Assembly (NCBI GenBank): GCA_003164895.1
Contig: PLUL01000039.1
Coordinates: 4,307 to 68,306 of the forward strand
Direction: 5' to 3'
DNA: 64,000 bases
From: Bacteroidota bacterium
GTDB lineage: Bacteria > Bacteroidota > Bacteroidia > Palsa-948
Shown here: positions 1 through 64,000 of the stretch, piece after piece
Position numbering within the stretch: position 1 is the first letter of the stretch
How the letters are laid out: every line of letters begins with the position of its first letter
Position numbers and translations under genes: made by a program
Notes under the pieces: model-generated
What the model was told of the DNA's origin: nothing
The model's database searches: none
Seen by the model: only the letters and a program-made list of their open reading frames with translations

Positions 1-1446
1 AGCCAATCCTGTGATGGAGTTTGTGGTGTTTCCACCTGGAGCCCATGCGTAGGTGTAAGGATGCACACCTCCATAGGCATAAACAGTTGCGTTCGCTTTG
101 TAGCCATAACATGAAATGCTAGTAACTTTATTGCTATCTGCCACAGCAGTTGCAGGTTGAGTTAATGTAATGTTTGCTGAATCAAGACAGCCATTGCTGT
201 CGGTAACTTTTACGGTATAAGAACCAGCAGTTAATCCTGTTAACGCTGCGGTACTTGCTCCTGATGACCAAGCATAAGTGAATGGTGAAGTTCCGCCTGC
301 AACACCCACAGTTACTCTTCCGGTGTTGGTTCCATAGCAAGCAATATTTCTTATATGAATCATGCTGTCGCGCAGTTGTCCGGGCTGAGTAATGGTAACA
401 AGGGTAAGCGCTTTACATCCTACAGAATCGGTTGCAGTAAAAGTATAATTTCCTGCAATTAATCCTGAAATAGAAGTAGTAGTATTTCCGCTTGGTGACC
501 ATAAATACGTGTCGTGATGACCTAAACCTCCCACCACACTGCATATTGCGAAACCATTATTTTGTCCATTACATTTTACGTTAGATGAAGTAGTAAGCGA
601 AGAATTAAGTGTGGTGCTATCCGAAACAATTGCTGTTGTGTTTAAATGGCAACCGTGAGCATCAATAACCGTACAGGTATAATTTCCTAAACCAAGCCCA
701 CTGATAGAAGTTGTAGTGTTGCCACTTGGCGACCAAGAGTAGGTGTAGGGAATTACTCCATTTGAAGCAAGAATACTTACAGAACCATTACTAACTGTGC
801 AAGCGCTAGGAGCCACCGTTGCTGTTGTAGTAATAGCAACAGGTTGTGTAATGGTGATTGTATCTTTTGTTTTGCAATTATTAGAATCAGTAACAGTAAC
901 AATATAGTTACCTGCTGTGAGATTACTTGCCGAGTGAGTTGTGCTTACAGCAGGTGACCAAGAAAAAGTATATGAAGGTACTCCGCCTCCTGCCAGTACA
1001 GCTGCACTTCCATTATTTCCACCATTACATATATCGTTTGTAGATGCAGAAGTGGTAAGCGTGAGTTTTGGTGGTTGGGTAACATTAACGATTACTGTAC
1101 CAGTACACCCAAGAGCATTGGTTATGGAAACGGTATAAGTACCTGCAGTTAAATTAACAGCAGCATCAATTGAGTCTTGAGCAAAATTAGTAGCTGAAGG
1201 TGACCATGTAAAAGTATATGGACCTGTACTACCAAAAGCAAATACCAGAAGAGGGGTGGTGAGTCCCGTATTACCTCCATAACATTTTACATTTTGTTGC
1301 AGTATTACAGTGCCAAAAATAAAACAAGAATTTGAAGGAGGATTGCCTTTGTCAGTTAAAGATGAATTGAGTAGTTGATTTTGATTTTGAGCATATGCAA
1401 AAAATGCACTACACAATATTGAACTAATAAGTAATAATTTTTTCAT
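1..1446 (-). CDS. SprB-repeat cell-surface protein, N-terminal portion (gene continues past the left edge)
   Basis: Minus-strand frame is open from base 1 to the ATG at 1446-1444. It is absent from the ORF track because no stop lies inside the window. N-terminus MKKLLLISSILCSAFFAYAQ looks like a signal peptide. It is followed by repeats of the type VKCYGGNTG...GSTGPYTFTWSP...LTAGTYTVSITNALGC, the SprB-repeat pattern of Bacteroidota surface proteins. Confidence 0.7.
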   Translation of the reverse strand, partial: MKKLLLISSILCSAFFAYAQNQNQLLNSSLTDKGNPPSNSCFIFGTVILQQNVKCYGGNTGLTTPLLVFAFGSTGPYTFTWSPSATNFAQDSIDAAVNLTAGTYTVSITNALGCTGTVIVNVTQPPKLTLTTSASTNDICNGGNNGSAAVLAGGGVPSYTFSWSPAVSTTHSASNLTAGNYIVTVTDSNNCKTKDTITITQPVAITTTATVAPSACTVSNGSVSILASNGVIPYTYSWSPSGNTTTSISGLGLGNYTCTVIDAHGCHLNTTAIVSDSTTLNSSLTTSSNVKCNGQNNGFAICSVVGGLGHHDTYLWSPSGNTTTSISGLIAGNYTFTATDSVGCKALTLVTITQPGQLRDSMIHIRNIACYGTNTGRVTVGVAGGTSPFTYAWSSGASTAALTGLTAGSYTVKVTDSNGCLDSANITLTQPATAVADSNKVTSISCYGYKANATVYAYGGVHPYTYAWAPGGNTTNSITGLA

Positions 1447-1641
1447 GCTATAAAGTTTTTAATGAGGGTTTTAAAATTTCTTTTAGATACGATATGTCAT
1501 TGGGAACAAAAATATTTCTACCATACTAAAATAAAACAACTATTTCTGAGAAACAAAGATAATAAAATAGTGATAGGATGTTATAGAGTCAGCGGGTAAT
1601 TTTACTTTAGAAACCCTTTTATGATTGAATATTAAAAAGAT

Positions 1642-1675
1642 AAAACCCCAGTAATTATAAAATCATTGGGGTTTT
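1642..1675 (-). terminator. Hairpin terminator downstream of the S8 peptidase gene
   Basis: AAAACCCCA (1642-1650) pairs with TGGGGTTTT (1667-1675). Read on the minus strand it is followed by a T-rich tract (ATCTTTTTAAT) and lies about 65 nt after the stop at 1740. Confidence 0.5.
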
Positions 1676-1739
1676 ATATATCCTCGATCAGGGTTTGAAC
1701 CTGCGACAGTCAGGTTTTTTCTTTATAAACATTTTAGAA

Positions 1740-4688
1740 TCATCTTGCAATCGTCATTTTCTTGGTTAACATTGCATCTCCTGCTTTCAACTGAATGAAA
1801 TAATTTCCTGAGCTGCACTTTGAAATGTCAAGAGGCAATATATTTCTTCCCTGAACAAGATTATTTACTACCATTACTGTTTCTCCTATTCCGTTAATAA
1901 TAGCAAGAGAAGATCCCGTGATATTTTCAAGATCATAGCTGATATTAACCATGTGAGATGCAGGGTTTGGATAGGCTTCCATCCAAAAATTTTCAGCAGC
2001 TATATTATTCACACCTGTTGCACAAGAGCCAGTATTGTCCCATTTATATTGCGCCTGGCATGCGCTCGCCTGAATGTCTGTAAGGTTATCTCCAGCAATG
2101 AGTGCAAAAGCAACTGTAACGCTATCGCCAGCAGTAATAGTAAACGGACCACTGCCCAAGCAATCCATCACATCGCCTCCTGCTGCAGGGTATCCATCAT
2201 TATTTCTTGGAGTGGAAAGGACCGTGTATTTCATTGCCGTAGTGAAACCGCTGGCAGTTGTTACATCAATTCCTCCATTGCCGGATGCCACATTATCAAC
2301 AATATAACTATTGGCAGGAGCTGTATTGGTAAGTAATTTTATGGCTGCATAAGGTCCATTAGTAACTGTATTCCAAGCATATCCCATTTTATTCGTTGCG
2401 TCATAAGCGCCTTTGTTATGTGAAGCATCTGCATTGGGTATATCCCAGTCAAACATAAGACCTGCATACAAATTGTTGAGTGTGGAACTACCTGTATTTT
2501 TAATATTATATTTTACGATTATAAATTTTCTAAAGGGAGCAGTATTCCATGCGTAAGCGCTGTGATGTACTTGAACCGGAATAGGGCTGCTCGTATTGGA
2601 ATGTGCATCATTAAATTTTCCATCCACATCAAAATTTGAAACTACTACTGGTGATACCTCACGCACACGCTGCAAAGAAACATTATCGGTGTCACCAATG
2701 GTTACACCGCGAAACATATCCGAAACTTGTGTGGAAGATGTTCCTATCATCAAACTTCCTTCATAAAGTATATCTGTGGGAGAAGGCAGTTGGTATTGGA
2801 AACCAAGACCTTGCTGCTGACCATCAAGATTATAACCGACTCTGCCTTTGCTGGTGATAGAAGTAAATACATCGTTGATGGTAATGTTTACATAATCCAC
2901 ATTCACCAACACATCAAAATAAGTATCGCCAGTAAAAGTTCCATCCACAACATGAATTTTAAATTTAATATCCGCATTCACTGTTGCATTGGTATTTATC
3001 TTCGCGGTAAAAGGGGTGGTGTTATTACTATCTCTTGCAAGAGTTGCCAATACGCCAACAGTGAAATTTCCGTTAACTACTGTTCCGGGTCCTGAAACAA
3101 CGGAAAGTGTTGCCGTTGCAGCACTGCTGCTTGGATCAAGATAGTTGGTAAAAACAGCGCTGATATCCAATGTATCTCCCGGCTGAAAAATAGAACTGTT
3201 TTTGTCTTTAACAGTAACAGGATTTACCAAAATAGATTTTGCTGCTTGTGTTAATGCTTTGTACATATCAATTCTTCCTTTACCAAGTTTGCCTGCATTG
3301 TACTGAGCATCACTTGTCATAGGTGTACAGGTTTGTTTAAGTTTTTCTCCTATCTGGAAAGCATTCGTATAATGAAGTTGAGACTGAATGATAGCCGCCG
3401 CACCTGCCGATATTGGGCAAGCCATAGAAGTTCCGCTCATTGGACCATAACTGCCACTTGCCACGTCAATGGTTGAATAGATATTATTACCTGGCGATGT
3501 ATAGTCAACATCTAATCCATAAGATGAAAAACCTGCCATCACATCAGTAGCAGTGGATGCAGACACGCGATAAACATTATTGTAAGAAGAAGGATATACG
3601 ATATCTTCAGTGCCATTATTTCCTGCCGAAGCGCAGATAAGAATATTGCAATTGATGGCAGCATAGTCAATAATATTTTGACCGAACGAACCGCCGACTG
3701 AACCGCCCCATGAATTGCTGATAACTTTAATTACATTGCCATGTGATACTGAAAAAGCCGCCAGCCATTGAATGCCCTGATAAGCCGCAACTAATGCACC
3801 GGTTGAATCTGCAATTTTGCACTCGATAAATTTGCAATTGAAACCAGGACTTGCTACACCAACTCCATTGTTGGTAACCGCATCTGCATCACCTGAAGTG
3901 GCAACTCCATGGTTGCTTCCCTGCCATGTAGGATCATTATCTCCAAGAGGATTGCTTGAATTTGTGTGCCCAACATCCCATCCTTGATAATCATCTATAT
4001 AGCCGTCACCATCATCATCAATTCCATTAATAGGATCAGCAGTATTCTTATAAGCATTTGCTGCAAGATCTGGGTGTGTTAATTCGGTTCCTGTATCAGT
4101 AAGCCCTATCACTACGCTGGTATTTCCGGTTGAAACTCCCCATGCGTTTGGCGCGTTAATGCTTCCTGTTCCTAATACACCTGTTCCTTTCAAATGATAT
4201 TGATTAGTATTTACATCATTAGGAGTAAGATGAATTTTCGGAACATACCATGGTTCTACATATTCAAAATAGCCGAGCGAAAGCATACCGTTAATTACTT
4301 TTTCAATACTTAAACTCGAATTAAATTTGAAAGAATAAATAAGTGTGATATCTACTAATTTTTGTCCAAGTTCATTTCTGTCCTTTGATGGAACTTGTTC
4401 ATTAGGGAACATCTTTACGAGATTTTGAAATCCTACGTTCTGAAAAAAATCCTGTAATGGAAGGAGATTGTCTACTGAATTTCCTTTGCAATTTTGACGA
4501 TACTGAGATTTCACTTTGAAAATAATTGTATTCGTAAGATAATCTCCTTCTTTAACATTGGGAGACATCTTGAATGATTTTGGTGATTGAGCACCAACAA
4601 TAATCACTTCACATTTATTTCCGGCAAACAGAAAAGAAGTGCTACAGGAAAAAAGAGCGATACAAAATAACGTAGAAATTTTTTTCAT
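1740..4688 (-). CDS. S8 family subtilisin-like serine peptidase with T9SS C-terminal sorting domain
   Basis: Subtilase triad motifs occur in D-H-S order: GLTDTGTE, NHGVATSG, GTSMACPISAG. There is an N-terminal signal peptide. The C-terminus YPNPASHMVNISY...GNYFIQLKAGDAMLTKKMTIAR fits the T9SS sorting-domain pattern. Confidence 0.9.
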   Translation of the reverse strand: MKKISTLFCIALFSCSTSFLFAGNKCEVIIVGAQSPKSFKMSPNVKEGDYLTNTIIFKVKSQYRQNCKGNSVDNLLPLQDFFQNVGFQNLVKMFPNEQVPSKDRNELGQKLVDITLIYSFKFNSSLSIEKVINGMLSLGYFEYVEPWYVPKIHLTPNDVNTNQYHLKGTGVLGTGSINAPNAWGVSTGNTSVVIGLTDTGTELTHPDLAANAYKNTADPINGIDDDGDGYIDDYQGWDVGHTNSSNPLGDNDPTWQGSNHGVATSGDADAVTNNGVGVASPGFNCKFIECKIADSTGALVAAYQGIQWLAAFSVSHGNVIKVISNSWGGSVGGSFGQNIIDYAAINCNILICASAGNNGTEDIVYPSSYNNVYRVSASTATDVMAGFSSYGLDVDYTSPGNNIYSTIDVASGSYGPMSGTSMACPISAGAAAIIQSQLHYTNAFQIGEKLKQTCTPMTSDAQYNAGKLGKGRIDMYKALTQAAKSILVNPVTVKDKNSSIFQPGDTLDISAVFTNYLDPSSSAATATLSVVSGPGTVVNGNFTVGVLATLARDSNNTTPFTAKINTNATVNADIKFKIHVVDGTFTGDTYFDVLVNVDYVNITINDVFTSITSKGRVGYNLDGQQQGLGFQYQLPSPTDILYEGSLMIGTSSTQVSDMFRGVTIGDTDNVSLQRVREVSPVVVSNFDVDGKFNDAHSNTSSPIPVQVHHSAYAWNTAPFRKFIIVKYNIKNTGSSTLNNLYAGLMFDWDIPNADASHNKGAYDATNKMGYAWNTVTNGPYAAIKLLTNTAPANSYIVDNVASGNGGIDVTTASGFTTAMKYTVLSTPRNNDGYPAAGGDVMDCLGSGPFTITAGDSVTVAFALIAGDNLTDIQASACQAQYKWDNTGSCATGVNNIAAENFWMEAYPNPASHMVNISYDLENITGSSLAIINGIGETVMVVNNLVQGRNILPLDISKCSSGNYFIQLKAGDAMLTKKMTIAR

Positions 4689-4814
4689 AATTTATTTTTT
4701 TAGAATGTGGGTCATTTAAGAAATGTAAAGGTATAAATATTCATATCAAAGTCAAATTATCTGAGAGTTTATTTCTTACTTAATCTCAAAGTTTTTTCCT
4801 TTCATTAAATCGCA

Positions 4815-5264
4815 TCAGTTAAAGTCAGGGAAATCTTTTAAAAAATCATACTTATTCTTTTCGTAATTTATCTCGCAGCAATAATGTTTTAATCCGTTTG
4901 TTACAGCAAGAAATTTAGTTTTTGTTTTCCCCGACATATTGTAAACCGCCACCTGCTGAAATGTGTCCTGCGAAATCTTTACTTCGGGCGCTTTGCATTC
5001 AATGATCATCCACAGGTTTCCGTTTTTATCGTAAACAGTAATGTCGCTGCGTTTCTTCAAGCGATTGTATTTTAATCCGGTTTCAACAGCAATTAAAGAA
5101 GCAAGGTATTTTTTTTCTTCGATAATGTATTTTATAAAATTCTGCCGAACCCATTCTTCGGGTGTGAGAGCCACAAATTTTTTTCGGATGGAATCAAAAA
5201 TCCGGATTCCTTTTTCAGACTTTTGAATTCTGAAACTATATTCGGGAAGATTTAATTTAATCAT
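4815..5264 (-). CDS. HsdR N-terminal-domain-like (PD-(D/E)xK-type) small protein
   Basis: 149 aa with EWVRQNF...IIECK core, resembling the type I restriction enzyme R N-terminal domain family. From memory, Bacteroidota often encode this as a stand-alone gene next to holA. No methylase or specificity genes are nearby. Confidence 0.55.
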   Translation of the reverse strand: MIKLNLPEYSFRIQKSEKGIRIFDSIRKKFVALTPEEWVRQNFIKYIIEEKKYLASLIAVETGLKYNRLKKRSDITVYDKNGNLWMIIECKAPEVKISQDTFQQVAVYNMSGKTKTKFLAVTNGLKHYCCEINYEKNKYDFLKDFPDFN

Positions 5265-5349
5265 TGTTCGAATCGCGAAAGAGAACGAATATACGAATTT
5301 GAAAATCCCGCAATTCGTATATTCGCAAAGATTCGAGATTCATACAGCT

Positions 5350-6393
5350 ATGGAGTTTGAAAAAATCATATCCGACCTCAAGAACAAAGTTTACCATCCC
5401 GTCTATTTTTTGATGGGGGAAGAGCCGTACTTTATTGATGCGGTTGCAAATTACATTGAAAAAAATGTGCTGGACGATGGCGAAAAAGAATTCAACCAAA
5501 CGGTTGTTTACGGAGGAGAAACAAATATCTCGGCAGTGATTGGTGCTGCAAAGCGCTACCCGATGATGAGCAATTACCAGGTGGTGATTGTAAAGGAAGC
5601 GCAGAATTTGAAACAACTCGCTCCTACTCCATCTTCAAAAAGTGAAAGTAGTGAGGAGAAAAAATTTCCTCTTGAACTTTACCTCGACAATCCTCAAAAG
5701 ACTACCATTCTTGTTTTCTGTCACAAATACAAAACGGTTGACATGCGAACTGCGTTTGCAAAAAATCTTTCCAAGCGTGCAGTGGTGCTTAAGTCAGATC
5801 CGGTAAAAGACTGGAACATTCCGCAATGGATCGAAAGTTTTTTGAAAACAAAAAGCTATTCCATCGAACCAAAGGCGAGTCAAATGCTTACCGAATTTCT
5901 GGGAAATGATTTGAGTAAAATTGTAAATGAACTTGAAAAACTTTTTTTGAACATTCCAGAAAAATCAAAGATTACTCCCGATCATATTCAGCAGTATATC
6001 GGAATCAGCAAAGAATATAATAATTTTGAATTGCAAGATGCCATCGGAAAAAGAGATGTTCTAAAAGCGAACCAGATCATCAACTATTTTGCTTCCAATC
6101 CAAAGGACAATCCGATGGTAATGACTGTTGGATTGCTTGGAAGTTATTTTACTCGTTTGCTTATTTGCCATGAATTTAAAAACCAACCTAAAAATACACT
6201 GGCTGCGGAATTAAAAGTATCTCCTTATATTGTCGATAAAATTTTATTGCAGGCAAATAATTATCCGCAGGCAAAAATATTTAGAAATATTTCTTTGCTT
6301 CGCCATTACGATTTGCGCTCAAAAGGATTTGACGGTGAAAGCATTAACCAAAGCGAATTATTGAAGGAACTTGTTTTCTGGCTTATTCATTAA
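5350..6393 (+). CDS. holA: DNA polymerase III delta subunit
   Basis: N-terminus MEFEKIISDLKNKVYHPVYFLMGEEPYFID and overall length are typical of HolA. Start moved to the ATG at 5350; the ORF-track start at 5299 adds 17 unconserved residues. Confidence 0.8.
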   Translation: MEFEKIISDLKNKVYHPVYFLMGEEPYFIDAVANYIEKNVLDDGEKEFNQTVVYGGETNISAVIGAAKRYPMMSNYQVVIVKEAQNLKQLAPTPSSKSESSEEKKFPLELYLDNPQKTTILVFCHKYKTVDMRTAFAKNLSKRAVVLKSDPVKDWNIPQWIESFLKTKSYSIEPKASQMLTEFLGNDLSKIVNELEKLFLNIPEKSKITPDHIQQYIGISKEYNNFELQDAIGKRDVLKANQIINYFASNPKDNPMVMTVGLLGSYFTRLLICHEFKNQPKNTLAAELKVSPYIVDKILLQANNYPQAKIFRNISLLRHYDLRSKGFDGESINQSELLKELVFWLIH

Positions 6394-6481
6394 AACTACC
6401 ATTCATTTCCTGAAAATAATTTTTCCTTTGAGGTAATGATCTTGGGAGAAAAAATCATACTATTGAATCCCAAAAACAAAA

Positions 6482-6513
6482 AATCCCATCGGAAATTTCT
6501 CTCCGATAGGATT
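6482..6513. terminator. Hairpin between convergent holA and adhesin genes
   Basis: AATCCCATCGGA (6482-6493) pairs with TCCGATAGGATT (6502-6513) with one mismatch. An A-run lies upstream on the plus strand, which is a T-run after the stem on the minus strand. Confidence 0.5.
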
Positions 6514-6546
6514 AATTTGTAAACCATTAACAACTAACCAAACAAC

Positions 6547-9429
6547 CTATTGAATCTTTACAATCTTAGCATTTCTCACCATATCTCCAGAACGTACTTC
6601 TATTAAGTAAACTCCGTTGGTCAAACCACTGATACTTAGTTGCTCCGAGAAATTCTCATTAGCAAAAACAATCTTATCCATCACTTTCTGACCGAACATA
6701 TTGATAATGCTCACTTGCAGATTTGCTGCTACAGAAAGTGTTCCCTCTATGAAAATATAATCGTTTGCAGGATTAGGGAACACCTTGATAGTTCCGTTAT
6801 CCGTTAAGGTAGAAATACCGGTTGGGGAAGAAATAGTAACCGAAGCAATGGTCATACAACCAATAGCATCCGTTACCTGCACAGAATAAGTACCTCTTGG
6901 AAGACCGGAAACACTTTGAGTAGTTGCTGCCAAAGGACTCCATTGATAAGTATATGGCGCACTTCCACCAGTTGGTGTTGCAGTTGCACTTCCATCAGCA
7001 CAAGAAAAACAAGTAGCGTTGGTAGATGTTACAGAAACAGTAAGCAATGGACTAACTGTTATAGCGTGACAACTTGCCAAACTTGTTCCGCATGCATTAC
7101 TTGCAGTTACACATACATTACCGGAAGTGCTTCCAAAATTTACTGTAACAGAATTCGTTCCTTGCCCTGAAACAACATTTCCTCCGGTAGGTGCTGTCCA
7201 TGTATAGGATGTAGCATTGGTAACAGGAGCAATAGAATAGTTTCCTGAACCTGCATTACATACTGTTGTTGCTCCGGTTATTCCACCGGGTATTGCAGGT
7301 GCAATCGGTGAAATCATTACCGCTAAACAGTTTGGAGCACTTGTACTGCAAGAGTTACTTGCATCTACACAAATATTTCCTGAAACATTTCCAAATGCTA
7401 TTGTGATTGTTGCAGTGCCTTGTCCTGCTGTAACTGTTGCGGTAGTTGGAACAGTCCAGTTATAAGAAGTGGCATTTGTAACCGAAGCTATAGAATAAGT
7501 AACTCCTGTTTGATTTGCACAAGCCGATGTTGGTCCAGTAATCGAACCTACAATTCCAACTGCTGCTGCTGCATCTACAGTTATTGTTTGGCAACTTGCC
7601 AAACTTGTGCCGCAAGCATTTCCTGCTGTTACACAAACCGTTCCTGATGTTGCTCCAAATGTTACAGTAGCAGTTGATGTTCCTTGTCCTGCCGTAATAG
7701 TTGCCGTTGCAGGAACTGACCAAGTATAAACAGTCGCATTAGCAACACTTGTTATAGAGTAAACAACTCCTGTTTGTCCACTACAAACCGTTGTTGGACC
7801 CGTTATTGCTCCGGGAATTCCGGGAGCAGTAGGAGCTACATTTATTACTAACGTCTTTGGCGGACTTGTACTGCAATTATTACTTGCTGTTACACTCAGT
7901 GTTCCCGATGTAGTATATGATACTGTAACGGTTTGGGTGCCTTGGCCCGCCGTGATAGTCGCTGTTCCAGGTACAGACCAATTATAACTTGTCGCATTCG
8001 TTACAGTTCCGATTGTATAGTTTACACTCTGTCCTGAACATATGGCTGTCGGTCCCGTGATCGTTCCTACTGCTCCTACATTCGCACTTGGATCTACTGT
8101 TACTGCCAAACAATTTGTTGCGCTTGAACCGCAGGCATTACTGTCCGCTACGCATACTGTTCCGGATGATGCTCCAAATGTTATTGTTACCGATCGTGTT
8201 CCTTGTCCCGCTGTTATCGTTGCTGTTGCCGGAACGGTCCAGTTATAATAGGTCGTATTTGTTACTGCTGTAATTGAATACGCTGCTGTTGCTCCCGTAC
8301 ACACTGTCGTTGCTCCAGTGATTGCTCCTGCTATCGCCGGGATCGAAGGGGATACGGTGACTGTTTTACAAACTGACGCACTGCTATTGCAACTATTACT
8401 TGCTGATACGCAAACATTACCATTGGTAGCTCCAAAACTTACTGTAACAGATGTTGTTCCTTGCCCTGCAGTTACAGTTGCCGATCCTGTTGTTGTCCAA
8501 GTATAAGTAGCAGCATTAGCAACAGGTGCTATTGAATAAGTAATACCTGTTTGATTTAAACATACAGATGATTGTCCCGTAATTGTTCCTACTGTTCCTA
8601 CTTGCGGTGTTGGATTTACTGTTACTGCCACACAGGTTTGAGTACTTGCTCCGCAGGCATTGCTTGCAGAACAGCAAACATTACCAGAGAGTGATCCCAT
8701 AGTTACTGTAAGATTTCTTGTTCCCTGCCCAGCAGTTATTGTAGCACCTGTAGGTACAGTCCATGTATAAACAGGAGTACCGGCAATAGTAGGAACAGAA
8801 TAAGTTAATCCTGCTTGTCCGCTGCAAACAGTTCCAACTCCCGTTCCGGTGATTGGACCCGGTGTAGGAGGTATTGCTGTATTAATAGTTACCGTAACAT
8901 TTGCTGTGCTTGTACATCCACCTACACTTGTGCCTGTAACAGTATATACAGTTGTTACTGTAGGACTTGCCACCACAGTAGCTCCAGTTGTAGTATTCAA
9001 CGAAGCTGCCGGCGACCAAGAGTAAGTATTTGCTCCGCTCGCAGCGAGTGTAGATGAACCAACTGAACAAATACTACCGGGCGAAGCTGTAGCAGTTACT
9101 GTAGGAGTTGCTAATACTGTAATGTAATTTAATTTTATCAGGGTGTCTGGTCCGCTGCCATTTGTAGCAATTACAGAAACAGTATAAACTCCAGGCAAGT
9201 TATATGTTCTTGGTCCAGGCGCTGCAGATCCTGATGTAGGACTAGTTGCTCCAACAAAAGACCATGCATAGGTAATAGGACCCGCACCGGTAGTAAGGTT
9301 GGACCATGTTACAGATTTTCCTGCACAAATGGTTGTTGGAGTTGCAGAAAAACTTGCAACCGGAACTTGTGCAAATGCACCGGAAATAAAACCTGCGCAA
9401 ATAAAAGCTGAGAGGAGAATTTTTTTCAT
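6547..9429 (-). CDS. Large repeat adhesin-like surface protein (PKD-like N-terminus, 7 Ig-like repeats, one SprB repeat, T9SS sorting domain)
   Basis: Signal peptide MKKILLSAFICAGFISGAFAQ, then a PKD-like segment (VASFSATPTTICAGKSVTWSN...GVYTVSVIATNGSG). Seven repeats follow of the form C-x-G/N-Q-x-G-x-x-YSI...NAT-x-Y-x-WTVP-x-x-ATITAGQGT-x-x-x-TV-x-FG...G-x-VCV-x-A-x-N-x-CG. One SprB-type repeat (CFSCADGSATATPTGGSAPYTYQWSP...TYSVQVTDAIGC) precedes the T9SS tail (VFPNPANDYIFIEG...GVYLIEVRSGDMVRNAKIVKIQ). Confidence 0.85.
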   Translation of the reverse strand: MKKILLSAFICAGFISGAFAQVPVASFSATPTTICAGKSVTWSNLTTGAGPITYAWSFVGATSPTSGSAAPGPRTYNLPGVYTVSVIATNGSGPDTLIKLNYITVLATPTVTATASPGSICSVGSSTLAASGANTYSWSPAASLNTTTGATVVASPTVTTVYTVTGTSVGGCTSTANVTVTINTAIPPTPGPITGTGVGTVCSGQAGLTYSVPTIAGTPVYTWTVPTGATITAGQGTRNLTVTMGSLSGNVCCSASNACGASTQTCVAVTVNPTPQVGTVGTITGQSSVCLNQTGITYSIAPVANAATYTWTTTGSATVTAGQGTTSVTVSFGATNGNVCVSASNSCNSSASVCKTVTVSPSIPAIAGAITGATTVCTGATAAYSITAVTNTTYYNWTVPATATITAGQGTRSVTITFGASSGTVCVADSNACGSSATNCLAVTVDPSANVGAVGTITGPTAICSGQSVNYTIGTVTNATSYNWSVPGTATITAGQGTQTVTVSYTTSGTLSVTASNNCSTSPPKTLVINVAPTAPGIPGAITGPTTVCSGQTGVVYSITSVANATVYTWSVPATATITAGQGTSTATVTFGATSGTVCVTAGNACGTSLASCQTITVDAAAAVGIVGSITGPTSACANQTGVTYSIASVTNATSYNWTVPTTATVTAGQGTATITIAFGNVSGNICVDASNSCSTSAPNCLAVMISPIAPAIPGGITGATTVCNAGSGNYSIAPVTNATSYTWTAPTGGNVVSGQGTNSVTVNFGSTSGNVCVTASNACGTSLASCHAITVSPLLTVSVTSTNATCFSCADGSATATPTGGSAPYTYQWSPLAATTQSVSGLPRGTYSVQVTDAIGCMTIASVTISSPTGISTLTDNGTIKVFPNPANDYIFIEGTLSVAANLQVSIINMFGQKVMDKIVFANENFSEQLSISGLTNGVYLIEVRSGDMVRNAKIVKIQ
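7048..8859 (-). repeat. Seven tandem ~86-codon coding repeats inside the adhesin gene
   Basis: Residues ~191-794 of the 960-aa product form 7 consecutive homologous units. Linkers alternate between P-x-A-I-P/A-G and A-x-VG-x-VG types, suggesting two-unit duplications. Confidence 0.8.
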
Positions 9430-9814
9430 GAAGTAGTTTTTAGAAAGTATGTGTATTTAGAATTTATTGTGCGCTTTTGAAATGGAGTGGTAAATGTAAA
9501 AATATATGATTATAATCATATTGAAATGCAATATTTTTTTTATGCACCGTTTTTTTTATTAATTATTGACGATTTTGTGTGATATATAATACAGATGTAA
9601 ATGATATTATAATAGTTGGGTAAAATAATGATTGATAAAAAATATTTTCTTCATCTGCCGAAATTCTAAAACACTTCATCGAAAAATATTTTTCACTCGT
9701 CTAAAATGAAGCATTATTCAAAGTTGCCACGCATAATATTTATTTTCTAAATCGTTTTACTGTAAAAAGAAACTCATGATACAAGTTGTACTCGGTGCTA
9801 AAAAATAAAACTAA

Positions 9815-10070
9815 CCGCCAATACCTTAACACGAGCGAGCACCGGTTAAGGCGGAGGCACAAAAAGCCCTGTGAGTAAAATTGCTCCGAAAGAGTAGAAA
9901 ACCGCAGGCAATTTGTATCATGGCTACAAAGCCTAAAACACCCGTCAAGCACACGCTGGCGGTAGTAAAGTCGCCAAAAAAAATTGGCGACAAAATTGTA
10001 AAGGCACAGTTCGTGCAAAAGTCACTCACAGGGAATACACTTTTTCCCGTGCCTTATCTAGGTTTTTTCT
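9815..10070 (+). ncRNA. Candidate structured small RNA (rod-like nested helices; family not identified)
   Basis: Non-coding gap with nested complementary segments. GGCAC (9856-9860) pairs with GTGCC (10049-10053), and CCCTGTGAGT (9867-9876) pairs with ACTCACAGGG (10024-10033). Shorter pairings continue inward (TTGC/GCAA, CGAA/TTCG, CAATTTGT/ACAAAATTG). The apical hairpin is GTCGCCAA-A6-TTGGCGAC (9970-9991), a 5' hairpin spans 9815-9854, and a T6 run follows at 10063-10068. Strand is uncertain. Confidence 0.35.
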
Positions 10071-10352
10071 GATGTTGCAAATGTAAAACAGTTATTCTCA
10101 AAACCAGAGGGCGTTGAAAAGTATTTGTTTGGGAATACAGCACAAAGGTTTATTATATGATGGCTATCATGTAATTTACATATAGATTCAGTAAAAAAAT
10201 GCTACTATTTTTCATTGGATTATACTTTTAATCTGAACCTGTAACACTAAAACATTACACTTGAGTGCAAAAAACTTTCATATAATTTGACTTTGATATG
10301 AATATTTATACCTTTACACTTCGTAAATACCCCTAATTCTAAAAACTATATC

Positions 10353-13310
10353 ATGAAAAAAATTTCTACGTTGTTTTGTATCGTGCTTTTTTCCTTTAAC
10401 ACTTCTATTCTGTTTGCCGGAAATAAATGCGAGGTTATTTTATCCGGTAACCATTCACCAAAATCATTCAAGATGGCTCCGAACGTGAAGGAAGGAGATT
10501 ATCTTCCTAATACAATTATTTTTAAAGTGAAATCTCAATATCGTCAAAACTGCAAAGGAAATTCAGTGGACAATCTTCTTCCATTACAGGATTTTTTTCA
10601 GAACGTAGGATTTCAAAATCTCGTAAAGATGTTCCCTAATGAACAAGTTCCATCAAAGGACAGAAATGAACTTGGACAAAAATTAGTTGATATCACACTT
10701 ATTTATTCTTTCAAATTTAATTCGAGTTTAAGTATTGAAAAAGTAATTAACGGTATGCTTTCGCTCGGCTATTTTGAATATGTAGAACCATGGTATGTTC
10801 CGAAAGTTACCCTCACTCCTAATGATCCTAATTTGCCTAATCAATATCATTTACTAGGAACTGGTGTTTTAGGTACCGGAAGTATCAATGCAGAAAATGC
10901 TTGGAACATTCAAACCGGAAATCCAAATGTTGTAATTGGGTTAACCGATACAGGAACCGAATTTACTCACCCTGATCTTGCCGCAAATGTTTACCAAAAC
11001 CCTGGTGAAACTGGTCTCGATGCGTTGGGAAATGACAAGCGCTACAATGGAATTGATGATGATGGTGATGGATATATTGACGACTATAGGGGATGGGATG
11101 TAGGGATGAATGATAATGATGCAACATACCAAGGAAATAATCATGGTGTTGCTACATCGGGTGATGCAGATGCGGTTACGAATAACGGAGTGGGAGTAGC
11201 AAGCCCCGGTTTCAATTGCAAATATATGATGTGCAAAATAGCCGATTCAACCGGTGCATTGGTTGCTGCTTATCAAGGCATTCAATGGCTGGCAAATTAT
11301 TCGGAAGCTCACGGTCATGGTAAGATTACAGTCATCAGCAATTCATGGGGAGGTTCAGGTGGAGGAGCGTTCGGACAAGACATCATTAATTACGCTGCTA
11401 TCAACAAAAACATTCTTATATGCGCTTCTGCAGGGAATAACGGAGCTCAGGATATCGTATATCCTTCTTCTTACAATAATGTTTACCGCGTGTCTGCATC
11501 CACTGCTACTGATGTGATGGCAGGTTTTTCATCCTATGGAGTTGATGTGGACTGGGCTGCACCCGGTAATAATATTTATTCCACTGTTAGCGGAGCTACT
11601 TGGGGATATGACAGTGGAACTTCCATGGCTTGTCCAATATCAGCAGGTACAGCAGGTATTGTTGAATCACAACTTAATTATATAGGTACAGGGAGTGGTT
11701 TTCAATTGGGCGAAAAAATTAAACAGACATGTACACCAATGACAAGCGATGCACAATATAATGCAGGAATGCTTGGTAAAGGAAGAATTGATATGTATAA
11801 AGCATTAACTCAAGCGGCAAAATCAATCATTGTAAATCCTGTTACTGTTACAGATAAAAACAGTAATCTATATCTGCCAGGAGATACATTGGATATCAGT
11901 GGAGTTTTTACCAATTATCTCGATCCATGCAGCAGTGCTGCTACTGCAACACTTTCTGTTGTTTCAGGACCCGGAACTGTAATAAACGGAAGTTTCAATA
12001 TTGGTGCACTGGCAACACTTGGATTAGATAGCAATACCATCACTCCTTTCACTGCTAAAATTAATACCAATGCGGCAGTTAATGCCGATATTAAATTTAA
12101 AATTCATATTGTGGACGGTACTTTTACAGGCGATACTTATTTTGATGTGCTGGTGAATGTGGATTATATTAACATTGCCATCAACGATGTATTTACCTCC
12201 ATCACCAGCAAGGGCAGAATCGGCTACAACCTCGATGCCCAAACACAAGGACTCGGCTTCCAGTATCAAGTTCCAAATCCTGCTGCCGATTTATTATACG
12301 AAATGAGTTTGATGATTGGTGTTTCTTCTACACAAGTTTCGGATATGTTTCGCGGAGCAAGCGTTGGAGATACAGATAATGTTGATTTGCAACGTGTGCA
12401 AAAATATCCAGCCATAGTTTCGGATTTTGATGCAGGCGGAAAATTTAATGATGCGCATTCTAATACAAGCAGCCCAATCCCTGTAGAGGTTCGTCATTAC
12501 GAATATGCTTGGAGCACGGCACCCTATAATAAATTTGTAATAGTAAAATATCATATCAAAAACACTGGAGCTTCCACGCTCAATAATTTGTATGCAGGTA
12601 TTATGGCTGATTGGGATGTTCCGAATGCAAATGCATCACAAGACAAAGGAGCTTATGATGCCCTAAACAAAATGGGATATTGCTGGTATGTTAATGGTCC
12701 ATTATATGCGGGAATAAAACTTCTTAGCAGTACGGCTCCTGCCAATAGTTATATTGTTGATAATGTGGCAACCGGCAATGGAGGAGTTGACGTAACAACT
12801 GCAAGCGGGTTCACTACTGCAATGAAATACACGGTGCTTTCCACACCAAGAAATAATGATGGATACCCTACAGCTGGAGGCGATGTAATGGATTGCTTGA
12901 GCAGTGGTCCATTTATGATTAATGCCGGAGACAGTGTAGAAGTTGCTTTCGCTTTAATCGGAGGCGATAATTTGTCCGACCTTCAGGTGAGTGCTTGTGC
13001 AGCGCAAAATAAATATGACAATACTTGTGCTATGGGTGTGAATGATCTCGAAACAAATAATTTCTGGATGTTCAATTATCCGAATCCTGCAACAAATTCA
13101 GTCAACATTAATTATAATGTTGTGGGATATAACAAAGCAGCAATCAGAATTATGAATACGCTTGGAGAAGTGGTGATGACGCTTGATAATATTCCAGTGG
13201 GAAGAAATAATCTTACGGTTGATGTGTCAAAACTCAGCAGCGGAAATTATTTTTATCAGATGAAAGCCGGCGAAGCTACATTGACAAAAAAAATAACGAT
13301 TGCAAAATAA
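10353..13310 (+). CDS. S8 family subtilisin-like serine peptidase with T9SS sorting domain (inverted paralogue of 1740-4688)
   Basis: Motifs GLTDTGTE, NHGVATSG, GTSMACPISAG are present. The C-terminus YPNPATNSVNINY...GNYFYQMKAGEATLTKKITIAK fits a T9SS tail. Residues ~55-150 are identical to the other copy. Confidence 0.9.
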   Translation: MKKISTLFCIVLFSFNTSILFAGNKCEVILSGNHSPKSFKMAPNVKEGDYLPNTIIFKVKSQYRQNCKGNSVDNLLPLQDFFQNVGFQNLVKMFPNEQVPSKDRNELGQKLVDITLIYSFKFNSSLSIEKVINGMLSLGYFEYVEPWYVPKVTLTPNDPNLPNQYHLLGTGVLGTGSINAENAWNIQTGNPNVVIGLTDTGTEFTHPDLAANVYQNPGETGLDALGNDKRYNGIDDDGDGYIDDYRGWDVGMNDNDATYQGNNHGVATSGDADAVTNNGVGVASPGFNCKYMMCKIADSTGALVAAYQGIQWLANYSEAHGHGKITVISNSWGGSGGGAFGQDIINYAAINKNILICASAGNNGAQDIVYPSSYNNVYRVSASTATDVMAGFSSYGVDVDWAAPGNNIYSTVSGATWGYDSGTSMACPISAGTAGIVESQLNYIGTGSGFQLGEKIKQTCTPMTSDAQYNAGMLGKGRIDMYKALTQAAKSIIVNPVTVTDKNSNLYLPGDTLDISGVFTNYLDPCSSAATATLSVVSGPGTVINGSFNIGALATLGLDSNTITPFTAKINTNAAVNADIKFKIHIVDGTFTGDTYFDVLVNVDYINIAINDVFTSITSKGRIGYNLDAQTQGLGFQYQVPNPAADLLYEMSLMIGVSSTQVSDMFRGASVGDTDNVDLQRVQKYPAIVSDFDAGGKFNDAHSNTSSPIPVEVRHYEYAWSTAPYNKFVIVKYHIKNTGASTLNNLYAGIMADWDVPNANASQDKGAYDALNKMGYCWYVNGPLYAGIKLLSSTAPANSYIVDNVATGNGGVDVTTASGFTTAMKYTVLSTPRNNDGYPTAGGDVMDCLSSGPFMINAGDSVEVAFALIGGDNLSDLQVSACAAQNKYDNTCAMGVNDLETNNFWMFNYPNPATNSVNINYNVVGYNKAAIRIMNTLGEVVMTLDNIPVGRNNLTVDVSKLSSGNYFYQMKAGEATLTKKITIAK

Positions 13311-13369
13311 GTTTAAAATGTTTAAAAGAAAAACCCTGACTCTAAAACGGTTGGGGTTTTTTATTTTAG

Positions 13370-13377
13370 TAAATTTG
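13370..13377 (+). promoter_or_regulatory. Candidate Bacteroidota -7 promoter element (TAnnTTTG) for acnA
   Basis: TAAATTTG lies 49 nt upstream of the acnA ATG and matches the published Bacteroidetes sigma-A -7 consensus TAnnTTTG. No clear -33 TTTG was seen. Confidence 0.35.
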
Positions 13378-13425
13378 CTCCGCAATATTAATACCATGTC
13401 TCACATTTAATAAATAATATATCCT

Positions 13426-15693
13426 ATGGCATACGACATCGAAATGATCAAAAAGCTTTACGCAGAATTTCCAAATAAAATTTCTGCAGCGCGAAAACTA
13501 CTTGGCAGACCGCTCACCTTAACAGAAAAAATTCTTTATACGCATCTTGCAGGTGCGATTCCTGCAAAGGCATATGAAAAAGGAAAATCGTATGTTGATT
13601 TTAATCCTGACCGAGTTGCCATGCAGGACGCCACCGCGCAAATGGCACTTCTCCAATTCATGCAGGCGGGAAGAAAAAAAGTGGCAGTGCCGTCCACCGT
13701 TCATTGCGACCATTTGATTACTGCTAAAGACAGTTCTCAAAAGGATTTGGATCGCGCCATAAAAGTAAATCAGGAAGTTTATAATTTTCTTTCTTCTGTC
13801 TCCAATAAATACGGAATAGGATTTTGGAAACCCGGAGCAGGAATTATTCACCAAGTTGTTTTGGAAAATTACGCTTTCCCGGGTGGAATGATGATCGGAA
13901 CGGATTCTCACACCGTGAATGCAGGAGGTTTAGGAATGATTGCGATTGGTGTTGGTGGAGCTGATGCTTGCGATGTGATGGCAGGACTTCCCTGGGAGTT
14001 AAAAATGCCGAAACTCATCGGAATAAAACTTACCGGAAAATTAAATGGCTGGACATCCGCAAAAGATGTCATCCTGAAAGTTGCCGGAATTCTTACCGTG
14101 AAAGGCGGAACAGATAAGATTGTGGAATATTTTGGAGAAGGTGCGCAATCACTTTCCTGCACAGGAAAAGGAACGATTTGCAATATGGGCGCAGAAATTG
14201 GAGCAACCACTTCTACTTTCGGTTATGATACTTCGATGGAAAGATATTTGAAAGCGACTAATCGTGCGGATGTTGCGGAACTTGCTAACAAAATAAAAGA
14301 ACATCTCACTGCCGATGCAGAAGTTTATGCTGATCCGAAAAAATATTTTGACGAAGTAATCGAAATCAATTTATCGGAACTCGAACCGCATCTCAACGGA
14401 CCTTTCACTCCAGATCTTGCAACACCAATTTCTAAGATGAAAGAGATGGCGCAGAAAAATAACTGGCCCACAAAAATTGAATTCGGTTTGATCGGTTCCT
14501 GCACCAATTCTTCCTATGAAGATATTTCACGCGCAGTTTCTATTGCCAAACAAGCGGTGGATAAAAAACTGAAAGCGAAATCTCAATTCACTATTACTCC
14601 GGGTTCGGAACAAGTTCGTTTCACCATTGAGCGAGATGGTTTCATCAATACATTCAATAGTATGGGCGCAACTGTTTTTGCAAATGCATGTGGACCTTGT
14701 ATCGGTATGTGGGATAGAGTTGGAGCAGAAAAACAAGAACGCAATACCATCGTTCATTCTTTCAACCGGAATTTTGCAAAGCGCGCGGATGGAAATCCGA
14801 ACACGCTGGCTTTTGTTGCATCACCCGAAATGGTTACGGCTTTGGCAATCGCTGGAGACTTGACTTTCAATCCGCTTACAGATACACTTACAAATTCAGA
14901 AGGAAAGCAAGTAAAATTAGATGCTCCAAGCGGTGACGAACTTCCAAAGAATGGTTTTGCCGTGAAAGATGCAGGATATCAGGAACCGGCAAAAGACGGA
15001 AGCTCTGTTTCGATTTTGGTTTCTCCAACTTCCGATCGTTTGCAATTGCTTGACCCATTCACTCCATGGGAAGGTGCTGATTTGAAAGGATTAAAACTTC
15101 TTATCAAAGCAAAAGGAAAATGTACCACCGATCATATTTCAATGGCTGGTCCTTGGTTAAAATACCGCGGACATTTGGATAATATTTCAAACAACATGTT
15201 GATTGGTGCGGTGAACGCTTTCAATGAAAAAACAAATTCAGTGAAGAACGGATTGACCGGAACGTTTGATGAAGTTCCGAAAGTTCAGCGTGCATACAAA
15301 GCAGCGCACATCGGTTCAATCGTAGTGGGCGATGAAAATTATGGCGAAGGTTCTTCACGTGAACACGCAGCAATGGAACCGCGTCATCTTGGTGTTCGTG
15401 CGGTGCTGGTAAAATCGTTTGCACGCATTCACGAAACAAATTTGAAGAAGCAAGGAATGCTGGCGCTTACTTTCGCCAACAAAGAAGATTACAATAAAAT
15501 TCTTGAAGATGATACAATTGATATTGTTGGTTTGAAAGAATTTGCTCCCGGAAAGCAACTTCAGCTTGTTTTGAATCACAAAGCAGGTGGCAGCGAAACT
15601 ATCAATGTAAATCATTCTTACAACGAGCAGCAGATTGAATGGTTCAAGGCAGGTGGTGCATTGAATATCATTCGATCAAATGTGAAAGCATAA
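13426..15693 (+). CDS. acnA: Aconitate hydratase (mitochondrial-type, ~755 aa)
   Basis: Length and motifs match: [27 protein letters not shown] and NACGPCIG (Fe-S ligand cysteines), GSSREHAA. Confidence 0.92.
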
Positions 15694-15718
15694 CCGAAAA
15701 TAATAATTTGAAATATTA

Positions 15719-15742
15719 ATGCGCTCCAGATTTGGGGCGCAT
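15719..15742 (+). terminator. Intrinsic terminator after acnA
   Basis: ATGCGC (15719-15724) pairs with GCGCAT (15737-15742), followed by TTTTGTTT. Confidence 0.55.
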
Positions 15743-16475
15743 TTTGTTTCTGAAAATATTTTATTTGAAATTTAGATTTACCATAGCCGTAGTTTTTGGA
15801 CTTTTTACTTCAATGTTTTCTCAAGAAGTGAATGTTAAGGGAATTGTTTTTGACCGAGACAGCGTTACAACCATGCCGTATGCATATGTAGTGAATAAAA
15901 ATTCATCGGTCGGAACTTTGTCGGATGAAGCAGGAAAATTTTCGATCCGAATAAAACTTGGCGACACGCTCAGCTTTTCTTATCTTGGTTACAGCGTAAC
16001 AAAACTATTTTCAAACTCGCTGAAAGATTCGATAAAAAACTCTTTGTTAAACATAAAAATATTTATAAAGCCGAAAATTAATGAATTGAAACAAGTAACT
16101 ATTGCTACACATTCGTTTACAAAAGAGCAAAAAGAATATTATGCAAAAAAAGTAGATGAATACCATAGGGGCATGGAATCTCCTCTGGCGGACCCAATAA
16201 CAGCCATGTATTATGCCTGGAGCAAGAAAGGAAAAGAGTTGCAAAAACTTTCGGTGTTGTATCAGCAATTATTGGTTGATGAAGTGAAAGAACATCGATT
16301 GAGCGATCAGAAAATACGTGAGCTTACCAAGAACGATACGATGAATGTAAAAGCATTTCTGAATACCTGTTTTTTGCCAGATCAATTTATTCTGAATGCT
16401 TCTGATTATGAACTGTATTCTGCGGTAAATAGATATTACAGGGAATATATCGAAGCGTACAATAGAAAAAAATAA
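15732..16475 (+). CDS. Secreted protein with carboxypeptidase-regulatory-like (CarboxypepD_reg) N-terminal domain
   Basis: VKGIVFDRDSVTTMPYAYVVNKNSSVGTLSDEAGKFSIRIKLGDTLSFSYLGYS is the typical beta-sandwich signature. The ORF-track TTG start at 15732 lies inside the acnA terminator hairpin. The in-frame TTG at 15765 (MKFRFTIAVVFGLFTSMFSQ, signal-like) is a more plausible start. Confidence 0.55.
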   Translation: MGRILFLKIFYLKFRFTIAVVFGLFTSMFSQEVNVKGIVFDRDSVTTMPYAYVVNKNSSVGTLSDEAGKFSIRIKLGDTLSFSYLGYSVTKLFSNSLKDSIKNSLLNIKIFIKPKINELKQVTIATHSFTKEQKEYYAKKVDEYHRGMESPLADPITAMYYAWSKKGKELQKLSVLYQQLLVDEVKEHRLSDQKIRELTKNDTMNVKAFLNTCFLPDQFILNASDYELYSAVNRYYREYIEAYNRKK

Positions 16476-16479
16476 TTTA

Positions 16480-17919
16480 TTATTTCTTCTCAAGTATTTT
16501 CACTTTATCCTTTAATATTTTCAAAAGTAAATCTACTTGCTTGAGATGTGTTCGGAAAGATAAACAAGCAAATCGCAAAGTGAATTTTCCATCAAGTAGA
16601 GTGGATGAGATGAAAATTCTTCCATCAGCTACCACTTCATCTAAAAGTTTTTTGTTGAATTCATCCGCATTACCTTTTTTGGGAATCCACCGGTAGGTGC
16701 AAACAGAAAGTTCTGGTTCGGTGCCGACTTCAAAACCAAGTTTTTTAATTTCGCTATAGAAATATTTTGCAAGTAAAAGTTTTTCTTCCAGACAGACACG
16801 GAATGGTTTCAATCCCATCAATTTTAATGGCAGCCATAAGCGCAATCCGCGGAAATGTTTGGTAAGTTCAGGAGATAAATCCGCAGGCGACATTTCTTCA
16901 CTCTCAAAAAGCGCATCCTGCAAATATTGTGCCTGATAAAAATGCGACTGGCGAAGTTTCTGCGCATCTTTTACAAGAACCACACCCAATCCGTAAGGAA
17001 GAAATAAACCTTTGTGCGGGTCAATTGTAAGCGAATCTGAAAGTTCAATGCCTTTAAGTTTTTCTTTTCCTTCATCCGTAAGAACAAAGAATCCTCCGTA
17101 GGCAGCGTCAATGTGATACCAAATATTATTTTTCTTCGCAATCTTTCCGATTTCTTCCAGCGGGTCAATAGCGCCAATATCGGTAGTTCCTGCCGAAGCA
17201 ATTACTAAAAACGGATTCAGGTTTTTCTTTTTGTCGTCCGCAATAATTTTCTCTAACTCTTCTGAATTCATTTTGTGCCGTTCATCCATCGGTACATGCC
17301 GGATGATACATTCTTTTAATCCCGCTATACGAATCGCTTTATCTACTGAATGATGAACTTGTTGCGTGAGATAAATTACACTCTTTGAAATATTTTTAGA
17401 TGAAATATTTTTTGCATCACGCGCTGTAACTACTCCCATCAAATTAGCAAGTGAACCGCCTGAAGTAAGATTGCCGGTTGCATTTTGAGGATAACCCACA
17501 ATTCCTGCCATCCATTTGATGAGCATATTTTCCATTCGCACCGCACCGGGACCTGCATAAAAAACCCCTGCATAACGGTTGAAGATATCAGCGAGATAAT
17601 CTCCTAGTGCCGAATAATAAATTCCTCCTCCGGGAATGTAAGCAAGGTGTCCTCCAGAAGCAGGATTCAATCCGGGATAGTCAACATTCTTTTCAATAAG
17701 TTTTATTGCTTTATCGATGGTGATTGGACTTTCGGAGATCGGAGATTCATGCAAAGCAATTCCTTTGTCCGGAGTTACATTATAAGCATTTATTTTCTCG
17801 ATATCATTCAGAAAGTCTTCGCTGTAGGTGACAACTTTTTTTCTCGCTTCCTTGCGTTCATGAGCCGTAGGTTCAAGAAGGCGGGAAATTTTTTCGAGTT
17901 CTTTAATTCTCTTTATCAT
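16480..17919 (-). CDS. Pyridoxal-phosphate-dependent group II (aromatic amino acid / tyrosine type) decarboxylase
   Basis: PLP-lysine motif SLTIDPHKGLFLPYGLG, upstream TSGGSLANL and HIDAAYGG motifs, 479 aa. Confidence 0.8.
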   Translation of the reverse strand: MIKRIKELEKISRLLEPTAHERKEARKKVVTYSEDFLNDIEKINAYNVTPDKGIALHESPISESPITIDKAIKLIEKNVDYPGLNPASGGHLAYIPGGGIYYSALGDYLADIFNRYAGVFYAGPGAVRMENMLIKWMAGIVGYPQNATGNLTSGGSLANLMGVVTARDAKNISSKNISKSVIYLTQQVHHSVDKAIRIAGLKECIIRHVPMDERHKMNSEELEKIIADDKKKNLNPFLVIASAGTTDIGAIDPLEEIGKIAKKNNIWYHIDAAYGGFFVLTDEGKEKLKGIELSDSLTIDPHKGLFLPYGLGVVLVKDAQKLRQSHFYQAQYLQDALFESEEMSPADLSPELTKHFRGLRLWLPLKLMGLKPFRVCLEEKLLLAKYFYSEIKKLGFEVGTEPELSVCTYRWIPKKGNADEFNKKLLDEVVADGRIFISSTLLDGKFTLRFACLSFRTHLKQVDLLLKILKDKVKILEKK

Positions 17920-17925
17920 AGCTGT

Positions 17926-20106
17926 TTATAAATTGCTCATAAAATAGTCCGTAATCTTTTGATACAAATGCACTCGGTCTTTGCCTAAAACATTATGTTC
18001 ATGTCCCGGATAAACAAAATAATCCGGTTGAGTTCCTTTCTCAATACATTTTTTCAGAAATAAAATACTTTGTTGCCACACTACTATATCATCCGAAGTT
18101 CCGTGAATGAGCAAAAGTTTTCCTTTCAGATTTTCCGCATAGTTAAGCAAGCAACTGTTTTTATAACCTTCAGGATTTTCCTGCGGAGTAACCATGTAAC
18201 GCTCGGTGTACATCACTTCATAATAACTCCAGTCAATTACCGGACCTCCGGCAACAGCGGTTTTGAAAATTCCTGCATGACGCGTCATGAGCGAAGTGGT
18301 CATGAAGCCACCAAAGCTCCAACCAAAAACTCCCAGCCGACTTGCATCAACGTAACTTTTTGATTTCAGAAACTCAATGCCTTTTAACTGGTCGTTCATT
18401 TCTTCCGTTCCGAGATTGCGAAATGTTGCCTGCTCAAATTTTATTCCTCTGTTTCCTGAGCCGCGGCTGTCAACCGTGAAAATAACATAACCGTGTTCAG
18501 CCATATATTGAAACCACAGATCGCTTCCTGCAAGCCAGCTACTGGTGACGAGCTGCACATTCGGACCTCCATACAAATAAACTATTGCAGGATATTTTTT
18601 TGTGGAATCAAAATCAATTGGAAGAATCATTCTGCAATAAAGCGTTGTTACATTATCCGCAGCGGTAAGCGTGAACAAACGCATTTTGCCAAGTTTATAA
18701 TCTTTCAAAGGATTTTCTGCTGTAAGAATATTCTGAATTTGTTTTCCGGAAGTTGAGATGACGTTCACAGTTCTTGGAACATTCACTGAAGAATAAGTGT
18801 CAAGCAAATATTTTCCATCCGAACTGATAATTGCTGAATGTGCTCCTTCGCCAGAAGAAATTGCTTCATCAGATGTACCGTCAATTTTACAAAAACAAAT
18901 TTCCCTTCCAAGAATATTTTTTGAATTTATCCCGATGTAAAAAAGTTTTTCTCCATTCTCATCGAACCCAATCACACTTAATACTTCAACGGAATAAGAT
19001 TTTTTCTTATTCGGTGCAGAGAAATTAGTGAGCTGACGAATGAACTTTCCGCTTGTATTGTACAAATAGACATTATTGTAGCCATCCCGCTCACTTTGCC
19101 AGATGAAAAGGTCATCGTGCTTTTTTACAAATTGCATAGGATGCATCGGATGAACATATTTTTCATCTTTTTCTTCAAATAAAGTTTTTTCAAAATCTCC
19201 GGTAAGCGCATTGTAGCAATTGAGCCAGAGATGATTTTGCTCGCGGTTAAGAACGGCAATATAAATATGAGTTTCATTCGGACTCCAGGAAATGTTGGTG
19301 AGAAATTGTTCTTTTGGTTCTCCGGTTTTTAGAAAAATTGTTTTGTGTGATTTCATATCGAACACACCAACTGTAACCTGATGACTTTTTCCGCCTGCCA
19401 TCGGGTATTTTATATTTTCTACCTGTGCCGGCTGCTTGGTAAAATCAATTATCGGATAATCCGTAACCATCGTTTGGTCCATTCTGTAAAACGCCAAATA
19501 ATTTCCTTTAGGCGACCAAAAAGTTCCTTTTGTAATTCCCCATTCATCGCGGTGAACGGTTTTTCCATTCAAAATATTTTTTTCTGCATCGTTTGTAATT
19601 TGAATTTGTTTTCCTTCCGACCAGAGATAAAGATTATTTTCAATCGTGTAAGCAGCATCAACTTCTGCTGAAGGTCGCTCATCAATGTTTTCTGATTCCT
19701 TTGGAATATTTCTTGAGATAAAATTCACTTTCTTATTCGTTAAATCAAAAGTTGCTTTATAATTGTTCGTCTTAAAACTCATTGAATTTCCTTCGCAATT
19801 GATTGACGGAAAAGAACTCAACGTGTCGTATTTGGATGTTTTCAACTGTTCATTTATATTTGTAAGAAAAATTTTTCTTTCCGGAGTTCCTTTTTCTGCA
19901 TTGCCTGTCATCAGCCAATTTTTGTCTTTCCCATAGCCGAGAAAAAAATAATTATCGGATTTTGAAACCCAATTTAGTTGTTCTAATTTTTGAGGAGCAA
20001 GTGTGGTTCTCTGTTTAAGAACAGCTTCTTCCATCGTCAGCATTTTTGTTTGAGCAAACGACATCAGCGAAAAAGTGGAAAGAAAAAGAATGAAAAGTTT
20101 TTTCAT
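17926..20106 (-). CDS. S9 family serine peptidase, dipeptidyl-peptidase IV-like
   Basis: Signal peptide, long N-terminal beta-propeller-type region, and a C-terminal alpha/beta hydrolase with nucleophile elbow GWSFGGFMT plus downstream GTSDDIV and HEH residues. Confidence 0.85.
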   Translation of the reverse strand: MKKLFILFLSTFSLMSFAQTKMLTMEEAVLKQRTTLAPQKLEQLNWVSKSDNYFFLGYGKDKNWLMTGNAEKGTPERKIFLTNINEQLKTSKYDTLSSFPSINCEGNSMSFKTNNYKATFDLTNKKVNFISRNIPKESENIDERPSAEVDAAYTIENNLYLWSEGKQIQITNDAEKNILNGKTVHRDEWGITKGTFWSPKGNYLAFYRMDQTMVTDYPIIDFTKQPAQVENIKYPMAGGKSHQVTVGVFDMKSHKTIFLKTGEPKEQFLTNISWSPNETHIYIAVLNREQNHLWLNCYNALTGDFEKTLFEEKDEKYVHPMHPMQFVKKHDDLFIWQSERDGYNNVYLYNTSGKFIRQLTNFSAPNKKKSYSVEVLSVIGFDENGEKLFYIGINSKNILGREICFCKIDGTSDEAISSGEGAHSAIISSDGKYLLDTYSSVNVPRTVNVISTSGKQIQNILTAENPLKDYKLGKMRLFTLTAADNVTTLYCRMILPIDFDSTKKYPAIVYLYGGPNVQLVTSSWLAGSDLWFQYMAEHGYVIFTVDSRGSGNRGIKFEQATFRNLGTEEMNDQLKGIEFLKSKSYVDASRLGVFGWSFGGFMTTSLMTRHAGIFKTAVAGGPVIDWSYYEVMYTERYMVTPQENPEGYKNSCLLNYAENLKGKLLLIHGTSDDIVVWQQSILFLKKCIEKGTQPDYFVYPGHEHNVLGKDRVHLYQKITDYFMSNL

Positions 20107-20166
20107 ATATAATTTTTAATTGCCAAAGATATATTATTTGATTCTTATGAAATGATAACTTTGTCC

Positions 20167-21189
20167 ATGCTTAAAAATGATTTGATTCTTCGGGCGGCAC
20201 GCGGTGAAAAAGTTGAACGAATACCTGTTTGGCTGATGCGTCAAGCCGGGCGAGTTTTACCCGAATACAGAAAAGTTCGTGAACAAGTAAAAGACTTTGT
20301 AACGTTTGTCAAAACTCCTGAACTCGCCGCGGAAGTTACGATTCAGCCGGTCGATATTTTTGGAGTGGATGCGGCAATTATTTTTTCAGATATTCTTGTG
20401 ATACCAGAAGCGATGGGACTTCCTTATAAAATGATTGAAGCGAAAGGTCCTTGGTTTGAAAAAACGGTGAAGACAGAAAAAGATGTTGAGCGACTGCGTG
20501 TCGCATGTGGTGATGACTTGAATTATGTAACTGATGCCATTAAACTTGTGAAGAAAGAATTGAACGGAAAAGTTCCGCTCATCGGATTTTCAGGTGCACC
20601 ATGGACGATTTTTGCTTACATGATTGAAGGAAGCGGAAGTAAAACTTTTTCTCAGGCAAAAAAAATGCTTTACACTAATCCTAAACTTTCTCACACGCTT
20701 CTTCAAAAAATTACTGACAGCACAATTAATTATCTGAAAGCTCAGATTATTTCCGGCGCTGACTTGATTCAGATTTTTGATTCATGGGCTGGAATTTTGT
20801 CGCCAGAACAATACAACGAATTTTCTTTGAAATATATTTCGCAAATCTGCAATGCGATAACAACTGTTCCAAAAATAGTTTTTGCCAAAGATGCTTTTTT
20901 CGCCAGGAAAGAAATGAGTAAAATAAACTGCGATGTGATTGGTCTTGACTGGACGATGGATATTTCAGAATCAAGAAAACTTATAGGAGAAAATAAAACT
21001 TTACAAGGAAATGCCGACCCTTGTTTGCTCTATGCGGATTTTGCTGTTATAAAATCTGAAACCGAGAAAATGCTCCGTTCGTTTGGAAACCATCGCTACA
21101 TCGCCAATCTTGGACACGGACTATATCCTGATACAAATAAAAACAGTGTGAAGTTTTTTGTTGATACAGTGAAAGAATTCCGATTTTAA
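20167..21189 (+). CDS. hemE: Uroporphyrinogen decarboxylase
   Basis: N-terminal signature [17 protein letters not shown]. The start at ATG 20167 ([13 protein letters not shown]...) aligns with canonical HemE N-termini; the ORF track begins 5 codons earlier. Confidence 0.9.
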
Positions 21190-21192
21190 AAT

Positions 21193-21855
21193 TTATTTAT
21201 CCTTTTTATGTTTCAGCACTTTCGCCTCGACATAAAAAATAATTTCTTCAGCAATATTTTTTGCCTGATCGCCAACTCGTTCCAGTTTTCTAATCGTGGA
21301 AAGAATATAGAGTGCCTGCTCTAACTTGTCGGGATTTTTTCTAATGAAATCTGCTATAACAGAACTTGCGTTTAAATTTAGATTATCCAGGATTTCATCC
21401 TGCTTAAAAATGCTTCGAGCCAGTGCAGTGTCTTCGTTTTCAAAAGCGGTAAGCACATCCAATAACATGGAAGTAGATACATCAAACATTTTTATCATTT
21501 GTGTAACTTTGAGAAGATTGTCATCAAATGGAGATTCATTGCTGATAATAAATTTCCCGATTCCTTCTGCAATATCCCCAGTGCGTTCCAGATTGTTATT
21601 TATTTTTAGTGCTGCGAGTACAAAACGAAGGTCCACAGCAACGGGATTATAAAGTGCAAAAATATTTTCGCAGTCGCGGTCAATTTTTAATTCGTAGGCA
21701 TTCACCCGTTTTTCATTCAGTATTACTTCGCGGGAAAGGTCTTTATCAAAGCGAAGCAATGAATCTTGTGTTTTCTTCAACTGAAGAATTACCAGAGTCC
21801 AGATGGAAATGATTTCTTTTTTTAGAAGTTGAAGTTCTGTATCTAAATGTGTCAT
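21193..21855 (-). CDS. phoU: Phosphate transport system regulatory protein PhoU
   Basis: 220 aa two-repeat helical protein with paired E/D-x-x-x-D motifs (LERTGDIAEGI and LERVGDQAKNIAEEI), located immediately downstream of pstB. Confidence 0.88.
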   Translation of the reverse strand: MTHLDTELQLLKKEIISIWTLVILQLKKTQDSLLRFDKDLSREVILNEKRVNAYELKIDRDCENIFALYNPVAVDLRFVLAALKINNNLERTGDIAEGIGKFIISNESPFDDNLLKVTQMIKMFDVSTSMLLDVLTAFENEDTALARSIFKQDEILDNLNLNASSVIADFIRKNPDKLEQALYILSTIRKLERVGDQAKNIAEEIIFYVEAKVLKHKKDK

Positions 21856-21960
21856 AGGAGTTTGAAAATTTGAAAATCTGTTAATTTGAAAATTATATTG
21901 TAAAATGTATCAACTGGGATTTTATTTTCAAATCTTCAAATTGATACATTTTCAAATTAT

Positions 21961-22719
21961 TTACCCGAACCTTCCGGTAATATAATTCTGTGTTTTTTCG
22001 TTTCTGGGATTTGTAAATATTTCTTTTGTATCGTTATATTCGATGAGTTCGCCTAAATAAAAAAATGCTGTGCGGTCGCTCACTCTTCCCGCTTGCTGCA
22101 TATTATGAGTTACGATGAGCAGAGAATAATTTTTTTTCAGTTCAAATAAAAGTTCTTCAATTTTGGCAGTGGAAATCGGGTCAAGAGCTGAAGTTGGTTC
22201 GTCTAATAAAAGAATTTCGGGTTTCATTGCAAGTGCGCGAGCAATGCACAAACGTTGCTGCTGCCCGCCTGAAAGAAAAGTTCCTTTGCGGTGCAGAACA
22301 TCTTTCACCTCATTCCACAGAGCAGCTTTGTTAAGAGAATCTTCCACAATCTCATCTTTTTCATTTTTATTTAAACTCGCACCGTTCAACGTATATCCTG
22401 CAATCACATTTTGGTAAATACTCATAGTAGGAAACGGATTTGGTCGCTGAAAAACCATTCCGATAAATCTTCTGAGAATGATGGGATTCATTTTGTAAAT
22501 ATCATTCTTCGTATAAAAAATTGAACCCTCAACGCGAGTATCATTGGTGAGTTCATGCATTCGGTTCACACATCGAATGAAAGTAGTTTTTCCGCAGCCG
22601 GAGGGTCCCATCACCGCCACAATATTATTGCGCGGAATTTCTATGTTGATATTCTTCAACACCTGATGTTCGCCAAACCACGCACTGAAATTTTCGGATT
22701 TTAAAATTGTACTTTCCAT
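21961..22719 (-). CDS. pstB: Phosphate ABC transporter ATP-binding protein
   Basis: Walker A GPSGCGKTT, ABC signature LSGGQQQRL, Walker B LLLDEPTSALD. PstB-typical length (252 aa) and operon context. Confidence 0.93.
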   Translation of the reverse strand: MESTILKSENFSAWFGEHQVLKNINIEIPRNNIVAVMGPSGCGKTTFIRCVNRMHELTNDTRVEGSIFYTKNDIYKMNPIILRRFIGMVFQRPNPFPTMSIYQNVIAGYTLNGASLNKNEKDEIVEDSLNKAALWNEVKDVLHRKGTFLSGGQQQRLCIARALAMKPEILLLDEPTSALDPISTAKIEELLFELKKNYSLLIVTHNMQQAGRVSDRTAFFYLGELIEYNDTKEIFTNPRNEKTQNYITGRFG

Positions 22720-23546
22720 TTTTTCTCGGCTAATTTTGTTAATGTGTTAAGCAGTAAAATAAATACAATCAAAATAAATGCTGCTCCCCAGGCAAGTTCG
22801 TGCCATTCGTCATACGGACTTATTGCGTAATTGAAAATCACCAGCGGCAAACTTGCCATCGGTTTCAAAATATTTGTATTAGTAAAAGGATTTCCAAAAG
22901 CGGTAAAAAGCAAAGGAGCTGTTTCGCCTGCAATACGAGCAATTCCCAAGATTACACCGGAAAGAATTCCGCTGATGCCTGCCGGAAGAATTACTTTCAG
23001 AATAGTTCTGTAATAAGGAACACCCAGCGAAAGCGATGCTTCTTTCAACGTATCGGGTATAAGTTTTAAAGTTTCTTCAGTGGATTTTATAATGGAAGGC
23101 AGCATCATTAACGTGAGTGCTATGCTACCTGACAATGCAGAAAAACTTCCCATTGTTTTTACAATCCATAAATAAATTACGATTCCGATTACGATGGAGG
23201 GAATTCCCTGAAGTACATCCACAGATAAAAGCGTCCAGTAAGCAAGTTTTGTTTTTCGAAATTCACTCAGATAAACTCCGATGCTCACACCAAATGGAAT
23301 AGCAATGACCGCAGCGATGCCAATGATGATGGCACTTCCGATGAGCGCATTAAAAATTCCTCCACCGGTTTCTCCTACCGGCTTTGGAAGGTTCATTAGA
23401 AAACTCCAGCTGATTGCGGAAATGCCCCTTTTAAAAATATAGAACAGAACTAAAAGCAATGGCAATGTTACAACCACTGTAAGAAAAATCACAAGTGATT
23501 TTAAAAAAATATTTTTGTATTTCCGTATGAGAATTCCTCGTTCCAT
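22701..23546 (-). CDS. pstA: Phosphate ABC transporter permease PstA
   Basis: Six-TM permease with EAA-type loop (LKEASLSLG). Start moved to ATG 23546 (MERGILIRKY...), which abuts the pstC stop at 23548. The ORF-track start at 23591 would overlap pstC by 44 nt. Confidence 0.88.
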   Translation of the reverse strand: MERGILIRKYKNIFLKSLVIFLTVVVTLPLLLVLFYIFKRGISAISWSFLMNLPKPVGETGGGIFNALIGSAIIIGIAAVIAIPFGVSIGVYLSEFRKTKLAYWTLLSVDVLQGIPSIVIGIVIYLWIVKTMGSFSALSGSIALTLMMLPSIIKSTEETLKLIPDTLKEASLSLGVPYYRTILKVILPAGISGILSGVILGIARIAGETAPLLFTAFGNPFTNTNILKPMASLPLVIFNYAISPYDEWHELAWGAAFILIVFILLLNTLTKLAEKKWKVQF

Positions 23547-23547
23547 A

Positions 23548-24450
23548 TCAGTTGATTGAGAAACGTTTGATAATTTGTCGTCCAATGACATTAATAATAG
23601 TCGTTACCACAAAAAGAAATAATCCCATTTCAACCAGCGCAGATAAATAAACATCTCCGGTTGCTTCTGTAAATTCATTAGCGATAACACTTGCCATCGT
23701 ATTGCTCGGAGCAAAAATGCTTTTGGGAATAATCTGAGAATTTCCAATCAGCATGGTAACCGCCATGGTTTCTCCCAGCGCGCGACCAAGCGAAAGAAGT
23801 ATTCCTGCAAAAATCCCGGAACGAGTGTAAGGAAGAATTACATTTTTTATTACTTCATATCTTGTTGCACCGAGCGAATACGCGGCTTCTTTGTAGGAGG
23901 AAGGAACTAGCATAATTACCTGACGAATCAAAGAAACTGAATATGGAATAACCATTATTGACAAAATAATTGAAGCGGTAAAAATTCCAACTCCATAAGG
24001 CGGAACATTTAAGCTTGTTTCTAAATCTCTCACGAACGGAACAAGCACAAACATTCCGACAAATCCATATATGACAGAGGGGATTGCAGCGAGCAACTCA
24101 ATAATGTTTTTGAAAAACACAGAAAGAAATCCTTTTGTAAAATATTCTCCAAGAAATAATCCCACAGCAATAGAAAACGGAATAGAAATAATTAATGCAA
24201 GCAATGAAGTAATGAGCGTCCCGATCAGAAAAGGCAATCCTCCGAAATCATTTTCAACCGGATTCCATGTTTTGCCATAGAAGAAACTTATACCTATTGC
24301 TTTTATTGAAGGAATTGAAGCAACCAATATGGTAATAAAAATCGCAAGGAGAATAATTCCTAAAGCCAAAGCAGAAAGTGCTAAGCCATTTCGAAAAAAG
24401 ATTTCTCCAAATTGAAGTTTTCTAATCTGTTTTGTTCCGGTTAGCTGCAT
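23548..24450 (-). CDS. pstC: Phosphate ABC transporter permease PstC
   Basis: Permease with YKEAAYSLGATRYE loop, positioned between pstS and pstA. Confidence 0.88.
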   Translation of the reverse strand: MQLTGTKQIRKLQFGEIFFRNGLALSALALGIILLAIFITILVASIPSIKAIGISFFYGKTWNPVENDFGGLPFLIGTLITSLLALIISIPFSIAVGLFLGEYFTKGFLSVFFKNIIELLAAIPSVIYGFVGMFVLVPFVRDLETSLNVPPYGVGIFTASIILSIMVIPYSVSLIRQVIMLVPSSYKEAAYSLGATRYEVIKNVILPYTRSGIFAGILLSLGRALGETMAVTMLIGNSQIIPKSIFAPSNTMASVIANEFTEATGDVYLSALVEMGLFLFVVTTIINVIGRQIIKRFSIN

Positions 24451-24478
24451 AAAACTTTGTAATAATCTTTTCTTAAAA

Positions 24479-24515
24479 AGTAAAATGTCCCGATAAGAAT
24501 CGAGACTATTTTACT
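24479..24515 (-). other. pstS-pstC intergenic hairpin
   Basis: AGTAAAATGTCCCGA pairs with TCGAGAC-T-ATTTTACT (one mismatch, one bulge) inside the 147-nt gap between pstS and pstC. This is a plausible mRNA-stabilising or attenuating element giving excess PstS. Confidence 0.4.
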
Positions 24516-24597
24516 AAAACAGTTATGGTCGTTCAATTTTTTAACATTAACCAATCCATGATAAAAACATCCGACTTAACTGAATATTTATTTTCAA

Positions 24598-25677
24598 TTA
24601 CAATATTGCTTTGCCATTAAAAGTAACGGACTTTAGAATTTTTTCCGCCACAGCTATTGCTTCTTTTGGTAGAGGAGCATACATCAAAGGAGAAGCGAAT
24701 TGTTGTCCTTCGTGAGTTGTCCACCAAATAAGTTTGAGCGTATTTTTTGCTTTTGCTTCTGCTCTTCCCTCATAATTCTGAGTTTTGTAAACCAGCAAAT
24801 ATGTAAAACTGCTGATAGGATAACCATCTTTTGCGTCGGTGTCGGTGATGGAAACTCTTGCATCATCAGGAATTTTTACATTGGCAGCAGCAGAAACAGA
24901 AGCCAACGTTGCTTCGATAAAATTTCCGCTTTTGTTTTTAAGTTTTGCCATCGGCATTTTATTTTGTTGAGCATAAATTAATTCTACATAGCCAATAGCT
25001 CCCGGGGTCTGTTTTACCATTCCTGCAACTCCTTCATTTCCTTTTGCACCTAGTCCGGCAGGCCATTCAAGCGATTTCCCTTTTCCGGGTTTTGTATTCC
25101 ATTCAGCACTTACTTTAGAAAGATAATCGGAGAAAATATAAGTAGTGCCGCTTCCATCCGAACGATGAACAACTGAAATTGCTAAATCAGTAAGTTTAGC
25201 AGTTGGATTCAGCTTTGTGATTCTTGCATCATTCCATTTTGTTATTTTTCCAAGAAAAATATCGGCAACCACATCGCCTGAAAGCTGAAGCGTTGGTTCG
25301 CCCGGAATATTATAAGTAACCACATCGGCACCAAGACAAGTGGGAATGTGCGCAATTGGAGCAGGAGAATTTTTCAATTCTTCATCGCTCATCGGAGCAT
25401 CGGATGCACCAAAGTCAACTGTCTTTGCTTGAAGTTGCTTAATTCCTCCTCCTGAACCGATGGATTGGTAATTTACTTTGATGCTTGTCTTCTTGTTATA
25501 TTCATCGAAAAGTTTTGAATAAAACGGGAACGGGAATGTAGCTCCCGCTCCTGTTAATTCGTTATCATCGGCTATAGCAATCGGTTTTACTACTTTGTAA
25601 TTTTTAAACGCTGCCATGCTGAACAGCAGAATTATTACTGCTGCCAAATTTATTGTCGTTTTGATTTTTGTTTTCAT
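24598..25677 (-). CDS. pstS: Phosphate ABC transporter substrate-binding protein PstS
   Basis: GAGATFPFPFY, SIGSGGGI and HRSDGSGTT motifs of PstS. Start moved to ATG 25677 (MKTKIKTTINLAAVIILLF, signal peptide). Confidence 0.9.
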   Translation of the reverse strand: MKTKIKTTINLAAVIILLFSMAAFKNYKVVKPIAIADDNELTGAGATFPFPFYSKLFDEYNKKTSIKVNYQSIGSGGGIKQLQAKTVDFGASDAPMSDEELKNSPAPIAHIPTCLGADVVTYNIPGEPTLQLSGDVVADIFLGKITKWNDARITKLNPTAKLTDLAISVVHRSDGSGTTYIFSDYLSKVSAEWNTKPGKGKSLEWPAGLGAKGNEGVAGMVKQTPGAIGYVELIYAQQNKMPMAKLKNKSGNFIEATLASVSAAANVKIPDDARVSITDTDAKDGYPISSFTYLLVYKTQNYEGRAEAKAKNTLKLIWWTTHEGQQFASPLMYAPLPKEAIAVAEKILKSVTFNGKAIL

Positions 25678-25749
25678 ATTTTGTTTTTTACAATAGTTGT
25701 GTTTTAATGTTATCCGATTGCTACCCAAACTTTATCTTTCAATCAATAA

Positions 25750-27108
25750 TTAGTAGTTCATTCCGCTATTAGCAACTTTTTTATTGCCATTGAAAATGAA
25801 ATAGAATGTTAAGCGGTAAACCATGTCATAGTCTTTTTGAACTCTGTCAGAAAAAGTAGTTGTTCCTCCTGGCGTTGAAGTGCTCATCATAGTTTTGTAA
25901 CCGTTATACCAGATATTCGGCATGATATGAATTCTTGCATTTGGAGTCCAGTCAAGACCTACGGTGTAAAATGATTGAGTGTAAAAAGTAGATGCAGTAT
26001 AAACACTTCCATTTATTGATGTGCTTCCTGTAATACCACTATACGCTTTTGAATAAAGATTACCGCTGTTATATTTTGTATCTGGATTATACATATCGTA
26101 TCTTGCAAAAGCGCTCAATTTGTTTTTCAAAATAGCTGCCGATGCAAAAACCGACCATCCCATTTGCACTCCGCTTGTAGTATCGTTTTTTGCACCTGTG
26201 GCAACTGCACCTTTCGTATAAGCTATAGATATATCCGAATTCATATTTGTTTGCTGGAACAATTCTGCGCCTACTCTGAATCTCTCAGTAGCATAAGCAG
26301 CATAGAATTTCATCGTCATGTTGTTGGTTTTGTAAGGCAAAAGCTGTTGCACTACATAATCTCCATACAAACCAATGGTGAGTTTTTGTTTTAATAGAGC
26401 TACAAATAAATTCACTCTTCCTTTTTTGAAGTTGGTTGAATTGGGAACAGCGCTGTTATTATTTCCAATTTGAGCATAATAACCTATGAACATTGGTTTG
26501 AGAGAATCGGCAACTCGCTGCGACCATAATTTTCCTTGCAAGGAAGCTCCAAGATCGGTAGAACCATCTATACTATGCATATCCATAATAGTTCTTTCTA
26601 CAGAACGGTAAGCCCACAATGGCTCTGTTCCGAATGAAGTGGCGAAAGAAGCGGTTTGATATTGTCCAAGAACTATATCTGTATTCTTTAAACCAAAAAT
26701 ATTTGAACATTTTACATTAGCATATTTCACATACATTGTATTTTTTCCACCGCCATCGTAGTTTTGCTCATTGGCTAATACTATTTGTGCAGAAAAATTT
26801 GGCGCAAATTTGTAATCATATCCTAAATAAGCACGTCTGATCTGAAAAGCATTGGTTTGTGTATTTGCTGCTTGTGCACTGGTGCTGGATAATGTGTTAG
26901 AAGAAGACAAAGGAGTTGTTCCTCTGTATTGCACACTGCCTCCGCCTCTTTGAAGGGTATCGTTATGCGATTTGTTGGCATAATCGCCAAAAACGTAACC
27001 CCAAAGATTTCCGGATGGTTTAAACTCTGTATCTTGCGCTCCAAGATAATTACCCATGCCAAGTGCAACCGATGCTCCAATTGTTAAAATGTAGTTTTTG
27101 ATTTTCAT
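25750..27108 (-). CDS. Outer-membrane porin, first gene of the pst cluster (possibly phosphate-selective)
   Basis: Signal peptide MKIKNYILTIGASVALGMGNYLGAQ, alternating beta-strand-like sequence rich in Y/G/N, and an aromatic C-terminal residue. It is co-oriented 21 nt upstream of pstS. Phosphate selectivity is inferred from context only. Confidence 0.6.
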   Translation of the reverse strand: MKIKNYILTIGASVALGMGNYLGAQDTEFKPSGNLWGYVFGDYANKSHNDTLQRGGGSVQYRGTTPLSSSNTLSSTSAQAANTQTNAFQIRRAYLGYDYKFAPNFSAQIVLANEQNYDGGGKNTMYVKYANVKCSNIFGLKNTDIVLGQYQTASFATSFGTEPLWAYRSVERTIMDMHSIDGSTDLGASLQGKLWSQRVADSLKPMFIGYYAQIGNNNSAVPNSTNFKKGRVNLFVALLKQKLTIGLYGDYVVQQLLPYKTNNMTMKFYAAYATERFRVGAELFQQTNMNSDISIAYTKGAVATGAKNDTTSGVQMGWSVFASAAILKNKLSAFARYDMYNPDTKYNSGNLYSKAYSGITGSTSINGSVYTASTFYTQSFYTVGLDWTPNARIHIMPNIWYNGYKTMMSTSTPGGTTTFSDRVQKDYDMVYRLTFYFIFNGNKKVANSGMNY

Positions 27109-27224
27109 AGTGATTTAATTGTTTTAAGGGGTTTGTTAACGTTAAATTTTATTCGGCAAAAGAACACGCATCGTATTATTTAAGAATGAACCCAATATTA
27201 TCTTAATGTTAAATTGACCAAAAC

Positions 27225-27455
27225 CAAATTCGGCAATTTGCAACCTAATCGGGTTTTCTTGATCCTCTATTCAGGAAACAGTCAACACCCAAAGGTTTTC
27301 TTGCAACTGCCAAAAGGTTTCTCTCAACTCCCATCAGGAAACAGGCAACTTCCAAAGGTTTTCTCGCAACTCCCAGAAGGTTTCTTGCAACTTCAATCAG
27401 GAAATAAGCAACTGCCAAAGGTTTTCCCGAAACTCCTGTCAGGAAACAATCAACT
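27225..27455. repeat. Eleven phased 21-bp tandem repeats upstream of the porin-pst operon
   Basis: Units end in CAACT exactly every 21 bp (27308, 27329, 27350, 27371, 27392, 27413, 27434, 27455). There are two unit types, CCAAAGGTTTTCTTGCAACT and CATCAGGAAACAGGCAACT, giving a 63-bp super-period. Confidence 0.9.
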
Positions 27456-27489
27456 GCAAAGTAGAATCTGTGTACTCTCGTTAGTTATC

Positions 27490-28848
27490 TTAAATCACCT
27501 GAGAGAATATCTGTGTCTTGGGGATGTTCTTCCACAGGCGGGCATCAAATGCCATGCAGATGTTGCGGATAAATGGTTTTCCTTTTTCGGTTACCTGCAA
27601 CTGAAAGGGTTTTGTAATTACCAGTCCGTCTTTTTCCATTTCCTTTAATCGCTCAATAGATTCAGGAATGGCTTCGCATTGCTCCGCTTCATTCTGCCAA
27701 GAAGTAGAAAATTTGCAAATGATATTCAATATATGTCTGCGGAGAATCAAATCTTCCTCATTCAAAATATGTCCTCTGAAGATCGGCAGCGTATCCGCGT
27801 TCACTAACTTGTGATATTCCTCTACCGTCTTCACATTCTGCGCATACGCATACCAGCTGTCGCTTATCGAAGAAACGCCCAAGCCGATCATCAGCTTGGT
27901 ATAGGAATGCGTGTAGCCCATAAAATTTCGGTGAAGCGTGCCGTTCTTTGCCGCTTTAAATAATGTATCGGTGATGAGCGCAAAATGATCCATGCCTACT
28001 TCTTTGTATCCTGCTTCTTCAAGCATCGTTCTTCCTGTTTCGTACAACTCGCGTTTCACTTCATCGGCAGGAAGATCGGCTTCGGTAAACTTGCGCTGAC
28101 CGGGTTTCACCCAAGGAACATGCGCGTAACTGTAAAATGCAATCCGATCAGGATTCAGAATCCGTACCTTATTGATAGTATCCATCACGCTTGCTTTCTT
28201 CTGAAATGGCAATCCGTAAATCAAATCGAAGTTGATGGAAGTATAACCAATCTCTCTCGCCTTCACTACCACTTTCTCTACCGTTTCATATGTCTGAACG
28301 CGGTTAACAATATCCTGAACTTTCGGATCAAAATCCTGAATGCCCAAACTCAGCCGCCTGAATCCAATATCATAAAGCGTTTTCAGATGAGAATCGCTCG
28401 TGCTGTTGGGATGCGCTTCAAAACTAAACTCCGCATCTTTCGGCACAATGGATTTTGAAAGTATTCCGTCAATAAGTTTCTTCAAATTCTCAGGACTGAA
28501 AAACGTGGGCGTTCCACCGCCCAAATGAATTTCTTTTACCTTTGGTTTATCGCCAAAAACTTCAAGATATGATTCCCATTCTTTCAGCAGAGTTTTAATA
28601 TACGTTTCTTCCACGGCATGATTTACAGTGATGCGCGTGTTGCATCCGCAATAGGTGCACAAACTTTCACAATAAGGCAAATGAATATAGATGCTGATTC
28701 CGTCTGTTGCATTCGTTTCGTCAAAACATTCTTTCACTTCGGCTTTCCATTCATCCACAGTTGGAAATTTATCCCAATACGGAACGGTAGGATAGCTGGT
28801 GTATCGCGGACCGGGAACATTGTATTTTCTAATCAGTTCTAAATTCAT
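27490..28848 (-). CDS. hemN: Oxygen-independent coproporphyrinogen III oxidase (radical SAM)
   Basis: Radical-SAM motif LPYCESLCTYCGC, GGGTPTF, 452 aa HemN-type length and C-terminal HemN_C-like region. Confidence 0.88.
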   Translation of the reverse strand: MNLELIRKYNVPGPRYTSYPTVPYWDKFPTVDEWKAEVKECFDETNATDGISIYIHLPYCESLCTYCGCNTRITVNHAVEETYIKTLLKEWESYLEVFGDKPKVKEIHLGGGTPTFFSPENLKKLIDGILSKSIVPKDAEFSFEAHPNSTSDSHLKTLYDIGFRRLSLGIQDFDPKVQDIVNRVQTYETVEKVVVKAREIGYTSINFDLIYGLPFQKKASVMDTINKVRILNPDRIAFYSYAHVPWVKPGQRKFTEADLPADEVKRELYETGRTMLEEAGYKEVGMDHFALITDTLFKAAKNGTLHRNFMGYTHSYTKLMIGLGVSSISDSWYAYAQNVKTVEEYHKLVNADTLPIFRGHILNEEDLILRRHILNIICKFSTSWQNEAEQCEAIPESIERLKEMEKDGLVITKPFQLQVTEKGKPFIRNICMAFDARLWKNIPKTQIFSQVI

Positions 28849-28851
28849 TTT

Positions 28852-29313
28852 CTATTTATTGTCATCGGCAAACCACTCGGCATACGATGAAGGAGTTTCT
28901 CTCAATTTCAAATGATGCAGCTTGATGTGTTTCGGAAGATGCTTTTGAATAGTTGTTGCAAAATCAACCAAAAGATTTTCGCAGGTTGGTTGGAATTTAG
29001 TCGGCACAATTTTCTCGAACATTGAATTATCGTTCAGCATCTTTTTGTGAGGAGAATTTTCATTCAGCATCAGCGCGTGATCAAGTTCATCCACAATTAA
29101 TTTATTCACGATTTCTTTCAAAACAGAAAAGTCAAGCACCATTCCTTGCTTCGGATTCTTTTTGTCATTTTCAACTTTGCCAATAATTGTTACAGCAAGT
29201 TCATAAGAATGTCCGTGAATATTTTTGCAAGGACCATCATACCCATAAAGCGCGTGCGCCATTTCAAAATGAAATAGTTTAGTGATGCGGATTGTAGAAG
29301 AATCGTTTTTCAT
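28852..29313 (-). CDS. queD: 6-carboxy-5,6,7,8-tetrahydropterin synthase / 6-pyruvoyl-tetrahydropterin synthase family
   Basis: FHFEMAHAL...CKNIHGHSYEL zinc/His motifs of the PTPS/QueD family. Start moved to ATG 29313 (MKNDSSTIRITK...). Confidence 0.75.
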   Translation of the reverse strand: MKNDSSTIRITKLFHFEMAHALYGYDGPCKNIHGHSYELAVTIIGKVENDKKNPKQGMVLDFSVLKEIVNKLIVDELDHALMLNENSPHKKMLNDNSMFEKIVPTKFQPTCENLLVDFATTIQKHLPKHIKLHHLKLRETPSSYAEWFADDNK

Positions 29314-29528
29314 AATCTCTTCTGCGAAATTAAAAAATCCTTTGCCACAAACATACAAAGACCAGAAGTTTATATGAGAAATTATTTATTGCCGGAAAAC
29401 TCAAAAAGATGATATGTGTTTTTTGAAAGGCGATTGATTGCTAAAAAATATGCTAATAATCATATCGAGTTATAATATTTATCATGTTTTTGTTGGAATA
29501 ATGTTCTCACTTTTGCAAAAAACTATTT

Positions 29529-30278
29529 ATGAATATTATAAATGCACCATGTGAAACTTGTGAAAGCAAAAATTGTTTCATTCAAAAATTGTCTCATGAA
29601 CAATTATCTTGTGTTGATTCGCAAAAACAAACGTTTAGTTTTTTTAGGAATCAAAATATTTTTTGGGAAAACGCAGCAGTGAATGGAGTTTATTTTATTA
29701 AAACAGGCAAAGTAAAAGTTTTTTCTATGGGAATAAATGACAGAGAAAAAATTGTACGTCTTGCTAGTGATGGGCATATTATTGGGCATAGAGGATATGG
29801 CGCAGAAAAATATCCGGTAAGTGCGGCAACACTTGATAAATCATTGGTTTGTTTTATTGACAATGCTACTCTTCATGAACTTTTCATGAATAATCCGGTT
29901 TTTAGTTATGCCATGATGATGTTTTATTCGCAGGAACTTAGAAAATCAGAACAGAGGGCAAAATATAATTCTCAAATGTCAAGCAGAGAAAGAATCATTA
30001 GTGCTCTTTTATATGCAAAAGAAACATTTGGATATTCTGATACGGAAGCATTTCCACCTACTATAAATGTGCATTTATCACGAGCCGAAATCGCAAGTCT
30101 TTCTGATACAACGAAAGAAGAAGTTTCCCGATCGCTCACAGTTTTAGAAAGAGATAATCTCATTATGAAAACAGGAAGGAGTATTCAGATCCTCAACGAA
30201 AAACAACTTCTGCATTTAATTAAAGATTACGGCATATATATGGTGGATGAAGAAAAAAAACAATTGAATCCGCTTTAG
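29529..30278 (+). CDS. Crp/Fnr family transcriptional regulator with N-terminal cysteine cluster (FNR-like)
   Basis: N-terminal cysteines at C8, C11, C16, C28, plus a conserved VCFID cysteine. It has a cNMP-binding-type beta-roll and a C-terminal HTH whose recognition helix TKEEVSRSL carries the E-x-x-S-R motif of E. coli FNR. Confidence 0.8.
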   Translation: MNIINAPCETCESKNCFIQKLSHEQLSCVDSQKQTFSFFRNQNIFWENAAVNGVYFIKTGKVKVFSMGINDREKIVRLASDGHIIGHRGYGAEKYPVSAATLDKSLVCFIDNATLHELFMNNPVFSYAMMMFYSQELRKSEQRAKYNSQMSSRERIISALLYAKETFGYSDTEAFPPTINVHLSRAEIASLSDTTKEEVSRSLTVLERDNLIMKTGRSIQILNEKQLLHLIKDYGIYMVDEEKKQLNPL

Positions 30279-30482
30279 CTTCCTTATATATAGTAAGAAC
30301 TTATAGTTATTTAAGTTTTACTAAGAAAGATTTTTCAATCCCTAATTTTCTGTTTCGAAAATATTTTAGTAATATTATTTTCTTGTCGCTCAAACCGAGT
30401 TGCTTCATAATTCTTTCTGGAAAATAATATCCTTCCTTATTCTTGATGCATAAAGAGCAAGTTGCATCCGAAATATTTTATA

Positions 30483-30498
30483 AGTGATTTAAATCACT
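30483..30498. promoter_or_regulatory. Perfect 16-bp palindrome AGTGATTTAAATCACT (FNR/CRP-type TGAT-N4-ATCA box)
   Basis: Perfect inverted repeat in the 460-bp leader, 241 nt upstream of the ATG at 30739. Confidence 0.5.
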
Positions 30499-30738
30499 AT
30501 TGAAATTGATAAAAAACAACGGAATTACAAATCATTATCATTTTCTAAGAAATTTAAAAAATGTTCTTTTGATTCGTGAAAATAAGTCAACAAACACGAA
30601 TTTGAAACCTGCAATAAATTATTTTAAAAGATGAGAAAAAACAAGTCAACTAATGATAAGAGTCATTGCATGGTACACGATTCTTTCTTCTCTTTGCCGC
30701 GTAATTATTTTAGTTCTTAACCAATTAAAAAAAACATT

Positions 30739-31161
30739 ATGCGATTCAAAATTAAATTTCATCATTTGCTTCTTATGGGAGCTTTGATGTTCGGTTCTTG
30801 TCAAAAAGAATATGTAACACCTAAGCCATCTACACCACCACCACCACCCGGATCAATAAAATTTTCAGCAGATATTGTTCCAATCTTCATAACAAACTGT
30901 GGGAAATCAGGATGCCATGATGCTACTACTGATAAGGCAGGATTGAATTTATCTACTGCTGCTACAGCATATGAAGATCTTTTCGACAATAGTGAAATTG
31001 ATACAACAAATTTACCGAGCAGTGCTGCAACCAGTAATTTGTATATAAGAATGACGAGTACTAATACTCCTATGCCACCTCTTTCAGCAGGAGGCAAATT
31101 ATCGTCAACCGAAACAGATAAAGTTTTAGCATGGATAAAGGCAGGAGCAAAAAATAATTAA
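30739..31161 (+). CDS. Lipoprotein with planctomycete-cytochrome-c-like (PSCyt-type) domain carrying CX4CH instead of CXXCH
   Basis: Lipobox LMFGSC. IVPIFITNCGKSGCHD...LNLST...MPP...L...ETDKVLAWIKAGAKNN follows the PSCyt1-like pattern, but four residues separate the cysteines. Paralogue at 43194-43595. Confidence 0.55.
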   Translation: MRFKIKFHHLLLMGALMFGSCQKEYVTPKPSTPPPPPGSIKFSADIVPIFITNCGKSGCHDATTDKAGLNLSTAATAYEDLFDNSEIDTTNLPSSAATSNLYIRMTSTNTPMPPLSAGGKLSSTETDKVLAWIKAGAKNN

Positions 31162-31194
31162 ATAAATAAAAGAAACGATAAAAAACTAAAATAT

Positions 31195-32103
31195 ATGAAA
31201 TCAAAAATATTTCTTCTAATTCCTCTGCTTTGGGCAGGAGCAGCCATAGCGCAGGACAGCACCGGTACGGAAAAGCCAGCGAAAAAAAATCTGCCGGTGA
31301 AAAATGCATTTGAAAGCAACTGGATTATGAATAATCAAAGCATGGTTGTTCCTTTTGCAAATACACTTGAGTTTGACATTAACCATCGTTTTGGCACGGT
31401 TGAAAAGGGTGACGATATGCTCGGCATGTATGAACCTGCGAATATTCGTTTGGGAGTAACTTATACTCCGATGAAGAACCTACAAATAGGAGGAGGGATT
31501 ACGAAAGAATCAATGATGAATGATTTAAACCTTAAATGGAATATATTACAGCAAACTCGCTCAGGTAGTTTTCCGGTTTTTATTACTTATTACGGAAATG
31601 TAGTGGTTAACGGGACAAGAAACGGAGTTAATTGGTCTATCAAAGGTGTTGATGGAAAAGACAGTATTGTAAATGAAAAATTTCCTAATGATGCCAGCCG
31701 TTTTTCTTATTTCAATCAGTTAATTATTGGAAGAAAATTTTGTGACTGGCTTTCTGTACAGGTAGCCGTTTCCTATGCTCATTATAATTTAATTGATACC
31801 ACAAATGGAAATCCTCACGATAGGAAGAATGATAATCTGGCAATAAGTATAGCCGGACGCGTTAAAACTACAGCAACAATGTCTGTTCTCTTTGCTTACG
31901 ATATGCCATTGAATCCGGCAACAGGAGTAAAACCAAATTTAGCATTGGGAGTTGAGTGGTCAACCGGCTCTCATGCATTTCAAATATTTCTTTCGCCATA
32001 CACATCCATCATCAATCAGCAAGATATGGTCTACAATACCAATGATTTCACAAAGAAACAAGTTGCCATCTGTTTTAATATTTCAAGACTTTGGAATTTT
32101 TAA
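31195..32103 (+). CDS. Outer-membrane beta-barrel protein (HRFG-motif family)
   Basis: Signal peptide, motif LEFDINHRFG, alternating beta-strand pattern, C-terminal NISRLWNF (terminal Phe). Paralogue at 43621-44535 (FEFTIQHRFG, ...ITKRWNYF). Confidence 0.6.
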   Translation: MKSKIFLLIPLLWAGAAIAQDSTGTEKPAKKNLPVKNAFESNWIMNNQSMVVPFANTLEFDINHRFGTVEKGDDMLGMYEPANIRLGVTYTPMKNLQIGGGITKESMMNDLNLKWNILQQTRSGSFPVFITYYGNVVVNGTRNGVNWSIKGVDGKDSIVNEKFPNDASRFSYFNQLIIGRKFCDWLSVQVAVSYAHYNLIDTTNGNPHDRKNDNLAISIAGRVKTTATMSVLFAYDMPLNPATGVKPNLALGVEWSTGSHAFQIFLSPYTSIINQQDMVYNTNDFTKKQVAICFNISRLWNF

Positions 32104-32164
32104 TTAAAAAAATAAATAGAAAATAAAATTTAAAACACAAACCGCCTCTTTAAAAAATAACCCT

Positions 32165-32992
32165 ATGAAAAAATCAATTACCCTAACATTAGCAGGCATC
32201 GTTGCCATTGGAGCTATGTCGTTCGACATTTTAACGAGCAATGGAAAAGCAGGAAAGACCGGTGCATATACTGAAGGCAATTGCACAAGTTGCCACAGTG
32301 ATTATGCTGTCAATTCAGGACCTGGATCCATTGCGATTACATCCACTCCGTCACTTACAAACGGTTATGTTGCCGGAACTACTTATACAGTAAATGTAAC
32401 AGTAGCACAGTCAGGAGTTTCTCTTTTTGGATTTGATTTTGAAGCCTTAACAAATGCAACTACCAATGGAGGAACGCTTGCCGTTGTTTGTACTGATACT
32501 AAAACCTTAGCTTCATCAAGTCGGACTGATGTTGTTCACACAGGAACCGGTAATGCTACCGCAGATTCACATACATTTTCTTTTGTGTGGACCGCACCCA
32601 CCACTGGTACTAGCACCGTTACTTTCTATGCATCTGGAAATGCCGCTGATGGAGATGGATCAACAAGTGGTGACTATATATATACAACATCATTACCCAT
32701 TTCTAATGTTACCAGTGTAGAAGAAAACGTTGAAGCAAACTTTAACCTCTCAGTTTTTCCAAATCCGGTTTCTGATAATGTTAATGTTAAATTTACTTTA
32801 ATGGAAACATCTGATATTACCATTGATCTGATGGACATTAACGGGAACAAAATTGCCAATATTATTTCTGAAAACGGAATGAAAGGCGACATCAACAAAA
32901 CCTTTAATGTTTCTTCTTATTCCAAAGGAGTTTATTTTCTGCAAATAAAAAATGAGAAAGCATCATCTATTAAAAAATTAATTATTAAATAA
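32165..32992 (+). CDS. T9SS-sorted protein with N-terminal CXXCH-containing Reeler/DOMON-like beta-sandwich domain
   Basis: Signal peptide, GNCTSCHSDY (CXXCH) at the start of the mature domain, FSFVWTAPTTGTSTVTFYASGNAADGDG (Reeler-like pattern), and T9SS tail VFPNPVSDNVNVKF...GVYFLQIKNEKASSIKKLIIK. Confidence 0.6.
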   Translation: MKKSITLTLAGIVAIGAMSFDILTSNGKAGKTGAYTEGNCTSCHSDYAVNSGPGSIAITSTPSLTNGYVAGTTYTVNVTVAQSGVSLFGFDFEALTNATTNGGTLAVVCTDTKTLASSSRTDVVHTGTGNATADSHTFSFVWTAPTTGTSTVTFYASGNAADGDGSTSGDYIYTTSLPISNVTSVEENVEANFNLSVFPNPVSDNVNVKFTLMETSDITIDLMDINGNKIANIISENGMKGDINKTFNVSSYSKGVYFLQIKNEKASSIKKLIIK

Positions 32993-33061
32993 TATTTATT
33001 TGGCGCATGAAATCACTTCGGATATCAGAAAAAAAATATCTGAAATAAAATTGAAAAGTTT

Positions 33062-33970
33062 ATGGAAGGGAACGACAATAACAACGATCGCAGGAATTTT
33101 TTGAAGGCAGGATTGCTAACAGGCGGTTCATTATTAGCCGCATCTGCATTGCAATCTGTTTTTTCATCTGAAAAAGATTCCGGTGAAAAAGTAAAAGTGC
33201 TTACCACCGATGGGAAATTGGTGGAAGTGGATTCTACTCACATCAAGAAAGCTCAACCTTGTTGTGTCAATTCCAAGGAATCGCGTGTTGGAATTCCTGA
33301 TAAAAAATTTGTGATGGTAATTGATATGTCTCGTTGTAAAGATGCACTCAAATGTCAGAAGTCATGCGCTAAGCATCATGCATTACCCGAAGATGTGAAA
33401 TGGCTAAAGGTTTTAAAAATGCAGGAGTCGGAAGAAACTGCTCCATACTGGATGCCGAAACCATGTTTTCATTGCGATCATCCGCCTTGCGTGAAAGTTT
33501 GTCCGGTTGATGCAACTTATAAAAGGAGTGATGGAATCGTGTTGATAGATAATGAGCGTTGTATTGGTTGCAGATTTTGCATGGCAGCTTGTCCGTATTC
33601 CGCAAGATCATTTAATTGGGGAGAACCAAAAATCCCTACTGATGCAAATTATTCTCCCGAAACAAGTGTGCCAAGAAAAAAAGGAACAGTTGAGAAATGT
33701 GATTTCTGTCCTGATATGTTAAGGCAAGGAAAACTTCCGCATTGTGTTTCAGCTTGTCCGAATGGTGTATATTATTTTGGTGATTTGAATGAAGATACGG
33801 TTACCAATGGTGATGAAACACTTAGGTTTAGTCAGCTTATTAAGGATAAAGCAGGTTACAGAGAATTGGAATCACTCGGTACAGAACCGAGCGTTTATTA
33901 TTTGCCAGCTGCAAATCGAATTTTTCCTTTTAAAGATAGAGTGGAAAATAAAGAGGAACATCAACATTAA
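33062..33970 (+). CDS. Tat-exported 4Fe-4S ferredoxin-type subunit (NrfC/PsrB/ActB2-like), module 1
   Basis: Twin-arginine motif DRRNFLKAGLL. Cluster motifs CFHCDHPPCVKVCP, CIGCRFCMAACP and CDFCPDMLRQGKLPHCVSACP are present. The first cluster motif is atypical (CKDALKCQKSC). Confidence 0.8.
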   Translation: MEGNDNNNDRRNFLKAGLLTGGSLLAASALQSVFSSEKDSGEKVKVLTTDGKLVEVDSTHIKKAQPCCVNSKESRVGIPDKKFVMVIDMSRCKDALKCQKSCAKHHALPEDVKWLKVLKMQESEETAPYWMPKPCFHCDHPPCVKVCPVDATYKRSDGIVLIDNERCIGCRFCMAACPYSARSFNWGEPKIPTDANYSPETSVPRKKGTVEKCDFCPDMLRQGKLPHCVSACPNGVYYFGDLNEDTVTNGDETLRFSQLIKDKAGYRELESLGTEPSVYYLPAANRIFPFKDRVENKEEHQH

Positions 33971-34032
33971 TTTATGCAATTTATTTTTCAAAAAAAATTA
34001 AAGAGTGATTTGAATAAATAATTTTTCAATTT

Positions 34033-35403
34033 ATGGAAGACATCGTAAAACCGGCAAATGACGCAGAAGCAATTAAAATGTTGCACCAATTTAATGAGGA
34101 TTTATTGCCAAAAAAATTTGGTAAGATTGGTGTAACATGGGTGCTTTTTCTTTGCGTTATCATTATTAATGGATTATTTTTTTACGTCAAACAATTAAGA
34201 AATGGATTAAGTGTAACCGGAATGGGCGACATTGTTTCATGGGGAATTTATATATCCAATTTTGTTTTTTTTGTAGCAATAAGTTTGGTCGGTTCATTAA
34301 TTACTGCCGTACTTTACCTTTTAAATGTAAACTGGCGCTCACCGCTTACACGGATTGCAGAAATTATTGCAGTCGCAGCCATCGTTTTTGCCGGTCTTAT
34401 TATTATAGTAGATATGGGGCGACCGGATCGAATTCTGAACATGTTTATTTATGGAAGAATTCAATCGCCAATAGTTTGGGATGTGATAGTTGTAATGACT
34501 TATATGACGATAAGTCTTTTACTTCTATATTTTCCGTTGCTTCCTGGAATTGCTTTTTGCAGAGACCGTCTTCCTGGTATTCCAAAATGGCAGAAATGGA
34601 TGTACAAATTCTTATCATTTGGATGGCAATGGAAACCGGAACAATTCAAAATTGTGAAAAGAGCTATTGCAATTTTATCGGTACTAATTATTCCGGTTGC
34701 GTTTAGCATTCACACCGTTACTTCGTGGTTATTTGCTACTACATATCGTCCGGGCTGGGACAGCAGCATTTTCGGTCCTTACTTTGTAGCCGGTGCATTT
34801 ATGGTGGGAGCTGGTGGAGTTATTGCTGCCATGTACGTTCTTGTAAGATTTTTTCCGCGCTACGACAAGTATATCACCGATAAACATTTTGACCGCATGG
34901 GAATTTTACTTGCGTTGCTCTCCATGGTTTATTTATACTTTAATATAAATGAATACATGGTTCCCGGTTATAAAATGAAAGGTGAAGATGCACAATACCT
35001 CACAGAATTATTTGTAGGAAAATTTGCGATGATGTTTTGGTCAGTTCAGGTTTTTGGAATGATAATTCCCATTATTCTTCTTTTGTTCAAAAAATTCAGA
35101 CGCCCTTTTCCGATTTTTATTATTTCGATTTGTGTGATTGTCGGAGCATGGTTCAAACGTTTTCTGATTGTCATTCCTACTTTACTTCATCCCTTTCTTC
35201 CAATTCAGGAGGTTCCCGAAAAATTTAAAGTATACATACCCACTCTTGCGGAATGGTCAATCACTCTTGCCTCATTGGCTGGAGCGTTATTAATCATCAC
35301 AGTTTTTATTCGTTATTTTCCAATTATTTCTATTTGGGAAGTGGCTGAAGAAAGAGGAATAGGACATGATGTAATTTATAAACATTTAAACGAAAAAGAA
35401 TGA
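34033..35403 (+). CDS. NrfD/PsrC/ActC-like polytopic quinone-interacting membrane subunit, module 1
   Basis: 456 aa with ~10 hydrophobic helices. Family-like segments include VSWGIYISNFVFFVAISLVGSLI, DMGRPDR and GPYFVAGAF. It lies directly after the FeS gene, the classic NrfC-NrfD order. Confidence 0.75.
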   Translation: MEDIVKPANDAEAIKMLHQFNEDLLPKKFGKIGVTWVLFLCVIIINGLFFYVKQLRNGLSVTGMGDIVSWGIYISNFVFFVAISLVGSLITAVLYLLNVNWRSPLTRIAEIIAVAAIVFAGLIIIVDMGRPDRILNMFIYGRIQSPIVWDVIVVMTYMTISLLLLYFPLLPGIAFCRDRLPGIPKWQKWMYKFLSFGWQWKPEQFKIVKRAIAILSVLIIPVAFSIHTVTSWLFATTYRPGWDSSIFGPYFVAGAFMVGAGGVIAAMYVLVRFFPRYDKYITDKHFDRMGILLALLSMVYLYFNINEYMVPGYKMKGEDAQYLTELFVGKFAMMFWSVQVFGMIIPIILLLFKKFRRPFPIFIISICVIVGAWFKRFLIVIPTLLHPFLPIQEVPEKFKVYIPTLAEWSITLASLAGALLIITVFIRYFPIISIWEVAEERGIGHDVIYKHLNEKE

Positions 35404-36347
35404 AAAATAAAATATCATCTCAGAGGCGGATACTTTCACACATTTATTCATTAGTGATTTTGCTATTAATAAATGGATTTGTTCTCGTTGGAAATAAGGC
35501 AATGTGTCAGGGCAAACAGGAAGGTGCAGAAAAAAAATCCATTTCCATCTCTCTAAGCTGTAAAACTTCCGATGGATTAAAACAAGTTAAAGTAAAAGCT
35601 ACTCGCAGAGAGAATAAAAAAAGTATTCCGCTAGATAATGCAAAATCTCCTATCGCATTATATTTTGATAAAGTTGGAGATAAAGATCCATCAAATGGAA
35701 CTGGACTTATTGGTAAACTTTATTTGAATGATGATGGAGAAGTGAATTTTGATCTTCCAGATAATTTTAATTCACAAACATCTGGGTTACATCAATTCAA
35801 ATTTATTGTCAAGTTGGAATCAGATCCATTGTATGAAGATGCTCAAGAAGAAATTTCTATTTCAGATGCAAAAATCAATATTGATTATTTCGGAAAGGAT
35901 TCTATCAAGACAGCAACAGCAACATTAACCGAATGGAAAGATACTGCGTATGTTCCTGTTTCAGGAGTAGAAATGAAACTATCCATCAAAAGAGCATTCA
36001 GTCTGTTTTCCTTTGGCGGTGAAGGACTTACTACGGATAAAAGCGGAAATGTATCTGCTGATCTTCCTTTGGATATTCCCGGAGAACCAGGTGGAAAAAT
36101 TACAATTGTTGCAAGTGTGATTGACAACGATACTTATGGTTCGCTTGAAAGTACAAAGAAAGTAGAGTGGAGTGTTCTTCCCAAAACAAACGAAGAAATT
36201 GGACGAACACTTTGGTCAAGAGGAAATAACGCGCCAATTTCATTAGTCATTATTTCTTGTTCCATCATTGCGGTAATCTGGGGAATACTGATTTATCTTG
36301 TTTTCCAGTTATTTAAAATAAAAAAAATAAGTAAACAACAAGCGTAA
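35400..36347 (+). CDS. Uncharacterised periplasmic beta-rich protein with C-terminal membrane anchor, module 1
   Basis: ATGA start/stop overlap with the NrfD-like gene (35400-35403). It has an N-terminal hydrophobic leader and ~250 aa without Cys/His cofactor motifs. A C-terminal TM (ISLVIISCSIIAVIWGILIYLVFQLF) is followed by a basic tail. Paralogue at 40219-41094. Confidence 0.6.
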   Translation: MKNKISSQRRILSHIYSLVILLLINGFVLVGNKAMCQGKQEGAEKKSISISLSCKTSDGLKQVKVKATRRENKKSIPLDNAKSPIALYFDKVGDKDPSNGTGLIGKLYLNDDGEVNFDLPDNFNSQTSGLHQFKFIVKLESDPLYEDAQEEISISDAKINIDYFGKDSIKTATATLTEWKDTAYVPVSGVEMKLSIKRAFSLFSFGGEGLTTDKSGNVSADLPLDIPGEPGGKITIVASVIDNDTYGSLESTKKVEWSVLPKTNEEIGRTLWSRGNNAPISLVIISCSIIAVIWGILIYLVFQLFKIKKISKQQA

Positions 36348-36401
36348 AATAAAACACAAACCAAAAATCAATACTAACACTAAAAACCAAGGAGGCAATT
36401 T

Positions 36402-36854
36402 ATGAAATCAAATCCAAAACAACCAACTTTTGCAGCAGTTACAACGGTAATCATGCTGTTTGTATTTGTAGGAATGCTCAGTATGTCATTCATGAATAAT
36501 TCTCAGGATGATAAAAAGAAAAAACCATGGGTAGTACTGGAAAAATCGAAAGCAATGAAAAACCCTGTGAAAGCGGACGCTACTTCACTATCGAAAGGAA
36601 AAGAATTATATACTAAACATTGTAAATCGTGCCATGGATCCGCAGGAAAAGGCGACGGACCTAAAGCAAAAGAATTAGATACTCCAACCGGTGATTTTAC
36701 TGACAAATCATTTCAGGCGCAGACTGAAGGAGAGATTTTTTACAAAGCTAAAGAGGGTAGAGATGATATGCCAAGCTTCAAGAAAAAACTTCCGGAAGAC
36801 GAAGATATTTGGACGATCGTTAATTATGTGCGTTCATTATCAGGAGCGAAATAG
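36402..36854 (+). CDS. Membrane-anchored class I monohaem cytochrome c, module 1
   Basis: N-terminal TM segment, CKSCHG haem motif, distal Met region GRDDMPSF, conserved C-terminal WTIVNYVRSL. Confidence 0.8.
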   Translation: MKSNPKQPTFAAVTTVIMLFVFVGMLSMSFMNNSQDDKKKKPWVVLEKSKAMKNPVKADATSLSKGKELYTKHCKSCHGSAGKGDGPKAKELDTPTGDFTDKSFQAQTEGEIFYKAKEGRDDMPSFKKKLPEDEDIWTIVNYVRSLSGAK

Positions 36855-36878
36855 TTTTATGAATTCATTTTTTTAAAC

Positions 36879-36914
36879 AACAGGGAAAAGAATATCAAAA
36901 ATCTTTTCCCTGTT
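36879..36914 (+). terminator. Intrinsic terminator after module 1
   Basis: AACAGGGAAAAGA (36879-36891) pairs with TCTTTTCCCTGTT (36902-36914) as a 13-bp perfect stem, followed by AATTTATGT. Confidence 0.6.
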
Positions 36915-36935
36915 AATTTATGTCTCAATTAATTT

Positions 36936-37424
36936 ATGCAACTTGAAAAAGAAATACACCAGGTCAAGCCATTCAGGAACGACTATCATAAAGCGTCTGT
37001 AAATATTGTTTATACAGGAAAATGGATGATGCAGTTTCATGCAGATATATTAAAACCCTACGGCTTAACAATTCAGCAATATAATATTCTACGAATCTTA
37101 CGAGGTCAATATCCAAATGCCACAACGGTAAAACTTATTCGTGAACGGATGCTCGATCGTATGAGCGATGCATCTCGAATCGTTGAACTCCTCCGAAAAA
37201 AAGGATTAGTTGAGAGAACTATTTGCGCAGGAGACAGAAGAAGGATGGATGTCGTAATCACTCAACTTGGTATTTATCGGTTGATTGAAATTGAAAATGA
37301 AAACGAGCGTATGGATAAACGTCTCTTTAGTTTAGATGATCAAGAAATTATTCAACTGAATACACTTCTTGATAAAATCAGGAATATTCCTGATATTTTG
37401 CCTTCTGTTGTACCTTCATTATAG
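36936..37424 (+). CDS. MarR family transcriptional regulator
   Basis: 162 aa winged-helix pattern: LTIQQYNILRILRG...RMLDRMSDASRIVELLRKKGLVER...DRRRMDVVIT. Paralogue at 48569-49030. Confidence 0.8.
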   Translation: MQLEKEIHQVKPFRNDYHKASVNIVYTGKWMMQFHADILKPYGLTIQQYNILRILRGQYPNATTVKLIRERMLDRMSDASRIVELLRKKGLVERTICAGDRRRMDVVITQLGIYRLIEIENENERMDKRLFSLDDQEIIQLNTLLDKIRNIPDILPSVVPSL

Positions 37425-37462
37425 TATTCCATCTTATTTCACAATGTTATAATCACCAAAAG

Positions 37463-37476
37463 TTGATATAAATCAC
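37463..37476. promoter_or_regulatory. FNR-type box TTGATATAAATCAC
   Basis: TGAT-N4-ATCA core with a canonical TTGAT left half-site, embedded in AAAAG...CTTTT flanks, 229 nt upstream of the module 2 ATG (37705). Confidence 0.45.
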
Positions 37477-37704
37477 TTTTGATTATGACGAGAATCATTT
37501 CAATTCATGATTCAAGTCATTGCCCTGATTCGTAAACATATTCACATTTGCTCATTAAATGTTACAACAACTTATGTTATACAATTTTAAAAAAAAACAA
37601 ATATGCAAAAAAAATTAGATGTGTGAGGCAAATCATTTTATATAGTAATATATCTCTATTTCTTAAATGAAAAAAATCACTAATGCACATAAAAAAATAA
37701 TATT

Positions 37705-38700
37705 ATGATAGACCAAAATGAACAAAATGGAAACGGCTCAGGAGCTGAATCTAAGGCAACAGGCAGACGAAACTTCCTTAAGTTCGGTGCTTTAGCAGCA
37801 GGACTTACTGTAGTGGGTGGTGGACTACAGAAAGTTTTGTCTCAAGATAAAAAGGAAAACCCAGATACCACCGTGTTCACACGAGATGGAAAGGTTTTCA
37901 AAGCCGACAAAGCATGTTTGCATGAATACACTGCTCCGCCGGTAACAAATGCCGAAGCCCGCATAGGTATTCCCGGTAAAAAATTTACTATGGTGTTTGA
38001 TCTTGCAAAGTGCGATGGTTGTAAAAAATGTACTGAATCCTGTCAGGCAATGCACTTTACTGAATCCGACCGTGAATGGATAAAAGTGTATAAGATGAAG
38101 GATGCTGAAACAACCGCTTCCTATTATATGCCCAAACCTTGTATGCATTGCGACAATCCTCCTTGCACAAAAGTTTGTCCGGTTGGAGCAACTTTCAAAA
38201 GAGAAGATGGTATTGTTCTAATTGATGATGATAGATGCATAGGTTGTCGTTCTTGCATGGCTGCATGTCCTTACTCTGCACGTTTTTTCAATTGGTCAGA
38301 TCCAATGCAACCTGTAGCTGTTGCTAATATCCCTTATTCCCCAGAACATGGATTTCCACGCCAAAGAGGAACGACTGAAAAATGTGATTTCTGTCCACAC
38401 ATGATTCGTGAAGGGAAAATGCCCGCTTGTGTATCTGGATGTCCAATGCAAGCAATTTATTTTGGCGATCAGAATGAAGATGCTGTAACAAATTCAGCCG
38501 GGGTTACTGTAAAATTCAGCCAGCTTTTAGAAGATAATAGTGCTTATCGATTATTGGAAGAATTAGGAACAGAGCCACGTGTATATTATTTGCCTCCTAA
38601 AAACAGGAAATATCCTAAGCCAGATATGGAATCTATAGGAAAGGAAAATAAGATTGAAGGCGGAAAATCTGATACAGGAATGGGAAATATGGCTATGTAA
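37705..38700 (+). CDS. Tat-exported 4Fe-4S ferredoxin-type subunit (NrfC/PsrB/ActB2-like), module 2
   Basis: Twin-arginine motif GRRNFLKFGAL and four complete cluster motifs: CDGCKKCTESC, CMHCDNPPCTKVCP, CIGCRSCMAACP, CDFCPHMIREGKMPACVSGCP. Confidence 0.85.
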   Translation: MIDQNEQNGNGSGAESKATGRRNFLKFGALAAGLTVVGGGLQKVLSQDKKENPDTTVFTRDGKVFKADKACLHEYTAPPVTNAEARIGIPGKKFTMVFDLAKCDGCKKCTESCQAMHFTESDREWIKVYKMKDAETTASYYMPKPCMHCDNPPCTKVCPVGATFKREDGIVLIDDDRCIGCRSCMAACPYSARFFNWSDPMQPVAVANIPYSPEHGFPRQRGTTEKCDFCPHMIREGKMPACVSGCPMQAIYFGDQNEDAVTNSAGVTVKFSQLLEDNSAYRLLEELGTEPRVYYLPPKNRKYPKPDMESIGKENKIEGGKSDTGMGNMAM

Positions 38701-38748
38701 AAATGACAAAACAAAAAATTAATCATAAGAAAATTAAATAAAAAAAAT

Positions 38749-40188
38749 ATGAGCAAAATAATTTATCCAGACAGTCATATTCCGGCAGAACTTTCAGAAG
38801 AAGTTATCCGCGAAGACAGCATGCGCCCAACTATGAAATGGGGACGAAGCACTCAACTTTGGCTTGGCTTTTTATTTATGGTTTTTGGTTGGGGACTTTA
38901 TGCATATATACATCAATTAAGACATGGACTGGGAGAAACAGCCATGCGTAATTATGTTTCCTGGGGATTATACATTTCCACTTTTGTATTTTTCATCGGC
39001 ATCAGCCATTCCGGCACACTTGTTTCAGCGATTCTTAGAATCACAAAACAAGACTGGAGAATGCCGATCACACGAATTGCAGAGTTGATGACTTTTGTAT
39101 CTCTTTGTTTTGGCGGTCTTATGCCTATTATTGATTTAGGTCGTGCAGATCGCATTGCAAACCTTGTCATTTTCGGAAGAGTACAATCACCACTCATGTG
39201 GGATGTGATGTCAATCGTAACTTATTTTACAGGAAGCACAATCTTCTTATGGCTTCCTATGATACCAGACATGGGACTGATGAGAGACAGATTAACAGTA
39301 GTTGATACTCCGTTCAAAAAATTCAAAAAGTGGCTTTACAAAACATTGGCGATTGGTTGGACAGGTTCAAAATCTCAGTGGAAACGCTTGGAGTTAGTGA
39401 TGACAATTATGACAATCATTATTATTCCTGTAGCAGTTTCTGTTCATACAGTTGTAAGTTACATTTTCGCGATGACACTTCGCCCTGGATGGAACAGTAC
39501 TATATTTGGTCCGTACTTTGTGGCTGGTGCATTGTACAGCGGTTCGGCAGTAGTAATTCTTGCCATGGTTATTTTCCGAAAACTTTATCATCTTGAAAAA
39601 TATATCACCTATAGACATTTTGATCTGATGGGTCGAGTGGTATTGTCGCTGACACTTATATATGGATATCTGAACCTGAATGAATATTGGATTCCTGCCT
39701 ATAAAATGGCAACTTCAGAAGGCCATTTGTTACACGATTTATTTAGTGGAAGTTATTCTACCGCTTTTTGGTTATGCCAGTTCGGAACAGTACTTTTTCC
39801 AATTGTTGTAATGTGTTTTCCAAAAGGACGAACACCGGGAGCGCTTACTGTCGTTTGTATATTTATAGCAATTGGAGCTTGGGTAAAACGTTATCTCATT
39901 GTGGTTCCTACACTATTGCATCCTTTTTTACCAATACAAGATGTTCCATTGACTTGGTCGCAATATTTTCCTAATTGGGTTGAATGGTCAGTTACGATGG
40001 CAGCATTTTCAGGAATGGTAATCATTGTAACTCTTTATGCGAAATTTTTTCCAATGATGTCAATGTGGGAAGTTGTGCACGGAGCTCACATAGAAGAAAG
40101 TAAAAGGGTTGCATTTGAAAAAGTTGAGCATGCAGAAGAAATAAATGAAGCAAAAACAAATCATAAAAAAGCAACAGTAGTTGGATAA
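38749..40188 (+). CDS. NrfD/PsrC/ActC-like polytopic membrane subunit, module 2
   Basis: 479 aa, clear paralogue of 34033-35403 (VSWGLYISTFVFFIGISHSGTLV, DLGRADR, GPYFVAGALY). Confidence 0.78.
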   Translation: MSKIIYPDSHIPAELSEEVIREDSMRPTMKWGRSTQLWLGFLFMVFGWGLYAYIHQLRHGLGETAMRNYVSWGLYISTFVFFIGISHSGTLVSAILRITKQDWRMPITRIAELMTFVSLCFGGLMPIIDLGRADRIANLVIFGRVQSPLMWDVMSIVTYFTGSTIFLWLPMIPDMGLMRDRLTVVDTPFKKFKKWLYKTLAIGWTGSKSQWKRLELVMTIMTIIIIPVAVSVHTVVSYIFAMTLRPGWNSTIFGPYFVAGALYSGSAVVILAMVIFRKLYHLEKYITYRHFDLMGRVVLSLTLIYGYLNLNEYWIPAYKMATSEGHLLHDLFSGSYSTAFWLCQFGTVLFPIVVMCFPKGRTPGALTVVCIFIAIGAWVKRYLIVVPTLLHPFLPIQDVPLTWSQYFPNWVEWSVTMAAFSGMVIIVTLYAKFFPMMSMWEVVHGAHIEESKRVAFEKVEHAEEINEAKTNHKKATVVG

Positions 40189-40218
40189 TGCAAAATAATA
40201 AATAGAAATATAACAACA

Positions 40219-41094
40219 ATGAACAATATGAAAATAACCAGAATTACATTAGCAGCAGTTCTTTTCTGCGGAGTTTCATTTGCGCAAGCTCAAAAAGCAG
40301 AAAGCAGTCTTCAATTATCATTTTCTAAGCAAACTGATAATAGTAAAACTATAAGCGCATTAGTGATGGGAAAAAAGAGTGGCGAAAAATTTAAGCCCGC
40401 ATCAAATGCTCACATCAGTTTTTATGCACAGAAAGAAAAAGAATTAGTTCTTCTTTCAAAAACGGTATCCGATGATCGTGGCAAAGCAACATTAACTCTT
40501 CCTAAAGATTTACCATTGGATGCAGATCATTTTTTCGGTATAACTGTAAAAGTTGAAAACGATGATACGTTTGAAAACTCAGAAGAAAAATTAAAATTAA
40601 AGGATGTAAATCTTTCTCTTAAACTTAATCCGCATGACACAGCGAGAGTCGCAACTGCAACTGTTACTGAAATTACCGATGAAGGAACTGAGAAAGCAGT
40701 AAAAGATGTTTCGATTAATTTTTATGTGCAGCGCTTATTTGGAAAAATGCCAGCAGCAGAAGATCACACGGTTAAAACAGATGAAAAGGGTATAGCAGTT
40801 TTTTCTTTTCCTAAAGGAATTCCTGGTGATACTGCTGGAAGTATGACAGTACTTGCTATGATTGAGGATAACGATTCGTATGGAACAGTGGAAAGTAAAA
40901 GTTCCACCAATTGGGGAGTTGTTGTGCCTCTCGAAAAAGATCCGTTTCCTCGAGCTATTTGGGGAGCAAAAGCACAATGGGGAATGATAATCACGCTTAC
41001 AATTCTTTATGGTGGAGTATGGTCGTCATACATCTTCATGGCTTTTCAATTAAGAAAAATAAAAAAAGAAGAAAATTTAACAACCAATAATTAA
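40219..41094 (+). CDS. Uncharacterised periplasmic beta-rich protein with C-terminal membrane anchor, module 2
   Basis: Signal peptide ending AQA, no cofactor motifs. Blocks shared with 35400-36347 include ATATVTEITDEG vs ATATLTEWKD, GIPGDTAGSMTVLAMIEDNDSYGTVES vs IPGEPGGKITIVASVIDNDTYGSLES. C-terminal TM plus basic tail. Confidence 0.6.
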   Translation: MNNMKITRITLAAVLFCGVSFAQAQKAESSLQLSFSKQTDNSKTISALVMGKKSGEKFKPASNAHISFYAQKEKELVLLSKTVSDDRGKATLTLPKDLPLDADHFFGITVKVENDDTFENSEEKLKLKDVNLSLKLNPHDTARVATATVTEITDEGTEKAVKDVSINFYVQRLFGKMPAAEDHTVKTDEKGIAVFSFPKGIPGDTAGSMTVLAMIEDNDSYGTVESKSSTNWGVVVPLEKDPFPRAIWGAKAQWGMIITLTILYGGVWSSYIFMAFQLRKIKKEENLTTNN

Positions 41095-41119
41095 TCACTA
41101 ATACTTAAAAATAAACACA

Positions 41120-41590
41120 ATGAAAACTATTATCACACAAGTAAGCAAAATGAAACTTTCAGGTTTCATTTTAATTGGAGCACTTGCAATTTGCAGTGCG
41201 TTTATTCCAAAGCCAAAGGGAGAAGTAATTAATTTAGTTGGTGGACAGGAAAAATGGGTTGCACCGGCAGATGCTGATAAGAAAACCAATCCGAATGCTT
41301 CTGATCCCAAAAGTCTTGCTACAGGTAAAGACATTTTTATTCAAAAATGTGCTATTTGCCATGGTAAAAAAGGAAAAGGTGATGGACCAAAGAGCGCAGA
41401 ATTAGACAAACCAGTGCCAGATTTTACAAAAGGCGATTTCAGCAAACAAAGCGATGGTGCGATCTTCTGGAAAATTGCCGAAGGAAGAAAACCAATGCCT
41501 TCTTTCAAAAGTGAACTTTCTGAAGTGCAACGCTGGCAGGTAATAATTTATTTAAGAGAACTTGGAAAGACCACTACTTCACAAAAATAA
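41120..41590 (+). CDS. Class I monohaem cytochrome c, module 2
   Basis: CAICHGKKGKGDG, GRKPMPSF, WQVIIYLREL; same family as 36402, 46539 and 53531. Confidence 0.8.
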   Translation: MKTIITQVSKMKLSGFILIGALAICSAFIPKPKGEVINLVGGQEKWVAPADADKKTNPNASDPKSLATGKDIFIQKCAICHGKKGKGDGPKSAELDKPVPDFTKGDFSKQSDGAIFWKIAEGRKPMPSFKSELSEVQRWQVIIYLRELGKTTTSQK

Positions 41591-41659
41591 AAGAAAATAA
41601 TAATAACAACTATTTACCTATACCAACAAATCAATTAACCAATTAATAATACAATTAAC

Positions 41660-43120
41660 ATGAAAAATTTAAACAAAAAATTAGTGTCTGCCTTTATGAT
41701 GGGGGCATTCATTGTACTGGGGTTGTCGAATTGCAAAAAAAAGGATGAGGTACTTGACTTACCACCCGCACCCGCACCAACACCAGTATTAAATACTGAT
41801 ACTTTGTATTCAGTTCCTGGAACTGCCACACTTCAAGCAATAGGCGGAGCTGCGTGGGATGGTACAATTGAAGGAGTTTGGAATAATGCACCTGCATTAA
41901 ATGTAACCGGTACAGTGCCAGATTTAGGAAATGGAACTTTTACAGGATATGTTGGTAACAGTACTCAAATTAAATTACGTTCCTTATACGATGCGAGCAA
42001 TATTTATTTTCTTTTTGAATTTGCTGCTGACCGTCCGAACGTGCTAAGTGCACAATGGTATTTTAATCCAACAACACATCTTTGGGCGCAGGAAGCTACC
42101 GCTGCCAGTTTAACTAATTTGAATCCTGATGGAAGTTACAGACCTCCTTTTTCACAGGATGAAATTGTAATGATGTTTAATATTTCAGATGCAACATTTA
42201 ATACATTATCTTGTTATGCTGCTTGCCATGTCATGTCTTCGTATGGATATTCAGTTACACCTTCAGGCGGATACATGGCTACAAATGGTCCTAGTGAAAG
42301 ATTAGATGTGTGGAGAATGCGCACGTTTCAGACTATGCCTATGAACCAAGTAAATGACTGTTTTATTGATGATGGTTCAAGCATTGGATTAGGAGAAAGT
42401 GGTGTGTTAGATAAAAATATGGTTCACAGCGATTGGCAGGTAAATAATGGTCCGGCATCTTCTGTACCTCCAAGCTTACAATCACCTGGAGTAGTGGTAT
42501 CAGCACCTACTGCAACATCAAAAGTTTATGCAGCAGATGGAGGATTCAGCAATAAGCAAACATTAAAACTAAGCGGAGGATCAAATCCGGCGAATGCATT
42601 CCCTGCTGCTAATGGAGGAAAAGTATCGGTTCCAATTTGGGTAATAGAAGGTGCTGCCGGAACTAATCCATATAGCAGTAAACAAGGTGCAATCTTTACT
42701 TCAGATACCGGTGCAACAGCAGTTATGGTTATAGGAGTTGATTCTACTACAGGAATTTTACATCTAAAAGATGGAAATACTTTAGATCCTCGAACTTCAA
42801 CATCAGGTACTGCTTATCAGCAAGTAGGAACCGGAGATGGACCAAATTGTATTCCTGGTTCTATTGTTAGTGTATATACCGGTAGTCGTGGTGATGTAAC
42901 ATGTAATGGATTTTGGACAGGATCAGGTTGGAGATTCTTATTCAAACGTGCATTGAAAACAAGTGATAATGTTAATGACGTTGATTTCTCTTCTCTTGGC
43001 AATCAGCCATTTGGTGTTGGCGTAATGTTTAACGGCGCTGATAACGAACATGCTATTGTAGCTGGCTTGACATTGCATTTTGGTCAAAGAGGAAGTGCTC
43101 GTATTAAAAAAACAAAATAA
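41660..43120 (+). CDS. Lipoprotein with ethylbenzene-dehydrogenase-like (EB_dh, DOMON superfamily) haem-binding-type domain
   Basis: Lipobox GLSNC. Segments fit my recollection of the EB_dh family pattern: WNNAPALNV...IKLRSLYDASNIYFLFEF, LDVWRMR, GWRFLFKRALKTSDNVNDVDF, GVGVMFNGADNEH. It contains CYAACH (CX3CH). Confidence 0.5.
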   Translation: MKNLNKKLVSAFMMGAFIVLGLSNCKKKDEVLDLPPAPAPTPVLNTDTLYSVPGTATLQAIGGAAWDGTIEGVWNNAPALNVTGTVPDLGNGTFTGYVGNSTQIKLRSLYDASNIYFLFEFAADRPNVLSAQWYFNPTTHLWAQEATAASLTNLNPDGSYRPPFSQDEIVMMFNISDATFNTLSCYAACHVMSSYGYSVTPSGGYMATNGPSERLDVWRMRTFQTMPMNQVNDCFIDDGSSIGLGESGVLDKNMVHSDWQVNNGPASSVPPSLQSPGVVVSAPTATSKVYAADGGFSNKQTLKLSGGSNPANAFPAANGGKVSVPIWVIEGAAGTNPYSSKQGAIFTSDTGATAVMVIGVDSTTGILHLKDGNTLDPRTSTSGTAYQQVGTGDGPNCIPGSIVSVYTGSRGDVTCNGFWTGSGWRFLFKRALKTSDNVNDVDFSSLGNQPFGVGVMFNGADNEHAIVAGLTLHFGQRGSARIKKTK

Positions 43121-43126
43121 GTTAAT

Positions 43127-43158
43127 GGGTACTGGGATAAATTTTTATCCCAGTACCC
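43127..43158 (+). terminator. Strong hairpin after the EB_dh-like gene (possible terminator or processing site)
   Basis: GGGTACTGGGATA pairs with TATCCCAGTACCC as a 13-bp perfect stem, 7 nt after the stop. No T-tract follows on the plus strand, so a terminator function is uncertain. Confidence 0.4.
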
Positions 43159-43193
43159 AAAACCAAAAACGATTAACAATTAAAATACTCATC

Positions 43194-43595
43194 ATGAAAA
43201 AAGCACTAATATTTATGACTGCAGTGGGCATGTTGTTAATTGCTGTTGTAACAGGTTGTCAAAAAAACGCAACATTTATTTACAAAGCCCCGACAGTTGT
43301 AGTTACTACTCCGGTTTCTTTTAGTAAAAATCTGGTTCCACTTTTTACTGCAAATTGTGCTCTGAGCGGTTGTCATGTATCAGGAGGTCAGACTCCGAAT
43401 TTAACGGCAGCTTCAGCATACGCATCGTTATCAGGCGGCAATTTTTTTAATGTTAGCAATCCGTCAAGCAGCATAATATACGAGCGATTAACAGGAACAC
43501 TTACTCCGGAAATGCCTTTTGGAAAACCCAATAACCCATCCAACATTAATGCTCTGGTATTGGCGTGGATTACACAAGGAGCAAAGAACAATTAG
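43194..43595 (+). CDS. PSCyt-like lipoprotein with CX4CH motif (paralogue of 30739-31161)
   Basis: Start taken at ATG 43194 (MKKALIFMTAVGMLLIAVVTGC, lipobox). Also LVPLFTANCALSGCHVSGGQTPNL...PEMPFG...ALVLAWITQGAKNN. The longer ORF-track start overlaps the upstream gene. Confidence 0.55.
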   Translation: MKKALIFMTAVGMLLIAVVTGCQKNATFIYKAPTVVVTTPVSFSKNLVPLFTANCALSGCHVSGGQTPNLTAASAYASLSGGNFFNVSNPSSSIIYERLTGTLTPEMPFGKPNNPSNINALVLAWITQGAKNN

Positions 43596-43620
43596 GAAAA
43601 AACAATTAAAAAATAATAAA

Positions 43621-44535
43621 ATGAAAAAAAATATAAAACAATTTGCAATCTGGATGCAAATAGGAATAGTTGCCTATTTGCTATTTGCAATTGGTAATAA
43701 TGTCTGCGCACAGGATAGCACCTCAGCTAAATCTGTAGCTAAGATAGAAAGAGTAAGAAATACTTTTCTTGGCAATATGCTTATTGATAATCAAACGGTG
43801 ATGGTGCCAGTTAAAAAAACTTTTGAGTTTACTATTCAGCACCGCTTTGGAACTATCAATAACGGTTATACAGATATGTACGGACTATTTGCCACTGCCA
43901 ACATGCGCTTGGGATGGAATTATACTCCTATTGATAATTTGCAATTAGGTGTTGGAATATGCAAGGAAAATATGCAGTGGGATGGCAGTGTTAAATATGC
44001 AATTACCAAACAAGCTGTATCTCACGGTTGTCCGGTAAGCGTTACTTATTTTGGAGATATGGCGGTGTCAACTCTTCCGCTGAAAGGAAATTTTGCAAAT
44101 GATGCCGACAGAATTTCGTATTTCAATCAATTAATTGTAGCTAGAAAAGTTACAAGTCATTTTTCAGTTCAGGTGTCACCAAGTTTATCTTATTATAATA
44201 ATGTGGCAGGATATATGAGTGCCGAAGGAACTGTTAAACCAACAATGAATAATGCTCAGCTTTCTGTTGCTACAATGGGTTGTTATATGATTACCGGTGG
44301 AATGGGTATTATTGTTGACTACGATCAGCCGCTTACTCAAAACCCAACTAATAATCCATGTCCCAACGTAAGTTTTGGAATTCAGTTTGCAACCATTACT
44401 CACACATTTCAGGTATTTCTTGGAAACTTCCAAGGTATTCTTCAGCAGTCAAATAATTTCTTTAACCAAAATGATTATACACAAAGCAGATATTTAATAG
44501 GATTTAATATTACTAAACGTTGGAATTATTTTTAA
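43621..44535 (+). CDS. Outer-membrane beta-barrel protein (HRFG-motif family), second copy
   Basis: Start taken at ATG 43621 (MKKNIKQFAIWMQIGIVAYLLFAIGNNVCAQ). Also FEFTIQHRFG, RISYFNQLIVARK and C-terminal FNITKRWNYF. Confidence 0.6.
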   Translation: MKKNIKQFAIWMQIGIVAYLLFAIGNNVCAQDSTSAKSVAKIERVRNTFLGNMLIDNQTVMVPVKKTFEFTIQHRFGTINNGYTDMYGLFATANMRLGWNYTPIDNLQLGVGICKENMQWDGSVKYAITKQAVSHGCPVSVTYFGDMAVSTLPLKGNFANDADRISYFNQLIVARKVTSHFSVQVSPSLSYYNNVAGYMSAEGTVKPTMNNAQLSVATMGCYMITGGMGIIVDYDQPLTQNPTNNPCPNVSFGIQFATITHTFQVFLGNFQGILQQSNNFFNQNDYTQSRYLIGFNITKRWNYF

Positions 44536-44660
44536 TCGGCAATAATACTTTTCATAGGGTTTGTATTCGCCCCTCGCTGTTATTCCTTCTGTAAATTGAA
44601 GAATGAACGGAGGGGTGAAAAACAAAATTTCTTTCAGATAGAATTTGAAATGAAAAAATA

Positions 44661-44990
44661 ATGAGTCAACCAAAAACATATTCTCCAACAATGAAGGTGA
44701 AAAATATCAGCCACCTTTTGCAAATGCTTCGATTTGAAGATATGCAAAACACCGGAAGTCAAGAATTACCTCCGGGACAATGCATAGTTCTGGAGCGATT
44801 TGTTGGCAAGGAAAATGTTTCGGAACCAAATTTAAATTTTGGATTAGCTGAAGTAGTTGGAAGTGTGCAGTATGAGATAAACTTTACGCAAGCTGATGTT
44901 GGAAAAACAATTTATTACCGATGCTGTTATATAAGTACTCAGGGTAAAAAAAGTCCTTGGAGTAAAACTCTAACGGTTGTCATAGTTTAG
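44661..44990 (+). CDS. Orphan 109-aa ORF, function unknown (possibly a gene remnant)
   Basis: Open frame only. It has no signal peptide, no recognisable motif and no paralogue in the window, and sits between a hairpin-terminated operon and the regulator pair. Confidence 0.25.
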   Translation: MSQPKTYSPTMKVKNISHLLQMLRFEDMQNTGSQELPPGQCIVLERFVGKENVSEPNLNFGLAEVVGSVQYEINFTQADVGKTIYYRCCYISTQGKKSPWSKTLTVVIV

Positions 44991-45035
44991 AAAAAATAAT
45001 TTGGTGATGTTTGCTATGCCATTAAATGAATTACA

Positions 45036-45761
45036 ATGAGCAAAAAAATTATCTGTAAAAAATGTAGTAACTCAGCATGTTTTATTAAAAAACATTGTTC
45101 ATCCGATTGGTTAAAAAGAATTGAGTTAAAAAAAATTCAAATTGAACATCAGGCGAAGGATATTATTTTCCGTGAAGGCGGTTATATGGAAGGTGTTTAT
45201 TTTATTCAACAGGGAAAAGTAAAAGTGGTAGCAAAAGGGGCCAATAACAAAGAACAAATTGTTAGAATGGCAATTGATGGACAGATATTAGGTCACCGTG
45301 GATCGGGCGATGACAAATACCCAATTAGTGCCATCGCGTTATGCGACACTACGGTTTGCTTTATTGACAACGATACGCTTTACGATGCATTTATGGAAAT
45401 TCCAAAACTTACTTTGCAAATGATGGAATTCTATTCTCGTGAATTGCGTCGAACAGAAATAAGAATGAAATACCTCACCCAGATGAATGTGAAAGAAAAA
45501 ATTGCAGAATCATTACTTTTTCTCAAGCAAGTTTTTGGAATCAAACCTAATGATGGAACTATAAATGTTTGTTTGACACGATGTGAAATTGCAAGTATGA
45601 TTGGTGTTACTGCTGAACAGATTAGTCGAGACATTGGAGTATTTGAAAAGAAAAAACTAATCAAAAAAAAGGGGCGATTTGGAATAAAACTGGTTGATGA
45701 AAATGGATTGCACGATATTGTCAGAAAATATGGGATAGAACAATACGTCGAACAAAGATGA
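45036..45761 (+). CDS. Crp/Fnr family regulator with N-terminal Cys4 cluster (FNR-like)
   Basis: CKKCSNSACFIKKHC (C-x2-C-x4-C-x5-C), conserved VCFID cysteine, recognition helix TAEQISRDI with the FNR-type E-x-x-S-R. Confidence 0.8.
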   Translation: MSKKIICKKCSNSACFIKKHCSSDWLKRIELKKIQIEHQAKDIIFREGGYMEGVYFIQQGKVKVVAKGANNKEQIVRMAIDGQILGHRGSGDDKYPISAIALCDTTVCFIDNDTLYDAFMEIPKLTLQMMEFYSRELRRTEIRMKYLTQMNVKEKIAESLLFLKQVFGIKPNDGTINVCLTRCEIASMIGVTAEQISRDIGVFEKKKLIKKKGRFGIKLVDENGLHDIVRKYGIEQYVEQR

Positions 45762-46477
45762 AAACAATAGTTAGTTGCAACGAGTGTAGTAATACTGTTT
45801 GTTTAATTAAACAGCACTGCCTTCCTATTTGGAAAGAAAAAATTGATGCGAATAAAATCCAAATGCGATACATGGCGGGTGATTATATTTTCAGAGAAGG
45901 AAATAAAGTGTATGGAATATATTTTATCAAGCACGGAAAAGCAAAAGTAATATCAACAGGATTAAACGACAAGGAACAAATTGTTCGACTTGCTGCTAAC
46001 GGACATATATTGGGACATCGAGGTTACGGAGGAGAATCTTATCCTGTGAGCGCAATGGCTTTGTGCGATACATCCGTCTGTTTTATTGATAATGATTCAT
46101 TTTATGATGTGTGTATGAATAATCCTCAGTTCACTATGGAAATGACCATGTTCTATTCTCGCGAACTGCGTAAAGCCGAGATACGATTAAAATATCTTGG
46201 TCAAATGTCTTGCAGAGAAAAAATTGCAGAAGCACTACTTTATTTAAAAGATATTTTTGGAATGGACGAAGAAAAAAAATGTTTGAATGTTTATTTAACC
46301 AGAAAGGAAATTGCAGATATGGTTGGAACGACCTCCACTCAGGTAATCAGAGAACTTCATGTATTGGAAGCGGAAAAACTTATTGCCAAACAGGGAAAAG
46401 GAACACTCTTGCTGATAAACATGCCGGGGTTAGAAAATATTGTCAGCAATTACGAAATGAAACAACAATTTGTGTGA
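45758..46477 (+). CDS. Crp/Fnr family regulator with N-terminal Cys4 cluster, divergent recognition helix
   Basis: ATGA overlap with the previous gene. CNECSNTVCLIKQHC is present, but the recognition helix TSTQVIREL lacks the E and S of the FNR motif. Confidence 0.8.
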   Translation: MKTIVSCNECSNTVCLIKQHCLPIWKEKIDANKIQMRYMAGDYIFREGNKVYGIYFIKHGKAKVISTGLNDKEQIVRLAANGHILGHRGYGGESYPVSAMALCDTSVCFIDNDSFYDVCMNNPQFTMEMTMFYSRELRKAEIRLKYLGQMSCREKIAEALLYLKDIFGMDEEKKCLNVYLTRKEIADMVGTTSTQVIRELHVLEAEKLIAKQGKGTLLLINMPGLENIVSNYEMKQQFV

Positions 46478-46538
46478 TAAGAATGATTTATAATTTTGTA
46501 GTGATAAATCAACACATAAATTCAATAAATAAAATACT

Positions 46539-46961
46539 ATGAAAAAATTTAAAATCCGTAAAGCATCAATGTTGGCAGGCATAGCAACTGTTGTCATCGC
46601 TCTATCATTGGCATTTCAGCAAAACAAAGAATGGAAAGCGCCAGATTCGGCAAAAGACAAAAAGAATCCCATCACTTCGGATGATGCTTCAATTGCTGCC
46701 GGTAAAAAAATTTATGAAAAAGATTGTATTAACTGTCATGGAAAAAAAGGTAAAGGTGATGGCAAGGACGCAGCAAATCAAGATGTAACAGTTGCTGATT
46801 TAACTTCATCCAAAGTTCAATCTCAAACCGACGGAGAAATTTTTTGGAAAGTCAGCGAAGGAAGAAAGCCAATGCCATCAAATAAAAAAGATCATTCTGA
46901 TGAACAACTTTGGCAAACAGTGAATTACCTGCGCACACTTGGTAAGTCAGTAAAAAAGTAA
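46539..46961 (+). CDS. Class I monohaem cytochrome c
   Basis: Signal/anchor peptide, CINCHGKKGKGDG, GRKPMPSN, WQTVNYLRTL. Confidence 0.8.
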   Translation: MKKFKIRKASMLAGIATVVIALSLAFQQNKEWKAPDSAKDKKNPITSDDASIAAGKKIYEKDCINCHGKKGKGDGKDAANQDVTVADLTSSKVQSQTDGEIFWKVSEGRKPMPSNKKDHSDEQLWQTVNYLRTLGKSVKK

Positions 46962-46986
46962 ATAATGGTACAAAAATAAATACAAG

Positions 46987-48204
46987 ATGAAAAAATCAAT
47001 TTTGCTTTTCGGATTTATTGGGGGAATGTTTTTATTTCCATTCAATGCAAATATATTTGCTCAATCAGGAACTGATTCTACGGTTATTAAGTTGGCACAG
47101 GAAGTAAATTCTCTGAAGGCAGGAGAAAGCCATTTTTTGGTAGTTGGACTTACTACTTTCGGGTTTGTGAATTCTTCAACCACTACAAATGGAATCAAGC
47201 AAAAACCATCTTCTACAAATACATTTGATGCAAATCATTATGAATTTAGTCCAATGTTTTTGTGGAGGCATGGAAAAAATCTTCTTCTTGAATTTGAGCC
47301 ATCGTTTGACGGCAATCAAATTGGTGTGAACTGGGCTTGCGCATCTTATTTTGTTACTCCCGGATTGATCGTTCGTGGAGGTTATTTTGTTTTGCCGTTT
47401 GGAATGTATAACAAACGCCTTGCTGCCGGATGGATTGACAAAGTTGCTACCGATCCAATTGGCGTGGCTGATGCTCCTCCGGCAAGCGATTGGGGAGTTG
47501 AAGCAGAAGGCGGTCTTCCGCTTGGTTCCATGAAATGCAGTTATGATATTGCGATTACAACAGGATATCAGATGCTTCACGACAAATTGCAAGATGGTGC
47601 ATTACAAAATCCGAATGGATCAGGATTGACTGATAACAACAACAATAAAATGGTGAGCGGACGTTTTGCGTTGCTTCCATTTTCAAATTCATCTCTTGAA
47701 ATAGGCGTGTCTGGAATTTTTGGAAAAGTTGGTGATACAAATGATTCCCTCTACAAAGATGCAACCACCACCATGTATGCCGGCGATATTACTTATTTAG
47801 CGGACATACGACCTTTTCTTTTGAATATAAAAGGACAGTATAATGTTATCAATGTAAATAAAGGAACATTTCCTAATCCTGGTGATTCTACCAAAACATA
47901 TTCTTTCTCTAATACTTCAACTTCTTATTTCGGACAAATTTCTCTGCGACCAGTTTCTCTTCGTAATAAAATTATTAGAAACTTTGAACTTGCATTTCGT
48001 TATGCAAATTACATAACTCCAAAAGGCTCTTTGTGGGAACAGAATTCAACTCAAACAAGTATTGGTTTGGATTATTGGTTAAGCTGGAGGTCAATTATCA
48101 AACTTACCTATGAAACAGTAAATTCAAATTATGCTTCAATGGGAATTTCGGGAGATAAAACAAAAACAAATTATGTTTATCTGCAATACTCAGTTCAATT
48201 TTGA
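46987..48204 (+). CDS. Porin-like outer-membrane beta-barrel
   Basis: Signal peptide ending FAQ, 405 aa, alternating strand pattern, C-terminal YLQYSVQF. Paralogue at 53973-55229. Confidence 0.6.
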   Translation: MKKSILLFGFIGGMFLFPFNANIFAQSGTDSTVIKLAQEVNSLKAGESHFLVVGLTTFGFVNSSTTTNGIKQKPSSTNTFDANHYEFSPMFLWRHGKNLLLEFEPSFDGNQIGVNWACASYFVTPGLIVRGGYFVLPFGMYNKRLAAGWIDKVATDPIGVADAPPASDWGVEAEGGLPLGSMKCSYDIAITTGYQMLHDKLQDGALQNPNGSGLTDNNNNKMVSGRFALLPFSNSSLEIGVSGIFGKVGDTNDSLYKDATTTMYAGDITYLADIRPFLLNIKGQYNVINVNKGTFPNPGDSTKTYSFSNTSTSYFGQISLRPVSLRNKIIRNFELAFRYANYITPKGSLWEQNSTQTSIGLDYWLSWRSIIKLTYETVNSNYASMGISGDKTKTNYVYLQYSVQF

Positions 48205-48217
48205 AAAATTTATAACG

Positions 48218-48493
48218 ATGAAAAAAATAAATATAAAAAACCTGATTGTTGCTTGCTTACTATTTTCTATTCCGGTATCAACTATAATCAGCGGATGCGC
48301 TGCAAGTGCAAAAGTAGCTGCCAAAACCGGATCACAACTTTGGTCAGAAAATTGCCGCCGATGTCATAATACTCCTCCTGCCACGGCTTTTTCAGCAGAT
48401 CAGTGGGAAACAATTGGATTGCACATGCAAAGCCGAGCGTTGCTCACCGAAACGGAAAAAAATAAAATAGTTCAGTTTCTGAAAGGAGAGTAA
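48218..48493 (+). CDS. Mini (~70-aa mature) CXXCH lipoprotein, putative monohaem cytochrome
   Basis: Start taken at ATG 48218; lipobox IISGC. GSQLWSENCRRCHNTPP...DQWETIGLHMQSRALLTETEKNKIVQFLK is paralogous to 55282-55551. Confidence 0.6.
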   Translation: MKKINIKNLIVACLLFSIPVSTIISGCAASAKVAAKTGSQLWSENCRRCHNTPPATAFSADQWETIGLHMQSRALLTETEKNKIVQFLKGE

Positions 48494-48568
48494 TTGTGAA
48501 AATTTTTAAAGCACTTAATAATAGAATGAGAGAAATGAATAAAGATAATAGTCGTCAGCTAATTGTTT

Positions 48569-49030
48569 ATGCAACTTGAAAAAGAAATACACCAAGTCAG
48601 ACCATTCAGGAATGATTATCATAAAGCCACAGTTAATCTTATTTATTCCGGCAAATGGGTTTTGCAGTTTGTTACGGATTTTCTGAAGCCATATAAATTA
48701 ACTCTCCAGCAATATAATATTCTTCGCATTTTACGTGGAAAATATCCTGAAGCTATTACGGTAACATTTATTCGTGATAGAATGCTTGATCGGATGTCAG
48801 ACGCGTCAAGGTTAGTCGAACATCTCAGAAAAAAAGAATTGGTTATAAGAACTACTGCAGGTTCTGACAGGCGCAGAATGGATGTTGTAATTACTGAAAA
48901 AGGACTTGCCTTGCTTGAGGAAATTGAAAAAGAAAATGATCAAATGGATAAACGGCTTGCGACCTTAGATGAACAAGAAGTTGTTCAATTGAATTTTCTC
49001 CTCGATAAACTCAGGAATATCTTGCCTTGA
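48569..49030 (+). CDS. MarR family transcriptional regulator (paralogue of 36936-37424)
   Basis: MQLEKEIHQVRPFRNDYHKA... The first ~70 nt are nearly identical to the other copy. Start taken at ATG 48569 rather than the upstream TTG. Confidence 0.8.
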   Translation: MQLEKEIHQVRPFRNDYHKATVNLIYSGKWVLQFVTDFLKPYKLTLQQYNILRILRGKYPEAITVTFIRDRMLDRMSDASRLVEHLRKKELVIRTTAGSDRRRMDVVITEKGLALLEEIEKENDQMDKRLATLDEQEVVQLNFLLDKLRNILP

Positions 49031-49285
49031 TTTAATTTATTTATTATTTCCGTATCCCGCATCCCTTCTTCTTTATTAATTGCGATATTTTCTAAATCCA
49101 AAAACGAGTATTCAATTTCGTTTTTCTGTAGTATTTGTTTTGCTAATTTTCCCTGATAAATAACAAGTATTTAGCTAATCAAAATCATTGGAGGATTTTG
49201 ATTATATGATGTGATTTGCAAATTATTAATCAGAAAAAAAGTTCCTAATTCAAAAAAAACAGAAAAATATTTCATCAAAATTCTT

Positions 49286-49303
49286 AACTGATAATTATCA
49301 GTT
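49286..49303. promoter_or_regulatory. Perfect 18-bp palindrome AACTGATAATTATCAGTT (TGAT-N4-ATCA box)
   Basis: Perfect inverted repeat in the 481-bp leader, 209 nt upstream of the ATG at 49512. Confidence 0.5.
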
Positions 49304-49511
49304 CAATGACATGGAATAAATATTCTTCACTATGAAACCATTTTCAATGATGCAATTTCGATTCGAAACTTGTCTATTTCTCATATTAAAAAGTGATATA
49401 AAACAAATTTTTTACTAATCAAAGTCATTGTGAGGGTCTATCACTTTTCCCAATATTGCGCAATAATTTAATGAATAAAAAAAATAAAACAACAACCAAA
49501 TACTTTTACCT

Positions 49512-52346
49512 ATGAAAAAGTTAATCTTTACATTAGTCTCGCTCGCGAGTGCAGTGCTGATTATTTTCAGCACGTTCTCCTTGTCTCATTCAAGGAGTCA
49601 GAAATTAGTTCCCTCCGCCAGATCGGGAGGACCAGCATCAGGACCGGATGGTGGGCAATCATGTACTGCTTGCCATTCCTCGTATTCGAGTTCATTTGCA
49701 AAAACAGGATGGATCACTTCAGATATTCCTGGAAATGCCTATGTGCCTGGAGCAACTTATAATATTACTGTTACAGTAAATTCTAAAGGTTACAAACATG
49801 GCTTTGAAACAAGCTGTCAAACAGCAACAGCATGTGTAGGAACCTTTATCTCGAATGATTCAACACAAGTACTTTATGCTGGAACAAATTCATGGATTAC
49901 ACACTTAGATAGCATTACTGCCATGCAACGTGTTCCACAAATTGTTCCTTGCCAAAAAGGTTTCTATGGAACTCATCATAATCAAAATTCCCATTCTTGG
50001 ACATTCCAATGGACAGCTCCAACTGCTGGCACAGGCACAGTAACAATTTATTCAGCAATGGTTGCAGCAAATGGAAATGGAAGCGATAATTTAGCTGCCT
50101 ATCCACAAACATCTTGGAAAGGTGATTCTGTATTTACTTCTTCACTTGCACTTACAGAAAATACTACAGCAAATTTTTCAAGTATTGTAAAACCATGCGG
50201 AAGTTCCAGTAATGGTTCGGCAACAGTTAACGCTACCTTTGGAACGGGTCCTTATACATATTTATGGACACCTTCTGCTCAAACAACTTCTAATGCTACG
50301 GGTTTGGCAGCAGGTAATTACACTGTTAGTGTTCATGATGCTTTATCTGCAAGTATGAATTTGCATTTAACATTACAAAACGGCGTAAGTGCAATAATAA
50401 ATGATCAAAATACACCAAGTTGCCCAGGTGCAATTGCCACACATGCTGTGCTTGCTTTGGGTGGAACAACTCCTTATACATATTTATGGAGTGGTGGTGG
50501 ACAAACCACTTCATCGGTTACTGGTTTAATTCCTGGAACATATTCAGTTACAATTACGGATGCGGCTGCTTGTTCCACTATATATACTTTTAATGCAACA
50601 GATAAACAAGCTTTTTTTACTTATTTCTATAACTGGCAGGATAGTAATGTAACTTGCAAAGGCGGAAACAACGGCTATGCAAAAATACAAACTCGAAATA
50701 ATATTACCGGTTCTTTAGCTTACTCATGGAATTCCGGTCAAACAACGCAGACAGTAACTAACTTAGCAGCAGGTACATATACCTGCACTGTAGTAAACAC
50801 AGGTACTGTTACCGGATGTACAACAACGGTAACTACTACATCCACAGTTACCATTACTGAACCGGCAGCGGCACTTACTGCATCAATAACAGCGCAAAAC
50901 AACGGTTGTAATAATGCAAATAACGGCACTGCAACAGCTTCTGGTTTTGGCGGAACTGCTCCTTATTCGTATGCTTGGAGTAATGGCTCAACAACTTTTC
51001 CAGTGCAAACCACACCAACGGCTACTGGTTTAGCACCAGGAAATTATTCTTGTACTGTAACTTGTTACGGTACATATGTAACTTCGCAAGATGTTCCTCC
51101 ACTACAAAGAGCAACTTCAAAAGTTGGTTCGTGTTATTCAATAGCTACTGTAACAATCACAAATCCCACAGCCCTTACTTCAACGGTTACCAGTACTAAT
51201 GCAAGTTGCAATATTTCTAATGGAACTGCAAGCGTTAGTGCATCGGGTGGAGCAGGAAGTTATACATATTTTTGGTCTAACTCACATACAACTGCAAGTA
51301 TAACAGGACTTAATGCTAATTCATACGGTGTTATTGTAACAGATGCCAACGGTTGCACTTCTGCAGGTGTTGCCAATGTTATTAACAATGGTGCTCCTAC
51401 TGCAACTGTAACACCAACTAATGCGTTGTGTCATGGCGGTAATGGCAGTGCAACGGTAGCAGCGAGCGGTGGAACCGGAGCATTCTCTTATGTATGGAGC
51501 AGCGGTTCAAGTACATCGGCAGCAAATAATCTTGCATCAGGAAATTACACAGTAACCGTTACCGATGCAAGTAGTTGCTCAACAACAACAACAGTAACTA
51601 TTACTCAGCCAACCGCTGTTACAGCATCCGCTTCAGTAACTGCAAATGTTAGTTGCAATGGTGGAAATGATGGCAGTGCAGCAGTAACAGCAGGGGGCGG
51701 TACTCCAACTTATAATTATGCTTGGAGCAATGGTTCACCAAATCCAAGTGCCGGGCAGCTTACTGTTGGAGGTTATACAGTAACTATAACTGATGCCAAC
51801 GGTTGTACAAAAATTGCTTCTGTAACAATTACTCAACCTATTGTTTTAACTGCTACAATGAGTTCTACTGACCAAACAGTTGCATCTCCTGCAAATGGAA
51901 CTGCAACAGCAAATCCATCCGGCGGATCAGGAGCATACTTATATGCTTGGAGTACAACTCCAGTGCAAACTACATCCACGGCTACGGATCTTGATGATGG
52001 AACTTATTCAGTAACTGTTACTGATGCTCATGGTTGTACACTTACAAATACCGTAGTTGTTCTCAGTACCGTGGGTATTAATACGATTGATTTGGAAAAT
52101 TCAGTTTCAGTGTTTCCTAATCCAAACCTCGGAGAGTTTAATATTACTCTGAATGCTTCTGTGAGCAATAATTATGTGATTGAAGTGCGAAATTTGCTAG
52201 GACAAGTAATGTATAACGAAACATTGACAAACTTTAGTGGTAATTACATTAAACATCTTGATGTAAAAACTTATGGCGGAGGAATTTATTTCTTGAATAT
52301 CCGAAGCAATGAAAATCAAGTGGTGCGCAAGGTGGTTGTGAACTAA
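49512..52346 (+). CDS. Large T9SS-sorted surface protein: CXXCH Reeler/DOMON-like N-domain + ~8 SprB repeats
   Basis: Signal peptide, GGQSCTACHSSY, WTFQWTAPTAGTGTVTIYSAMVAANGNG (same domain as 32165-32992). About 8 repeats follow of the type C-x-G-x-x-NG-x-A...GG-x-x-PY-x-Y-x-WS...GTYSVTVTDA-x-GC. T9SS tail VFPNPNLGEFNITL...GIYFLNIRSNENQVVRKVVVN. Confidence 0.7.
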   Translation: MKKLIFTLVSLASAVLIIFSTFSLSHSRSQKLVPSARSGGPASGPDGGQSCTACHSSYSSSFAKTGWITSDIPGNAYVPGATYNITVTVNSKGYKHGFETSCQTATACVGTFISNDSTQVLYAGTNSWITHLDSITAMQRVPQIVPCQKGFYGTHHNQNSHSWTFQWTAPTAGTGTVTIYSAMVAANGNGSDNLAAYPQTSWKGDSVFTSSLALTENTTANFSSIVKPCGSSSNGSATVNATFGTGPYTYLWTPSAQTTSNATGLAAGNYTVSVHDALSASMNLHLTLQNGVSAIINDQNTPSCPGAIATHAVLALGGTTPYTYLWSGGGQTTSSVTGLIPGTYSVTITDAAACSTIYTFNATDKQAFFTYFYNWQDSNVTCKGGNNGYAKIQTRNNITGSLAYSWNSGQTTQTVTNLAAGTYTCTVVNTGTVTGCTTTVTTTSTVTITEPAAALTASITAQNNGCNNANNGTATASGFGGTAPYSYAWSNGSTTFPVQTTPTATGLAPGNYSCTVTCYGTYVTSQDVPPLQRATSKVGSCYSIATVTITNPTALTSTVTSTNASCNISNGTASVSASGGAGSYTYFWSNSHTTASITGLNANSYGVIVTDANGCTSAGVANVINNGAPTATVTPTNALCHGGNGSATVAASGGTGAFSYVWSSGSSTSAANNLASGNYTVTVTDASSCSTTTTVTITQPTAVTASASVTANVSCNGGNDGSAAVTAGGGTPTYNYAWSNGSPNPSAGQLTVGGYTVTITDANGCTKIASVTITQPIVLTATMSSTDQTVASPANGTATANPSGGSGAYLYAWSTTPVQTTSTATDLDDGTYSVTVTDAHGCTLTNTVVVLSTVGINTIDLENSVSVFPNPNLGEFNITLNASVSNNYVIEVRNLLGQVMYNETLTNFSGNYIKHLDVKTYGGGIYFLNIRSNENQVVRKVVVN

Positions 52347-52365
52347 GGTTAAGTATCTTTTTATT

Positions 52366-52399
52366 AAAAAAGTCCTCCGATTTTTCGGAGGACTTTTTT
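52366..52399 (+). terminator. Intrinsic terminator
   Basis: AAAAAGTCCTCCGA-TTTT-TCGGAGGACTTTTTT: 9-bp GC-rich stem with flanking A and T tracts, 20 nt after the stop. Confidence 0.75.
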
Positions 52400-52432
52400 A
52401 GTTCTATCTAAACTAAAAACAAAATTTTATAT

Positions 52433-53206
52433 ATGAACAATATTCAAAAACATAAATTGATTCACGGTTGGAATCCTGATTTACCAGACCATCGTGATTT
52501 TTTGTATGAAGCTCCTTCACTCATTTTGAAAATTCTTCCTCCATTGATTGATTTGCGTGCGCAGTGTCCGCCTGTGTTTGATCAAGGTGAATTGGGAAGT
52601 TGTACAGCGAATGCAATTGCTGCTGCGGTTCAGTTTGAGCAAATGAAACAAAAAGAAAAAAACTCATTTATTCCTTCTCGGTTATTCATCTACTATAACG
52701 AAAGATTTATTGAACATACTGTTAAATATGATAGCGGTGGTATGCTGCGCGATGGAATAAAAACTGTGAGTAAGCAAGGTGTTTGTTCGGAAAAAATATG
52801 GCCGTATAATATTTCTGAGTTTACAAAAAAACCATCCGCTCAATGCTACAAAGAAGCTCTAAAAAATGAAGTTTTGTCATATCACCGAATAGCTCAAACA
52901 TCGGAACAAATGAAAGCTTGCCTTACAGAGGGATATCCTTTTGTTTTCGGATTTTCTGTTTATGAAAGTTTTGAAAGTGAAGAAGTGGCAACAACGGGCA
53001 TTATGCCAATTCCTGCAAAGAACGAAAAGTTACTTGGCGGACATGCCGTGATCGCTGTAGGATATGATAATTCAAAACAAAGTTTTATTATCAGAAATTC
53101 TTGGGGAACGAAATGGGGAATCAAAGGATATTTTTATATGCCTTACTCTTACATAACCGATAGCAATAAATCCGATGACTTTTGGACCATACGATTGGTG
53201 GAATGA
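52433..53206 (+). CDS. C1 (papain) family cysteine peptidase, no detectable signal peptide
   Basis: Catalytic Cys motif DQGELGSCTANA, His motif GGHAVIAVGYDN, Asn/Trp motif IIRNSWGTKWG. Confidence 0.75.
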   Translation: MNNIQKHKLIHGWNPDLPDHRDFLYEAPSLILKILPPLIDLRAQCPPVFDQGELGSCTANAIAAAVQFEQMKQKEKNSFIPSRLFIYYNERFIEHTVKYDSGGMLRDGIKTVSKQGVCSEKIWPYNISEFTKKPSAQCYKEALKNEVLSYHRIAQTSEQMKACLTEGYPFVFGFSVYESFESEEVATTGIMPIPAKNEKLLGGHAVIAVGYDNSKQSFIIRNSWGTKWGIKGYFYMPYSYITDSNKSDDFWTIRLVE

Positions 53207-53409
53207 ATGAGTTTTACTAAGTAGTCTGGCATTTGTCCTGTCTTGTTTACGTACAACTTAATACCCAAAAACATTCAGGTTGAACAATATGAGTAAAATC
53301 ATATTGTTATATGATTAGCGTCATATTATAATTCAACAAACAATCATATATTTGATTAATTAAATGTTACAACAATAATTGTTAATCCATGAAATGTAAA
53401 AACATCTTT

Positions 53410-53417
53410 TATCTTTG
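53410..53417 (+). promoter_or_regulatory. Candidate -7 promoter element TATCTTTG (TAnnTTTG)
   Basis: Matches the Bacteroidetes -7 consensus, 114 nt upstream of the ATG at 53531. No clear -33 element was seen. Confidence 0.3.
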
Positions 53418-53530
53418 CAAACTGTTTTGAATAAAATAAATCGAAACTATCGGTTAACTAAAATTATAATACCAACACAGATAACCCCAATTTATTGACA
53501 AAAAAATAAAACAATTAAAATAATTTCTAC

Positions 53531-53956
53531 ATGAAAACAACTATTCAACCCCCAGTACTCATGACACTCCTTGTTATATGCGGAGCAATTTTGTTTATGT
53601 CATCAACCTTAAAAAAAGTTCAGCAAACAACACCATGGGTGGCACCTTCGTCGGCTGATACAATTAAAAATCCATTGAAAGGCAATGCACAAGCGGCAGA
53701 TGAAGGAAAAAAATTATACGCTCAGAATTGTGCAGTATGCCACGGCGACAAAGGAAAGGGAGATGGAATTGCAGCGGCAGGATTAAATCCTAAACCGGCA
53801 AATCACACTTCAGAAAAAGTTCAAATGCAAACTGACGGAGCAATTTTTTGGAAAATGACTACAGGAAGACCACCAATGGCATCGTATGCAACAACATTAA
53901 GCGTAACACAACGCTGGCAGTTGGTGAATTTTATGCGCACTCTAAAGAAAAAATAA
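53531..53956 (+). CDS. Class I monohaem cytochrome c
   Basis: CAVCHGDKGKGDG, GRPPMASY, WQLVNFMRTL; same family as 36402, 41120 and 46539. Confidence 0.8.
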   Translation: MKTTIQPPVLMTLLVICGAILFMSSTLKKVQQTTPWVAPSSADTIKNPLKGNAQAADEGKKLYAQNCAVCHGDKGKGDGIAAAGLNPKPANHTSEKVQMQTDGAIFWKMTTGRPPMASYATTLSVTQRWQLVNFMRTLKKK

Positions 53957-53972
53957 TTATCTAACTATAAAT

Positions 53973-55229
53973 ATGAAACCTATGAAAACACTTATTAAAA
54001 CAATCACAATAGGAGGATTCATGTTATTCAACTTTGCAACAGTTAGCAAAGCGCAAGACTCAACACAAATAGATAAGCCCAATAAACCCGGTGGAAGTAA
54101 CACGAAGTTTTTACTTGCCGGAAAAGCGCAGATGTCATGCACAAATACAATTACTCAAATGCCCGGAAGCCCAGATGTAAAGGCAAACACTTTTTTTCCG
54201 GATGCGTTTATGTTGATGCCATTAGTGAAAGTAAATAACAAACTTTTTTTAGATGCACAGATTGAAGTTGACGCTAATGGAATTGGAGGTGGGTCGTCAA
54301 TTAATCTGAATGAATTAATTGTCTATTATAGAGTCGCTCCCGCTCTTAGCATTTTTGCAGGAAACTTTAGTCCTAAATATGGTTTGTATGCAGGTGTGTT
54401 GGATGATTTTACCAATCGTTATTGCACTGACCCAATAGGAATGAGCAGAGGACCAAGTACACAAACAGGAATTGGTATTCAAGGTGGAGTGCAGGCAGGA
54501 TATTCTAAATTTAATTACCAATTGTATGTTGCAAACGGACCTCAAATGACGGTGGATAGCACAACTAAAGGAAGCAACAATCTTACAGGACAATTGACCT
54601 ACGGAAATTACTCAGATAATAATATGAATAAAGCAATAGGAGGATCAATCGGTTTTCTTCCTTTTTCAAATTCTTCTCTTCAAATTGATGTATCTGGACA
54701 ATGGGCTGGAAAAGTAGGTACTACTGGAACTCCTTTTGAAAACATCAGCAGTACATCATTTGCCGCAGATCTGAATTACTATCATGTGTTTAGTCCTATT
54801 ATGGTAAGAGTGTTGGCAGAATATAATAGTACAACTACAAAAAATTATAATTATCCTTGGTATTCTGATTCTACAAAATCATCTTATTTAATACCGACGT
54901 TTAATAATCAATTCAGCGGATGGTTTTGCGGAGCTACTGTGCGCGCTTCGGGATCAGGACATGCATTTCTAAGCAACCTTGAATTAGGTGCACGTGTTGG
55001 CGGCTACACTCCACCAAGCTATGTTAATGATAAAGATAAATATACTAATTATCCGAATCAGACGGGATTACAGTCACCTTGGGGAGAAAATCCTGAAACG
55101 CAAACCACTGTGTGTCTCACTTATTGGTTAACCTGGAAGACACCGCTTAATATAGCTTATGATGTTCTAAAGATGTCCAATGGACCAACTGTTACTACTT
55201 ATACAGCAAGATTGATTTACTTTTTCTAA
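53973..55229 (+). CDS. Porin-like outer-membrane beta-barrel (paralogue of 46987-48204)
   Basis: Signal peptide ending KAQ, 418 aa, shared blocks (TDPIGM vs TDPIGV; GGSIGFLPFSNSSLQIDVSG vs SGRFALLPFSNSSLEIGVSG), C-terminal ARLIYFF. Confidence 0.6.
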   Translation: MKPMKTLIKTITIGGFMLFNFATVSKAQDSTQIDKPNKPGGSNTKFLLAGKAQMSCTNTITQMPGSPDVKANTFFPDAFMLMPLVKVNNKLFLDAQIEVDANGIGGGSSINLNELIVYYRVAPALSIFAGNFSPKYGLYAGVLDDFTNRYCTDPIGMSRGPSTQTGIGIQGGVQAGYSKFNYQLYVANGPQMTVDSTTKGSNNLTGQLTYGNYSDNNMNKAIGGSIGFLPFSNSSLQIDVSGQWAGKVGTTGTPFENISSTSFAADLNYYHVFSPIMVRVLAEYNSTTTKNYNYPWYSDSTKSSYLIPTFNNQFSGWFCGATVRASGSGHAFLSNLELGARVGGYTPPSYVNDKDKYTNYPNQTGLQSPWGENPETQTTVCLTYWLTWKTPLNIAYDVLKMSNGPTVTTYTARLIYFF

Positions 55230-55281
55230 ATAATTAACTACGACTTAAAGAAAAAAAGAAATCATAAAAAAAATTAAAAAT

Positions 55282-55551
55282 ATGAAAACCACAAAACATA
55301 TCTGCATTGGTGTAATTGTACTTATTATCGGTGTAATCATTGGCAACGGATGCAAAGTTCCTGAATCTATTGCCAATAAATCAGGAGCGCAACTGTGGGG
55401 AGAGAATTGCAATCGCTGCCACAATGCACCCGATCCCAAAACATATAGTGATGATCAATGGGATGCAGCTACCGAACACATGAGGCAGAAAGCGATTCTT
55501 ACCAATACCGAAATTAATAAGATCAGAGTGTTTCTTAAATCAGCAAATTAA
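55282..55551 (+). CDS. Mini CXXCH lipoprotein, putative monohaem cytochrome (paralogue of 48218-48493)
   Basis: Lipobox IGNGC; GAQLWGENCNRCHNAPDP...DQWDAATEHMRQKAILTNTEINKIRVFLK. Confidence 0.6.
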   Translation: MKTTKHICIGVIVLIIGVIIGNGCKVPESIANKSGAQLWGENCNRCHNAPDPKTYSDDQWDAATEHMRQKAILTNTEINKIRVFLKSAN

Positions 55552-55552
55552 A

Positions 55553-55879
55553 ATGTTAAACGGTAATCAATATTTGTACACCATGTTTGACCAAAACAAT
55601 AAAAAAAATAGTCGGATTGATTTGTCCGAACCATTGCAGGCAATAAGAGAATCTATCATTTCGATCAGGCGGACAATAGATTTCATGAATTCACGCAAGC
55701 ACAAAAATGATAAGGAAGAACAACCCATGTTTGAAGATATTCATAACCTGCTTTCATCTCTCAGCCATGTGTTGAAACACAGTATTCATCACGCAAAAAA
55801 CAAGGATGAAATTCTTCAGGTAAAACAAACACACGATTTGGTAAATGAAGCGTGCTCGGAGTTAAAACAAATATTATAA
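55553..55879 (+). CDS. Small cytoplasmic helical His-rich protein, function unknown
   Basis: The start codon lies 1 nt after the previous stop (TAA-A-ATG). No signal peptide; His-rich stretch HNLLSSLSHVLKHSIHHAKN. Confidence 0.4.
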   Translation: MLNGNQYLYTMFDQNNKKNSRIDLSEPLQAIRESIISIRRTIDFMNSRKHKNDKEEQPMFEDIHNLLSSLSHVLKHSIHHAKNKDEILQVKQTHDLVNEACSELKQIL

Positions 55880-55946
55880 TCAATCATAAATTCATAACAA
55901 ACTGTTTATATAAATCAATCTTCATCAACCAATAAAATCAAATACA

Positions 55947-56405
55947 ATGCGCAAAAAAATCTTAACAGCAATTGCCGTATGTACATTATTCCTAATAGTA
56001 AAGTGCGGCACCGACACTCAACCTACCACCACAACGCAATCAACGGTAGCCAAAAAGGATACAGTTGATAATGGAATCGGTCAGTTTAAAGATGTGAAGT
56101 TAACTCACCCATTGGATCAAGGAATGGCTGGCAAAGGCGAAGATATTTACAAAGCAAAATGTATTGCTTGTCATAAATTAACTACCGAAAAATTAGTTGG
56201 TCCGGGTTGGAAAGGAGTTACCGACAGAAGAACTCCCGAGTGGATCATGAATTTTATTACCAACACCAATGTGATGCTGGATAGCGACTTAGTTGCTCAG
56301 CAATTAATGGTTGTTTGTGTGGCAAGAATGCCTAATCAGAATGTGAACAACGATGACGCTCGTTTTGTACTTGAGTTCTTGAGAAAGAATGACGGAAAAA
56401 ATTAA
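55947..56405 (+). CDS. Lipoprotein class I cytochrome c (distinct subfamily)
   Basis: Lipobox LIVKC, CIACHK haem motif, distal Met in ARMPNQN. Confidence 0.75.
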   Translation: MRKKILTAIAVCTLFLIVKCGTDTQPTTTTQSTVAKKDTVDNGIGQFKDVKLTHPLDQGMAGKGEDIYKAKCIACHKLTTEKLVGPGWKGVTDRRTPEWIMNFITNTNVMLDSDLVAQQLMVVCVARMPNQNVNNDDARFVLEFLRKNDGKN

Positions 56406-56484
56406 CACTGCGAATTACGAATTGGCAAATTACTAATCATTCGTAATTAGAAGATTGGTAATTCGTAGAACTAAAAATGATAGT

Positions 56485-57780
56485 ATGATGAAGTCTAAAA
56501 ATTTCTGGATCAGTTTATCACTTCTCAACCTATGTATTGTAACTGTGCTGGGCGTTATTTTGAGAAGCAAAGCGCTTTTTGATCTGCCTATCATTGATTA
56601 CAACCATTTACTAAACGCTCATTCGCATTTTGCTTTTGGCGGATGGGTAACACTTGCGCTGATGGTGTTACTGATGCACACGTTATTGACCGAATCGCAG
56701 AAACAAAAATCTATTTACCAGTTTGTTTTCTGGAGCATCTTTGTTACGGTATGGGGATTGCTTTTTACATTTCCTTTTTCGGGATATAATACATGGTCAA
56801 CCTACATTTCAACTCTTTTTACTTTCACCACATATATTTTTAGCTGGGTTTTTATCCGCGATGTGCTGAAAGCAAAAGTGAGCAAAACAGTTCTTATTTT
56901 ATCCATCGCATCCGTTTTTTGCATGGTATTGTCTTCGGCAGGTTCTTTCACATTGGGATATTTGTTTGCCACCAAATCGTTGAAAGCAATTTTGTATCGC
57001 GATGCATTGTTCTCGTATTTGCATTTGCAGTACAATGGTTTTTTTACACTCGCTGTCTTTGCGTTGCTCTTTCAAAAGATAGAATCAAAGTTTTCGGTCG
57101 AAGTTCAAAAAAAGATATATCGTTTTGCTTTGGTACTTGTAATTTCAATTTTGCCATCCATGTTTCTTTCTTATCACTGGCACGATCCAAGTTTTCTTTT
57201 TCACGTAATTGCTTATATCGGCAGCGCTCTTTTATTAATCAGTTTTGGTTTGTTTATTCCTGTATTGAAGGCAATTTTAAAACTGTATAAATCGGTTCCC
57301 ATCTTATTTAAATTTATCGGAGGACTATCGCTTGGAGCTTTCATGCTCAAAATGTTTTTGCAAAGTTTCACCATAATTAATTTTTTTGGCAACTTGGTTT
57401 TTGGCGATCGCCCCATCATTATGGGATTTCTGCATTTGGTGTTTCTTGGTTTTGTTTCACTTTTTCTGCTTGCCTATTTTGCAAAAACCGGATTGCTCAA
57501 TACCGAAAAAACATTTACAAAAGTTTCGCTGGTTGTGTTTGCAATGGGAGCGTTGCTTAACGAAACTCTTTTGTGGGCGCAGGGTTTTGCCGCCATGCTT
57601 ATTCAAAGCAGCGATATATTCCCATGGCTGCTTTGGGGAGCCGGCATTTGGCTCTTTATCGGCGCTGCTTTAATTGGCATTGCCCGAATTATTAGTGTGC
57701 CAAGTGTGGTGGCAGAAAAGAAAAAGGCACAAGTGCGCGAGGGCTTTTCGCCTTCAATTCCCGAACTGAAAAGATTTTAG
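56485..57780 (+). CDS. Polytopic membrane protein (>=10 TM) with conserved His motifs; possibly NnrS-like
   Basis: Start taken at ATG 56485. Hydrophobic throughout, with NAHSHFAFGGW and GFLHLVFLGF motifs that faintly recall the H-x-H...FG motifs of NnrS haem/copper membrane proteins. Family assignment is not secure. Confidence 0.4.
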   Translation: MMKSKNFWISLSLLNLCIVTVLGVILRSKALFDLPIIDYNHLLNAHSHFAFGGWVTLALMVLLMHTLLTESQKQKSIYQFVFWSIFVTVWGLLFTFPFSGYNTWSTYISTLFTFTTYIFSWVFIRDVLKAKVSKTVLILSIASVFCMVLSSAGSFTLGYLFATKSLKAILYRDALFSYLHLQYNGFFTLAVFALLFQKIESKFSVEVQKKIYRFALVLVISILPSMFLSYHWHDPSFLFHVIAYIGSALLLISFGLFIPVLKAILKLYKSVPILFKFIGGLSLGAFMLKMFLQSFTIINFFGNLVFGDRPIIMGFLHLVFLGFVSLFLLAYFAKTGLLNTEKTFTKVSLVVFAMGALLNETLLWAQGFAAMLIQSSDIFPWLLWGAGIWLFIGAALIGIARIISVPSVVAEKKKAQVREGFSPSIPELKRF

Positions 57781-57795
57781 AAGAGTATTTGTTTT

Positions 57796-58653
57796 TTATT
57801 TAGATACCACAATTTTTTTTGTAGCAACTCCATCAGTAGTTTTTACTTGAAGAAAATATATTCCATCAGGAACTTGGCTTAAATCAATTGACAATGAAGA
57901 ATTGATAATTGACAATTTCTCGAACACCTTTTCTCCATAAACATTATATATAACTGCACCTGTAATTCGCAAATTGTTATTATTAATTTGGAATTTTCCA
58001 TTTGTTGGATTGGGGGAAATAGTAAATGAATTTTCATATATTGAAAGTTCACTTACTGAAACTACTTGACAGTAAGGAGCACCACCCAATAGATTAATAT
58101 TGTCTACAGAAAAACAAGATAAAGAATTATCACCTTCGGGCCAAGTCCACCATAAATCACCTACGCCTACAAGATATGCACCAGAATCAAGATTATTAAT
58201 CATATTCTTAAAAATATATTCTTTATGATACTTAGTTCCAATCAGAATAGAGTCAATCCTACTTATTATATCACCATGTCCAGTATAGAATGAGGTTGTT
58301 GGGAAAGTATCTCCTACAACTAAATGCTGGTTGAAAGAAATATCATGTTCCACGCCACTAAAATCTACGTGAAATATTTTCTCATTAGGAATATCTTGCC
58401 GAATACCACCACTATATGTATATATAGTAAAATTTTGACTGCTGAATTGTTTTGTATAATGAATAGAATTAATTACTGTATCGCCAAGCCATTCTGTTAA
58501 ATTATATTGAGGAGAGGGAGGATAGTTTGTACCATTTGTATTAATACTAAACCATACAGCACTATCATTAGGAAAGGGCTGATAAACATTTGTCTGCGCA
58601 TTGGCAGAGAAGAAGATACTTGCAAACAAAATAATTGTGTAAAGTTTTTTCAT
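57796..58653 (-). CDS. Hypothetical secreted protein with T9SS sorting domain
   Basis: Signal peptide MKKLYTIILFASIFFSANAQ; C-terminal ISPNPTNGKFQI...GIYFLQVKTTDGVATKKIVVSK. Confidence 0.6.
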   Translation of the reverse strand: MKKLYTIILFASIFFSANAQTNVYQPFPNDSAVWFSINTNGTNYPPSPQYNLTEWLGDTVINSIHYTKQFSSQNFTIYTYSGGIRQDIPNEKIFHVDFSGVEHDISFNQHLVVGDTFPTTSFYTGHGDIISRIDSILIGTKYHKEYIFKNMINNLDSGAYLVGVGDLWWTWPEGDNSLSCFSVDNINLLGGAPYCQVVSVSELSIYENSFTISPNPTNGKFQINNNNLRITGAVIYNVYGEKVFEKLSIINSSLSIDLSQVPDGIYFLQVKTTDGVATKKIVVSK

Positions 58654-58808
58654 GGCAATTAGTTTACAATCAGGAGGGGGTACACAAATGTAAACAAAAA
58701 ATAATTAATGCTAAAATATTTTCCAATGGAATAGAGGTGGAGTATAAGTAATTTGGAAATTGGTAATTAGTAGTAACTTTAGCGTAATCATTGCTTATCT
58801 TTGCTTTA

Positions 58809-59801
58809 ATGGAGTTGCCTGTAAATAATATTGTTGATCAATTTGGCAGGGTGCACGATTATCTGCGCATCTCGCTCACCGAGCGTTGCAACCTGCGTTG
58901 TGTTTATTGTATGCCCGAGGAAGGAATTGCGCTTCGCCCCAAAGCTGAATTCATGAACACCAGCGAAGTGCTGAAAATGGCAGAAACATTTGTTTCGTTG
59001 GGAGTAAAAAAAATTCGTTTAACAGGCGGTGAACCTTTGGTGCGGAGCGATGCAAAAATTCTTCTCGAAAAACTTTCCAAACTCCCTGTCGAACTTGCCA
59101 TCACCACTAATGGAATTTTAATAGACAAGTTTTTTGACACCATCAAAACATCGGGAATAAAATCCATCAACGTGAGCTTGGATTCTCTCAACAAAGAAAA
59201 ATTTAATTCCATCACTCGTCGAAATGATTTTGATAAAGTAATTTCTAACATCAACTTGCTTTTGAATAATAATTTTCATGTAAAGGTGAATGCGGTGGTG
59301 ATAAAAGGTGTGAATGAGGATGAGCTTGCTGATTTTGTTCGATGGACAAGCGATAAGAATGTTCATGTACGCTTTATTGAGTTCATGCCGTTCGATGGCA
59401 ACAAGTGGGATTTCAGCAAAGTGATTTCTTTAGAAACAATTCTTGCAAAAGTGCGCAAGCAGTTTGGAGAAAAAGTTAAACGCATCAATGATCGTAAAAA
59501 CGACACATCAAAAAATTATTCCATCGAAGGATTCAAAGGAACATTTGCCATTATCAGTTCTGTTACCAATCCTTTTTGCGATACCTGCAACCGACTTCGC
59601 CTCACCGCAGACGGAAAAATAAAAAACTGTTTGTTCTCCGATTCTGAAACCGACTTACTTTCTGCCATGAGAAGGGGAGAGGACATTGTTCCGCTGATAA
59701 GAGAAGCGGTATGGCACAAAAAATCTGTGCGTGCCGGAATTACTTCATTCGAGAATTTAGAGAAAAGAAAAAACCGTGCAATGATTGCGATTGGAGGATA
59801 A
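58809..59801 (+). CDS. moaA: GTP 3',8-cyclase (molybdenum cofactor biosynthesis protein A)
   Basis: Radical-SAM motif CNLRCVYCMP, LTGGEPL, C-terminal second-cluster cysteines CDTCNRLRLTADGKIKNCLF. Start taken at ATG 58809. Confidence 0.88.
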   Translation: MELPVNNIVDQFGRVHDYLRISLTERCNLRCVYCMPEEGIALRPKAEFMNTSEVLKMAETFVSLGVKKIRLTGGEPLVRSDAKILLEKLSKLPVELAITTNGILIDKFFDTIKTSGIKSINVSLDSLNKEKFNSITRRNDFDKVISNINLLLNNNFHVKVNAVVIKGVNEDELADFVRWTSDKNVHVRFIEFMPFDGNKWDFSKVISLETILAKVRKQFGEKVKRINDRKNDTSKNYSIEGFKGTFAIISSVTNPFCDTCNRLRLTADGKIKNCLFSDSETDLLSAMRRGEDIVPLIREAVWHKKSVRAGITSFENLEKRKNRAMIAIGG

Positions 59802-60836
59802 CTAATTTGAATGTTCTATCATAATTAATATTCCCTTTTCAAAGTGCAGATTATATTTCCAGTTATAAAACCAGATTTCATTTACTCCTGTTGAAGTTTT
59901 TGTTTTAGAAATATCCCAAGGCGTTCCCCATGCAGCTTTACACATTTCCATTGTCATTCCAATTTCTATTTTATTTTGCGCAATTACTTCCCCTTTCTCC
60001 TTTCCGAATTTGCTTATGCATTCTGATAGATGTTTTTCCTTTTTTTCATTCAGTGATTTGTATAATTCTTCTCGTTCATTTCTATTGGCATGGTCAATCC
60101 AGTAGTATTCTTTTTCGGTCATGAAACTTTTTTCAAGTTTTTCTGAAGGAGTTCTGAGTTGAAGCTCTGCGCCTTTCTCGTTTCTTAACAAACAGAATGT
60201 GAAGTAAGTGCTGTCGTTGCTTTCATTGTCCTTGCTCTTTTTAAAAAGAACTTCTTTGCATACCCATTTACTTTTATCTTTTAGATAAATAATATCCTGA
60301 TTCAAATAAGTTTTTCTTTGTTTTTCAAAATAAGGAGTCGCAACAAAAGAATTAAAATAACTGCAACTGTAAGGAGGAATCTTGCTCTGGCAAACAACCC
60401 AATAGAGAGTTTCGTTTGTATTATTATCTCGAAGAACAAAAACAGCATAAACGATCATCTCTTTCCATAGAGGAGAATTAAAATCCTTGTATCTGTAGCC
60501 GCATTGATTGATAAGTTTTTTTTGTTTGAGATATTCAATAGCATCTCCTTGAAGAATATCCGTAATGGTGTAAAACTTATTTCCACTAAAACCATTGCTG
60601 TCTTTTGAAAACACAACAGGTCCTGCTTCGGGATTTACGACAGGAGGAAGAAATAATTGCAATCCAATAAATTGATATTGGTTTTCGGGTTTGAATTGTT
60701 CCTCAAAAGTTTTAGTACTATCGAAAGTAGAAGGTTTTAATACAGCAAGTTCTTCTTTATCAATCTTGCTTTGTGAGAAAACAAAACTTGAGATAGAAGA
60801 AAAGAACACAATGCCAAAAACAAATTTTATTTTCAT
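59802..60836 (-). CDS. Hypothetical secreted protein
   Basis: Signal peptide MKIKFVFGIVFFSSISSFVFSQ; no recognisable catalytic motif. Confidence 0.45.
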   Translation of the reverse strand: MKIKFVFGIVFFSSISSFVFSQSKIDKEELAVLKPSTFDSTKTFEEQFKPENQYQFIGLQLFLPPVVNPEAGPVVFSKDSNGFSGNKFYTITDILQGDAIEYLKQKKLINQCGYRYKDFNSPLWKEMIVYAVFVLRDNNTNETLYWVVCQSKIPPYSCSYFNSFVATPYFEKQRKTYLNQDIIYLKDKSKWVCKEVLFKKSKDNESNDSTYFTFCLLRNEKGAELQLRTPSEKLEKSFMTEKEYYWIDHANRNEREELYKSLNEKKEKHLSECISKFGKEKGEVIAQNKIEIGMTMEMCKAAWGTPWDISKTKTSTGVNEIWFYNWKYNLHFEKGILIMIEHSN

Positions 60837-60851
60837 CTCAGAATTGTAACC

Positions 60852-62222
60852 TTATTGCTTCACAAATTTATTAACCGCCATTCCATTTTCTGTTTTCATT
60901 TTTACAATGTAGATTCCGTTTGAAAAACCTGAAACATTTATTTCTGTTTTCTGTTCCTGCATAAGTTGCTGAAAGATCAATTGTCCTTGAATATTATAAA
61001 TTGAAATCATTTTTCCCTGATCATCCAACGAACTGTTTTCAATTGTAATATTTGTGTTCGCAGGATTTGGATAAATGATGAATTGTGAATTATGAGTTGC
61101 AAGTTGATCAATCCCAGTTGTGCATCCTAATAAACTATTGAATGCAGTCTGGTTTCCGTTGAAAACATCCATATCAACATTGCCGCTGATTCCGGGAACA
61201 CTTCCTACCCATGAGTATTGATTAAAAGACCAATTGGGCGCCCATACTCCTAAACTGGGTGGAGTAGCTGTTGTGCTGCCATCATCAGATGCAATCCAAA
61301 GATTACAATATGTAGCCATGGCACTGGTAAAGGATGCGGCAATTGAGCCATCGGTATAAATTATCGGATTGATACCTGTTGCAGTTTTAACAGTGCTCAT
61401 CCAGGCTTGAACCCATGCAGTTAATTGGGAGGCAGTAAGCGAAGTGTTTACTTCAAAATCAAGTGCTGGTGGCAGTTCACAGGAAATAATATAAGGTTGT
61501 GCCGCACTTAAAAAATGATTTGCTTCTGAAACTGCGCCTGATGTAGTTGAGTTTACATCGGGATGTGCAAAATGATAAGCACCCATTTTAACTCCTGCAG
61601 TTACACCATTTGTTGCGTTGTTGTGATACTGACTGTCGGTAATGGTTAAACCTTCGGTAGCTTTTGCCCAGGCAAAAGAATAACCTGCTGCTTTTACCGA
61701 AGTCCAATTGATTGTAGCTTGATAGCTGGAAACATCAATTCCGAGTATTTGAGTAGTTACCGCTCCGCTGCTATCTCTCCACATTAAAGTTGAATAAGGA
61801 GAACCTGTATTAGTTACACAACCCGAAACTGTTGTTAAAAGTCGTACTACACCGGTATAGGTAGCGTTCCATTTTATATACGGTGCCGCAGTGCAACCGG
61901 TTAATCCGCAATTATTGGCGTAGCAAAGAGTAGCTGCGCTTGTATTATTGAACAAAGTTAATTCTGCATCCCAGGATTGACTTCCTCCAAAGTTGCTGCA
62001 ATAGGTCCATTCATAAGTATCACCTGCGGTTACGTTAAACAATGTCCAGTTGCCTGCATTCATGTAGGCACTTACTGTTTGCCATGTGGATGAAGTAGTG
62101 GAAAATGTTGTAGAAGGATACTGATTTGTTTCTGCCGCACTGGTGCATCCGCCGGTGGCGCAGGTTTGTGCATTTGCAATTCCACAAATTGCAATTAATA
62201 AAATGAGTAAAAGTTTTTTCAT
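60852..62222 (-). CDS. GH25 family lysozyme (muramidase) with N-terminal Cys-rich domain and T9SS sorting domain
   Basis: GH25 signature GIDVSSYQATINWTSVKAAGYSFAWAKATEG. C-terminal IYPNPANTNITIEN...GIYIVKMKTENGMAVNKFVKQ. Confidence 0.75.
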   Translation of the reverse strand: MKKLLLILLIAICGIANAQTCATGGCTSAAETNQYPSTTFSTTSSTWQTVSAYMNAGNWTLFNVTAGDTYEWTYCSNFGGSQSWDAELTLFNNTSAATLCYANNCGLTGCTAAPYIKWNATYTGVVRLLTTVSGCVTNTGSPYSTLMWRDSSGAVTTQILGIDVSSYQATINWTSVKAAGYSFAWAKATEGLTITDSQYHNNATNGVTAGVKMGAYHFAHPDVNSTTSGAVSEANHFLSAAQPYIISCELPPALDFEVNTSLTASQLTAWVQAWMSTVKTATGINPIIYTDGSIAASFTSAMATYCNLWIASDDGSTTATPPSLGVWAPNWSFNQYSWVGSVPGISGNVDMDVFNGNQTAFNSLLGCTTGIDQLATHNSQFIIYPNPANTNITIENSSLDDQGKMISIYNIQGQLIFQQLMQEQKTEINVSGFSNGIYIVKMKTENGMAVNKFVKQ

Positions 62223-62474
62223 GATATATTATTAATGAATGGTTATTGTTTTAAGCAAGCAGTATGATTTTAGTAAATCATAATTCAAATGTAAATAATA
62301 AACTTAATTCCACCAAAAGAACTTTAAAACAAGAAGAAATAAAAATAATTTTATTATTGTAAATGAATGAAAATCACAGTTTCTAACTCTGGCAATGGAG
62401 CAAAAAGATTGAAGCGTATAGCCAGACTTGAGCAAAGCGAGAGGGCACAAAAAATATTGCAAAATGAAAAGAAT

Positions 62475-63386
62475 CTAATAAACCCAAGAAGGATTATTTT
62501 TTATTGATGGCTTACGTTTTTTTCCCTTAGCAGATTCTTTAAGAAGTTTTTTGTGAAAATTAAATGTCAGCACAGGCAGTGATGCGTGATTCACTACTTC
62601 CTCGGCAATACTGCCTTTAAATAAATGCGATAGTCCGTGTCTGCCATGTGTTCCTAATGCAATCATATCGGCTTTTGCATTTGCTGCAAAATCTCGGATA
62701 CCTTCATCCTTCGAGTAGGCATAATATATCTGCGTGGGACATTTATATATTTTATTGTGTTTCCAAAATTTTTCTATTTGTTTTTCGGTTTCGTGTGTTG
62801 ATTCAAAATCTACCATCGTTACAATTTTCATGAGCATCAGTTTGGCATTAAACATTGCGGATATTTTACTTACCGCAGGAAGTACCAATTCGGTTTCTTT
62901 TGAAAAGTCGGTTGCAAAAACAATAATAGATATTTTTGAACTCTTAATTTTATCTCTTACGGATAGAACCGGAATTTCTGCATTACGAATAACCCGTTCG
63001 GCATTGCTTCCTAAAAGTGATTCCTGAAAACCGCTGACGCCATGCGTACCCATCACAATCATATCGGCTTTATACTTTTTAGCCGACTCATAAATTTTTG
63101 AAGGCACGTTGCCAATCTCAATGGCATCAATAACTTTTACATTTTTAAATACTTTACTGTTTTTAAGTTTTGATATTCTCAATTTTGTAAACTTCATTAC
63201 CTCCATCATATAATGTGCACCTGCTGCTATCTTATTATCACCTTCAGGCGTTGGAGCTGAATAAGGTCCGTCCATTATGTGCAGAAGATGAATAGTTGCG
63301 CCTGTTTTTCCTGCGAGCATTACTGCATAATCATAAGCAACAGCGGCGTTTTCTGAAAAATCGGTAGGAACTAAAATGGTTTTCAT
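62475..63386 (-). CDS. Universal stress protein, tandem Usp domains
   Basis: Two Usp-type halves (ILVPTDFSENA...GTHGVSGFQESLLGSNAERVI and IVFATDFSKE...GTHGRHGLSHLFKGSIAEEVV). Start taken at ATG 63386. Confidence 0.8.
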   Translation of the reverse strand: MKTILVPTDFSENAAVAYDYAVMLAGKTGATIHLLHIMDGPYSAPTPEGDNKIAAGAHYMMEVMKFTKLRISKLKNSKVFKNVKVIDAIEIGNVPSKIYESAKKYKADMIVMGTHGVSGFQESLLGSNAERVIRNAEIPVLSVRDKIKSSKISIIVFATDFSKETELVLPAVSKISAMFNAKLMLMKIVTMVDFESTHETEKQIEKFWKHNKIYKCPTQIYYAYSKDEGIRDFAANAKADMIALGTHGRHGLSHLFKGSIAEEVVNHASLPVLTFNFHKKLLKESAKGKKRKPSIKNNPSWVY

Positions 63387-63499
63387 AATATCTTGGTTTG
63401 ATGTGTTGAACAAATATCTTAAATTTTTGACACAACGGAATGATAGAAATCAGTTCGGGAATGAAATTATAGTTTGAAAAAAAGAAGTAATAATGGAAA

Positions 63500-64000
63500 T
63501 TATCCGATGTTCACTACTTCGGGAAGGACAAGCTCAATAACTTTGGATTCTAAACTTGACAAATCTTCCATAAAATTATCCCACTGCATTTCGGCATCGT
63601 GTTTTAATTTCGGACCAAGATTTTTATAATACTCTATTCCTTCTATCAAGTTATTTTGGAAATCAGCCAAATATTTTTTTTGCTTCTGGGAAATTTCTGT
63701 AACATTTTTGTCTATTTCTTTTTTTAGATAATCCGCATACATTTTAAGTTCGTTCACAAACATGTGTGGCCTTTGTAATGAATTAAGAATGTTTATCCTT
63801 CCGTAGATATGACTCACCATTTCGCTCAAAGAAAATACTCCGGAAAAATATGCCAGATTCGGTCCGGGACAAATAGATATTGCGGTTAGTTGATGTGCAG
63901 GAGTTAAATGATTTTTTATCAACACACCGGCTCCAAGTCCTTCGCATAAACAATCTTTTTCTGTAACTCGATCCATTTCTTCCTGCAGTTGCGCAGGAGC
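63500..64000 (-). CDS. C-terminal part of an unidentified protein (frame open to the right edge)
   Basis: The minus-strand frame stays open upstream of the ORF-track Met at 63976 (…APAQLQEEMDRVTEKDCLCEGLGAG…), so the gene probably starts beyond the window. No family assigned. Confidence 0.4.
   Translation of the reverse strand, partial: APAQLQEEMDRVTEKDCLCEGLGAGVLIKNHLTPAHQLTAISICPGPNLAYFSGVFSLSEMVSHIYGRINILNSLQRPHMFVNELKMYADYLKKEIDKNVTEISQKQKKYLADFQNNLIEGIEYYKNLGPKLKHDAEMQWDNFMEDLSSLESKVIELVLPEVVNIG

Follow-up and report, generated by a model that had tools for sequence, protein, structure and literature searches.

Module 2 and its outer-membrane gene set

In the 64,000-nucleotide stretch of Bacteroidota DNA analysed here (the window), ORF calling revealed that positions 37705-41590 are filled exactly by four intact open reading frames (ORFs) on the same strand, referred to as module 2.

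37705..38700, +, iron-sulfur (FeS) subunit, 331 aa, Tat-exported (Fer4_11, PF13247, 84 bits versus 26.2)
38749..40188, +, NrfD-family integral membrane subunit, 479 aa, predicted to be quinol-binding and ActC-like (PF03916, 115 bits versus 25.8)
40219..41094, +, third subunit (anchor), 291 aa, with a signal peptide, two Ig-like beta-sandwich domains and a C-terminal TM helix (weak Big_1 match)
41120..41590, +, monohaem class I cytochrome c, 156 aa, with the CAICH motif C77-AI-C80-H81 (Cytochrome_CBB3 and Cytochrom_C)

The sequence-only reading had described this region as a second four-gene unit with an EB_dh-like lipoprotein behind it, and the ORFs and Pfam families confirm this description. 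The FeS protein carries a twin-arginine motif (RRNFLK, residues 21-26) and 16 cysteines for four [4Fe-4S] clusters (C103/106/109/113, C146/149/154/158, C178/181/184/188 and C227/230/242/246). Its top NCBIfam profile is DsrO (191.6 bits, under the cut-off of 200), and its nearest PDB matches are ArrB, PsrB and the C-terminal domain of ActB. Taken together, the Pfam scores, the Tat signal and the 16 cysteines (15 in module 1) identify an NrfD (PF03916) subunit combined with a four-cluster Fer4_11 protein.

The best solved relative of the NrfD subunit is ActC of the Flavobacterium johnsoniae ACIII (6btm_C, E 8e-67), and its top PDB matches are all ActC chains (6btm_C, 8k9e_C, 6f0k_C and 6lod_C; E 1e-59 to 1e-67). 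From the list of ActC functional residues (PMC8076601), the equivalents of Ser164, Asp169 and Arg395 are kept, His139 is replaced by Asp and Asp253 by Ile. As two of the four quinol-site residues (His139 and Asp253) are thus replaced, the quinol chemistry may differ. Likewise, the best PDB matches of the cytochrome c include ACIII subunit ActE (6f0k_E, 8e-10; 6btm_E, 5e-6). The anchor subunit yielded zero matches in a PDB sequence search; its AlphaFold2 model (pLDDT 85.4) returned generic tandem-Ig matches only when searched with Foldseek, and its homologues fall into 1124 representative clusters in a collection of 1.84 billion proteins.

Three further genes follow module 2, and module 1 lies upstream:

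41660..43120, +, EB_dh-fold lipoprotein, 486 aa, with an N-terminal lipoprotein-like signal (PF09459, 53 bits versus the cut-off of 33.3)
43194..43595, +, small lipoprotein with a conserved C-x4-CH motif and a PSCyt1-like C-terminus, paralogue of 30739-31161
43621..44535, +, DUF5777 outer-membrane beta-barrel ending in ...WNYF (PF19089, 222 bits), paralogue of 31195-32103
30739..36854, +, module 1 system: lipoprotein, DUF5777 barrel, T9SS-secreted CxxCH 'choice-of-anchor V' protein, FeS protein, NrfD, anchor and cytochrome c
33062-36854, module 1 four-gene unit: FeS 33062-33970, NrfD 34033-35403, anchor 35400-36347, cytochrome c 36402-36854

The repeated unit comprises seven genes and not four; in each module, the four are joined by a lipoprotein with CX4CH, a DUF5777 barrel and a cofactor protein that varies. 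Among 63 homologues of the EB_dh protein, C185-x3-C189-H190, Met206 and His464 are invariant. Its AlphaFold2 model (pTM 0.80; CX3CH region of low confidence, pLDDT about 57-64) matches NxrC (7b04_C, 1e-8), EbdC (2ivf_C, 1.6e-5; target-normalised TM-score 0.67) and CBM9 in Foldseek, so that the protein is, by profile and modelled structure, a member of the EB_dh (PF09459) family with the EbdC/NxrC fold and haem as its predicted cofactor. For the small lipoprotein, 43080 and 43125 are possible ORF starts, and the start at 43194 (MKKALIF...) yields a lipoprotein signal; its C...GCH is kept in at least 80% of 42 homologues. The lipoprotein copies share 41% identity between the modules, the module 1 paralogue having a weak PSCyt1 match, and the DUF5777 barrels likewise share 41% (the domain profile is 247 positions long).

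For comparison, we assembled 80 loci of up to 21 kb from GTDB species genomes. The FeS/NrfD pair has two conserved partners, the Ig-domain anchor at 62 loci and the monohaem cytochrome c at 52. The lipoprotein and the DUF5777 barrel adjoin the module in 38 of the 80 loci, across families and either before or after it, and all three EB_dh homologues that were picked by EB_dh similarity alone sit in such module clusters. The first slot of the outer-membrane set is always a cofactor-binding extracytoplasmic domain, namely EB_dh (33 loci), a YceI-like protein (12 loci) or, in the window, the T9SS-secreted CxxCH protein. Neither the window nor the set of recurrent neighbours of the 80 loci includes a molybdopterin or multihaem catalytic gene, and no protein of the window system has more than one C-x(2-4)-CH motif. 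The system is widespread and appears to connect the quinone pool with outer-membrane haem proteins; we found no paper that describes the seven genes as a system. Two observations speak against this interpretation: the outer-membrane set is missing at many loci of the module 1 type, and CX3CH and CX4CH are unusual haem-attachment motifs.

Two diverged classes of the system

In line with the sequence-only reading, gene order and families are shared between the two modules. It had estimated by eye that the FeS subunits share half to two-thirds of their residues; the computed global identity is 52.3% (proteins of 302 aa in module 1 and 331 aa in module 2), compared with 43.3% for NrfD, 28.5% for the anchor and 36.3% for the cytochrome c. 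At the DNA level, similarity is confined to two patches (68-71%). The statement that all four FeS motifs are intact holds for module 2 with its 16 cysteines but fails for module 1 with 15, where the first motif reads CKDALKCQKSC (C-x2-A-x2-C) and Ala95 occupies the position of Cys106 of module 2. Motif III is all-cysteine in both. This difference separates two classes: the second-cysteine position of motif I is Cys in 38 of 38 all-cysteine proteins and A, L, V or E in all 44 proteins of the module 1 class (M1-type). The lack of this cysteine in the distal-cluster motif predicts either a [3Fe-4S] cluster of higher potential or the loss of the cluster.

In neighbour-joining trees of NrfD and FeS from the 80 loci, sequences 60-86% identical to module 2 (M2-type) form one tight clade, and module 1 falls into a separate, broader clade. 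The tandem M1-MarR-Crp-M2 recurs in seven other species, always with the M1-type copy upstream and the M2-type copy downstream, and these data bear out the earlier suggestion of an old duplication as opposed to a recent repeat. The proposal to ask whether both copies are always present was answered in the negative: among the M2 loci with sufficient sequence upstream (about 19), the tandem occurs at 7, and no M2-type match was obtained for most genomes that carry M1. Formally, such variable presence counts against specialisation in the terms of the sequence-only reading; these terms were poorly framed, since variation is what one would expect of an accessory, specialised module. Pseudogene features, the other sign named against specialisation, were found in neither copy, and dN/dS values of 0.05-0.27 against orthologues indicate purifying selection. 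In addition, each copy has its own outer-membrane set in three tandem genomes (L009, L018 and L019), and in the window these sets differ, module 1 having the T9SS-secreted CxxCH protein and module 2 the EB_dh lipoprotein. Specialisation of the copies is thus supported by comparison alone, through the class-specific cysteine motif, the separate outer-membrane sets and dN/dS, and these comparisons support module 2 as a predicted functional, anciently diverged and specialised paralogue of the module 1 system.

In Marinifilaceae, anchor and cytochrome c form one ORF, as seen for the fusion in Marinifilum, and the M1-type unit lies directly upstream of ccoI-ccoNO (cbb3 oxidase), a position expected of a quinol:cytochrome c oxidoreductase.

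Putative regulatory elements

The pattern TGAT-N4-ATCA occurs seven times in the window (2.4 expected), a number reached in none of 100 shuffles.

37464..37475, +, TGATATAAATCA, putative palindromic box of the FNR/CRP type within the module 2 leader of 280 nt (exact pattern match)
36936..37424, +, MarR-family regulator between the modules (MarR_2)
45036..46477, +, two tandem FNR-like Crp-family regulators of 241 and 239 aa (cNMP_binding and HTH_Crp_2)

The module 2 box is located 230 nt 5' of the ATG and has the extended element TGATWTAAATCACTWTTGA in common with the box at 30485. The latter (30485-30496) precedes the lipoprotein gene that starts at 30739 and is 2.5 kb away from the module 1 FeS gene, which is separated from its preceding gene by only 69 nt without a box. 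Each copy had been thought to stand behind its own TGAT-N4-ATCA leader; this is correct for module 2 but not for module 1, where the box precedes the outer-membrane genes. Allowing up to one mismatch, the box is found upstream of M2-type FeS genes at 16 of 32 loci (6.3 +/- 2.3 in shuffles), and it is enriched 5' of both M2-type operons and crp genes. Only 2 of the 32 M2-type operons have an exact box, which weakens the explanation favoured below.

The tandem Crp regulators contain an N-terminal C-x2-C-x4-C motif plus a central cysteine. Three Crp-family genes with this motif have Fnr/FnrL as top NCBIfam profiles, below the cut-off, with alignments that span the N-terminal cysteine region. Moreover, the MarR slot between M1 and M2 is kept in six loci (L009, L016, L018, L019, L022 and L024). 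FNR-type regulators acting via the TGAT-N4-ATCA box, with the MarR regulator in between, are probably the expression switch. Metatranscriptomes from the genome's own source study gave no signal for the system.

Proposed function and alternative explanations

The best explanation, which we hold to be moderately probable, is that module 2 encodes a four-subunit menaquinol:cytochrome c oxidoreductase resembling a stripped-down ACIII, which would be under FNR-type control and feed outer-membrane haem proteins. Gene content, families, conservation, phylogeny, synteny, cysteine patterns and motif enrichment are derived with tools; from these we infer cofactor occupancy, the electron path and its direction, outer-face localisation and the pairing of regulator and box. 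The ActC-like NrfD subunit would oxidise quinol on its periplasmic face, and the electrons would then pass through the four [4Fe-4S] clusters of the Tat-exported FeS subunit to the ActE-like monohaem cytochrome c, which may be held at the complex by the Ig-domain membrane anchor. From there they could reach a proposed co-transcribed outer-membrane set of CX4CH lipoprotein, DUF5777 barrel and EB_dh-fold haem lipoprotein, which would expose a haem on or close to the cell surface for an acceptor. The M2-type, with an all-cysteine and presumably low-potential distal cluster, would be paired with the EB_dh protein, and the M1-type of this genome with a T9SS-secreted c-type haem protein. All three outer-membrane proteins could instead face the periplasm. 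There is a precedent in the proposal that NrfCD modules standing alone act as quinol dehydrogenases serving periplasmic cytochromes (PMC3534657).

Several other explanations were weighed against this quinol-oxidising reading. The same architecture might carry electrons inward, from an external or periplasmic donor such as Fe(II), reduced humics or sulfur species via the outer-membrane haem proteins and cytochrome c to menaquinone at NrfD, like Qrc of sulfate reducers. NrfD-family complexes run either way, with Qrc, Hyd-2 and Nhc acting as quinone reductases (PMC8076601); low-potential donors are compatible with the all-[4Fe-4S] chain of the M2-type, the source is peat, rich in reduced humics and iron, and the better NCBIfam matches include QrcC and QrcD. 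However, these matches are far under their cut-offs (QrcC 157 versus 400, QrcD 81 versus 570), respiratory branches on the acceptor side are where FNR-type control is more usual, and the cbb3 oxidase beside the Marinifilaceae M1-type unit needs reduced cytochrome c, which implies quinol oxidation by that unit; we thus consider inward flow unlikely. A plain complex III substitute for cytochrome c oxidase, with redundant isoforms as copies and unrelated passengers as outer-membrane genes, would account for the absence of these genes beside cbb3 at six loci of Marinifilaceae and relatives and from many M1-type loci, as well as for the M1-type in cultured Chitinophagaceae (Pinibacter and Danxiaibacter, described as aerobes). 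It is nevertheless distinctly improbable in view of the lipoprotein/barrel linkage in both gene orders and at the EB_dh-derived loci, the separate sets of the tandem genomes, and the cluster-ligand difference, which speaks against simple redundancy.

It is very improbable that FeS and NrfD belong as membrane module to a classical Psr/Ttr/Arr/Nrf/Dsr-type enzyme with its catalytic subunit encoded elsewhere in the genome. DsrO/DsrP, TtrB, NrfC and ArrB are indeed the top NCBIfam matches, and source databases label homologues as "molybdopterin oxidoreductase membrane subunit" or "polysulfide reductase NrfD"; yet all scores except DsrO of module 1 are under the curated cut-offs, molybdopterin, multihaem and DsrMKJ genes do not recur in the 80 loci, and the conserved partners are the anchor and the monohaem cytochrome instead.

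Extending the favoured quinol-oxidising reading, we tentatively raise the possibility that the seven genes form a previously undescribed Bacteroidota envelope-spanning conduit without multihaem cytochromes that ends in an exchangeable surface redox carrier. Here, the minimal ACIII-like quinol dehydrogenase would reduce the monohaem cytochrome c, followed by the CX4CH lipoprotein docked on the DUF5777 barrel and a surface carrier; candidates for the carrier are a haem protein of the EB_dh/DOMON-like kind, a YceI-like protein that binds quinone or isoprenoid, and a haem c protein secreted by the T9SS. If so, the all-[4Fe-4S] and [3Fe-4S]-distal classes would each suit acceptors or donors at a different redox potential, candidates being iron or humic substances in peat.

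Comparison with known systems

One of the closest known systems is ACIII (ActABCDEF), the quinol:cytochrome c oxidoreductase of Bacteroidota, Rhodothermus and Chloroflexus: NrfD is closest to ActC, both with about 10 TM helices, the FeS protein corresponds to the ferredoxin domain at the C-terminus of ActB and the cytochrome c to ActE, and the Marinifilaceae unit adjoins a cytochrome c oxidase, a frequent neighbour of act clusters too. In contrast to ACIII, pentahaem ActA, ActD and the second NrfD-like subunit ActF are absent, and an Ig-domain anchor is present instead. ActB (about 950-1040 aa) has a molybdopterin-like N-terminal half, whereas the FeS proteins align only to ActB positions of about 770-1025. 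Its non-cysteine position ([3Fe-4S]) lies in motif III, that of the M1-type in motif I, and the M2-type has none; in addition, ActC His139 and Asp253 are not kept. A full ACIII was rejected, as the window lacks a multihaem ORF and has just one NrfD gene in each module; the recurrent neighbours of the 80 loci do not supply them either.

DsrOP of DsrMKJOP and QrcCD of Qrc provide the top NCBIfam profiles (DsrO 192-201, DsrP 114-142, QrcC 141-158 bits) and likewise combine a periplasmic Tat-exported FeS protein and a 10-TM NrfD with a c-type cytochrome. However, DsrM, DsrK, DsrJ, QrcA and QrcB are absent here, and the Bacteroidota hosts have no sulfate-reduction context. DsrMKJOP was dismissed on the module 2 scores (DsrO 191.6 versus 200, DsrP 113.9 versus 350) and the lack of DsrMKJ in the window; module 1 scores 200.6 for DsrO, borderline to the cut-off of 200, and 141.8 for DsrP. 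NrfABCD, PsrABC, TtrABC and ArrABC were likewise rejected (NrfC 134 versus 378, TtrB 142 versus 416, ArrB 131 versus 450), with no catalytic gene in the window or the 80 loci.

The stand-alone NrfCD of Melioribacter roseus, proposed from genome annotation only to oxidise quinol and reduce periplasmic cytochromes, possibly towards an outer-membrane Fe(III) reductase, is similarly an FeS and NrfD pair without a catalytic subunit; an Ig-domain anchor, a dedicated monohaem c, a DUF5777/lipoprotein/EB_dh set or two paralogous classes are not described there (PMC3534657).

With the porin-cytochrome conduits (MtrCAB, PioAB/MtoAB and Pcc) and Cyc2, the proposed system shares the logic of an inner-membrane quinol dehydrogenase, a periplasmic c-type carrier and an outer-membrane barrel with a haem lipoprotein on the periplasmic side and a haem protein on the surface side. 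It differs in the lack of multihaem proteins, in a DUF5777 barrel of about 300 aa, whose small size beside the MtrB type with its some 26 strands counts against the proposed electron passage through it, and in terminal carriers with EB_dh/DOMON-like, YceI-like or choice-of-anchor V domains. An Mtr/Pcc-type conduit was excluded on the single C-x(2-4)-CH per protein and on the DUF5777 barrel in place of a large MtrB type with multihaem cytochromes.

Finally, the EB_dh lipoprotein has the same fold as the EbdC/NxrC gamma subunits and the DOMON haem domains (CDH cytochrome domain, plant CYBDOM ferric reductases). It differs from these in being a lipoprotein, twice as long, with large insertions and no molybdoenzyme association, and, to our knowledge, its invariant CX3CH is lacking in EbdC-type haem b subunits. 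By analogy with these proteins, it may carry haem and act as the terminal domain of electron transfer beyond the cytoplasmic membrane.

Gene content of the two modules

ORF calling placed four closely spaced, same-strand ORFs at 37705-41590 (module 2), and the same four families recur in unchanged order at 33062-36854 (module 1). The two modules and the genes next to them, together referred to as the island, are listed below.

30739-31161: module 1 paralogue of the small lipoprotein (41% identity to the module 2 copy), 5' of module 1
31195-32103: module 1 paralogue of the DUF5777 barrel (41% identity to the module 2 copy), 5' of module 1
32165-32992: CxxCH "choice-of-anchor V" protein with a T9SS secretion tail, 5' of module 1
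33062-36854: module 1
37705-41590, + strand: module 2, comprising an FeS protein (331 aa; Fer4_11; twin-arginine signal RRNFLK; 16 Cys in four canonical motifs), an NrfD-family membrane protein (479 aa), a third subunit or "anchor" (291 aa; signal peptide, weak Big_1 (Ig-like) similarity, C-terminal TM helix) and a monohaem cytochrome c (156 aa)
41660-43120: EB_dh lipoprotein (486 aa; above the Pfam EB_dh threshold), 3' of module 2
43194-43595: small lipoprotein, C-x4-CH motif conserved, after the EB_dh gene
43621-44535: DUF5777 outer-membrane barrel, after the small lipoprotein

A sequence-only reading had described module 2 as a second copy of a four-gene unit followed by an EB_dh-like lipoprotein, and both gene order and families were confirmed by ORF and Pfam analysis. 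These four genes are indeed repeated, but the duplicated unit is larger and takes in the outer-membrane genes. The proteins of the two modules share 52.3% (FeS), 43.3% (NrfD), 28.5% (anchor) and 36.3% (cytochrome c) identity, and nucleotide similarity is left in just two short patches. The window is Bacteroidota DNA of low GC content (~36-38%), and sequence identical to it is contained in peat metagenome assemblies and in the MAG contig GCA_003168055.1. Upstream of the island, the region 20152-29358 carries hemE (uroporphyrinogen decarboxylase), phosphate-type ABC transporter genes, a radical SAM gene and a 6-pyruvoyl-tetrahydropterin synthase-family gene; haem synthesis excepted, no link between these genes and the island was seen.

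Age and spread of the duplication

To find relatives of the NrfD protein, a single genome from each of 185,579 GTDB species was scanned by pattern, which yielded 573; the unit is widespread. The best 80 of these 573 loci were retained, all island proteins were mapped onto them, and both the NrfD and the FeS sequences were placed in neighbor-joining trees. The homologues resembling module 2 (M2-type) form a single tight clade of ~31 loci, 60-86% identical to module 2. Module 1 belongs to a broader sister clade (M1-type), the members of which are 41-49% identical to module 2. M1-type carriers include Pinibacter aurantiacus, Danxiaibacter flavus and Marinifilum flexuosum. Outside both clades lie FeS-NrfD pairs from MAGs of Chloroflexota (L052, L065, L069, L070, L072, L083) and of the archaeal Thermoplasmatota/Methanomassiliicoccales (L051, L057, L058, L061, L082). 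They lack anchor and cytochrome c genes and are 44-52% identical to module 2; they are distant relatives that were spread by transfer, or else artefacts of binning.

Both types stand in tandem in seven other species among the best 80 loci (L009, L016, L018, L019, L022, L024, L028). The order is constant in 7/7, with the M1-type module upstream and the M2-type module downstream as in the window, and in six of the seven the modules are separated by MarR and Crp-family genes, again as in the window, L028 having an unassigned ORF there. This shared arrangement indicates that the duplication is older than the split of the tandem-bearing lineages. Separate clades and conserved tandem synteny thus bear out the earlier view of an old duplication and not a recent repeat. 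In L024 (1-13256), a Chitinophagaceae MAG, we observed three successive modules, namely a divergent third copy, an M1-type and an M2-type copy; its M1-type copy is the closest relative of module 1 among the best 80 loci.

The two copies are not always present together in relatives, the tandem being found in 7 of the ~19 M2-type loci that have enough upstream DNA. Genomes giving M1-type loci yielded no M2-type match, a result that covers the best 80 of 573 loci and does not prove absence. Pseudogene features, considered earlier for one copy, were not seen in module 2. Its genes, the small lipoprotein left out, show dN/dS values of 0.05-0.27 against orthologues (dS saturated), indicative of purifying selection, and module 2 is identical or near-identical across three independent assemblies.

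A class-defining cysteine in the FeS subunit

All four FeS motifs had been noted as intact. This holds for module 2; in module 1, motif I carries Ala95 where the second Cys would stand (C-KD-A-LK-C-QKS-C). In an alignment of FeS proteins (n=82), motif I is complete, with Cys at the position of module 2 Cys106, in 38/38 M2-type and outgroup proteins. L048, counted here, has an NrfD at the base of the M1 clade. M1-type proteins (44/44) have Ala, Leu, Val or Glu at this position, and in a Marinifilaceae-centred subclade the second Cys of motif IV is also replaced, by Ser.

Loss of the middle Cys from C-x2-C-x2-C in four-cluster ferredoxins is the classical [3Fe-4S] signature, known from NarH, DmsB mutants and ActB, the last carrying Thr at the middle-Cys position of motif III (RCIGTRYC). 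By analogy with NarH and PsrB, the motif I cluster would be the one furthest from the membrane subunit and the exit to the partner protein. We infer that this exit cluster is probably [3Fe-4S] or missing in M1-type and [4Fe-4S] in M2-type proteins, and the redox potential is predicted to differ between the two classes. Of all the results, the predicted exit-cluster difference speaks most concretely for the earlier suggestion that the copies might differ in redox potential. Specialisation of the copies, likewise proposed from the sequence, is strengthened in part, by phylogeny, synteny and the class-specific change of a cluster ligand. The class-defining Cys loss offers a simple handle on the tuning of paralogous respiratory modules.

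The outer-membrane set

In 38 of the best 80 loci the module is found together with the small lipoprotein and the DUF5777 barrel, placed upstream or downstream, and in tandem genomes each module has a separate outer-membrane set. When EB_dh homologues were picked by EB_dh similarity alone, 3/3 were located in FeS-NrfD-anchor(-cytochrome c)-EB_dh-lipoprotein-DUF5777 clusters. What occupies the first place of the set differs between loci and is always a cofactor-type extracytoplasmic domain, namely EB_dh in 33 and YceI-like in 12 of the best 80 loci, and the CxxCH protein in module 1 of the window. The T9SS tail of this protein implies export to the cell surface. Homology between the CxxCH and EB_dh proteins was considered and rejected; the global alignment score is insignificant, and the two are therefore regarded as distinct domains that occupy the same place.

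The EB_dh protein model (pTM 0.80) matches NxrC, EbdC and CBM9 structurally. The family invariants C185-x3-C189-H190, Met206 and His464 are compatible with haem, which may be bound covalently, the confidence of the model being low in this part. The DUF5777 barrels end in aromatics (WNYF, LWNF), as is typical of outer-membrane proteins.

Two further pairs, each a small cytochrome c followed by a larger protein, are encoded at 46539-48204 and 53531-55229. Their monohaem cytochromes (140 and 141 aa) are 40-51% identical to the module cytochromes; the larger proteins (405 or 418 aa, 29% mutual identity) have a signal peptide and a terminal F like outer-membrane barrels, and Pfam and NCBIfam searches gave no match for them. 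In L005, L006, L013 and L014 the place of the EB_dh-lipoprotein-DUF5777 set after the M2-type module is taken by such a pair or by its barrel alone. The pair may be an alternative partner of the M2-type module, loosely recalling a split Cyc2. The stretch 55947-57780 encodes another small c-type cytochrome (152 aa, CIACH) and, after it, a polytopic membrane protein of 441 aa without a family match.

Regulation and expression

The core TGAT-N4-ATCA of an FNR/CRP-type palindrome ("box") is present seven times in the window as compared to 2.4 expected, and 0/100 shuffles reached seven. The full FNR consensus TTGAT-N4-ATCAA (one mismatch), tried as an enriched motif, was discarded (11 in the window vs 8.9 expected); enrichment is confined to the core. 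The box at 37464-37475 precedes the module 2 FeS gene by 230 nt. The box at 30485-30496 precedes by 243 nt the module 1 lipoprotein gene, with which a seven-gene operon begins, and both boxes have the extended element TGATWTAAATCACTWTTGA in common. The proposal that each copy is placed behind its own leader and box is therefore correct for module 2; for module 1 the box is at the lipoprotein gene and not before the FeS gene. Box counts by gene class are given in the table.

Table. Loci with a box (<=1 mismatch) by gene class, compared with shuffles
Region; loci with box; shuffles
5' of M2-type FeS genes; 16/32; 6.3 +/- 2.3 (maximum 11)
5' of crp genes; 10/17; 2.7 +/- 1.3
5' of M1-type FeS genes; 13/30; 7.1 +/- 2.2
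Unrelated spacers; 39/192; 30.7 +/- 5.1

Three candidate regulator genes are located close to the island.

29529-30278: Crp-family gene
45036-45761: Crp-family gene
45758-46477: Crp-family gene

Their products have C-x2-C-x4-C at the N terminus and a further, central Cys, and their best matches are Fnr and FnrL, under cut-off. In several species a HisKA_3 kinase and a LuxR-type response regulator instead precede the M2-type operon (directly upstream in L011, L012, L021, L053 and L086; the regulator alone in L004). By eye the kinase resembles NarX; a nitrate-sensing function is not claimed for it, as only Pfam HisKA_3 and HATPase_c, and a weak PilJ/NarX-like sensor domain in one precomputed annotation, were found. 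The MarR paralogues at 36936-37424, between the modules, and 48563-49030, after a cytochrome/barrel pair, are 72% identical. Further exact boxes occur at 9507, 10158, 49289 and 63441 (intergenic) and at 47226 (inside an ORF), some of them preceding T9SS-secreted proteins (10353-13310; the SprB-repeat protein 49512-52346). There are hints in these positions of a wider regulon that may cover cell-surface proteins.

No Rfam match (E <= 1) to a riboswitch or sRNA was obtained for the long leaders in 29000-48500, and promoter and terminator consensus scans remained at or under shuffle expectation. A search for RNA runs found only metatranscriptomes of the study from which the window comes, with 0.00 shared words; compared with 32140-48500 they gave only spurious 18-24 nt matches, and runs X8 and X13 showed an even, DNA-like coverage of genes and spacers.

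Proposed function and relation to known systems

Among solved structures, the NrfD subunit is closest to ActC of alternative complex III (ACIII; PDB matches, E 1e-59 to 1e-67). Of the functional ActC residues (PMC8076601), Ser164, Asp169, His247 and Arg395 are kept, and His139, Asp253 and Glu394 are changed to Asp, Ile and Lys, respectively. The replacing residues Asp129, Lys380 and Arg381 show no variation in a 10-sequence alignment including both modules, and Ile239 hardly any. PDB matches of the FeS protein are PsrB, ArrB and the C-terminal domain of ActB; those of the cytochrome c that score best include ActE. The third subunit model (pLDDT 85) comprises two Ig-like sandwiches and a C-terminal TM helix, without a cofactor motif; the fold matches generic Ig-tandem only and no PDB sequence match was found; a likeness to ActD was also weighed and dropped. 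Sources name this family of 1124 representative clusters only as "hypothetical" or "Ig-like".

In Marinifilum, Ancylomarina and relatives, cytochrome c and anchor are fused in a single 306-aa ORF (L079:11324-12244 in Marinifilum flexuosum; also L071, L073, L078, L080), which by the Rosetta-stone argument suggests that the anchor tethers the cytochrome. There, the FeS-NrfD-fusion unit is located directly 5' of the cbb3 oxidase genes ccoI and ccoNO, the latter fused, which is the position expected of a quinol:cytochrome c oxidoreductase. Cytochrome bd genes flank its other side in these five loci.

On balance, we lean towards an ACIII-like minimal menaquinol:cytochrome c oxidoreductase that serves outer-membrane haem proteins under FNR-type control, its two classes being tuned to different partners. 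Reduced cytochrome c would donate electrons to the co-encoded outer-membrane haem proteins, with a putative passage via the DUF5777 barrel of only ~300 residues; FNR-type regulators would turn the module on, and M1-type and M2-type modules would each suit their own partner.

Inward electron flow as in Qrc appears unlikely. QrcC is among the best NCBIfam profiles, following DsrO and DsrP and preceding TtrB, NrfC and ArrB; all scores are under the curated cut-offs except module 1 DsrO, which is borderline (200.6 vs 200), and the place beside cbb3 genes is the one expected of an oxidoreductase feeding cytochrome c. Somewhat less credible again are redundant complex III substitutes with unrelated neighbouring genes, a reading that has to reckon with the recurrent outer-membrane sets. 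It is quite improbable that the membrane module serves a catalytic subunit encoded elsewhere: genes for molybdopterin or multihaem proteins, DsrMKJ, ActA or ActF were found neither in the window nor among the recurrent neighbours in the best 80 of 573 loci.

A minimal quinol:cytochrome c oxidoreductase, if this is the function, would explain how cytochrome c oxidases or outer-membrane redox proteins could be supplied in some Bacteroidota. If the outer-membrane link is real, it would represent a new route of extracellular electron transfer for Bacteroidota of peat, lakes and soil, which marker-gene surveys based on Mtr or Cyc2 would overlook. Among respiratory membrane modules, the NrfD-family complexes form a major class, not yet fully catalogued. 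The literature searched on NrfD, EET, EB_dh, ACIII and cbb3, incomplete in coverage and hence no proof, neither describes the system nor mentions DUF5777; the NrfD/FeS respiratory module has a subunit set that appears new and a possible outer-membrane extension. The catalogue of NrfD-containing complexes has no entry of this composition (PMC8076601), and stand-alone NrfCD modules have been suggested earlier as quinol dehydrogenases for periplasmic cytochromes, e.g. in Melioribacter (PMC3534657). Compared with ACIII, Dsr, Qrc, Nrf, Psr and Mtr, the module fails at least one tested defining feature of each and is therefore placed in none of them.

Follow-up and report, generated by a model that had tools for sequence, protein, structure and literature searches.

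A recurrent cytochrome c–porin–mini-cytochrome gene triad in Bacteroidota and other phyla: a candidate outer-membrane redox module

Twice within a stretch of Bacteroidota DNA 64,000 nucleotides long (all of which is called the window here), three closely spaced genes encode, in order, a class I cytochrome c, a predicted 16-stranded outer-membrane porin and a very small cytochrome predicted to carry a single haem (Table 1). The triad is a tightly linked module found in several phyla and apparently not described before; a literature search found no published account of it. We consider it a little short of an even bet (about 45%) that the triad acts as a self-contained outer-membrane redox module, in which a solute admitted by the porin is connected through the mini-cytochrome and the class I cytochrome to complexes or oxidases of the inner membrane.

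Table 1. Positions of the triad genes and of pertinent neighbors in the window
Feature	Position	Strand	Remarks
Cytochrome c, triad A gene 1	46539..46961	+	140 aa; CINCH; PMP Met-ligand region
Porin/barrel, triad A gene 2	46987..48204	+	405 aa; ends ...YSVQF
Mini monohaem cytochrome c lipoprotein, triad A gene 3	48218..48493	+	91 aa; Cys27 lipobox; CRRCH
Class I cytochrome c, triad B gene 1	53531..53956	+	141 aa; CAVCH; PF00034 and PF13442 matches
Porin, triad B gene 2	53973..55229	+	418 aa; ends YFF
Mini-cytochrome lipoprotein, triad B gene 3	55282..55551	+	89 aa; GNGC lipobox; CNRCH
Two tandem Crp/Fnr-family regulators	45036..46477	+	directly 5' of triad A; PF00027 and PF13545
MarR-family regulator	48563..49030	+	directly 3' of triad A; NCBIfam MarR-type matches
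Paralogue of the MarR-family regulator	36936..37424
Cytochrome c (152 aa) and unclassified 441-aa polytopic membrane protein	55947..57780	+
T9SS-tailed protein	32165..32992		N-terminal CXXCH in choice-of-anchor V domain
T9SS-tailed protein	49512..52346		N-terminal CXXCH in choice-of-anchor V domain

An earlier note on this DNA had recognized the three forward-strand reading frames of triad A (46539-48493), the gaps of 25 and 13 nt between them and the recurrence of the arrangement as triad B (53531-55551), and in all this it was right. The gaps in triad B are 16 and 52 nt. Sequence comparison indicates that the two triads are sets of true paralogues: their class I cytochromes are 50% identical (E 5e-37), their mini-cytochromes 51% (E 1e-25) and their barrels 29% (E 7e-39, covering the whole barrel), and the barrel of triad B fits within alignment A1. 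The note's count of one haem per component also agrees with what is found, a single CXXCH motif in each cytochrome; neither barrel has one.

The 140-residue protein that opens triad A is, as had been claimed, a cytochrome c. It passes the cutoffs of both PF13442 (53 bits; cutoff 27) and PF00034 (46.7 bits; cutoff 21.3), and it combines CXXCH with a distal Met region, which places it in class I. Its best relatives among PDB sequences are carriers, c552-type cytochromes and the ACIII subunit ActE (6btm_E, E 1.5e-8). Most of its homologues begin with an SPase-I-type signal peptide ending in ..AQ, and the lipobox is absent in 67 of 72.

At the other end of the triad lies the mini-cytochrome. The mechanical reading frame of the triad A gene begins at 48131, and the start taken here, 48218, is the one that gene callers choose and that is conserved across 74 homologues. 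Read from there, the protein has the signal peptide and lipobox Cys (ISGC) of a bacterial lipoprotein and the single CRRCH that the earlier note described, with a mature length of 65 residues and not about 70. Across 54-74 Bacteroidota homologues the lipobox Cys does not vary; invariant columns also include W63 and H69-M70. In a large soil clade, distant mini-cytochromes lack the lipobox Cys and are plain secreted proteins, not lipoproteins; anchoring in the outer membrane is therefore not a general trait. The AF2 model (pLDDT 89) has three helices, and its best fold match is SorB, the cytochrome subunit of sulfite dehydrogenase (2blf_B; prob 0.89, E 0.5, TM 0.46-0.50), followed by domain 2 of PgcA. 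Matches at the level of sequence (to SorB, to the C-terminus of TorC and to DHC) are weak: both mini-cytochromes reach 14-18 bits against NCBIfam NF052246, far below its cutoff of 93 bits and thus outside the SorB family, and a search of PDB sequences returned only matches with E of at least 0.1 (DHC and cbb3 CcoP fragments). The family matches of the triad B protein are as weak as those of its paralogue. The 91-residue protein is best regarded as a minimal SorB-like monohaem cytochrome with predicted haem attachment. A link to sulfite or to molybdoenzymes was considered, given the SorB-like fold and a MoaA gene at 58791, and was rejected: no catalytic subunit that binds molybdopterin, of the SorA type or any other, is encoded in the window.

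Between the two cytochromes is the barrel, for which the earlier note's 405 residues and terminal Phe both hold. Its strand number, taken from the AF2 model (pLDDT 84, pTM 0.80), is 16, and Foldseek matches the model to PorB, OprO/OprP (4rjw, 2o4v; TMq 0.58), Omp32 and DcaP. [quoted passage not shown] Unlike members of Porin_O_P, neither barrel of the window matches any family of Pfam (even at E <= 1) or NCBIfam. A Pfam scan assigned no family to any of the 52 aligned homologues, and the barrel profile, searched against PDB sequences, found no match. Distant members of the barrel family do pass PF07396 (24-29 bits; gathering threshold 20.9 bits), and the clade of the window barrels is joined to these distant relatives by hhalign (probability 100%, E 6e-76) and also by hmmsearch.

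Conservation within the barrel peaks at the L3 constriction loop (PFG.Y.KRLAAGWI.K...DP), and the periplasmic turns T2, T4 (P.SNSSL, mean conservation 0.93) and T7 are also among the most conserved segments, a pattern that fits a specific pore with a docking surface on its periplasmic side. Phosphate and pyrophosphate porins of the OprO/OprP type share the fold but have a lumen lined by an arginine ladder and a lysine cluster, which makes OprP anion-selective. In the triad barrel, the conserved lumen-facing residues (assigned by hydrophobic periodicity rather than from coordinates, and hence approximate) are seven Glu and five Asp as against five Arg and three Lys, that is, 12 acidic and 8 basic, net acidic and so not an OprP-like Arg/Lys ladder. 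Long N-terminal coiled coils, comparable to the periplasmic coiled coil of DcaP, are found in distant members of the family, some of them with a cytochrome at the far end of the coil. The barrels of the window have nearly lost the coil; the model of barrel A shows a short periplasmic helix at residues 31-41 only. Obligate cytochrome partners set the triad barrel apart from OprO/OprP and DcaP alike.

The linkage of the three families holds in other genomes, those of Bacteroidota as well as distant metagenomes. In Bacteroidota genomes the gene next to the barrel on its 3' side is the mini-cytochrome in 77/77 loci, and in distant metagenomes it is so in 68/69; on the 5' side it is the class I cytochrome in 60/70 and 55/60, respectively. 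In all, 80 loci from genomes and 80 from metagenomes share this gene order, far beyond chance. The distant metagenome loci range from 50 to 69% GC and encode barrels about 25-30% identical to those of the window; where a source is named for a distant homologue, Planctomycetes, Verrucomicrobia and Methylocaldum are among those given. At 50% identity the triad falls into about 1,000 clusters, spread over Bacteroidota, Planctomycetota, Verrucomicrobiota, Gammaproteobacteria and soil lineages. Cultured carriers belong to Hydrotalea, Niastella, Sediminibacterium, Puia, Flavitalea and Methylocaldum, none of which is, as far as we are aware, known to oxidize iron.

In several lineages the genes are not merely adjacent. 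Nine of the top 150 representatives of the family are fusions of a cytochrome c, a long linker, a coiled coil and the barrel. The fused cytochrome is of the 140-residue class I type: one such protein, P0266, matches the barrel at E 3e-48 and, through its N-terminal domain, the cytochrome of triad A at E 8e-28 (34% identity). A fused locus, L094, retains the mini-cytochrome downstream. A search of the 150 representatives, and of 108 homologues of the mini-cytochrome, revealed no fusion of the mini-cytochrome to the C-terminus of the barrel. Near-obligate synteny across phyla together with natural fusions of cytochrome and barrel support the view that the three genes form a functional unit.

The surroundings of the triad are more variable. 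Most Bacteroidota genomes carry it alone, with no adjoining oxidase or quinone modules. In the window it lies within an island containing quinone modules and many periplasmic cytochromes, and families of this island appear beside the triad in unrelated phyla as well: FeS and NrfD modules (5' of the triad in 6 loci), an ActA-like pentahaem protein (3 loci), a dihaem cytochrome-EB_dh protein (4 loci) and cupredoxins (18 loci). The 152-residue cytochrome and the 441-residue membrane protein of Table 1 form a pair that recurs at a distance of no more than a few kb from the triad; about 14 of 80 Bacteroidota loci have it, that of Flavitalea sp. BT771 among them. The membrane protein has no significant match in Pfam, NCBIfam or PDB. 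HemN and cbb3-assembly genes adjoin the triad in some Bacteroidota loci, and in Methylocaldum it adjoins multicopper oxidases, an OEP protein and a cation ATPase fragment. The Methylocaldum neighborhood hints at a link to metals, as do two further features, but such links are weak: the best match of a neighboring response regulator in the window is CopR/SilR-like but below its cutoff, and His/Glu-rich inserts in extracellular loops are a minority feature, found in about 10% of barrel homologues. A role in the uptake of haem or iron was rejected, there being no TonB-dependent or haem-transport neighbors in the 160 loci.

The tandem Crp/Fnr regulators may well be associated with triad A; their order relative to it is retained in soil contigs 96% identical to the window. 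A search for the FNR box TTGAT-N4-ATCAA, allowing one mismatch, gave 11 matches where 8.9 are expected. There are two exact KTGAT-N4-ATCAM sites, at 30484 and 37463, both 5' of other operons of the island, and no FNR-type box was found 5' of either triad. Counts so near expectation, with no box before the triads, lead us to make no claim about regulation. A scan for sigma-70 promoters and terminators, which is ill-suited to Bacteroidota promoters, found no more sites than in shuffled sequences.

How might such a module work? The barrel would be a channel of the trimer type, similar to Porin_O_P, with L3 and several periplasmic turns held unusually constant. At its periplasmic face would dock the haem-loaded domain of the mini-cytochrome, about 55 residues long and kept in place in Bacteroidota by a lipid anchor in the outer membrane and a short tether, so that barrel and cytochrome might form a complex. 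A small, soluble, redox-active solute would cross the selective pore and, at its periplasmic mouth, give an electron to the mini-cytochrome or take one from it. Our best guess is that the solute is a metal ion, Fe2+ or some other; it may also be a small organic shuttle. Electrons would be shuttled by the soluble class I cytochrome (c552/ActE-like), which in some lineages is covalently tethered to the N-terminal coiled coil of the barrel, and which would connect with quinone-linked complexes (DsrOP/NrfCD-like, ACIII) or with terminal oxidases. Electrons might flow in either direction, and the FeS/NrfD partners would suit an outward flow equally well.

The earlier note saw in the triad a split form of Cyc2, the fused Fe(II) oxidase of Acidithiobacillus, Mariprofundus and Gallionellaceae, in which a monohaem cytochrome sits on a 16-strand OprO/P-like porin that Fe2+ is proposed to enter (PMC8406198). 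Much of the likeness stands: a single haem, a 16-stranded barrel of OprO/OprP-like fold (by AF2 and Foldseek here, and likewise predicted for Cyc2, PMC8406198), a substrate expected to enter the pore and onward transfer to a periplasmic class I cytochrome. The cytochromes themselves do not fit. Cyc2 carries the motif AXPXFAR[Q/K][T/Y] five residues before its CXXCH and PXL four residues after it (PMC8406198), and neither motif is present in the consensus of the mini-cytochromes, K.G.QLW.ENCQRCHNTPSPSTFS, or in the class I cytochrome of triad A, which reads YEKDCINCHGKKGKGDG. In Cyc2, cytochrome and porin share a single chain of at least 365 aa whose CXXCH lies near the N-terminus, whereas each triad of the window is three separate genes and has an additional mini-cytochrome. 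Moreover, the Cyc2 fusion begins with a short haem peptide, while the fusions known from the triad family begin with about 100 aa of class I cytochrome, followed by a long linker and a coiled coil; the cytochrome that nature joins to this barrel is not the mini-cytochrome, which speaks against the idea of a split Cyc2. By its motifs and gene architecture, then, the triad appears not to be Cyc2.

The same note likened the triad to porin-cytochrome conduits of the Geobacter type. In such systems (MtrCAB, MtoAB/PioAB, OmaB-OmbB-OmcB) electrons cross the barrel to reach surface cytochromes or minerals, and if the triad did likewise the mini-cytochrome would be threaded into the porin or right through it. 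The order of genes, periplasmic cytochrome, barrel, lipoprotein cytochrome, is indeed the same and is kept in other genomes; conduits and triad are also both associated with quinone-linked modules of the inner membrane, which with many periplasmic cytochromes are present in the island; and the two T9SS-tailed proteins of Table 1, which belong to this island, are possible surface cytochromes. However, those proteins are not recurrent neighbors in the other 80 Bacteroidota loci, the Bacteroidota mini-cytochrome lipoproteins lack an acidic surface-export signal, and the mini-cytochromes of some other clades are secreted with no lipid anchor. Conduit cytochromes have 8-12 haems each and their barrels have 20-26 strands enclosing a haem wire, in contrast to the one haem per protein and the 16 strands with a conserved constriction loop seen here, which leave no room for a chain of haems and therefore argue against a trans-membrane wire of the Geobacter or Mtr type. 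The distance over which electrons can tunnel is limited, as is well established. Haems placed at opposite mouths of the barrel would exceed that distance, a point also made for Cyc2 (PMC8406198). We think a conduit quite improbable. With Cyc2 motifs and the features of a haem wire both absent, the "porin-cytochrome logic" of the earlier note is a fair functional analogy, and membership in the Cyc2 or Geobacter groups is not. Alternatively, the barrel might only position two periplasmic cytochromes, somewhat as in DcaP, its permeants having no redox relevance. The long coiled coils of distant members, some bearing a cytochrome, and the flexible tethers of the mini-cytochromes (10-38 residues) would suit such a scaffold, but the strongest conservation of the family lies in a pore constriction, which one would not expect of a mere anchor, and the triad is kept in the window even where the coil is nearly gone. 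This we regard as improbable. Least credible of all is an ordinary nutrient or phosphate porin that lies by chance beside genes for electron carriers: the generic fold and the Porin_O_P matches of distant members are what it would predict, but it must contend with the synteny, the fusions and a lumen with no evident Arg/Lys ladder (by periodicity), and the notion that the synteny merely reflects closely related samples is opposed by a GC range of 34-69% and several named phyla.

Perhaps electrons run the other way, from quinol through DsrOP/NrfCD-like complexes or ACIII and the class I cytochrome to an oxidant that enters by the porin, such as chelated Fe(III) or Mn(III), Cu(II), a shuttle of the quinone or humic kind, or an oxyanion of the selenite/tellurite type. 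There is a precedent in Geobacter ExtI, a porin annotated as Porin_O_P and needed for selenite and tellurite reduction (PMC5877670). Compared by description, ExtI too is an outer-membrane porin in a cytochrome cluster, with a small neighbor, ExtJ (PMC5877670), but it is accompanied by multihaem cytochromes, a rhodanese-like protein and Rieske/cytochrome b, unlike the triad with its monohaem partners. The FeS/NrfD and ActA-like genes found 5' of the triad, both in the island of the window and in several phyla, the Crp/Fnr regulators and the HemN and cbb3-assembly neighbors would all be at home in a reductive pathway. On the other hand, the module includes no reductase, and the triads lack FNR-type boxes. 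Class I cytochromes with His/Met ligation usually have high potentials, and this limits the choice of acceptor. A reductive role is possible, in our view, though unlikely.

If the triad is a self-contained module of the kind proposed, it would bear on a practical problem. Few marker genes are available for the microbial redox cycling of iron, other metals and humic substances (Cyc2, Mto/Mtr and Pcc), and these overlook most heterotrophic bacteria of soils and lakes. A compact and widespread cytochrome-porin module would provide a testable candidate marker, one that is presently hidden by a gap in annotation: all 859 close homologues of the barrel are named "hypothetical" and none has a Pfam domain. 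The triad is also tractable: two of its proteins have one haem apiece, several of its hosts are in culture, and fusions exist in nature. It could address a question that it shares with Cyc2, namely how a single haem at the mouth of a porin trades electrons with a permeating solute. More tentatively, the triads may make up a phylum-spanning class of porin-cytochrome systems, all of them monohaem, that serves heterotrophs of soil and freshwater as an outer-membrane oxidoreductase for dissolved Fe(II) or other metal ions, or for small redox shuttles. Were this so, the triad would correspond in function to a split Cyc2 and might be distantly related to it.

In triad A, three genes run in the same direction, separated by 25 and 13 nt in the ORF map; they encode a class I monohaem cytochrome c, a porin-like barrel, and a mini-cytochrome with a single CXXCH (see table). 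The map agrees with the earlier note on the order and spacing of the genes, on the lengths of the first two products, and on the final Phe of the barrel. The mini-cytochrome is, as claimed, a lipoprotein with one CRRCH, but its mature length had been put too high, at about 70 residues; the start used here agrees with 74 aligned homologues and with the gene calls of soil contigs that are 96% identical. The recurrence of the triad also holds up: by sequence identity, triad B is a genuine paralogue set of triad A (cytochrome 50%, E 5e-37; barrel 29%, E 7e-39; mini-cytochrome 51%, E 1e-25).

Features of the two triads and of the surrounding redox island
Feature	Position	Strand	Remarks
Triad A cytochrome c	46539-46961	+	140 aa, CINCH
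Triad A barrel	46987-48204	+	405 aa, C-terminal Phe
Triad A mini-cytochrome	start 48218	+	91 aa, CRRCH, lipobox ISGC, 65 mature residues
Triad B	53531-55551	+	paralogous to triad A
MarR-family regulators (two)	36936-37424, 48563-49030		close paralogues, both starting MQLEKEIHQV.PFRNDYHKA
Quinone modules (two)	33062-36854, 37705-41590		paralogous, DsrOP/NrfCD-like
DUF5777 outer-membrane barrel modules (two)	30739-32103, 41660-44535		PF19089, E ~1e-66
T9SS-tailed (Por_Secre_tail) proteins (two)	32165-32992, 49512-52346		NCBIfam choice-of-anchor V domain
Cytochrome c and polytopic membrane protein	55947-57780		152 aa; 441 aa, His-containing
Small ORFs (two)	44661-44990, 55553-55879		109 aa, 108 aa; no family match

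The linkage of the three genes extends well beyond the window, in counts drawn from loci that are not phylogenetically independent (many soil contigs are close relatives): among 80 Bacteroidota loci, one genome per species, the mini-cytochrome gene lies directly 3' of the barrel gene in all 77 with contig room, and the class I cytochrome gene immediately precedes the barrel gene, on the same strand, in 60 of 70, with 6 more having it close by; among 80 metagenome loci found via distant barrels (GC 50-69%), the mini-cytochrome follows the barrel in 68 of 69 and the class I cytochrome precedes it in 55 of 60. The Bacteroidota set covers Chitinophagaceae, Mucilaginibacter, and others, with Hydrotalea flava, H. 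sandarakina, Niastella vici, Sediminibacterium magnilacihabitans, Puia dinghuensis, and Flavitalea sp. as cultured carriers; named sources of distant family members include Planctomycetes, Verrucomicrobia, and Methylocaldum. Judging by this wide spread of GC content and phyla, inheritance within a single clade is ruled out. Nature has also joined two of the proteins. Natural fusions make up nine of the top 150 family representatives; in them, a signal peptide is followed by a class I cytochrome c, a Pro/Ala-rich linker, a coiled coil, and the barrel. One, P0266, matches both the cytochrome (E 8e-28) and the barrel (E 3e-48) of the window. At a fused locus, L094, the mini-cytochrome gene is still found downstream. 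The fusions and this retention make a strong comparative case for joint action of all three proteins, with both cytochromes on the periplasmic side.

The 140-aa protein is a class I cytochrome c (Pfam PF13442, 53 bits; PF00034, 46.7 bits), whose closest solved sequence relatives are c552-type carriers and the alternative complex III subunit ActE. Most of its homologues have an ordinary cleavable signal peptide, which makes a soluble periplasmic protein probable. The mini-cytochrome is modeled (pLDDT 89) as three helices surrounding CXXCH. Among known folds, that of SorB, the small sulfite dehydrogenase cytochrome, matches best (prob 0.89, TM ~0.5), ahead of a monohaem domain of PgcA; matches by sequence (SorB, the C-terminus of TorC, DHC) fall far under family cutoffs. 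Invariant are the lipobox Cys, K36, G38, L41-W42, E44-N45, C46..C49-H50-N51, P53, W63, H69-M70, A74, T77, and E80. In Bacteroidota, lipoproteins are exported by virtue of acidic residues after the lipid-modified Cys. The mini-cytochromes of this phylum lack such a signal (e.g., KASQQ, AENQK), so an anchor facing the periplasm is likelier. Members of a large soil clade lack the Cys, and their signal peptide is of the plain AxA type; lipidation is thus clade-specific, whereas adjacency to the barrel is universal.

The barrel itself has no sequence match in Pfam, NCBIfam, or PDB, and its close homologues all bear the annotation hypothetical. HMMER, run in full against 1.84 billion representatives, gave a family of 984 clusters at E <= 1e-3, whose distant members are unambiguously homologous to the window's barrel (hhalign probability 100%, E 6e-76). 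Several of these exceed the Porin_O_P gathering threshold (24-29 bits against 20.9), and by this homology the barrel is a divergent branch of Porin_O_P. The model made from a 52-sequence alignment is confident (pLDDT 84, pTM 0.80) and has a short helix and then 16 strands, and its Foldseek neighbours are 16-stranded trimeric porins: PorB, OprO/OprP (TMq 0.58), Omp32, and DcaP. Read on the predicted topology, conservation peaks in the constriction loop L3 (PFG.Y.KRLAAGWI.K...DP, short helix included), analogous to L3 of classical porins, and in the periplasmic turns T2 (PG), T4 (P.SNSSL, mean conservation 0.93), and T7 (L.WR); the extracellular loops are mostly short or variable. That L3 is conserved speaks for a pore that is narrow and specific, and against a haem domain inside the barrel. 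Porins seldom have conserved periplasmic turns, and those seen here fit a docking surface. An approximate assignment from hydrophobic periodicity places 12 acidic and 8 basic conserved charges in the lumen, with no OprP-type arginine ladder. About 10% of homologues (P0259, P0266, P0268, P0269, P0287, P0424, P0425, P0452, and P0457) carry His- or His/Glu-rich inserts such as GHGHG and EEGGHEEE in predicted extracellular loops, suggestive of metal binding.

In the window, both triads lie within a + strand island (29.5-58 kb) with three Crp/Fnr and two MarR regulators. Each quinone module encodes a TAT-type FeS protein (best match DsrO, 200.6 and 191.6 bits), an NrfD/DsrP-like membrane subunit, an unclassified protein of 291-315 aa, and a monohaem cytochrome c; neither contains a catalytic molybdopterin subunit. 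A small PSCyt1-like protein without CXXCH comes before one DUF5777 barrel, and a 486-aa EB_dh protein (haem-binding, ethylbenzene-dehydrogenase-like) before the other. The T9SS-tailed proteins each have one N-terminal CXXCH within the choice-of-anchor V domain (CTSCH at residue 40, CTACH at residue 51) and may be monohaem cytochromes exported to the cell surface. The 441-aa membrane protein has no significant match in Pfam, NCBIfam, or PDB; the pair it forms with its cytochrome adjoins a triad, in either orientation, in about 14 of the 80 Bacteroidota genomes. Of the small ORFs, the first keeps its position on the 96%-identical soil contigs, and the second begins 2 nt past the stop of mini-cytochrome B and encodes a product without a signal peptide. 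Exact FNR/CRP-like palindromes, GTGATTTAAATCAC (30484-30497) and TTGATATAAATCAC (37463-37476), occur in promoter regions of two other island operons and before neither triad; their number in the window is not above chance (2 vs 0.88 expected). The paralogous MarR regulators, quinone modules, and triads suggest that the island grew through duplication of modules.

Partner families of the island recur beside distant triads: FeS and NrfD pairs upstream (6 loci), an ActA-like pentahaem protein (3 loci), flanking dihaem cytochrome-EB_dh fusions (4 loci), cupredoxins (18 loci), and an OmpR-type regulator whose best match, below its cutoff, is the CopR/SilR/CztR subfamily. At L163 (Methylocaldum sp. 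BRCS4, SEJA01000020.1), the triad adjoins two multicopper oxidases, an OEP outer-membrane efflux protein, DUF2231, TraF, and a fragment of a cation-ATPase gene, a set resembling a mobile metal-resistance island. The triads of most Bacteroidota genomes otherwise stand alone, with occasional neighbouring genes for HemN and for cbb3 or cytochrome-oxidase assembly.

How might such a module work? The earlier note likened it to a split Cyc2 and to Geobacter-type conduits, a reading that is right in part. As a conduit it fails on both haem number and barrel size, so the triad is not of the Mtr-/Pcc-type. Nor, by gene architecture and motifs, is it a member of the Cyc2 family: it is unfused and lacks AXPXFAR[Q/K][T/Y] and PXL. 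What survives is a likeness in working, the nearest being Cyc2 followed by a periplasmic cytochrome, of which the triad would be a split form with an extra small cytochrome. Two single haems and a constricted 16-strand barrel cannot span the membrane by tunnelling, which leaves a diffusing permeant as the one plausible connection to the exterior, as Keffer et al. concluded for Cyc2 (PMC8406198). In the likeliest mechanism for this minimal porin-cytochrome module, a small soluble redox-active species would cross the selective channel and exchange an electron with the mini-cytochrome at the periplasmic mouth; the class I cytochrome, whether soluble or tethered, would then carry electrons between this site and terminal oxidases or quinone-linked complexes of the inner membrane. 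Given the precedent of Cyc2, the net-acidic lumen, and the scattered hints of metal, our preferred permeant is a metal cation, for example Fe2+. A serious alternative is flow in the reductive direction, with electrons going to a soluble oxidant, by analogy with ExtI (PMC5877670).

Literature searches gave no description of the triad, which is a real, conserved, and apparently undescribed gene module. Since haem-less porins can score like true Cyc2, as the authors of FeGenie point out, a comparison of the sequences of triad barrels and Cyc2 barrels is worthwhile.

Follow-up and report, generated by a model that had tools for sequence, protein, structure and literature searches.

The window analysed here is a stretch of 64,000 nucleotides, and the contig it comes from was assembled from a peat metagenome. 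Positions are those of the window, and features lie on the forward strand unless stated otherwise. A complete CDS is found at 49512..52346, starting with MKKLIF and encoding 944 aa plus a stop. [quoted passage not shown] The Sec signal peptide, ~aa 1-27 (49512..49592), was read from the sequence, and the AlphaFold model has a helix at residues 2-24. Cleavage probably takes place between LSHS and RSQ. The head, aa 28-216 (49593..50159), is a choice-of-anchor V domain folded as a beta-sandwich of the Reeler type, as assigned by NF041895, AlphaFold and Foldseek. The stalk, aa 225-859 (50184..52088), is made of contiguous Ig/PKD-like repeats according to Pfam, an HMM and a model of the repeat, and the C-terminal sorting domain, aa 867-944 (52110..52343), was identified with PF18962 and TIGR04183. 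An earlier note on this DNA had proposed the fusion of head, SprB stalk and T9SS tail in one 944-aa open reading frame, and the Pfam, NCBIfam and repeat HMM matches bear this out. The architecture is that of a fibrillar adhesin-like protein, with a distal non-repeat tip, a repeat stalk and a cell-anchoring end.

The gene lies in an island that also holds c-type cytochromes, two NrfC/NrfD-like pairs, an EB_dh protein, two DUF5777 barrels and three Crp/Fnr genes. A short paralogue of 275 aa, with head and T9SS tail, is encoded at 32165..32992 in a cluster with a CX4CH protein, DUF5777 and NrfCD. Directly upstream of the stalked gene is a MarR-family regulator gene (48563..49030; PF12802, 29 bits, cut-off 27), as had been noted before. 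It is followed by an AT-rich leader of 481 bp with 25% GC (49031..49511), which contains a diverged internal duplication of 240 nt (direct repeats D1 and D3, each spaced by 240 nt). One direct repeat of 37 nt has its first copy at 49154..49190, where there are two one-mismatch boxes, TGATAAATAACA and TAATCAAAATCA, and its second copy, 81% identical, 240 nt downstream at 49394..49430. An Rfam search of the leader gave sub-threshold chance matches only. The perfect palindrome described earlier for this leader is present as AACTGATAATTATCAGTT (49286..49303, not assigned to a strand). It is 18 bp long with the core TGAT-N4-ATCA, stands 223 nt before the ATG, and is a probable Crp/Fnr-type operator. 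Equivalent boxes are found 254 and 241 nt upstream of two other ATGs of the island. In the intergenic DNA there are six copies of TGAT-N4-ATCA in 6,028 nt against 0.27 expected, a number reached by none of 2000 shuffles. This enrichment, together with the boxes ahead of three island units, suggests a common Crp/Fnr control. We considered the MarR protein as the reader of the palindrome and find it less likely. This is because the box has FNR/CRP geometry and the window has three Crp/Fnr genes, and because MarR is absent from the loci of the homologues, yet one of them (L002) keeps a box, TGATCTATATCA, in its leader. At L001 and L002 the upstream gene is instead a short choice-of-anchor V gene. 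The palindrome is a better fit to an FNR/CRP-type box than to a MarR operator.

Downstream of the gene, at 52372..52399, the sequence reads as a strong intrinsic terminator, GTCCTCCG-ATTTTT-CGGAGGAC followed by TTTTTT; it is absent from the earlier note. A scan with sigma-70 promoter and terminator consensus patterns, the coverage of which does not extend to Bacteroidota promoters, gave no enrichment and missed this terminator. Since the stalked gene has its own leader and terminator, we take it to be monocistronic.

The C-terminal domain matches Por_Secre_tail PF18962 at aa 867-943 (57.9 bits, cut-off 27) and the type A model TIGR04183 (49.2 bits, cut-off 23), and the T9SS tail assigned previously is thereby confirmed. 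Among the NCBIfam models only type A was matched, with no match to a type B C-terminal domain. The source genome has the SprA translocon, the sole T9SS component checked, as a 2,493-aa open frame (SprA_N, E=1.9e-153). The protein has the repeat family PF13573 and the secretion system in common with the SprB adhesin of Flavobacterium johnsoniae and with other SprB-repeat T9SS cargo. SprB of F. johnsoniae has about 6,500 aa and a C-terminal domain of type B, and it travels along the cell. Unlike it, the stalked protein has 944 aa, a type A domain (TIGR04183) and a distinct head. The protein does not fit a mobile gliding adhesin of the SprB type, being neither type B nor giant.

Pfam detects SprB (PF13573) in six stretches of the stalk with 162.8 bits (cut-off 28). 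An HMM built from the clear repeats resolves eight contiguous repeats of ~74 aa, at aa 225-297, 299-371, 378-454, 462-558, 560-632, 635-706, 710-783 and 785-859, which agrees with the approximate number of eight given before. Repeat 4 has a conserved insert at aa ~518-541. The model of a single repeat is an Ig/PKD-like beta-sandwich (pLDDT 84), and its best structural matches are PKD domains and the Ig-like shaft domains of GhpA, the grappling-hook protein of Aureispira (PDB 9flw, 9flp; TM 0.61-0.63, 26-27% identity, with a weak Foldseek E of 0.07). GhpA and the stalked protein are alike in being Bacteroidota proteins with an extended shaft of Ig-like domains, but GhpA is a giant multimeric hook without a CxxCH head. 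From typical domain sizes, the stalk would be roughly 25-30 nm long. Across the choice-of-anchor V family, stalks are present in 10-17% of members and have been gained or lost at least 13 times; they are of the SprB, PKD_6, He_PIG, HYR and PKD kinds.

The head (aa 36-193) matches the NCBIfam model NF041895, choice_anch_V, with 71.1 bits (cut-off 42), and the short paralogue does so with 99.8 bits. The two are 30% identical in BLASTP (E=4e-16). The homology of the N-terminal region to this small T9SS protein, recognized in the earlier note, is therefore firm. The stalked protein is a member of a large, already named, uncharacterised family; the sequences that match its head fall into at least 1,711 clusters at 50% identity. 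It resembles NF041895 (with NF041894, the MXAN_6652 family) in the head match, the signal peptide ahead of it, a Cys-Xn-Cys-His motif and a sorting signal at the end. The usual member has 260-290 aa with head and tail only, whereas the stalked protein adds the eight-repeat stalk and a subfamily-specific head, with inserts at ~aa 133-158 and 194-203 and the motifs GWITSD and KGYKHGFETSCQT. Our literature search on choice-of-anchor V function, DUF5777, MXAN_6652 and T9SS-exported cytochromes found nothing.

In the fold comparison, the AlphaFold model of the head (mean pLDDT 75) has its best PDB matches among the Reeler domains of F-spondin, which take the top seven Foldseek places (E 2.6e-5 to 1.7e-4, TM 0.6; PDB 2zou, 3coo, 2zot), yet identity is only 14-17%. 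The stalked protein itself has no match to PF02014 (Reeler) at E<=0.01. Paralogues and homologues pass the Pfam threshold, for example a paralogue on another contig (C48) with 24.1 bits against 21. Thus, of the "Reeler/DOMON-like" description given to the head before, the Reeler part stands at the level of the fold and the DOMON part does not. An hhalign comparison of the family profile with the EB_dh protein of the window gave a probability of 0.5% for a DOMON relationship, and there is no DOMON protein among the top 50 fold matches of the head. When the family profile was compared with the sequences of solved structures, there were matches for the T9SS tail only and none for the head. To our knowledge, no member of the Reeler fold binds haem, and we know of neither a CxxCH arm nor a cofactor in an animal Reeler domain.

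The head carries the only CxxCH of the 944-aa protein, C51-T-A-C54-H55 (49662..49676), and it stands behind the signal peptide of an exported protein. The remaining cysteines are the paired cysteines of the repeats. As a Cys-Xn-Cys-His site the motif is invariant in the family: it is kept in 264/264 full-length members examined, always with an N-terminal signal peptide and close to the mature N-terminus. [quoted passage not shown] It has switched at least 26 times on the family tree, and the stalked protein has CX2CH against CX3CH in all six members of its clade. The universal Cys-Xn-Cys-His fits a cofactor site. A plain haem c reading is weakened by the spacing of one to five residues with its 26 or more changes, since haem c sites are seldom so labile. 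Reportedly, the X1 and X5 spacings are poorly matured in studies of Ccm variants.

These observations bear on a rather unlikely alternative, namely a fibrillar adhesin whose head has no haem. The two cysteines would either close a small disulfide loop or belong to a Cys/Cys/His metal site, and the conserved His would be displayed in this way. The head would bind a ligand such as a polysaccharide, mineral surfaces or other cells, the stalk would provide reach, and the redox neighbourhood would be incidental. The layout of an N-terminal tip domain, a stalk of Ig-like repeats and a C-terminal anchor is the classic one for an adhesin, and frequent changes in a loop of one to five residues point to a disulfide more than to haem c. 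Below Reeler, the fold matches are mostly adhesin and pilin domains from Gram-positive bacteria, with copper-binding YcnI at rank 20. Known Reeler domains are without haem, and that of F-spondin binds heparin. However, the His directly follows the second Cys in every member of the family, and a structural disulfide has no need of that His; the exact CXXCH in most members also argues against this alternative. We suggest that a single covalent haem c at the Cys-Xn-Cys-His site of the head is the most likely reading. The 944-aa protein may then be a long-reach surface redox protein.

The machinery for attaching haem c is available in the source genome, where adjacent frames on one contig (C19) encode CcmC-like (250 aa) and CcmF-like (828 aa) proteins. 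Ccm needs little besides the CXXCH motif for recognition (PMC4158909). CcmC and CcmF are also found in 59/61 related genomes, and the sole genome that has choice-of-anchor V genes without them is 66% complete. Because 59 of the 61 relatives have the pair, its co-occurrence with the family does not discriminate for or against haem attachment.

The other conserved residues of the head bear on what a haem would do there. C51, C54, H55, Y83, G97, G110 and W167 are invariant in an alignment of 86 sequences, and Tyr77, His131 and Asp205 are nearly so. His131 is ~90% conserved, with Gln in the two nearest homologues, P0002 and P0003, and the family alignment has no invariant distal Met or His. The lack of an invariant sixth ligand, with His131 varying with Gln and Tyr83 invariant, would suit a five-coordinate haem in a surface-tethered enzyme, either peroxidase-like or an oxidase/reductase acting on peat compounds, soluble or polymeric. 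Its haem would then react with a small molecule and there would be no shuttling of electrons. The single haem-type motif and the peat setting are in keeping with such an enzyme, but no pattern of catalytic residues could be aligned with a known haem enzyme and the head has no sequence-related solved structure, and we consider this explanation very unlikely.

The earlier note had proposed looking at whether homologues keep the fusion and its linkage to cytochrome genes. The fusion of head and SprB repeats is kept in the three closest homologues (3/3). Both loci with readable surroundings adjoin a trio of short paralogue, CX4CH protein and DUF5777 barrel. In P0001 and P0002 the gene comes directly after the short paralogue. 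At L002 the CX4CH protein and a DUF5777 barrel are also upstream, and the longer contig of P0001 has cytochrome c, EB_dh and DUF5777 downstream. The second head-SprB protein of the source genome also adjoins a CX4CH lipoprotein and a DUF5777 barrel. Most long forms in related genomes lack such a linkage: 12/15 are not near DUF5777, and only 3/15 have a DUF5777 gene at 10 kb or less. For choice-of-anchor V genes as a whole, 19/89 in 61 relatives are within 10 kb of one, which by a rough estimate is expected by chance in less than 1%. The adhesin explanation gains from the long forms, most of which are unlinked to DUF5777 or cytochrome genes, and from the sporadic occurrence of the stalked gene among close relatives. 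It is countered by the strong enrichment of choice-of-anchor V genes beside DUF5777 and cytochrome genes, the closest homologues included, and by the FNR-type box common to the stalked gene and the redox units.

The pairing of the head with an outer-membrane barrel also brings to mind a tethered scavenger, which would pass iron, copper or haem to outer-membrane uptake with DUF5777 as the channel. Bacteroidota do export haem-binding proteins through T9SS, HBP35 of P. gingivalis being an example, and the head has a weak fold similarity to copper-binding YcnI. We think this very unlikely, as known haemophores have no CXXCH and bind haem non-covalently, the surroundings of the gene show neither a TonB-dependent receptor nor an ABC importer nor Fur-type control, and the neighbours are respiratory-type proteins.

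Among nine other genomes of the same family there is no orthologue of the stalked gene, which places it outside the core of the island. A genome of the same genus (G002) has only heads that are ~30% identical. In a scan of the species genomes with the full protein, 30/30 loci match the SprB stalk only (query residues 203 onward) and there are no orthologues of the head. The stalked gene is an accessory, species-specific member of the choice-of-anchor V family.

Taken as a stalk-mounted, probably haem-bearing surface redox head, for which we infer haem, anchoring, electron transfer, tether and regulator, the protein could work as follows; we hold this proposal with about even confidence. The Sec pathway would carry the protein across the inner membrane, and haem c would be attached in the periplasm by the Ccm system of the genome ahead of T9SS export. 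The T9SS would then recognise the type A domain and take the protein across the outer membrane, where, by analogy with characterised type A cargo, the domain would be cleaved and the protein anchored to the outer membrane. The non-conducting stalk of eight repeats would keep the N-terminal head distant from the cell. The functional centre of the head would be the Cys-Xn-Cys-His site, backed by Tyr83, Trp167, Tyr77, His131 and Asp205. The protein would represent a long-reach version of the short head-plus-tail paralogue in the same redox island, with the latter as its membrane-proximal partner. A single haem on an insulating stalk of 25-30 nm could not relay electrons without large movements of the tether. 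We suggest that a flexible tether could allow the head to move to and fro between donors near the membrane and partners farther away. As donors it would use the short paralogue and the DUF5777/cytochrome units, which the NrfCD-like modules would supply from the quinone pool. The partners would be particulate or polymeric, e.g., humic matter or iron minerals in peat. The gene would be transcribed separately, from its own leader and up to its own terminator, and probably in co-ordination with the island via the FNR/CRP-type TGAT-N4-ATCA box. A bolder version, in which choice-of-anchor V heads make up a new class of monohaem c-type cytochromes with the Reeler fold and the stalked protein is an electron shuttle tethered by a flexible stalk of ~30 nm, seems unlikely to us.

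There is one established c-type cytochrome with a beta-sandwich, namely cytochrome f, where the CXXCH is ~20 residues from the mature N-terminus. The head is similar in this respect, as its Cys is ~24 residues past the likely cleavage site. Cytochrome f is absent from the top 50 fold matches of the head. The island also resembles MtrC/OmcA with the MtrAB porin, and Cyc2, in its functional logic, i.e., a barrel, periplasmic cytochromes, a surface haem protein and a quinol-linked gene island. Those systems are multihaem or porin-fused, depend on type II export or BAM insertion and have no stalk. The stalked protein, in contrast, has one motif and not the closely spaced multiple haem motifs of MtrC/OmcA, and it combines export by the T9SS with a long insulating stalk.

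Should the head carry haem, Bacteroidota and other phyla would possess a class of all-beta surface cytochromes that is very widespread and has gone unrecognised. The stalked forms would then show how a one-haem protein reaches past the cell surface, which matters for the turnover of carbon and iron in peat and soils. If it does act as a tethered shuttle, Bacteroidota would have a T9SS-dependent route of extracellular electron transfer that differs from multihaem conduits and from nanowires. If there is no haem, what is left is a large family of unexplained surface proteins that share an invariant Cys-Cys-His site. The stalked gene itself contributes little past this family-level question. Its GC3 is 0.22 against 0.25-0.31 in the neighbouring genes, which does not indicate a recent foreign origin. 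In metatranscriptomes, only two short contigs match the gene, with 96% identity, inside the stalk region, which is minimal evidence of its transcription.

The gene at 49512-52346 (+ strand) encodes a 944-aa protein whose identity is secure: it is a type A cargo of the T9SS that carries a choice-of-anchor V head on an eight-repeat SprB stalk. Behind a typical N-terminal signal peptide, the head occupies aa 36-193 (NCBIfam NF041895, 71.1 bits, cut-off 42), SprB repeats follow (Pfam, 162.8 bits) and the T9SS sorting domain spans aa 867-943 (Pfam). A repeat HMM made from the clear repeats counts eight contiguous units of ~74 aa between aa 225 and 859. The 275-aa protein at 32165-32992 is also an NF041895 member (99.8 bits), and the two heads share 30% identity (E=4e-16). 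The earlier note had described a 944-aa T9SS surface protein with about eight SprB repeats and an N-terminal part homologous to this small T9SS protein, and all of this is borne out. So are its observations of a 481-bp leader directly before the ORF with a perfect palindrome, and of a MarR gene upstream (Pfam); the leader has 25% GC, and the palindrome, AACTGATAATTATCAGTT, is at 49286-49303. Just after the stop codon, at 52372-52399, there is a strong hairpin terminator, and the gene forms a transcription unit of its own. Between this terminator and the next cytochrome unit lies a papain-family (C1) peptidase gene (52433-53206) without a signal peptide, for which no link to the 944-aa surface protein was found.

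The choice-of-anchor V family has a database entry but is uncharacterised, and forms with a stalk are common in it; we found no literature on its function. An exhaustive search (E<=0.001) gave 1,711 representative clusters. Most have 260-290 aa and so consist of a head and a tail alone; about 11% of the best 150 matches exceed 450 aa, and 15 of the 89 family genes in 61 related genomes have open frames of at least 500 aa. The long forms carry SprB, PKD_6, He_PIG, HYR or PKD stalks. Because the long or short state changed at least 13 times on a tree of 256 heads, stalks have been repeatedly gained or lost, with the head always distal. The head studied here falls in a clade of seven (support 100%) with three short forms and the three closest homologues, P0001-P0003, which are 53-59% identical, long and SprB-stalked; the head-SprB fusion, whose retention the earlier note had asked about, is thus kept. 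Tandem pairs or triplets of short genes are frequent in five genomes of the same genus (G001, G002, G003, G007 and G008; for example, G001:C7 at 21418, 22455 and 23378). They fit a scenario in which one tandem copy acquired a stalk and became the long form, as at the locus L002, where short and long genes are adjacent: a DUF5777 barrel comes first, then a CX4CH protein, the short head protein and the long one. At the other homologue locus, L001, a short head protein lies directly upstream of the long one.

No solved structure with sequence kinship to the head was found. An AlphaFold model from 86 sequences (mean pLDDT 75) predicts a beta-sandwich with the motif-bearing arm in front, at lower confidence. 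Among PDB structures, F-spondin Reeler domains match it best (E 2.6e-5, target TM 0.6), followed by adhesin and pilin Ig-like domains, with the copper-binding YcnI at rank 20. Several homologues and the contig C48 paralogue reach the Pfam Reeler threshold; the 944-aa protein itself does not. Of the proposed "Reeler/DOMON-like" character, the Reeler part therefore stands at the level of fold, whereas DOMON kinship was tested and not found. Residues C51, C54, H55, Y83, G97, G110 and W167 are invariant in head alignments, and Y77, H131 and D205 nearly so; the H131 position is Gln in P0002 and P0003, the two closest homologues.

The two cysteines and the histidine right after the second are kept in all 264 full-length family members examined, and at the sequence level this universal retention argues for a cofactor site. 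One residue separates the cysteines in 9 members, two in 206, three in 16, four in 31 and five in 2, so that 96% of spacings are within the known haem c range. We suggest, at roughly even chances, a stalk-mounted redox head that probably carries haem c, with the stalk acting as a moving tether that would lengthen the reach of the outer-membrane electron-transfer proteins encoded nearby. A non-haem adhesive or metal-binding tip is less likely, yet a non-haem Cys/Cys/His site is still a serious candidate: the spacing is labile, with at least 26 changes on the head tree, forms with one and five intervening residues exist and there is no invariant distal Met or His. The head could instead be a scavenger of metal or haem, or a tethered haem enzyme, each of which we consider improbable. 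All six clade relatives have CX3CH (CWTGCH), and the 944-aa protein has CX2CH (CTACH). The cytochrome c maturation system (Ccm) is reported to recognise little other than the CXXCH motif (PMC4158909). Adjacent CcmC- and CcmF-like genes are present in this genome, which carries low weight because 59 of the 61 relatives also have them. The haem question is one for the entire choice-of-anchor V family. CX4CH occurs in small proteins accompanying DUF5777 outer-membrane barrels and choice-of-anchor V genes (30739-31161, CGKSGCH; L002:444-905, CAVGGCH; L003:5877-6806, CTMHGCH), with a borderline PSCyt1 match (21.4 bits against 22); two families of one gene trio thus have an unusual Cys spacing in common.

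In the stalk, the repeats directly abut without linkers, and a single repeat is predicted to be an Ig/PKD-like sandwich (pLDDT 84). Its best fold matches are shaft domains of GhpA, the Aureispira grappling-hook protein, and PKD domains from clostridia; the weak E-values are in line with a length of 76 residues. The head (54-59% identity) and repeat 1 (62-68%) are the best conserved parts among homologues. An insert in repeat 4, CYGTYVTSQDVPPLQRATSKVGSC (51051-51134, aa 514-541), shows 56-66% identity to its counterparts in P0001 and P0002, with SQDVPxxQRAxSxVGS as a common motif, and is therefore conserved above most of the stalk.

The gene lies in a redox island on the + strand (29.5 to 57.8 kb) with three Crp/Fnr and two MarR genes, two NrfC/NrfD-like pairs, at least seven small c-type cytochromes, one EB_dh protein (DOMON superfamily), two DUF5777 barrels and two porin-like proteins. 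This genome has four choice-of-anchor V genes. One, on contig C48 (L003:3899-9296, minus strand), is a second head-SprB fusion of 809 aa; it has three SprB repeats and a T9SS tail, plus an additional domain about 250 aa long. It is adjoined by a 309-aa lipoprotein comprising a copy of the additional domain and a terminal CX4CH PSCyt1-like module; nearby are a 184-aa, probably YceI-like protein and a DUF5777 barrel whose C-terminal extension looks SH3-like (both by eye). Linkage of homologues to cytochrome genes, also raised in the earlier note, is seen downstream on the longer contig of P0001 (cytochrome c, EB_dh and DUF5777 genes). Among the 61 relatives, 19 of all 89 genes have a DUF5777 gene no more than 10 kb away, but only 3 of the 15 long forms do. 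Nine further genomes from its taxonomic family have no orthologue of this head, and a species-genome scan found none, so the gene is an accessory, sporadic part of an island that is otherwise conserved; its GC3 does not point to recent transfer. In the second NrfCD module an EB_dh protein is found near a DUF5777 barrel (41660-43117 and 43519-44535), and in the first a Reeler-fold choice-of-anchor V protein takes its place. Animal ferric-chelate reductase 1 combines Reeler, DOMON and cytochrome b561, which this alternation recalls.

The window has seven TGAT-N4-ATCA boxes where 2.4 would be expected, and six are intergenic (6,028 nt, 0.27 expected; none of 2000 shuffles had as many). Three precede island units, the 944-aa-protein gene among them, at distances of 254, 241 and 223 nt from the first ATG, and at L002 TGATCTATATCA lies 134 nt before the ATG of the homologue. 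Judged by sequence, they have the geometry of FNR/CRP sites, and three regulators of this type are encoded in the window; the homologues lack a conserved MarR gene upstream. Since boxes also occur outside the island, the regulon may reach beyond it: two (9507-9518 and 10158-10169) lie in the gap that separates a divergent pair of large T9SS cargo genes, 6547-9429 (seven PKD_6 domains) and 10353-13310, and one (63441-63452) precedes a tandem universal-stress-protein gene (62475-63413) by 28 nt. The leader contains a diverged 240-nt duplication (49110-49430), in which 49110-49123 pairs with 49350-49363 and two copies of a 37-nt element (49154-49190 and 49394-49430) flank the palindrome; it matches no Rfam family.

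The genome derives from peat metagenomes. A 190-nt peat metatranscriptome contig (depth 38), from the sample that also gave the best-matching DNA, is 100% identical to 53560-53749 within the cytochrome c gene 53531-53956, which indicates that this gene is transcribed in situ.
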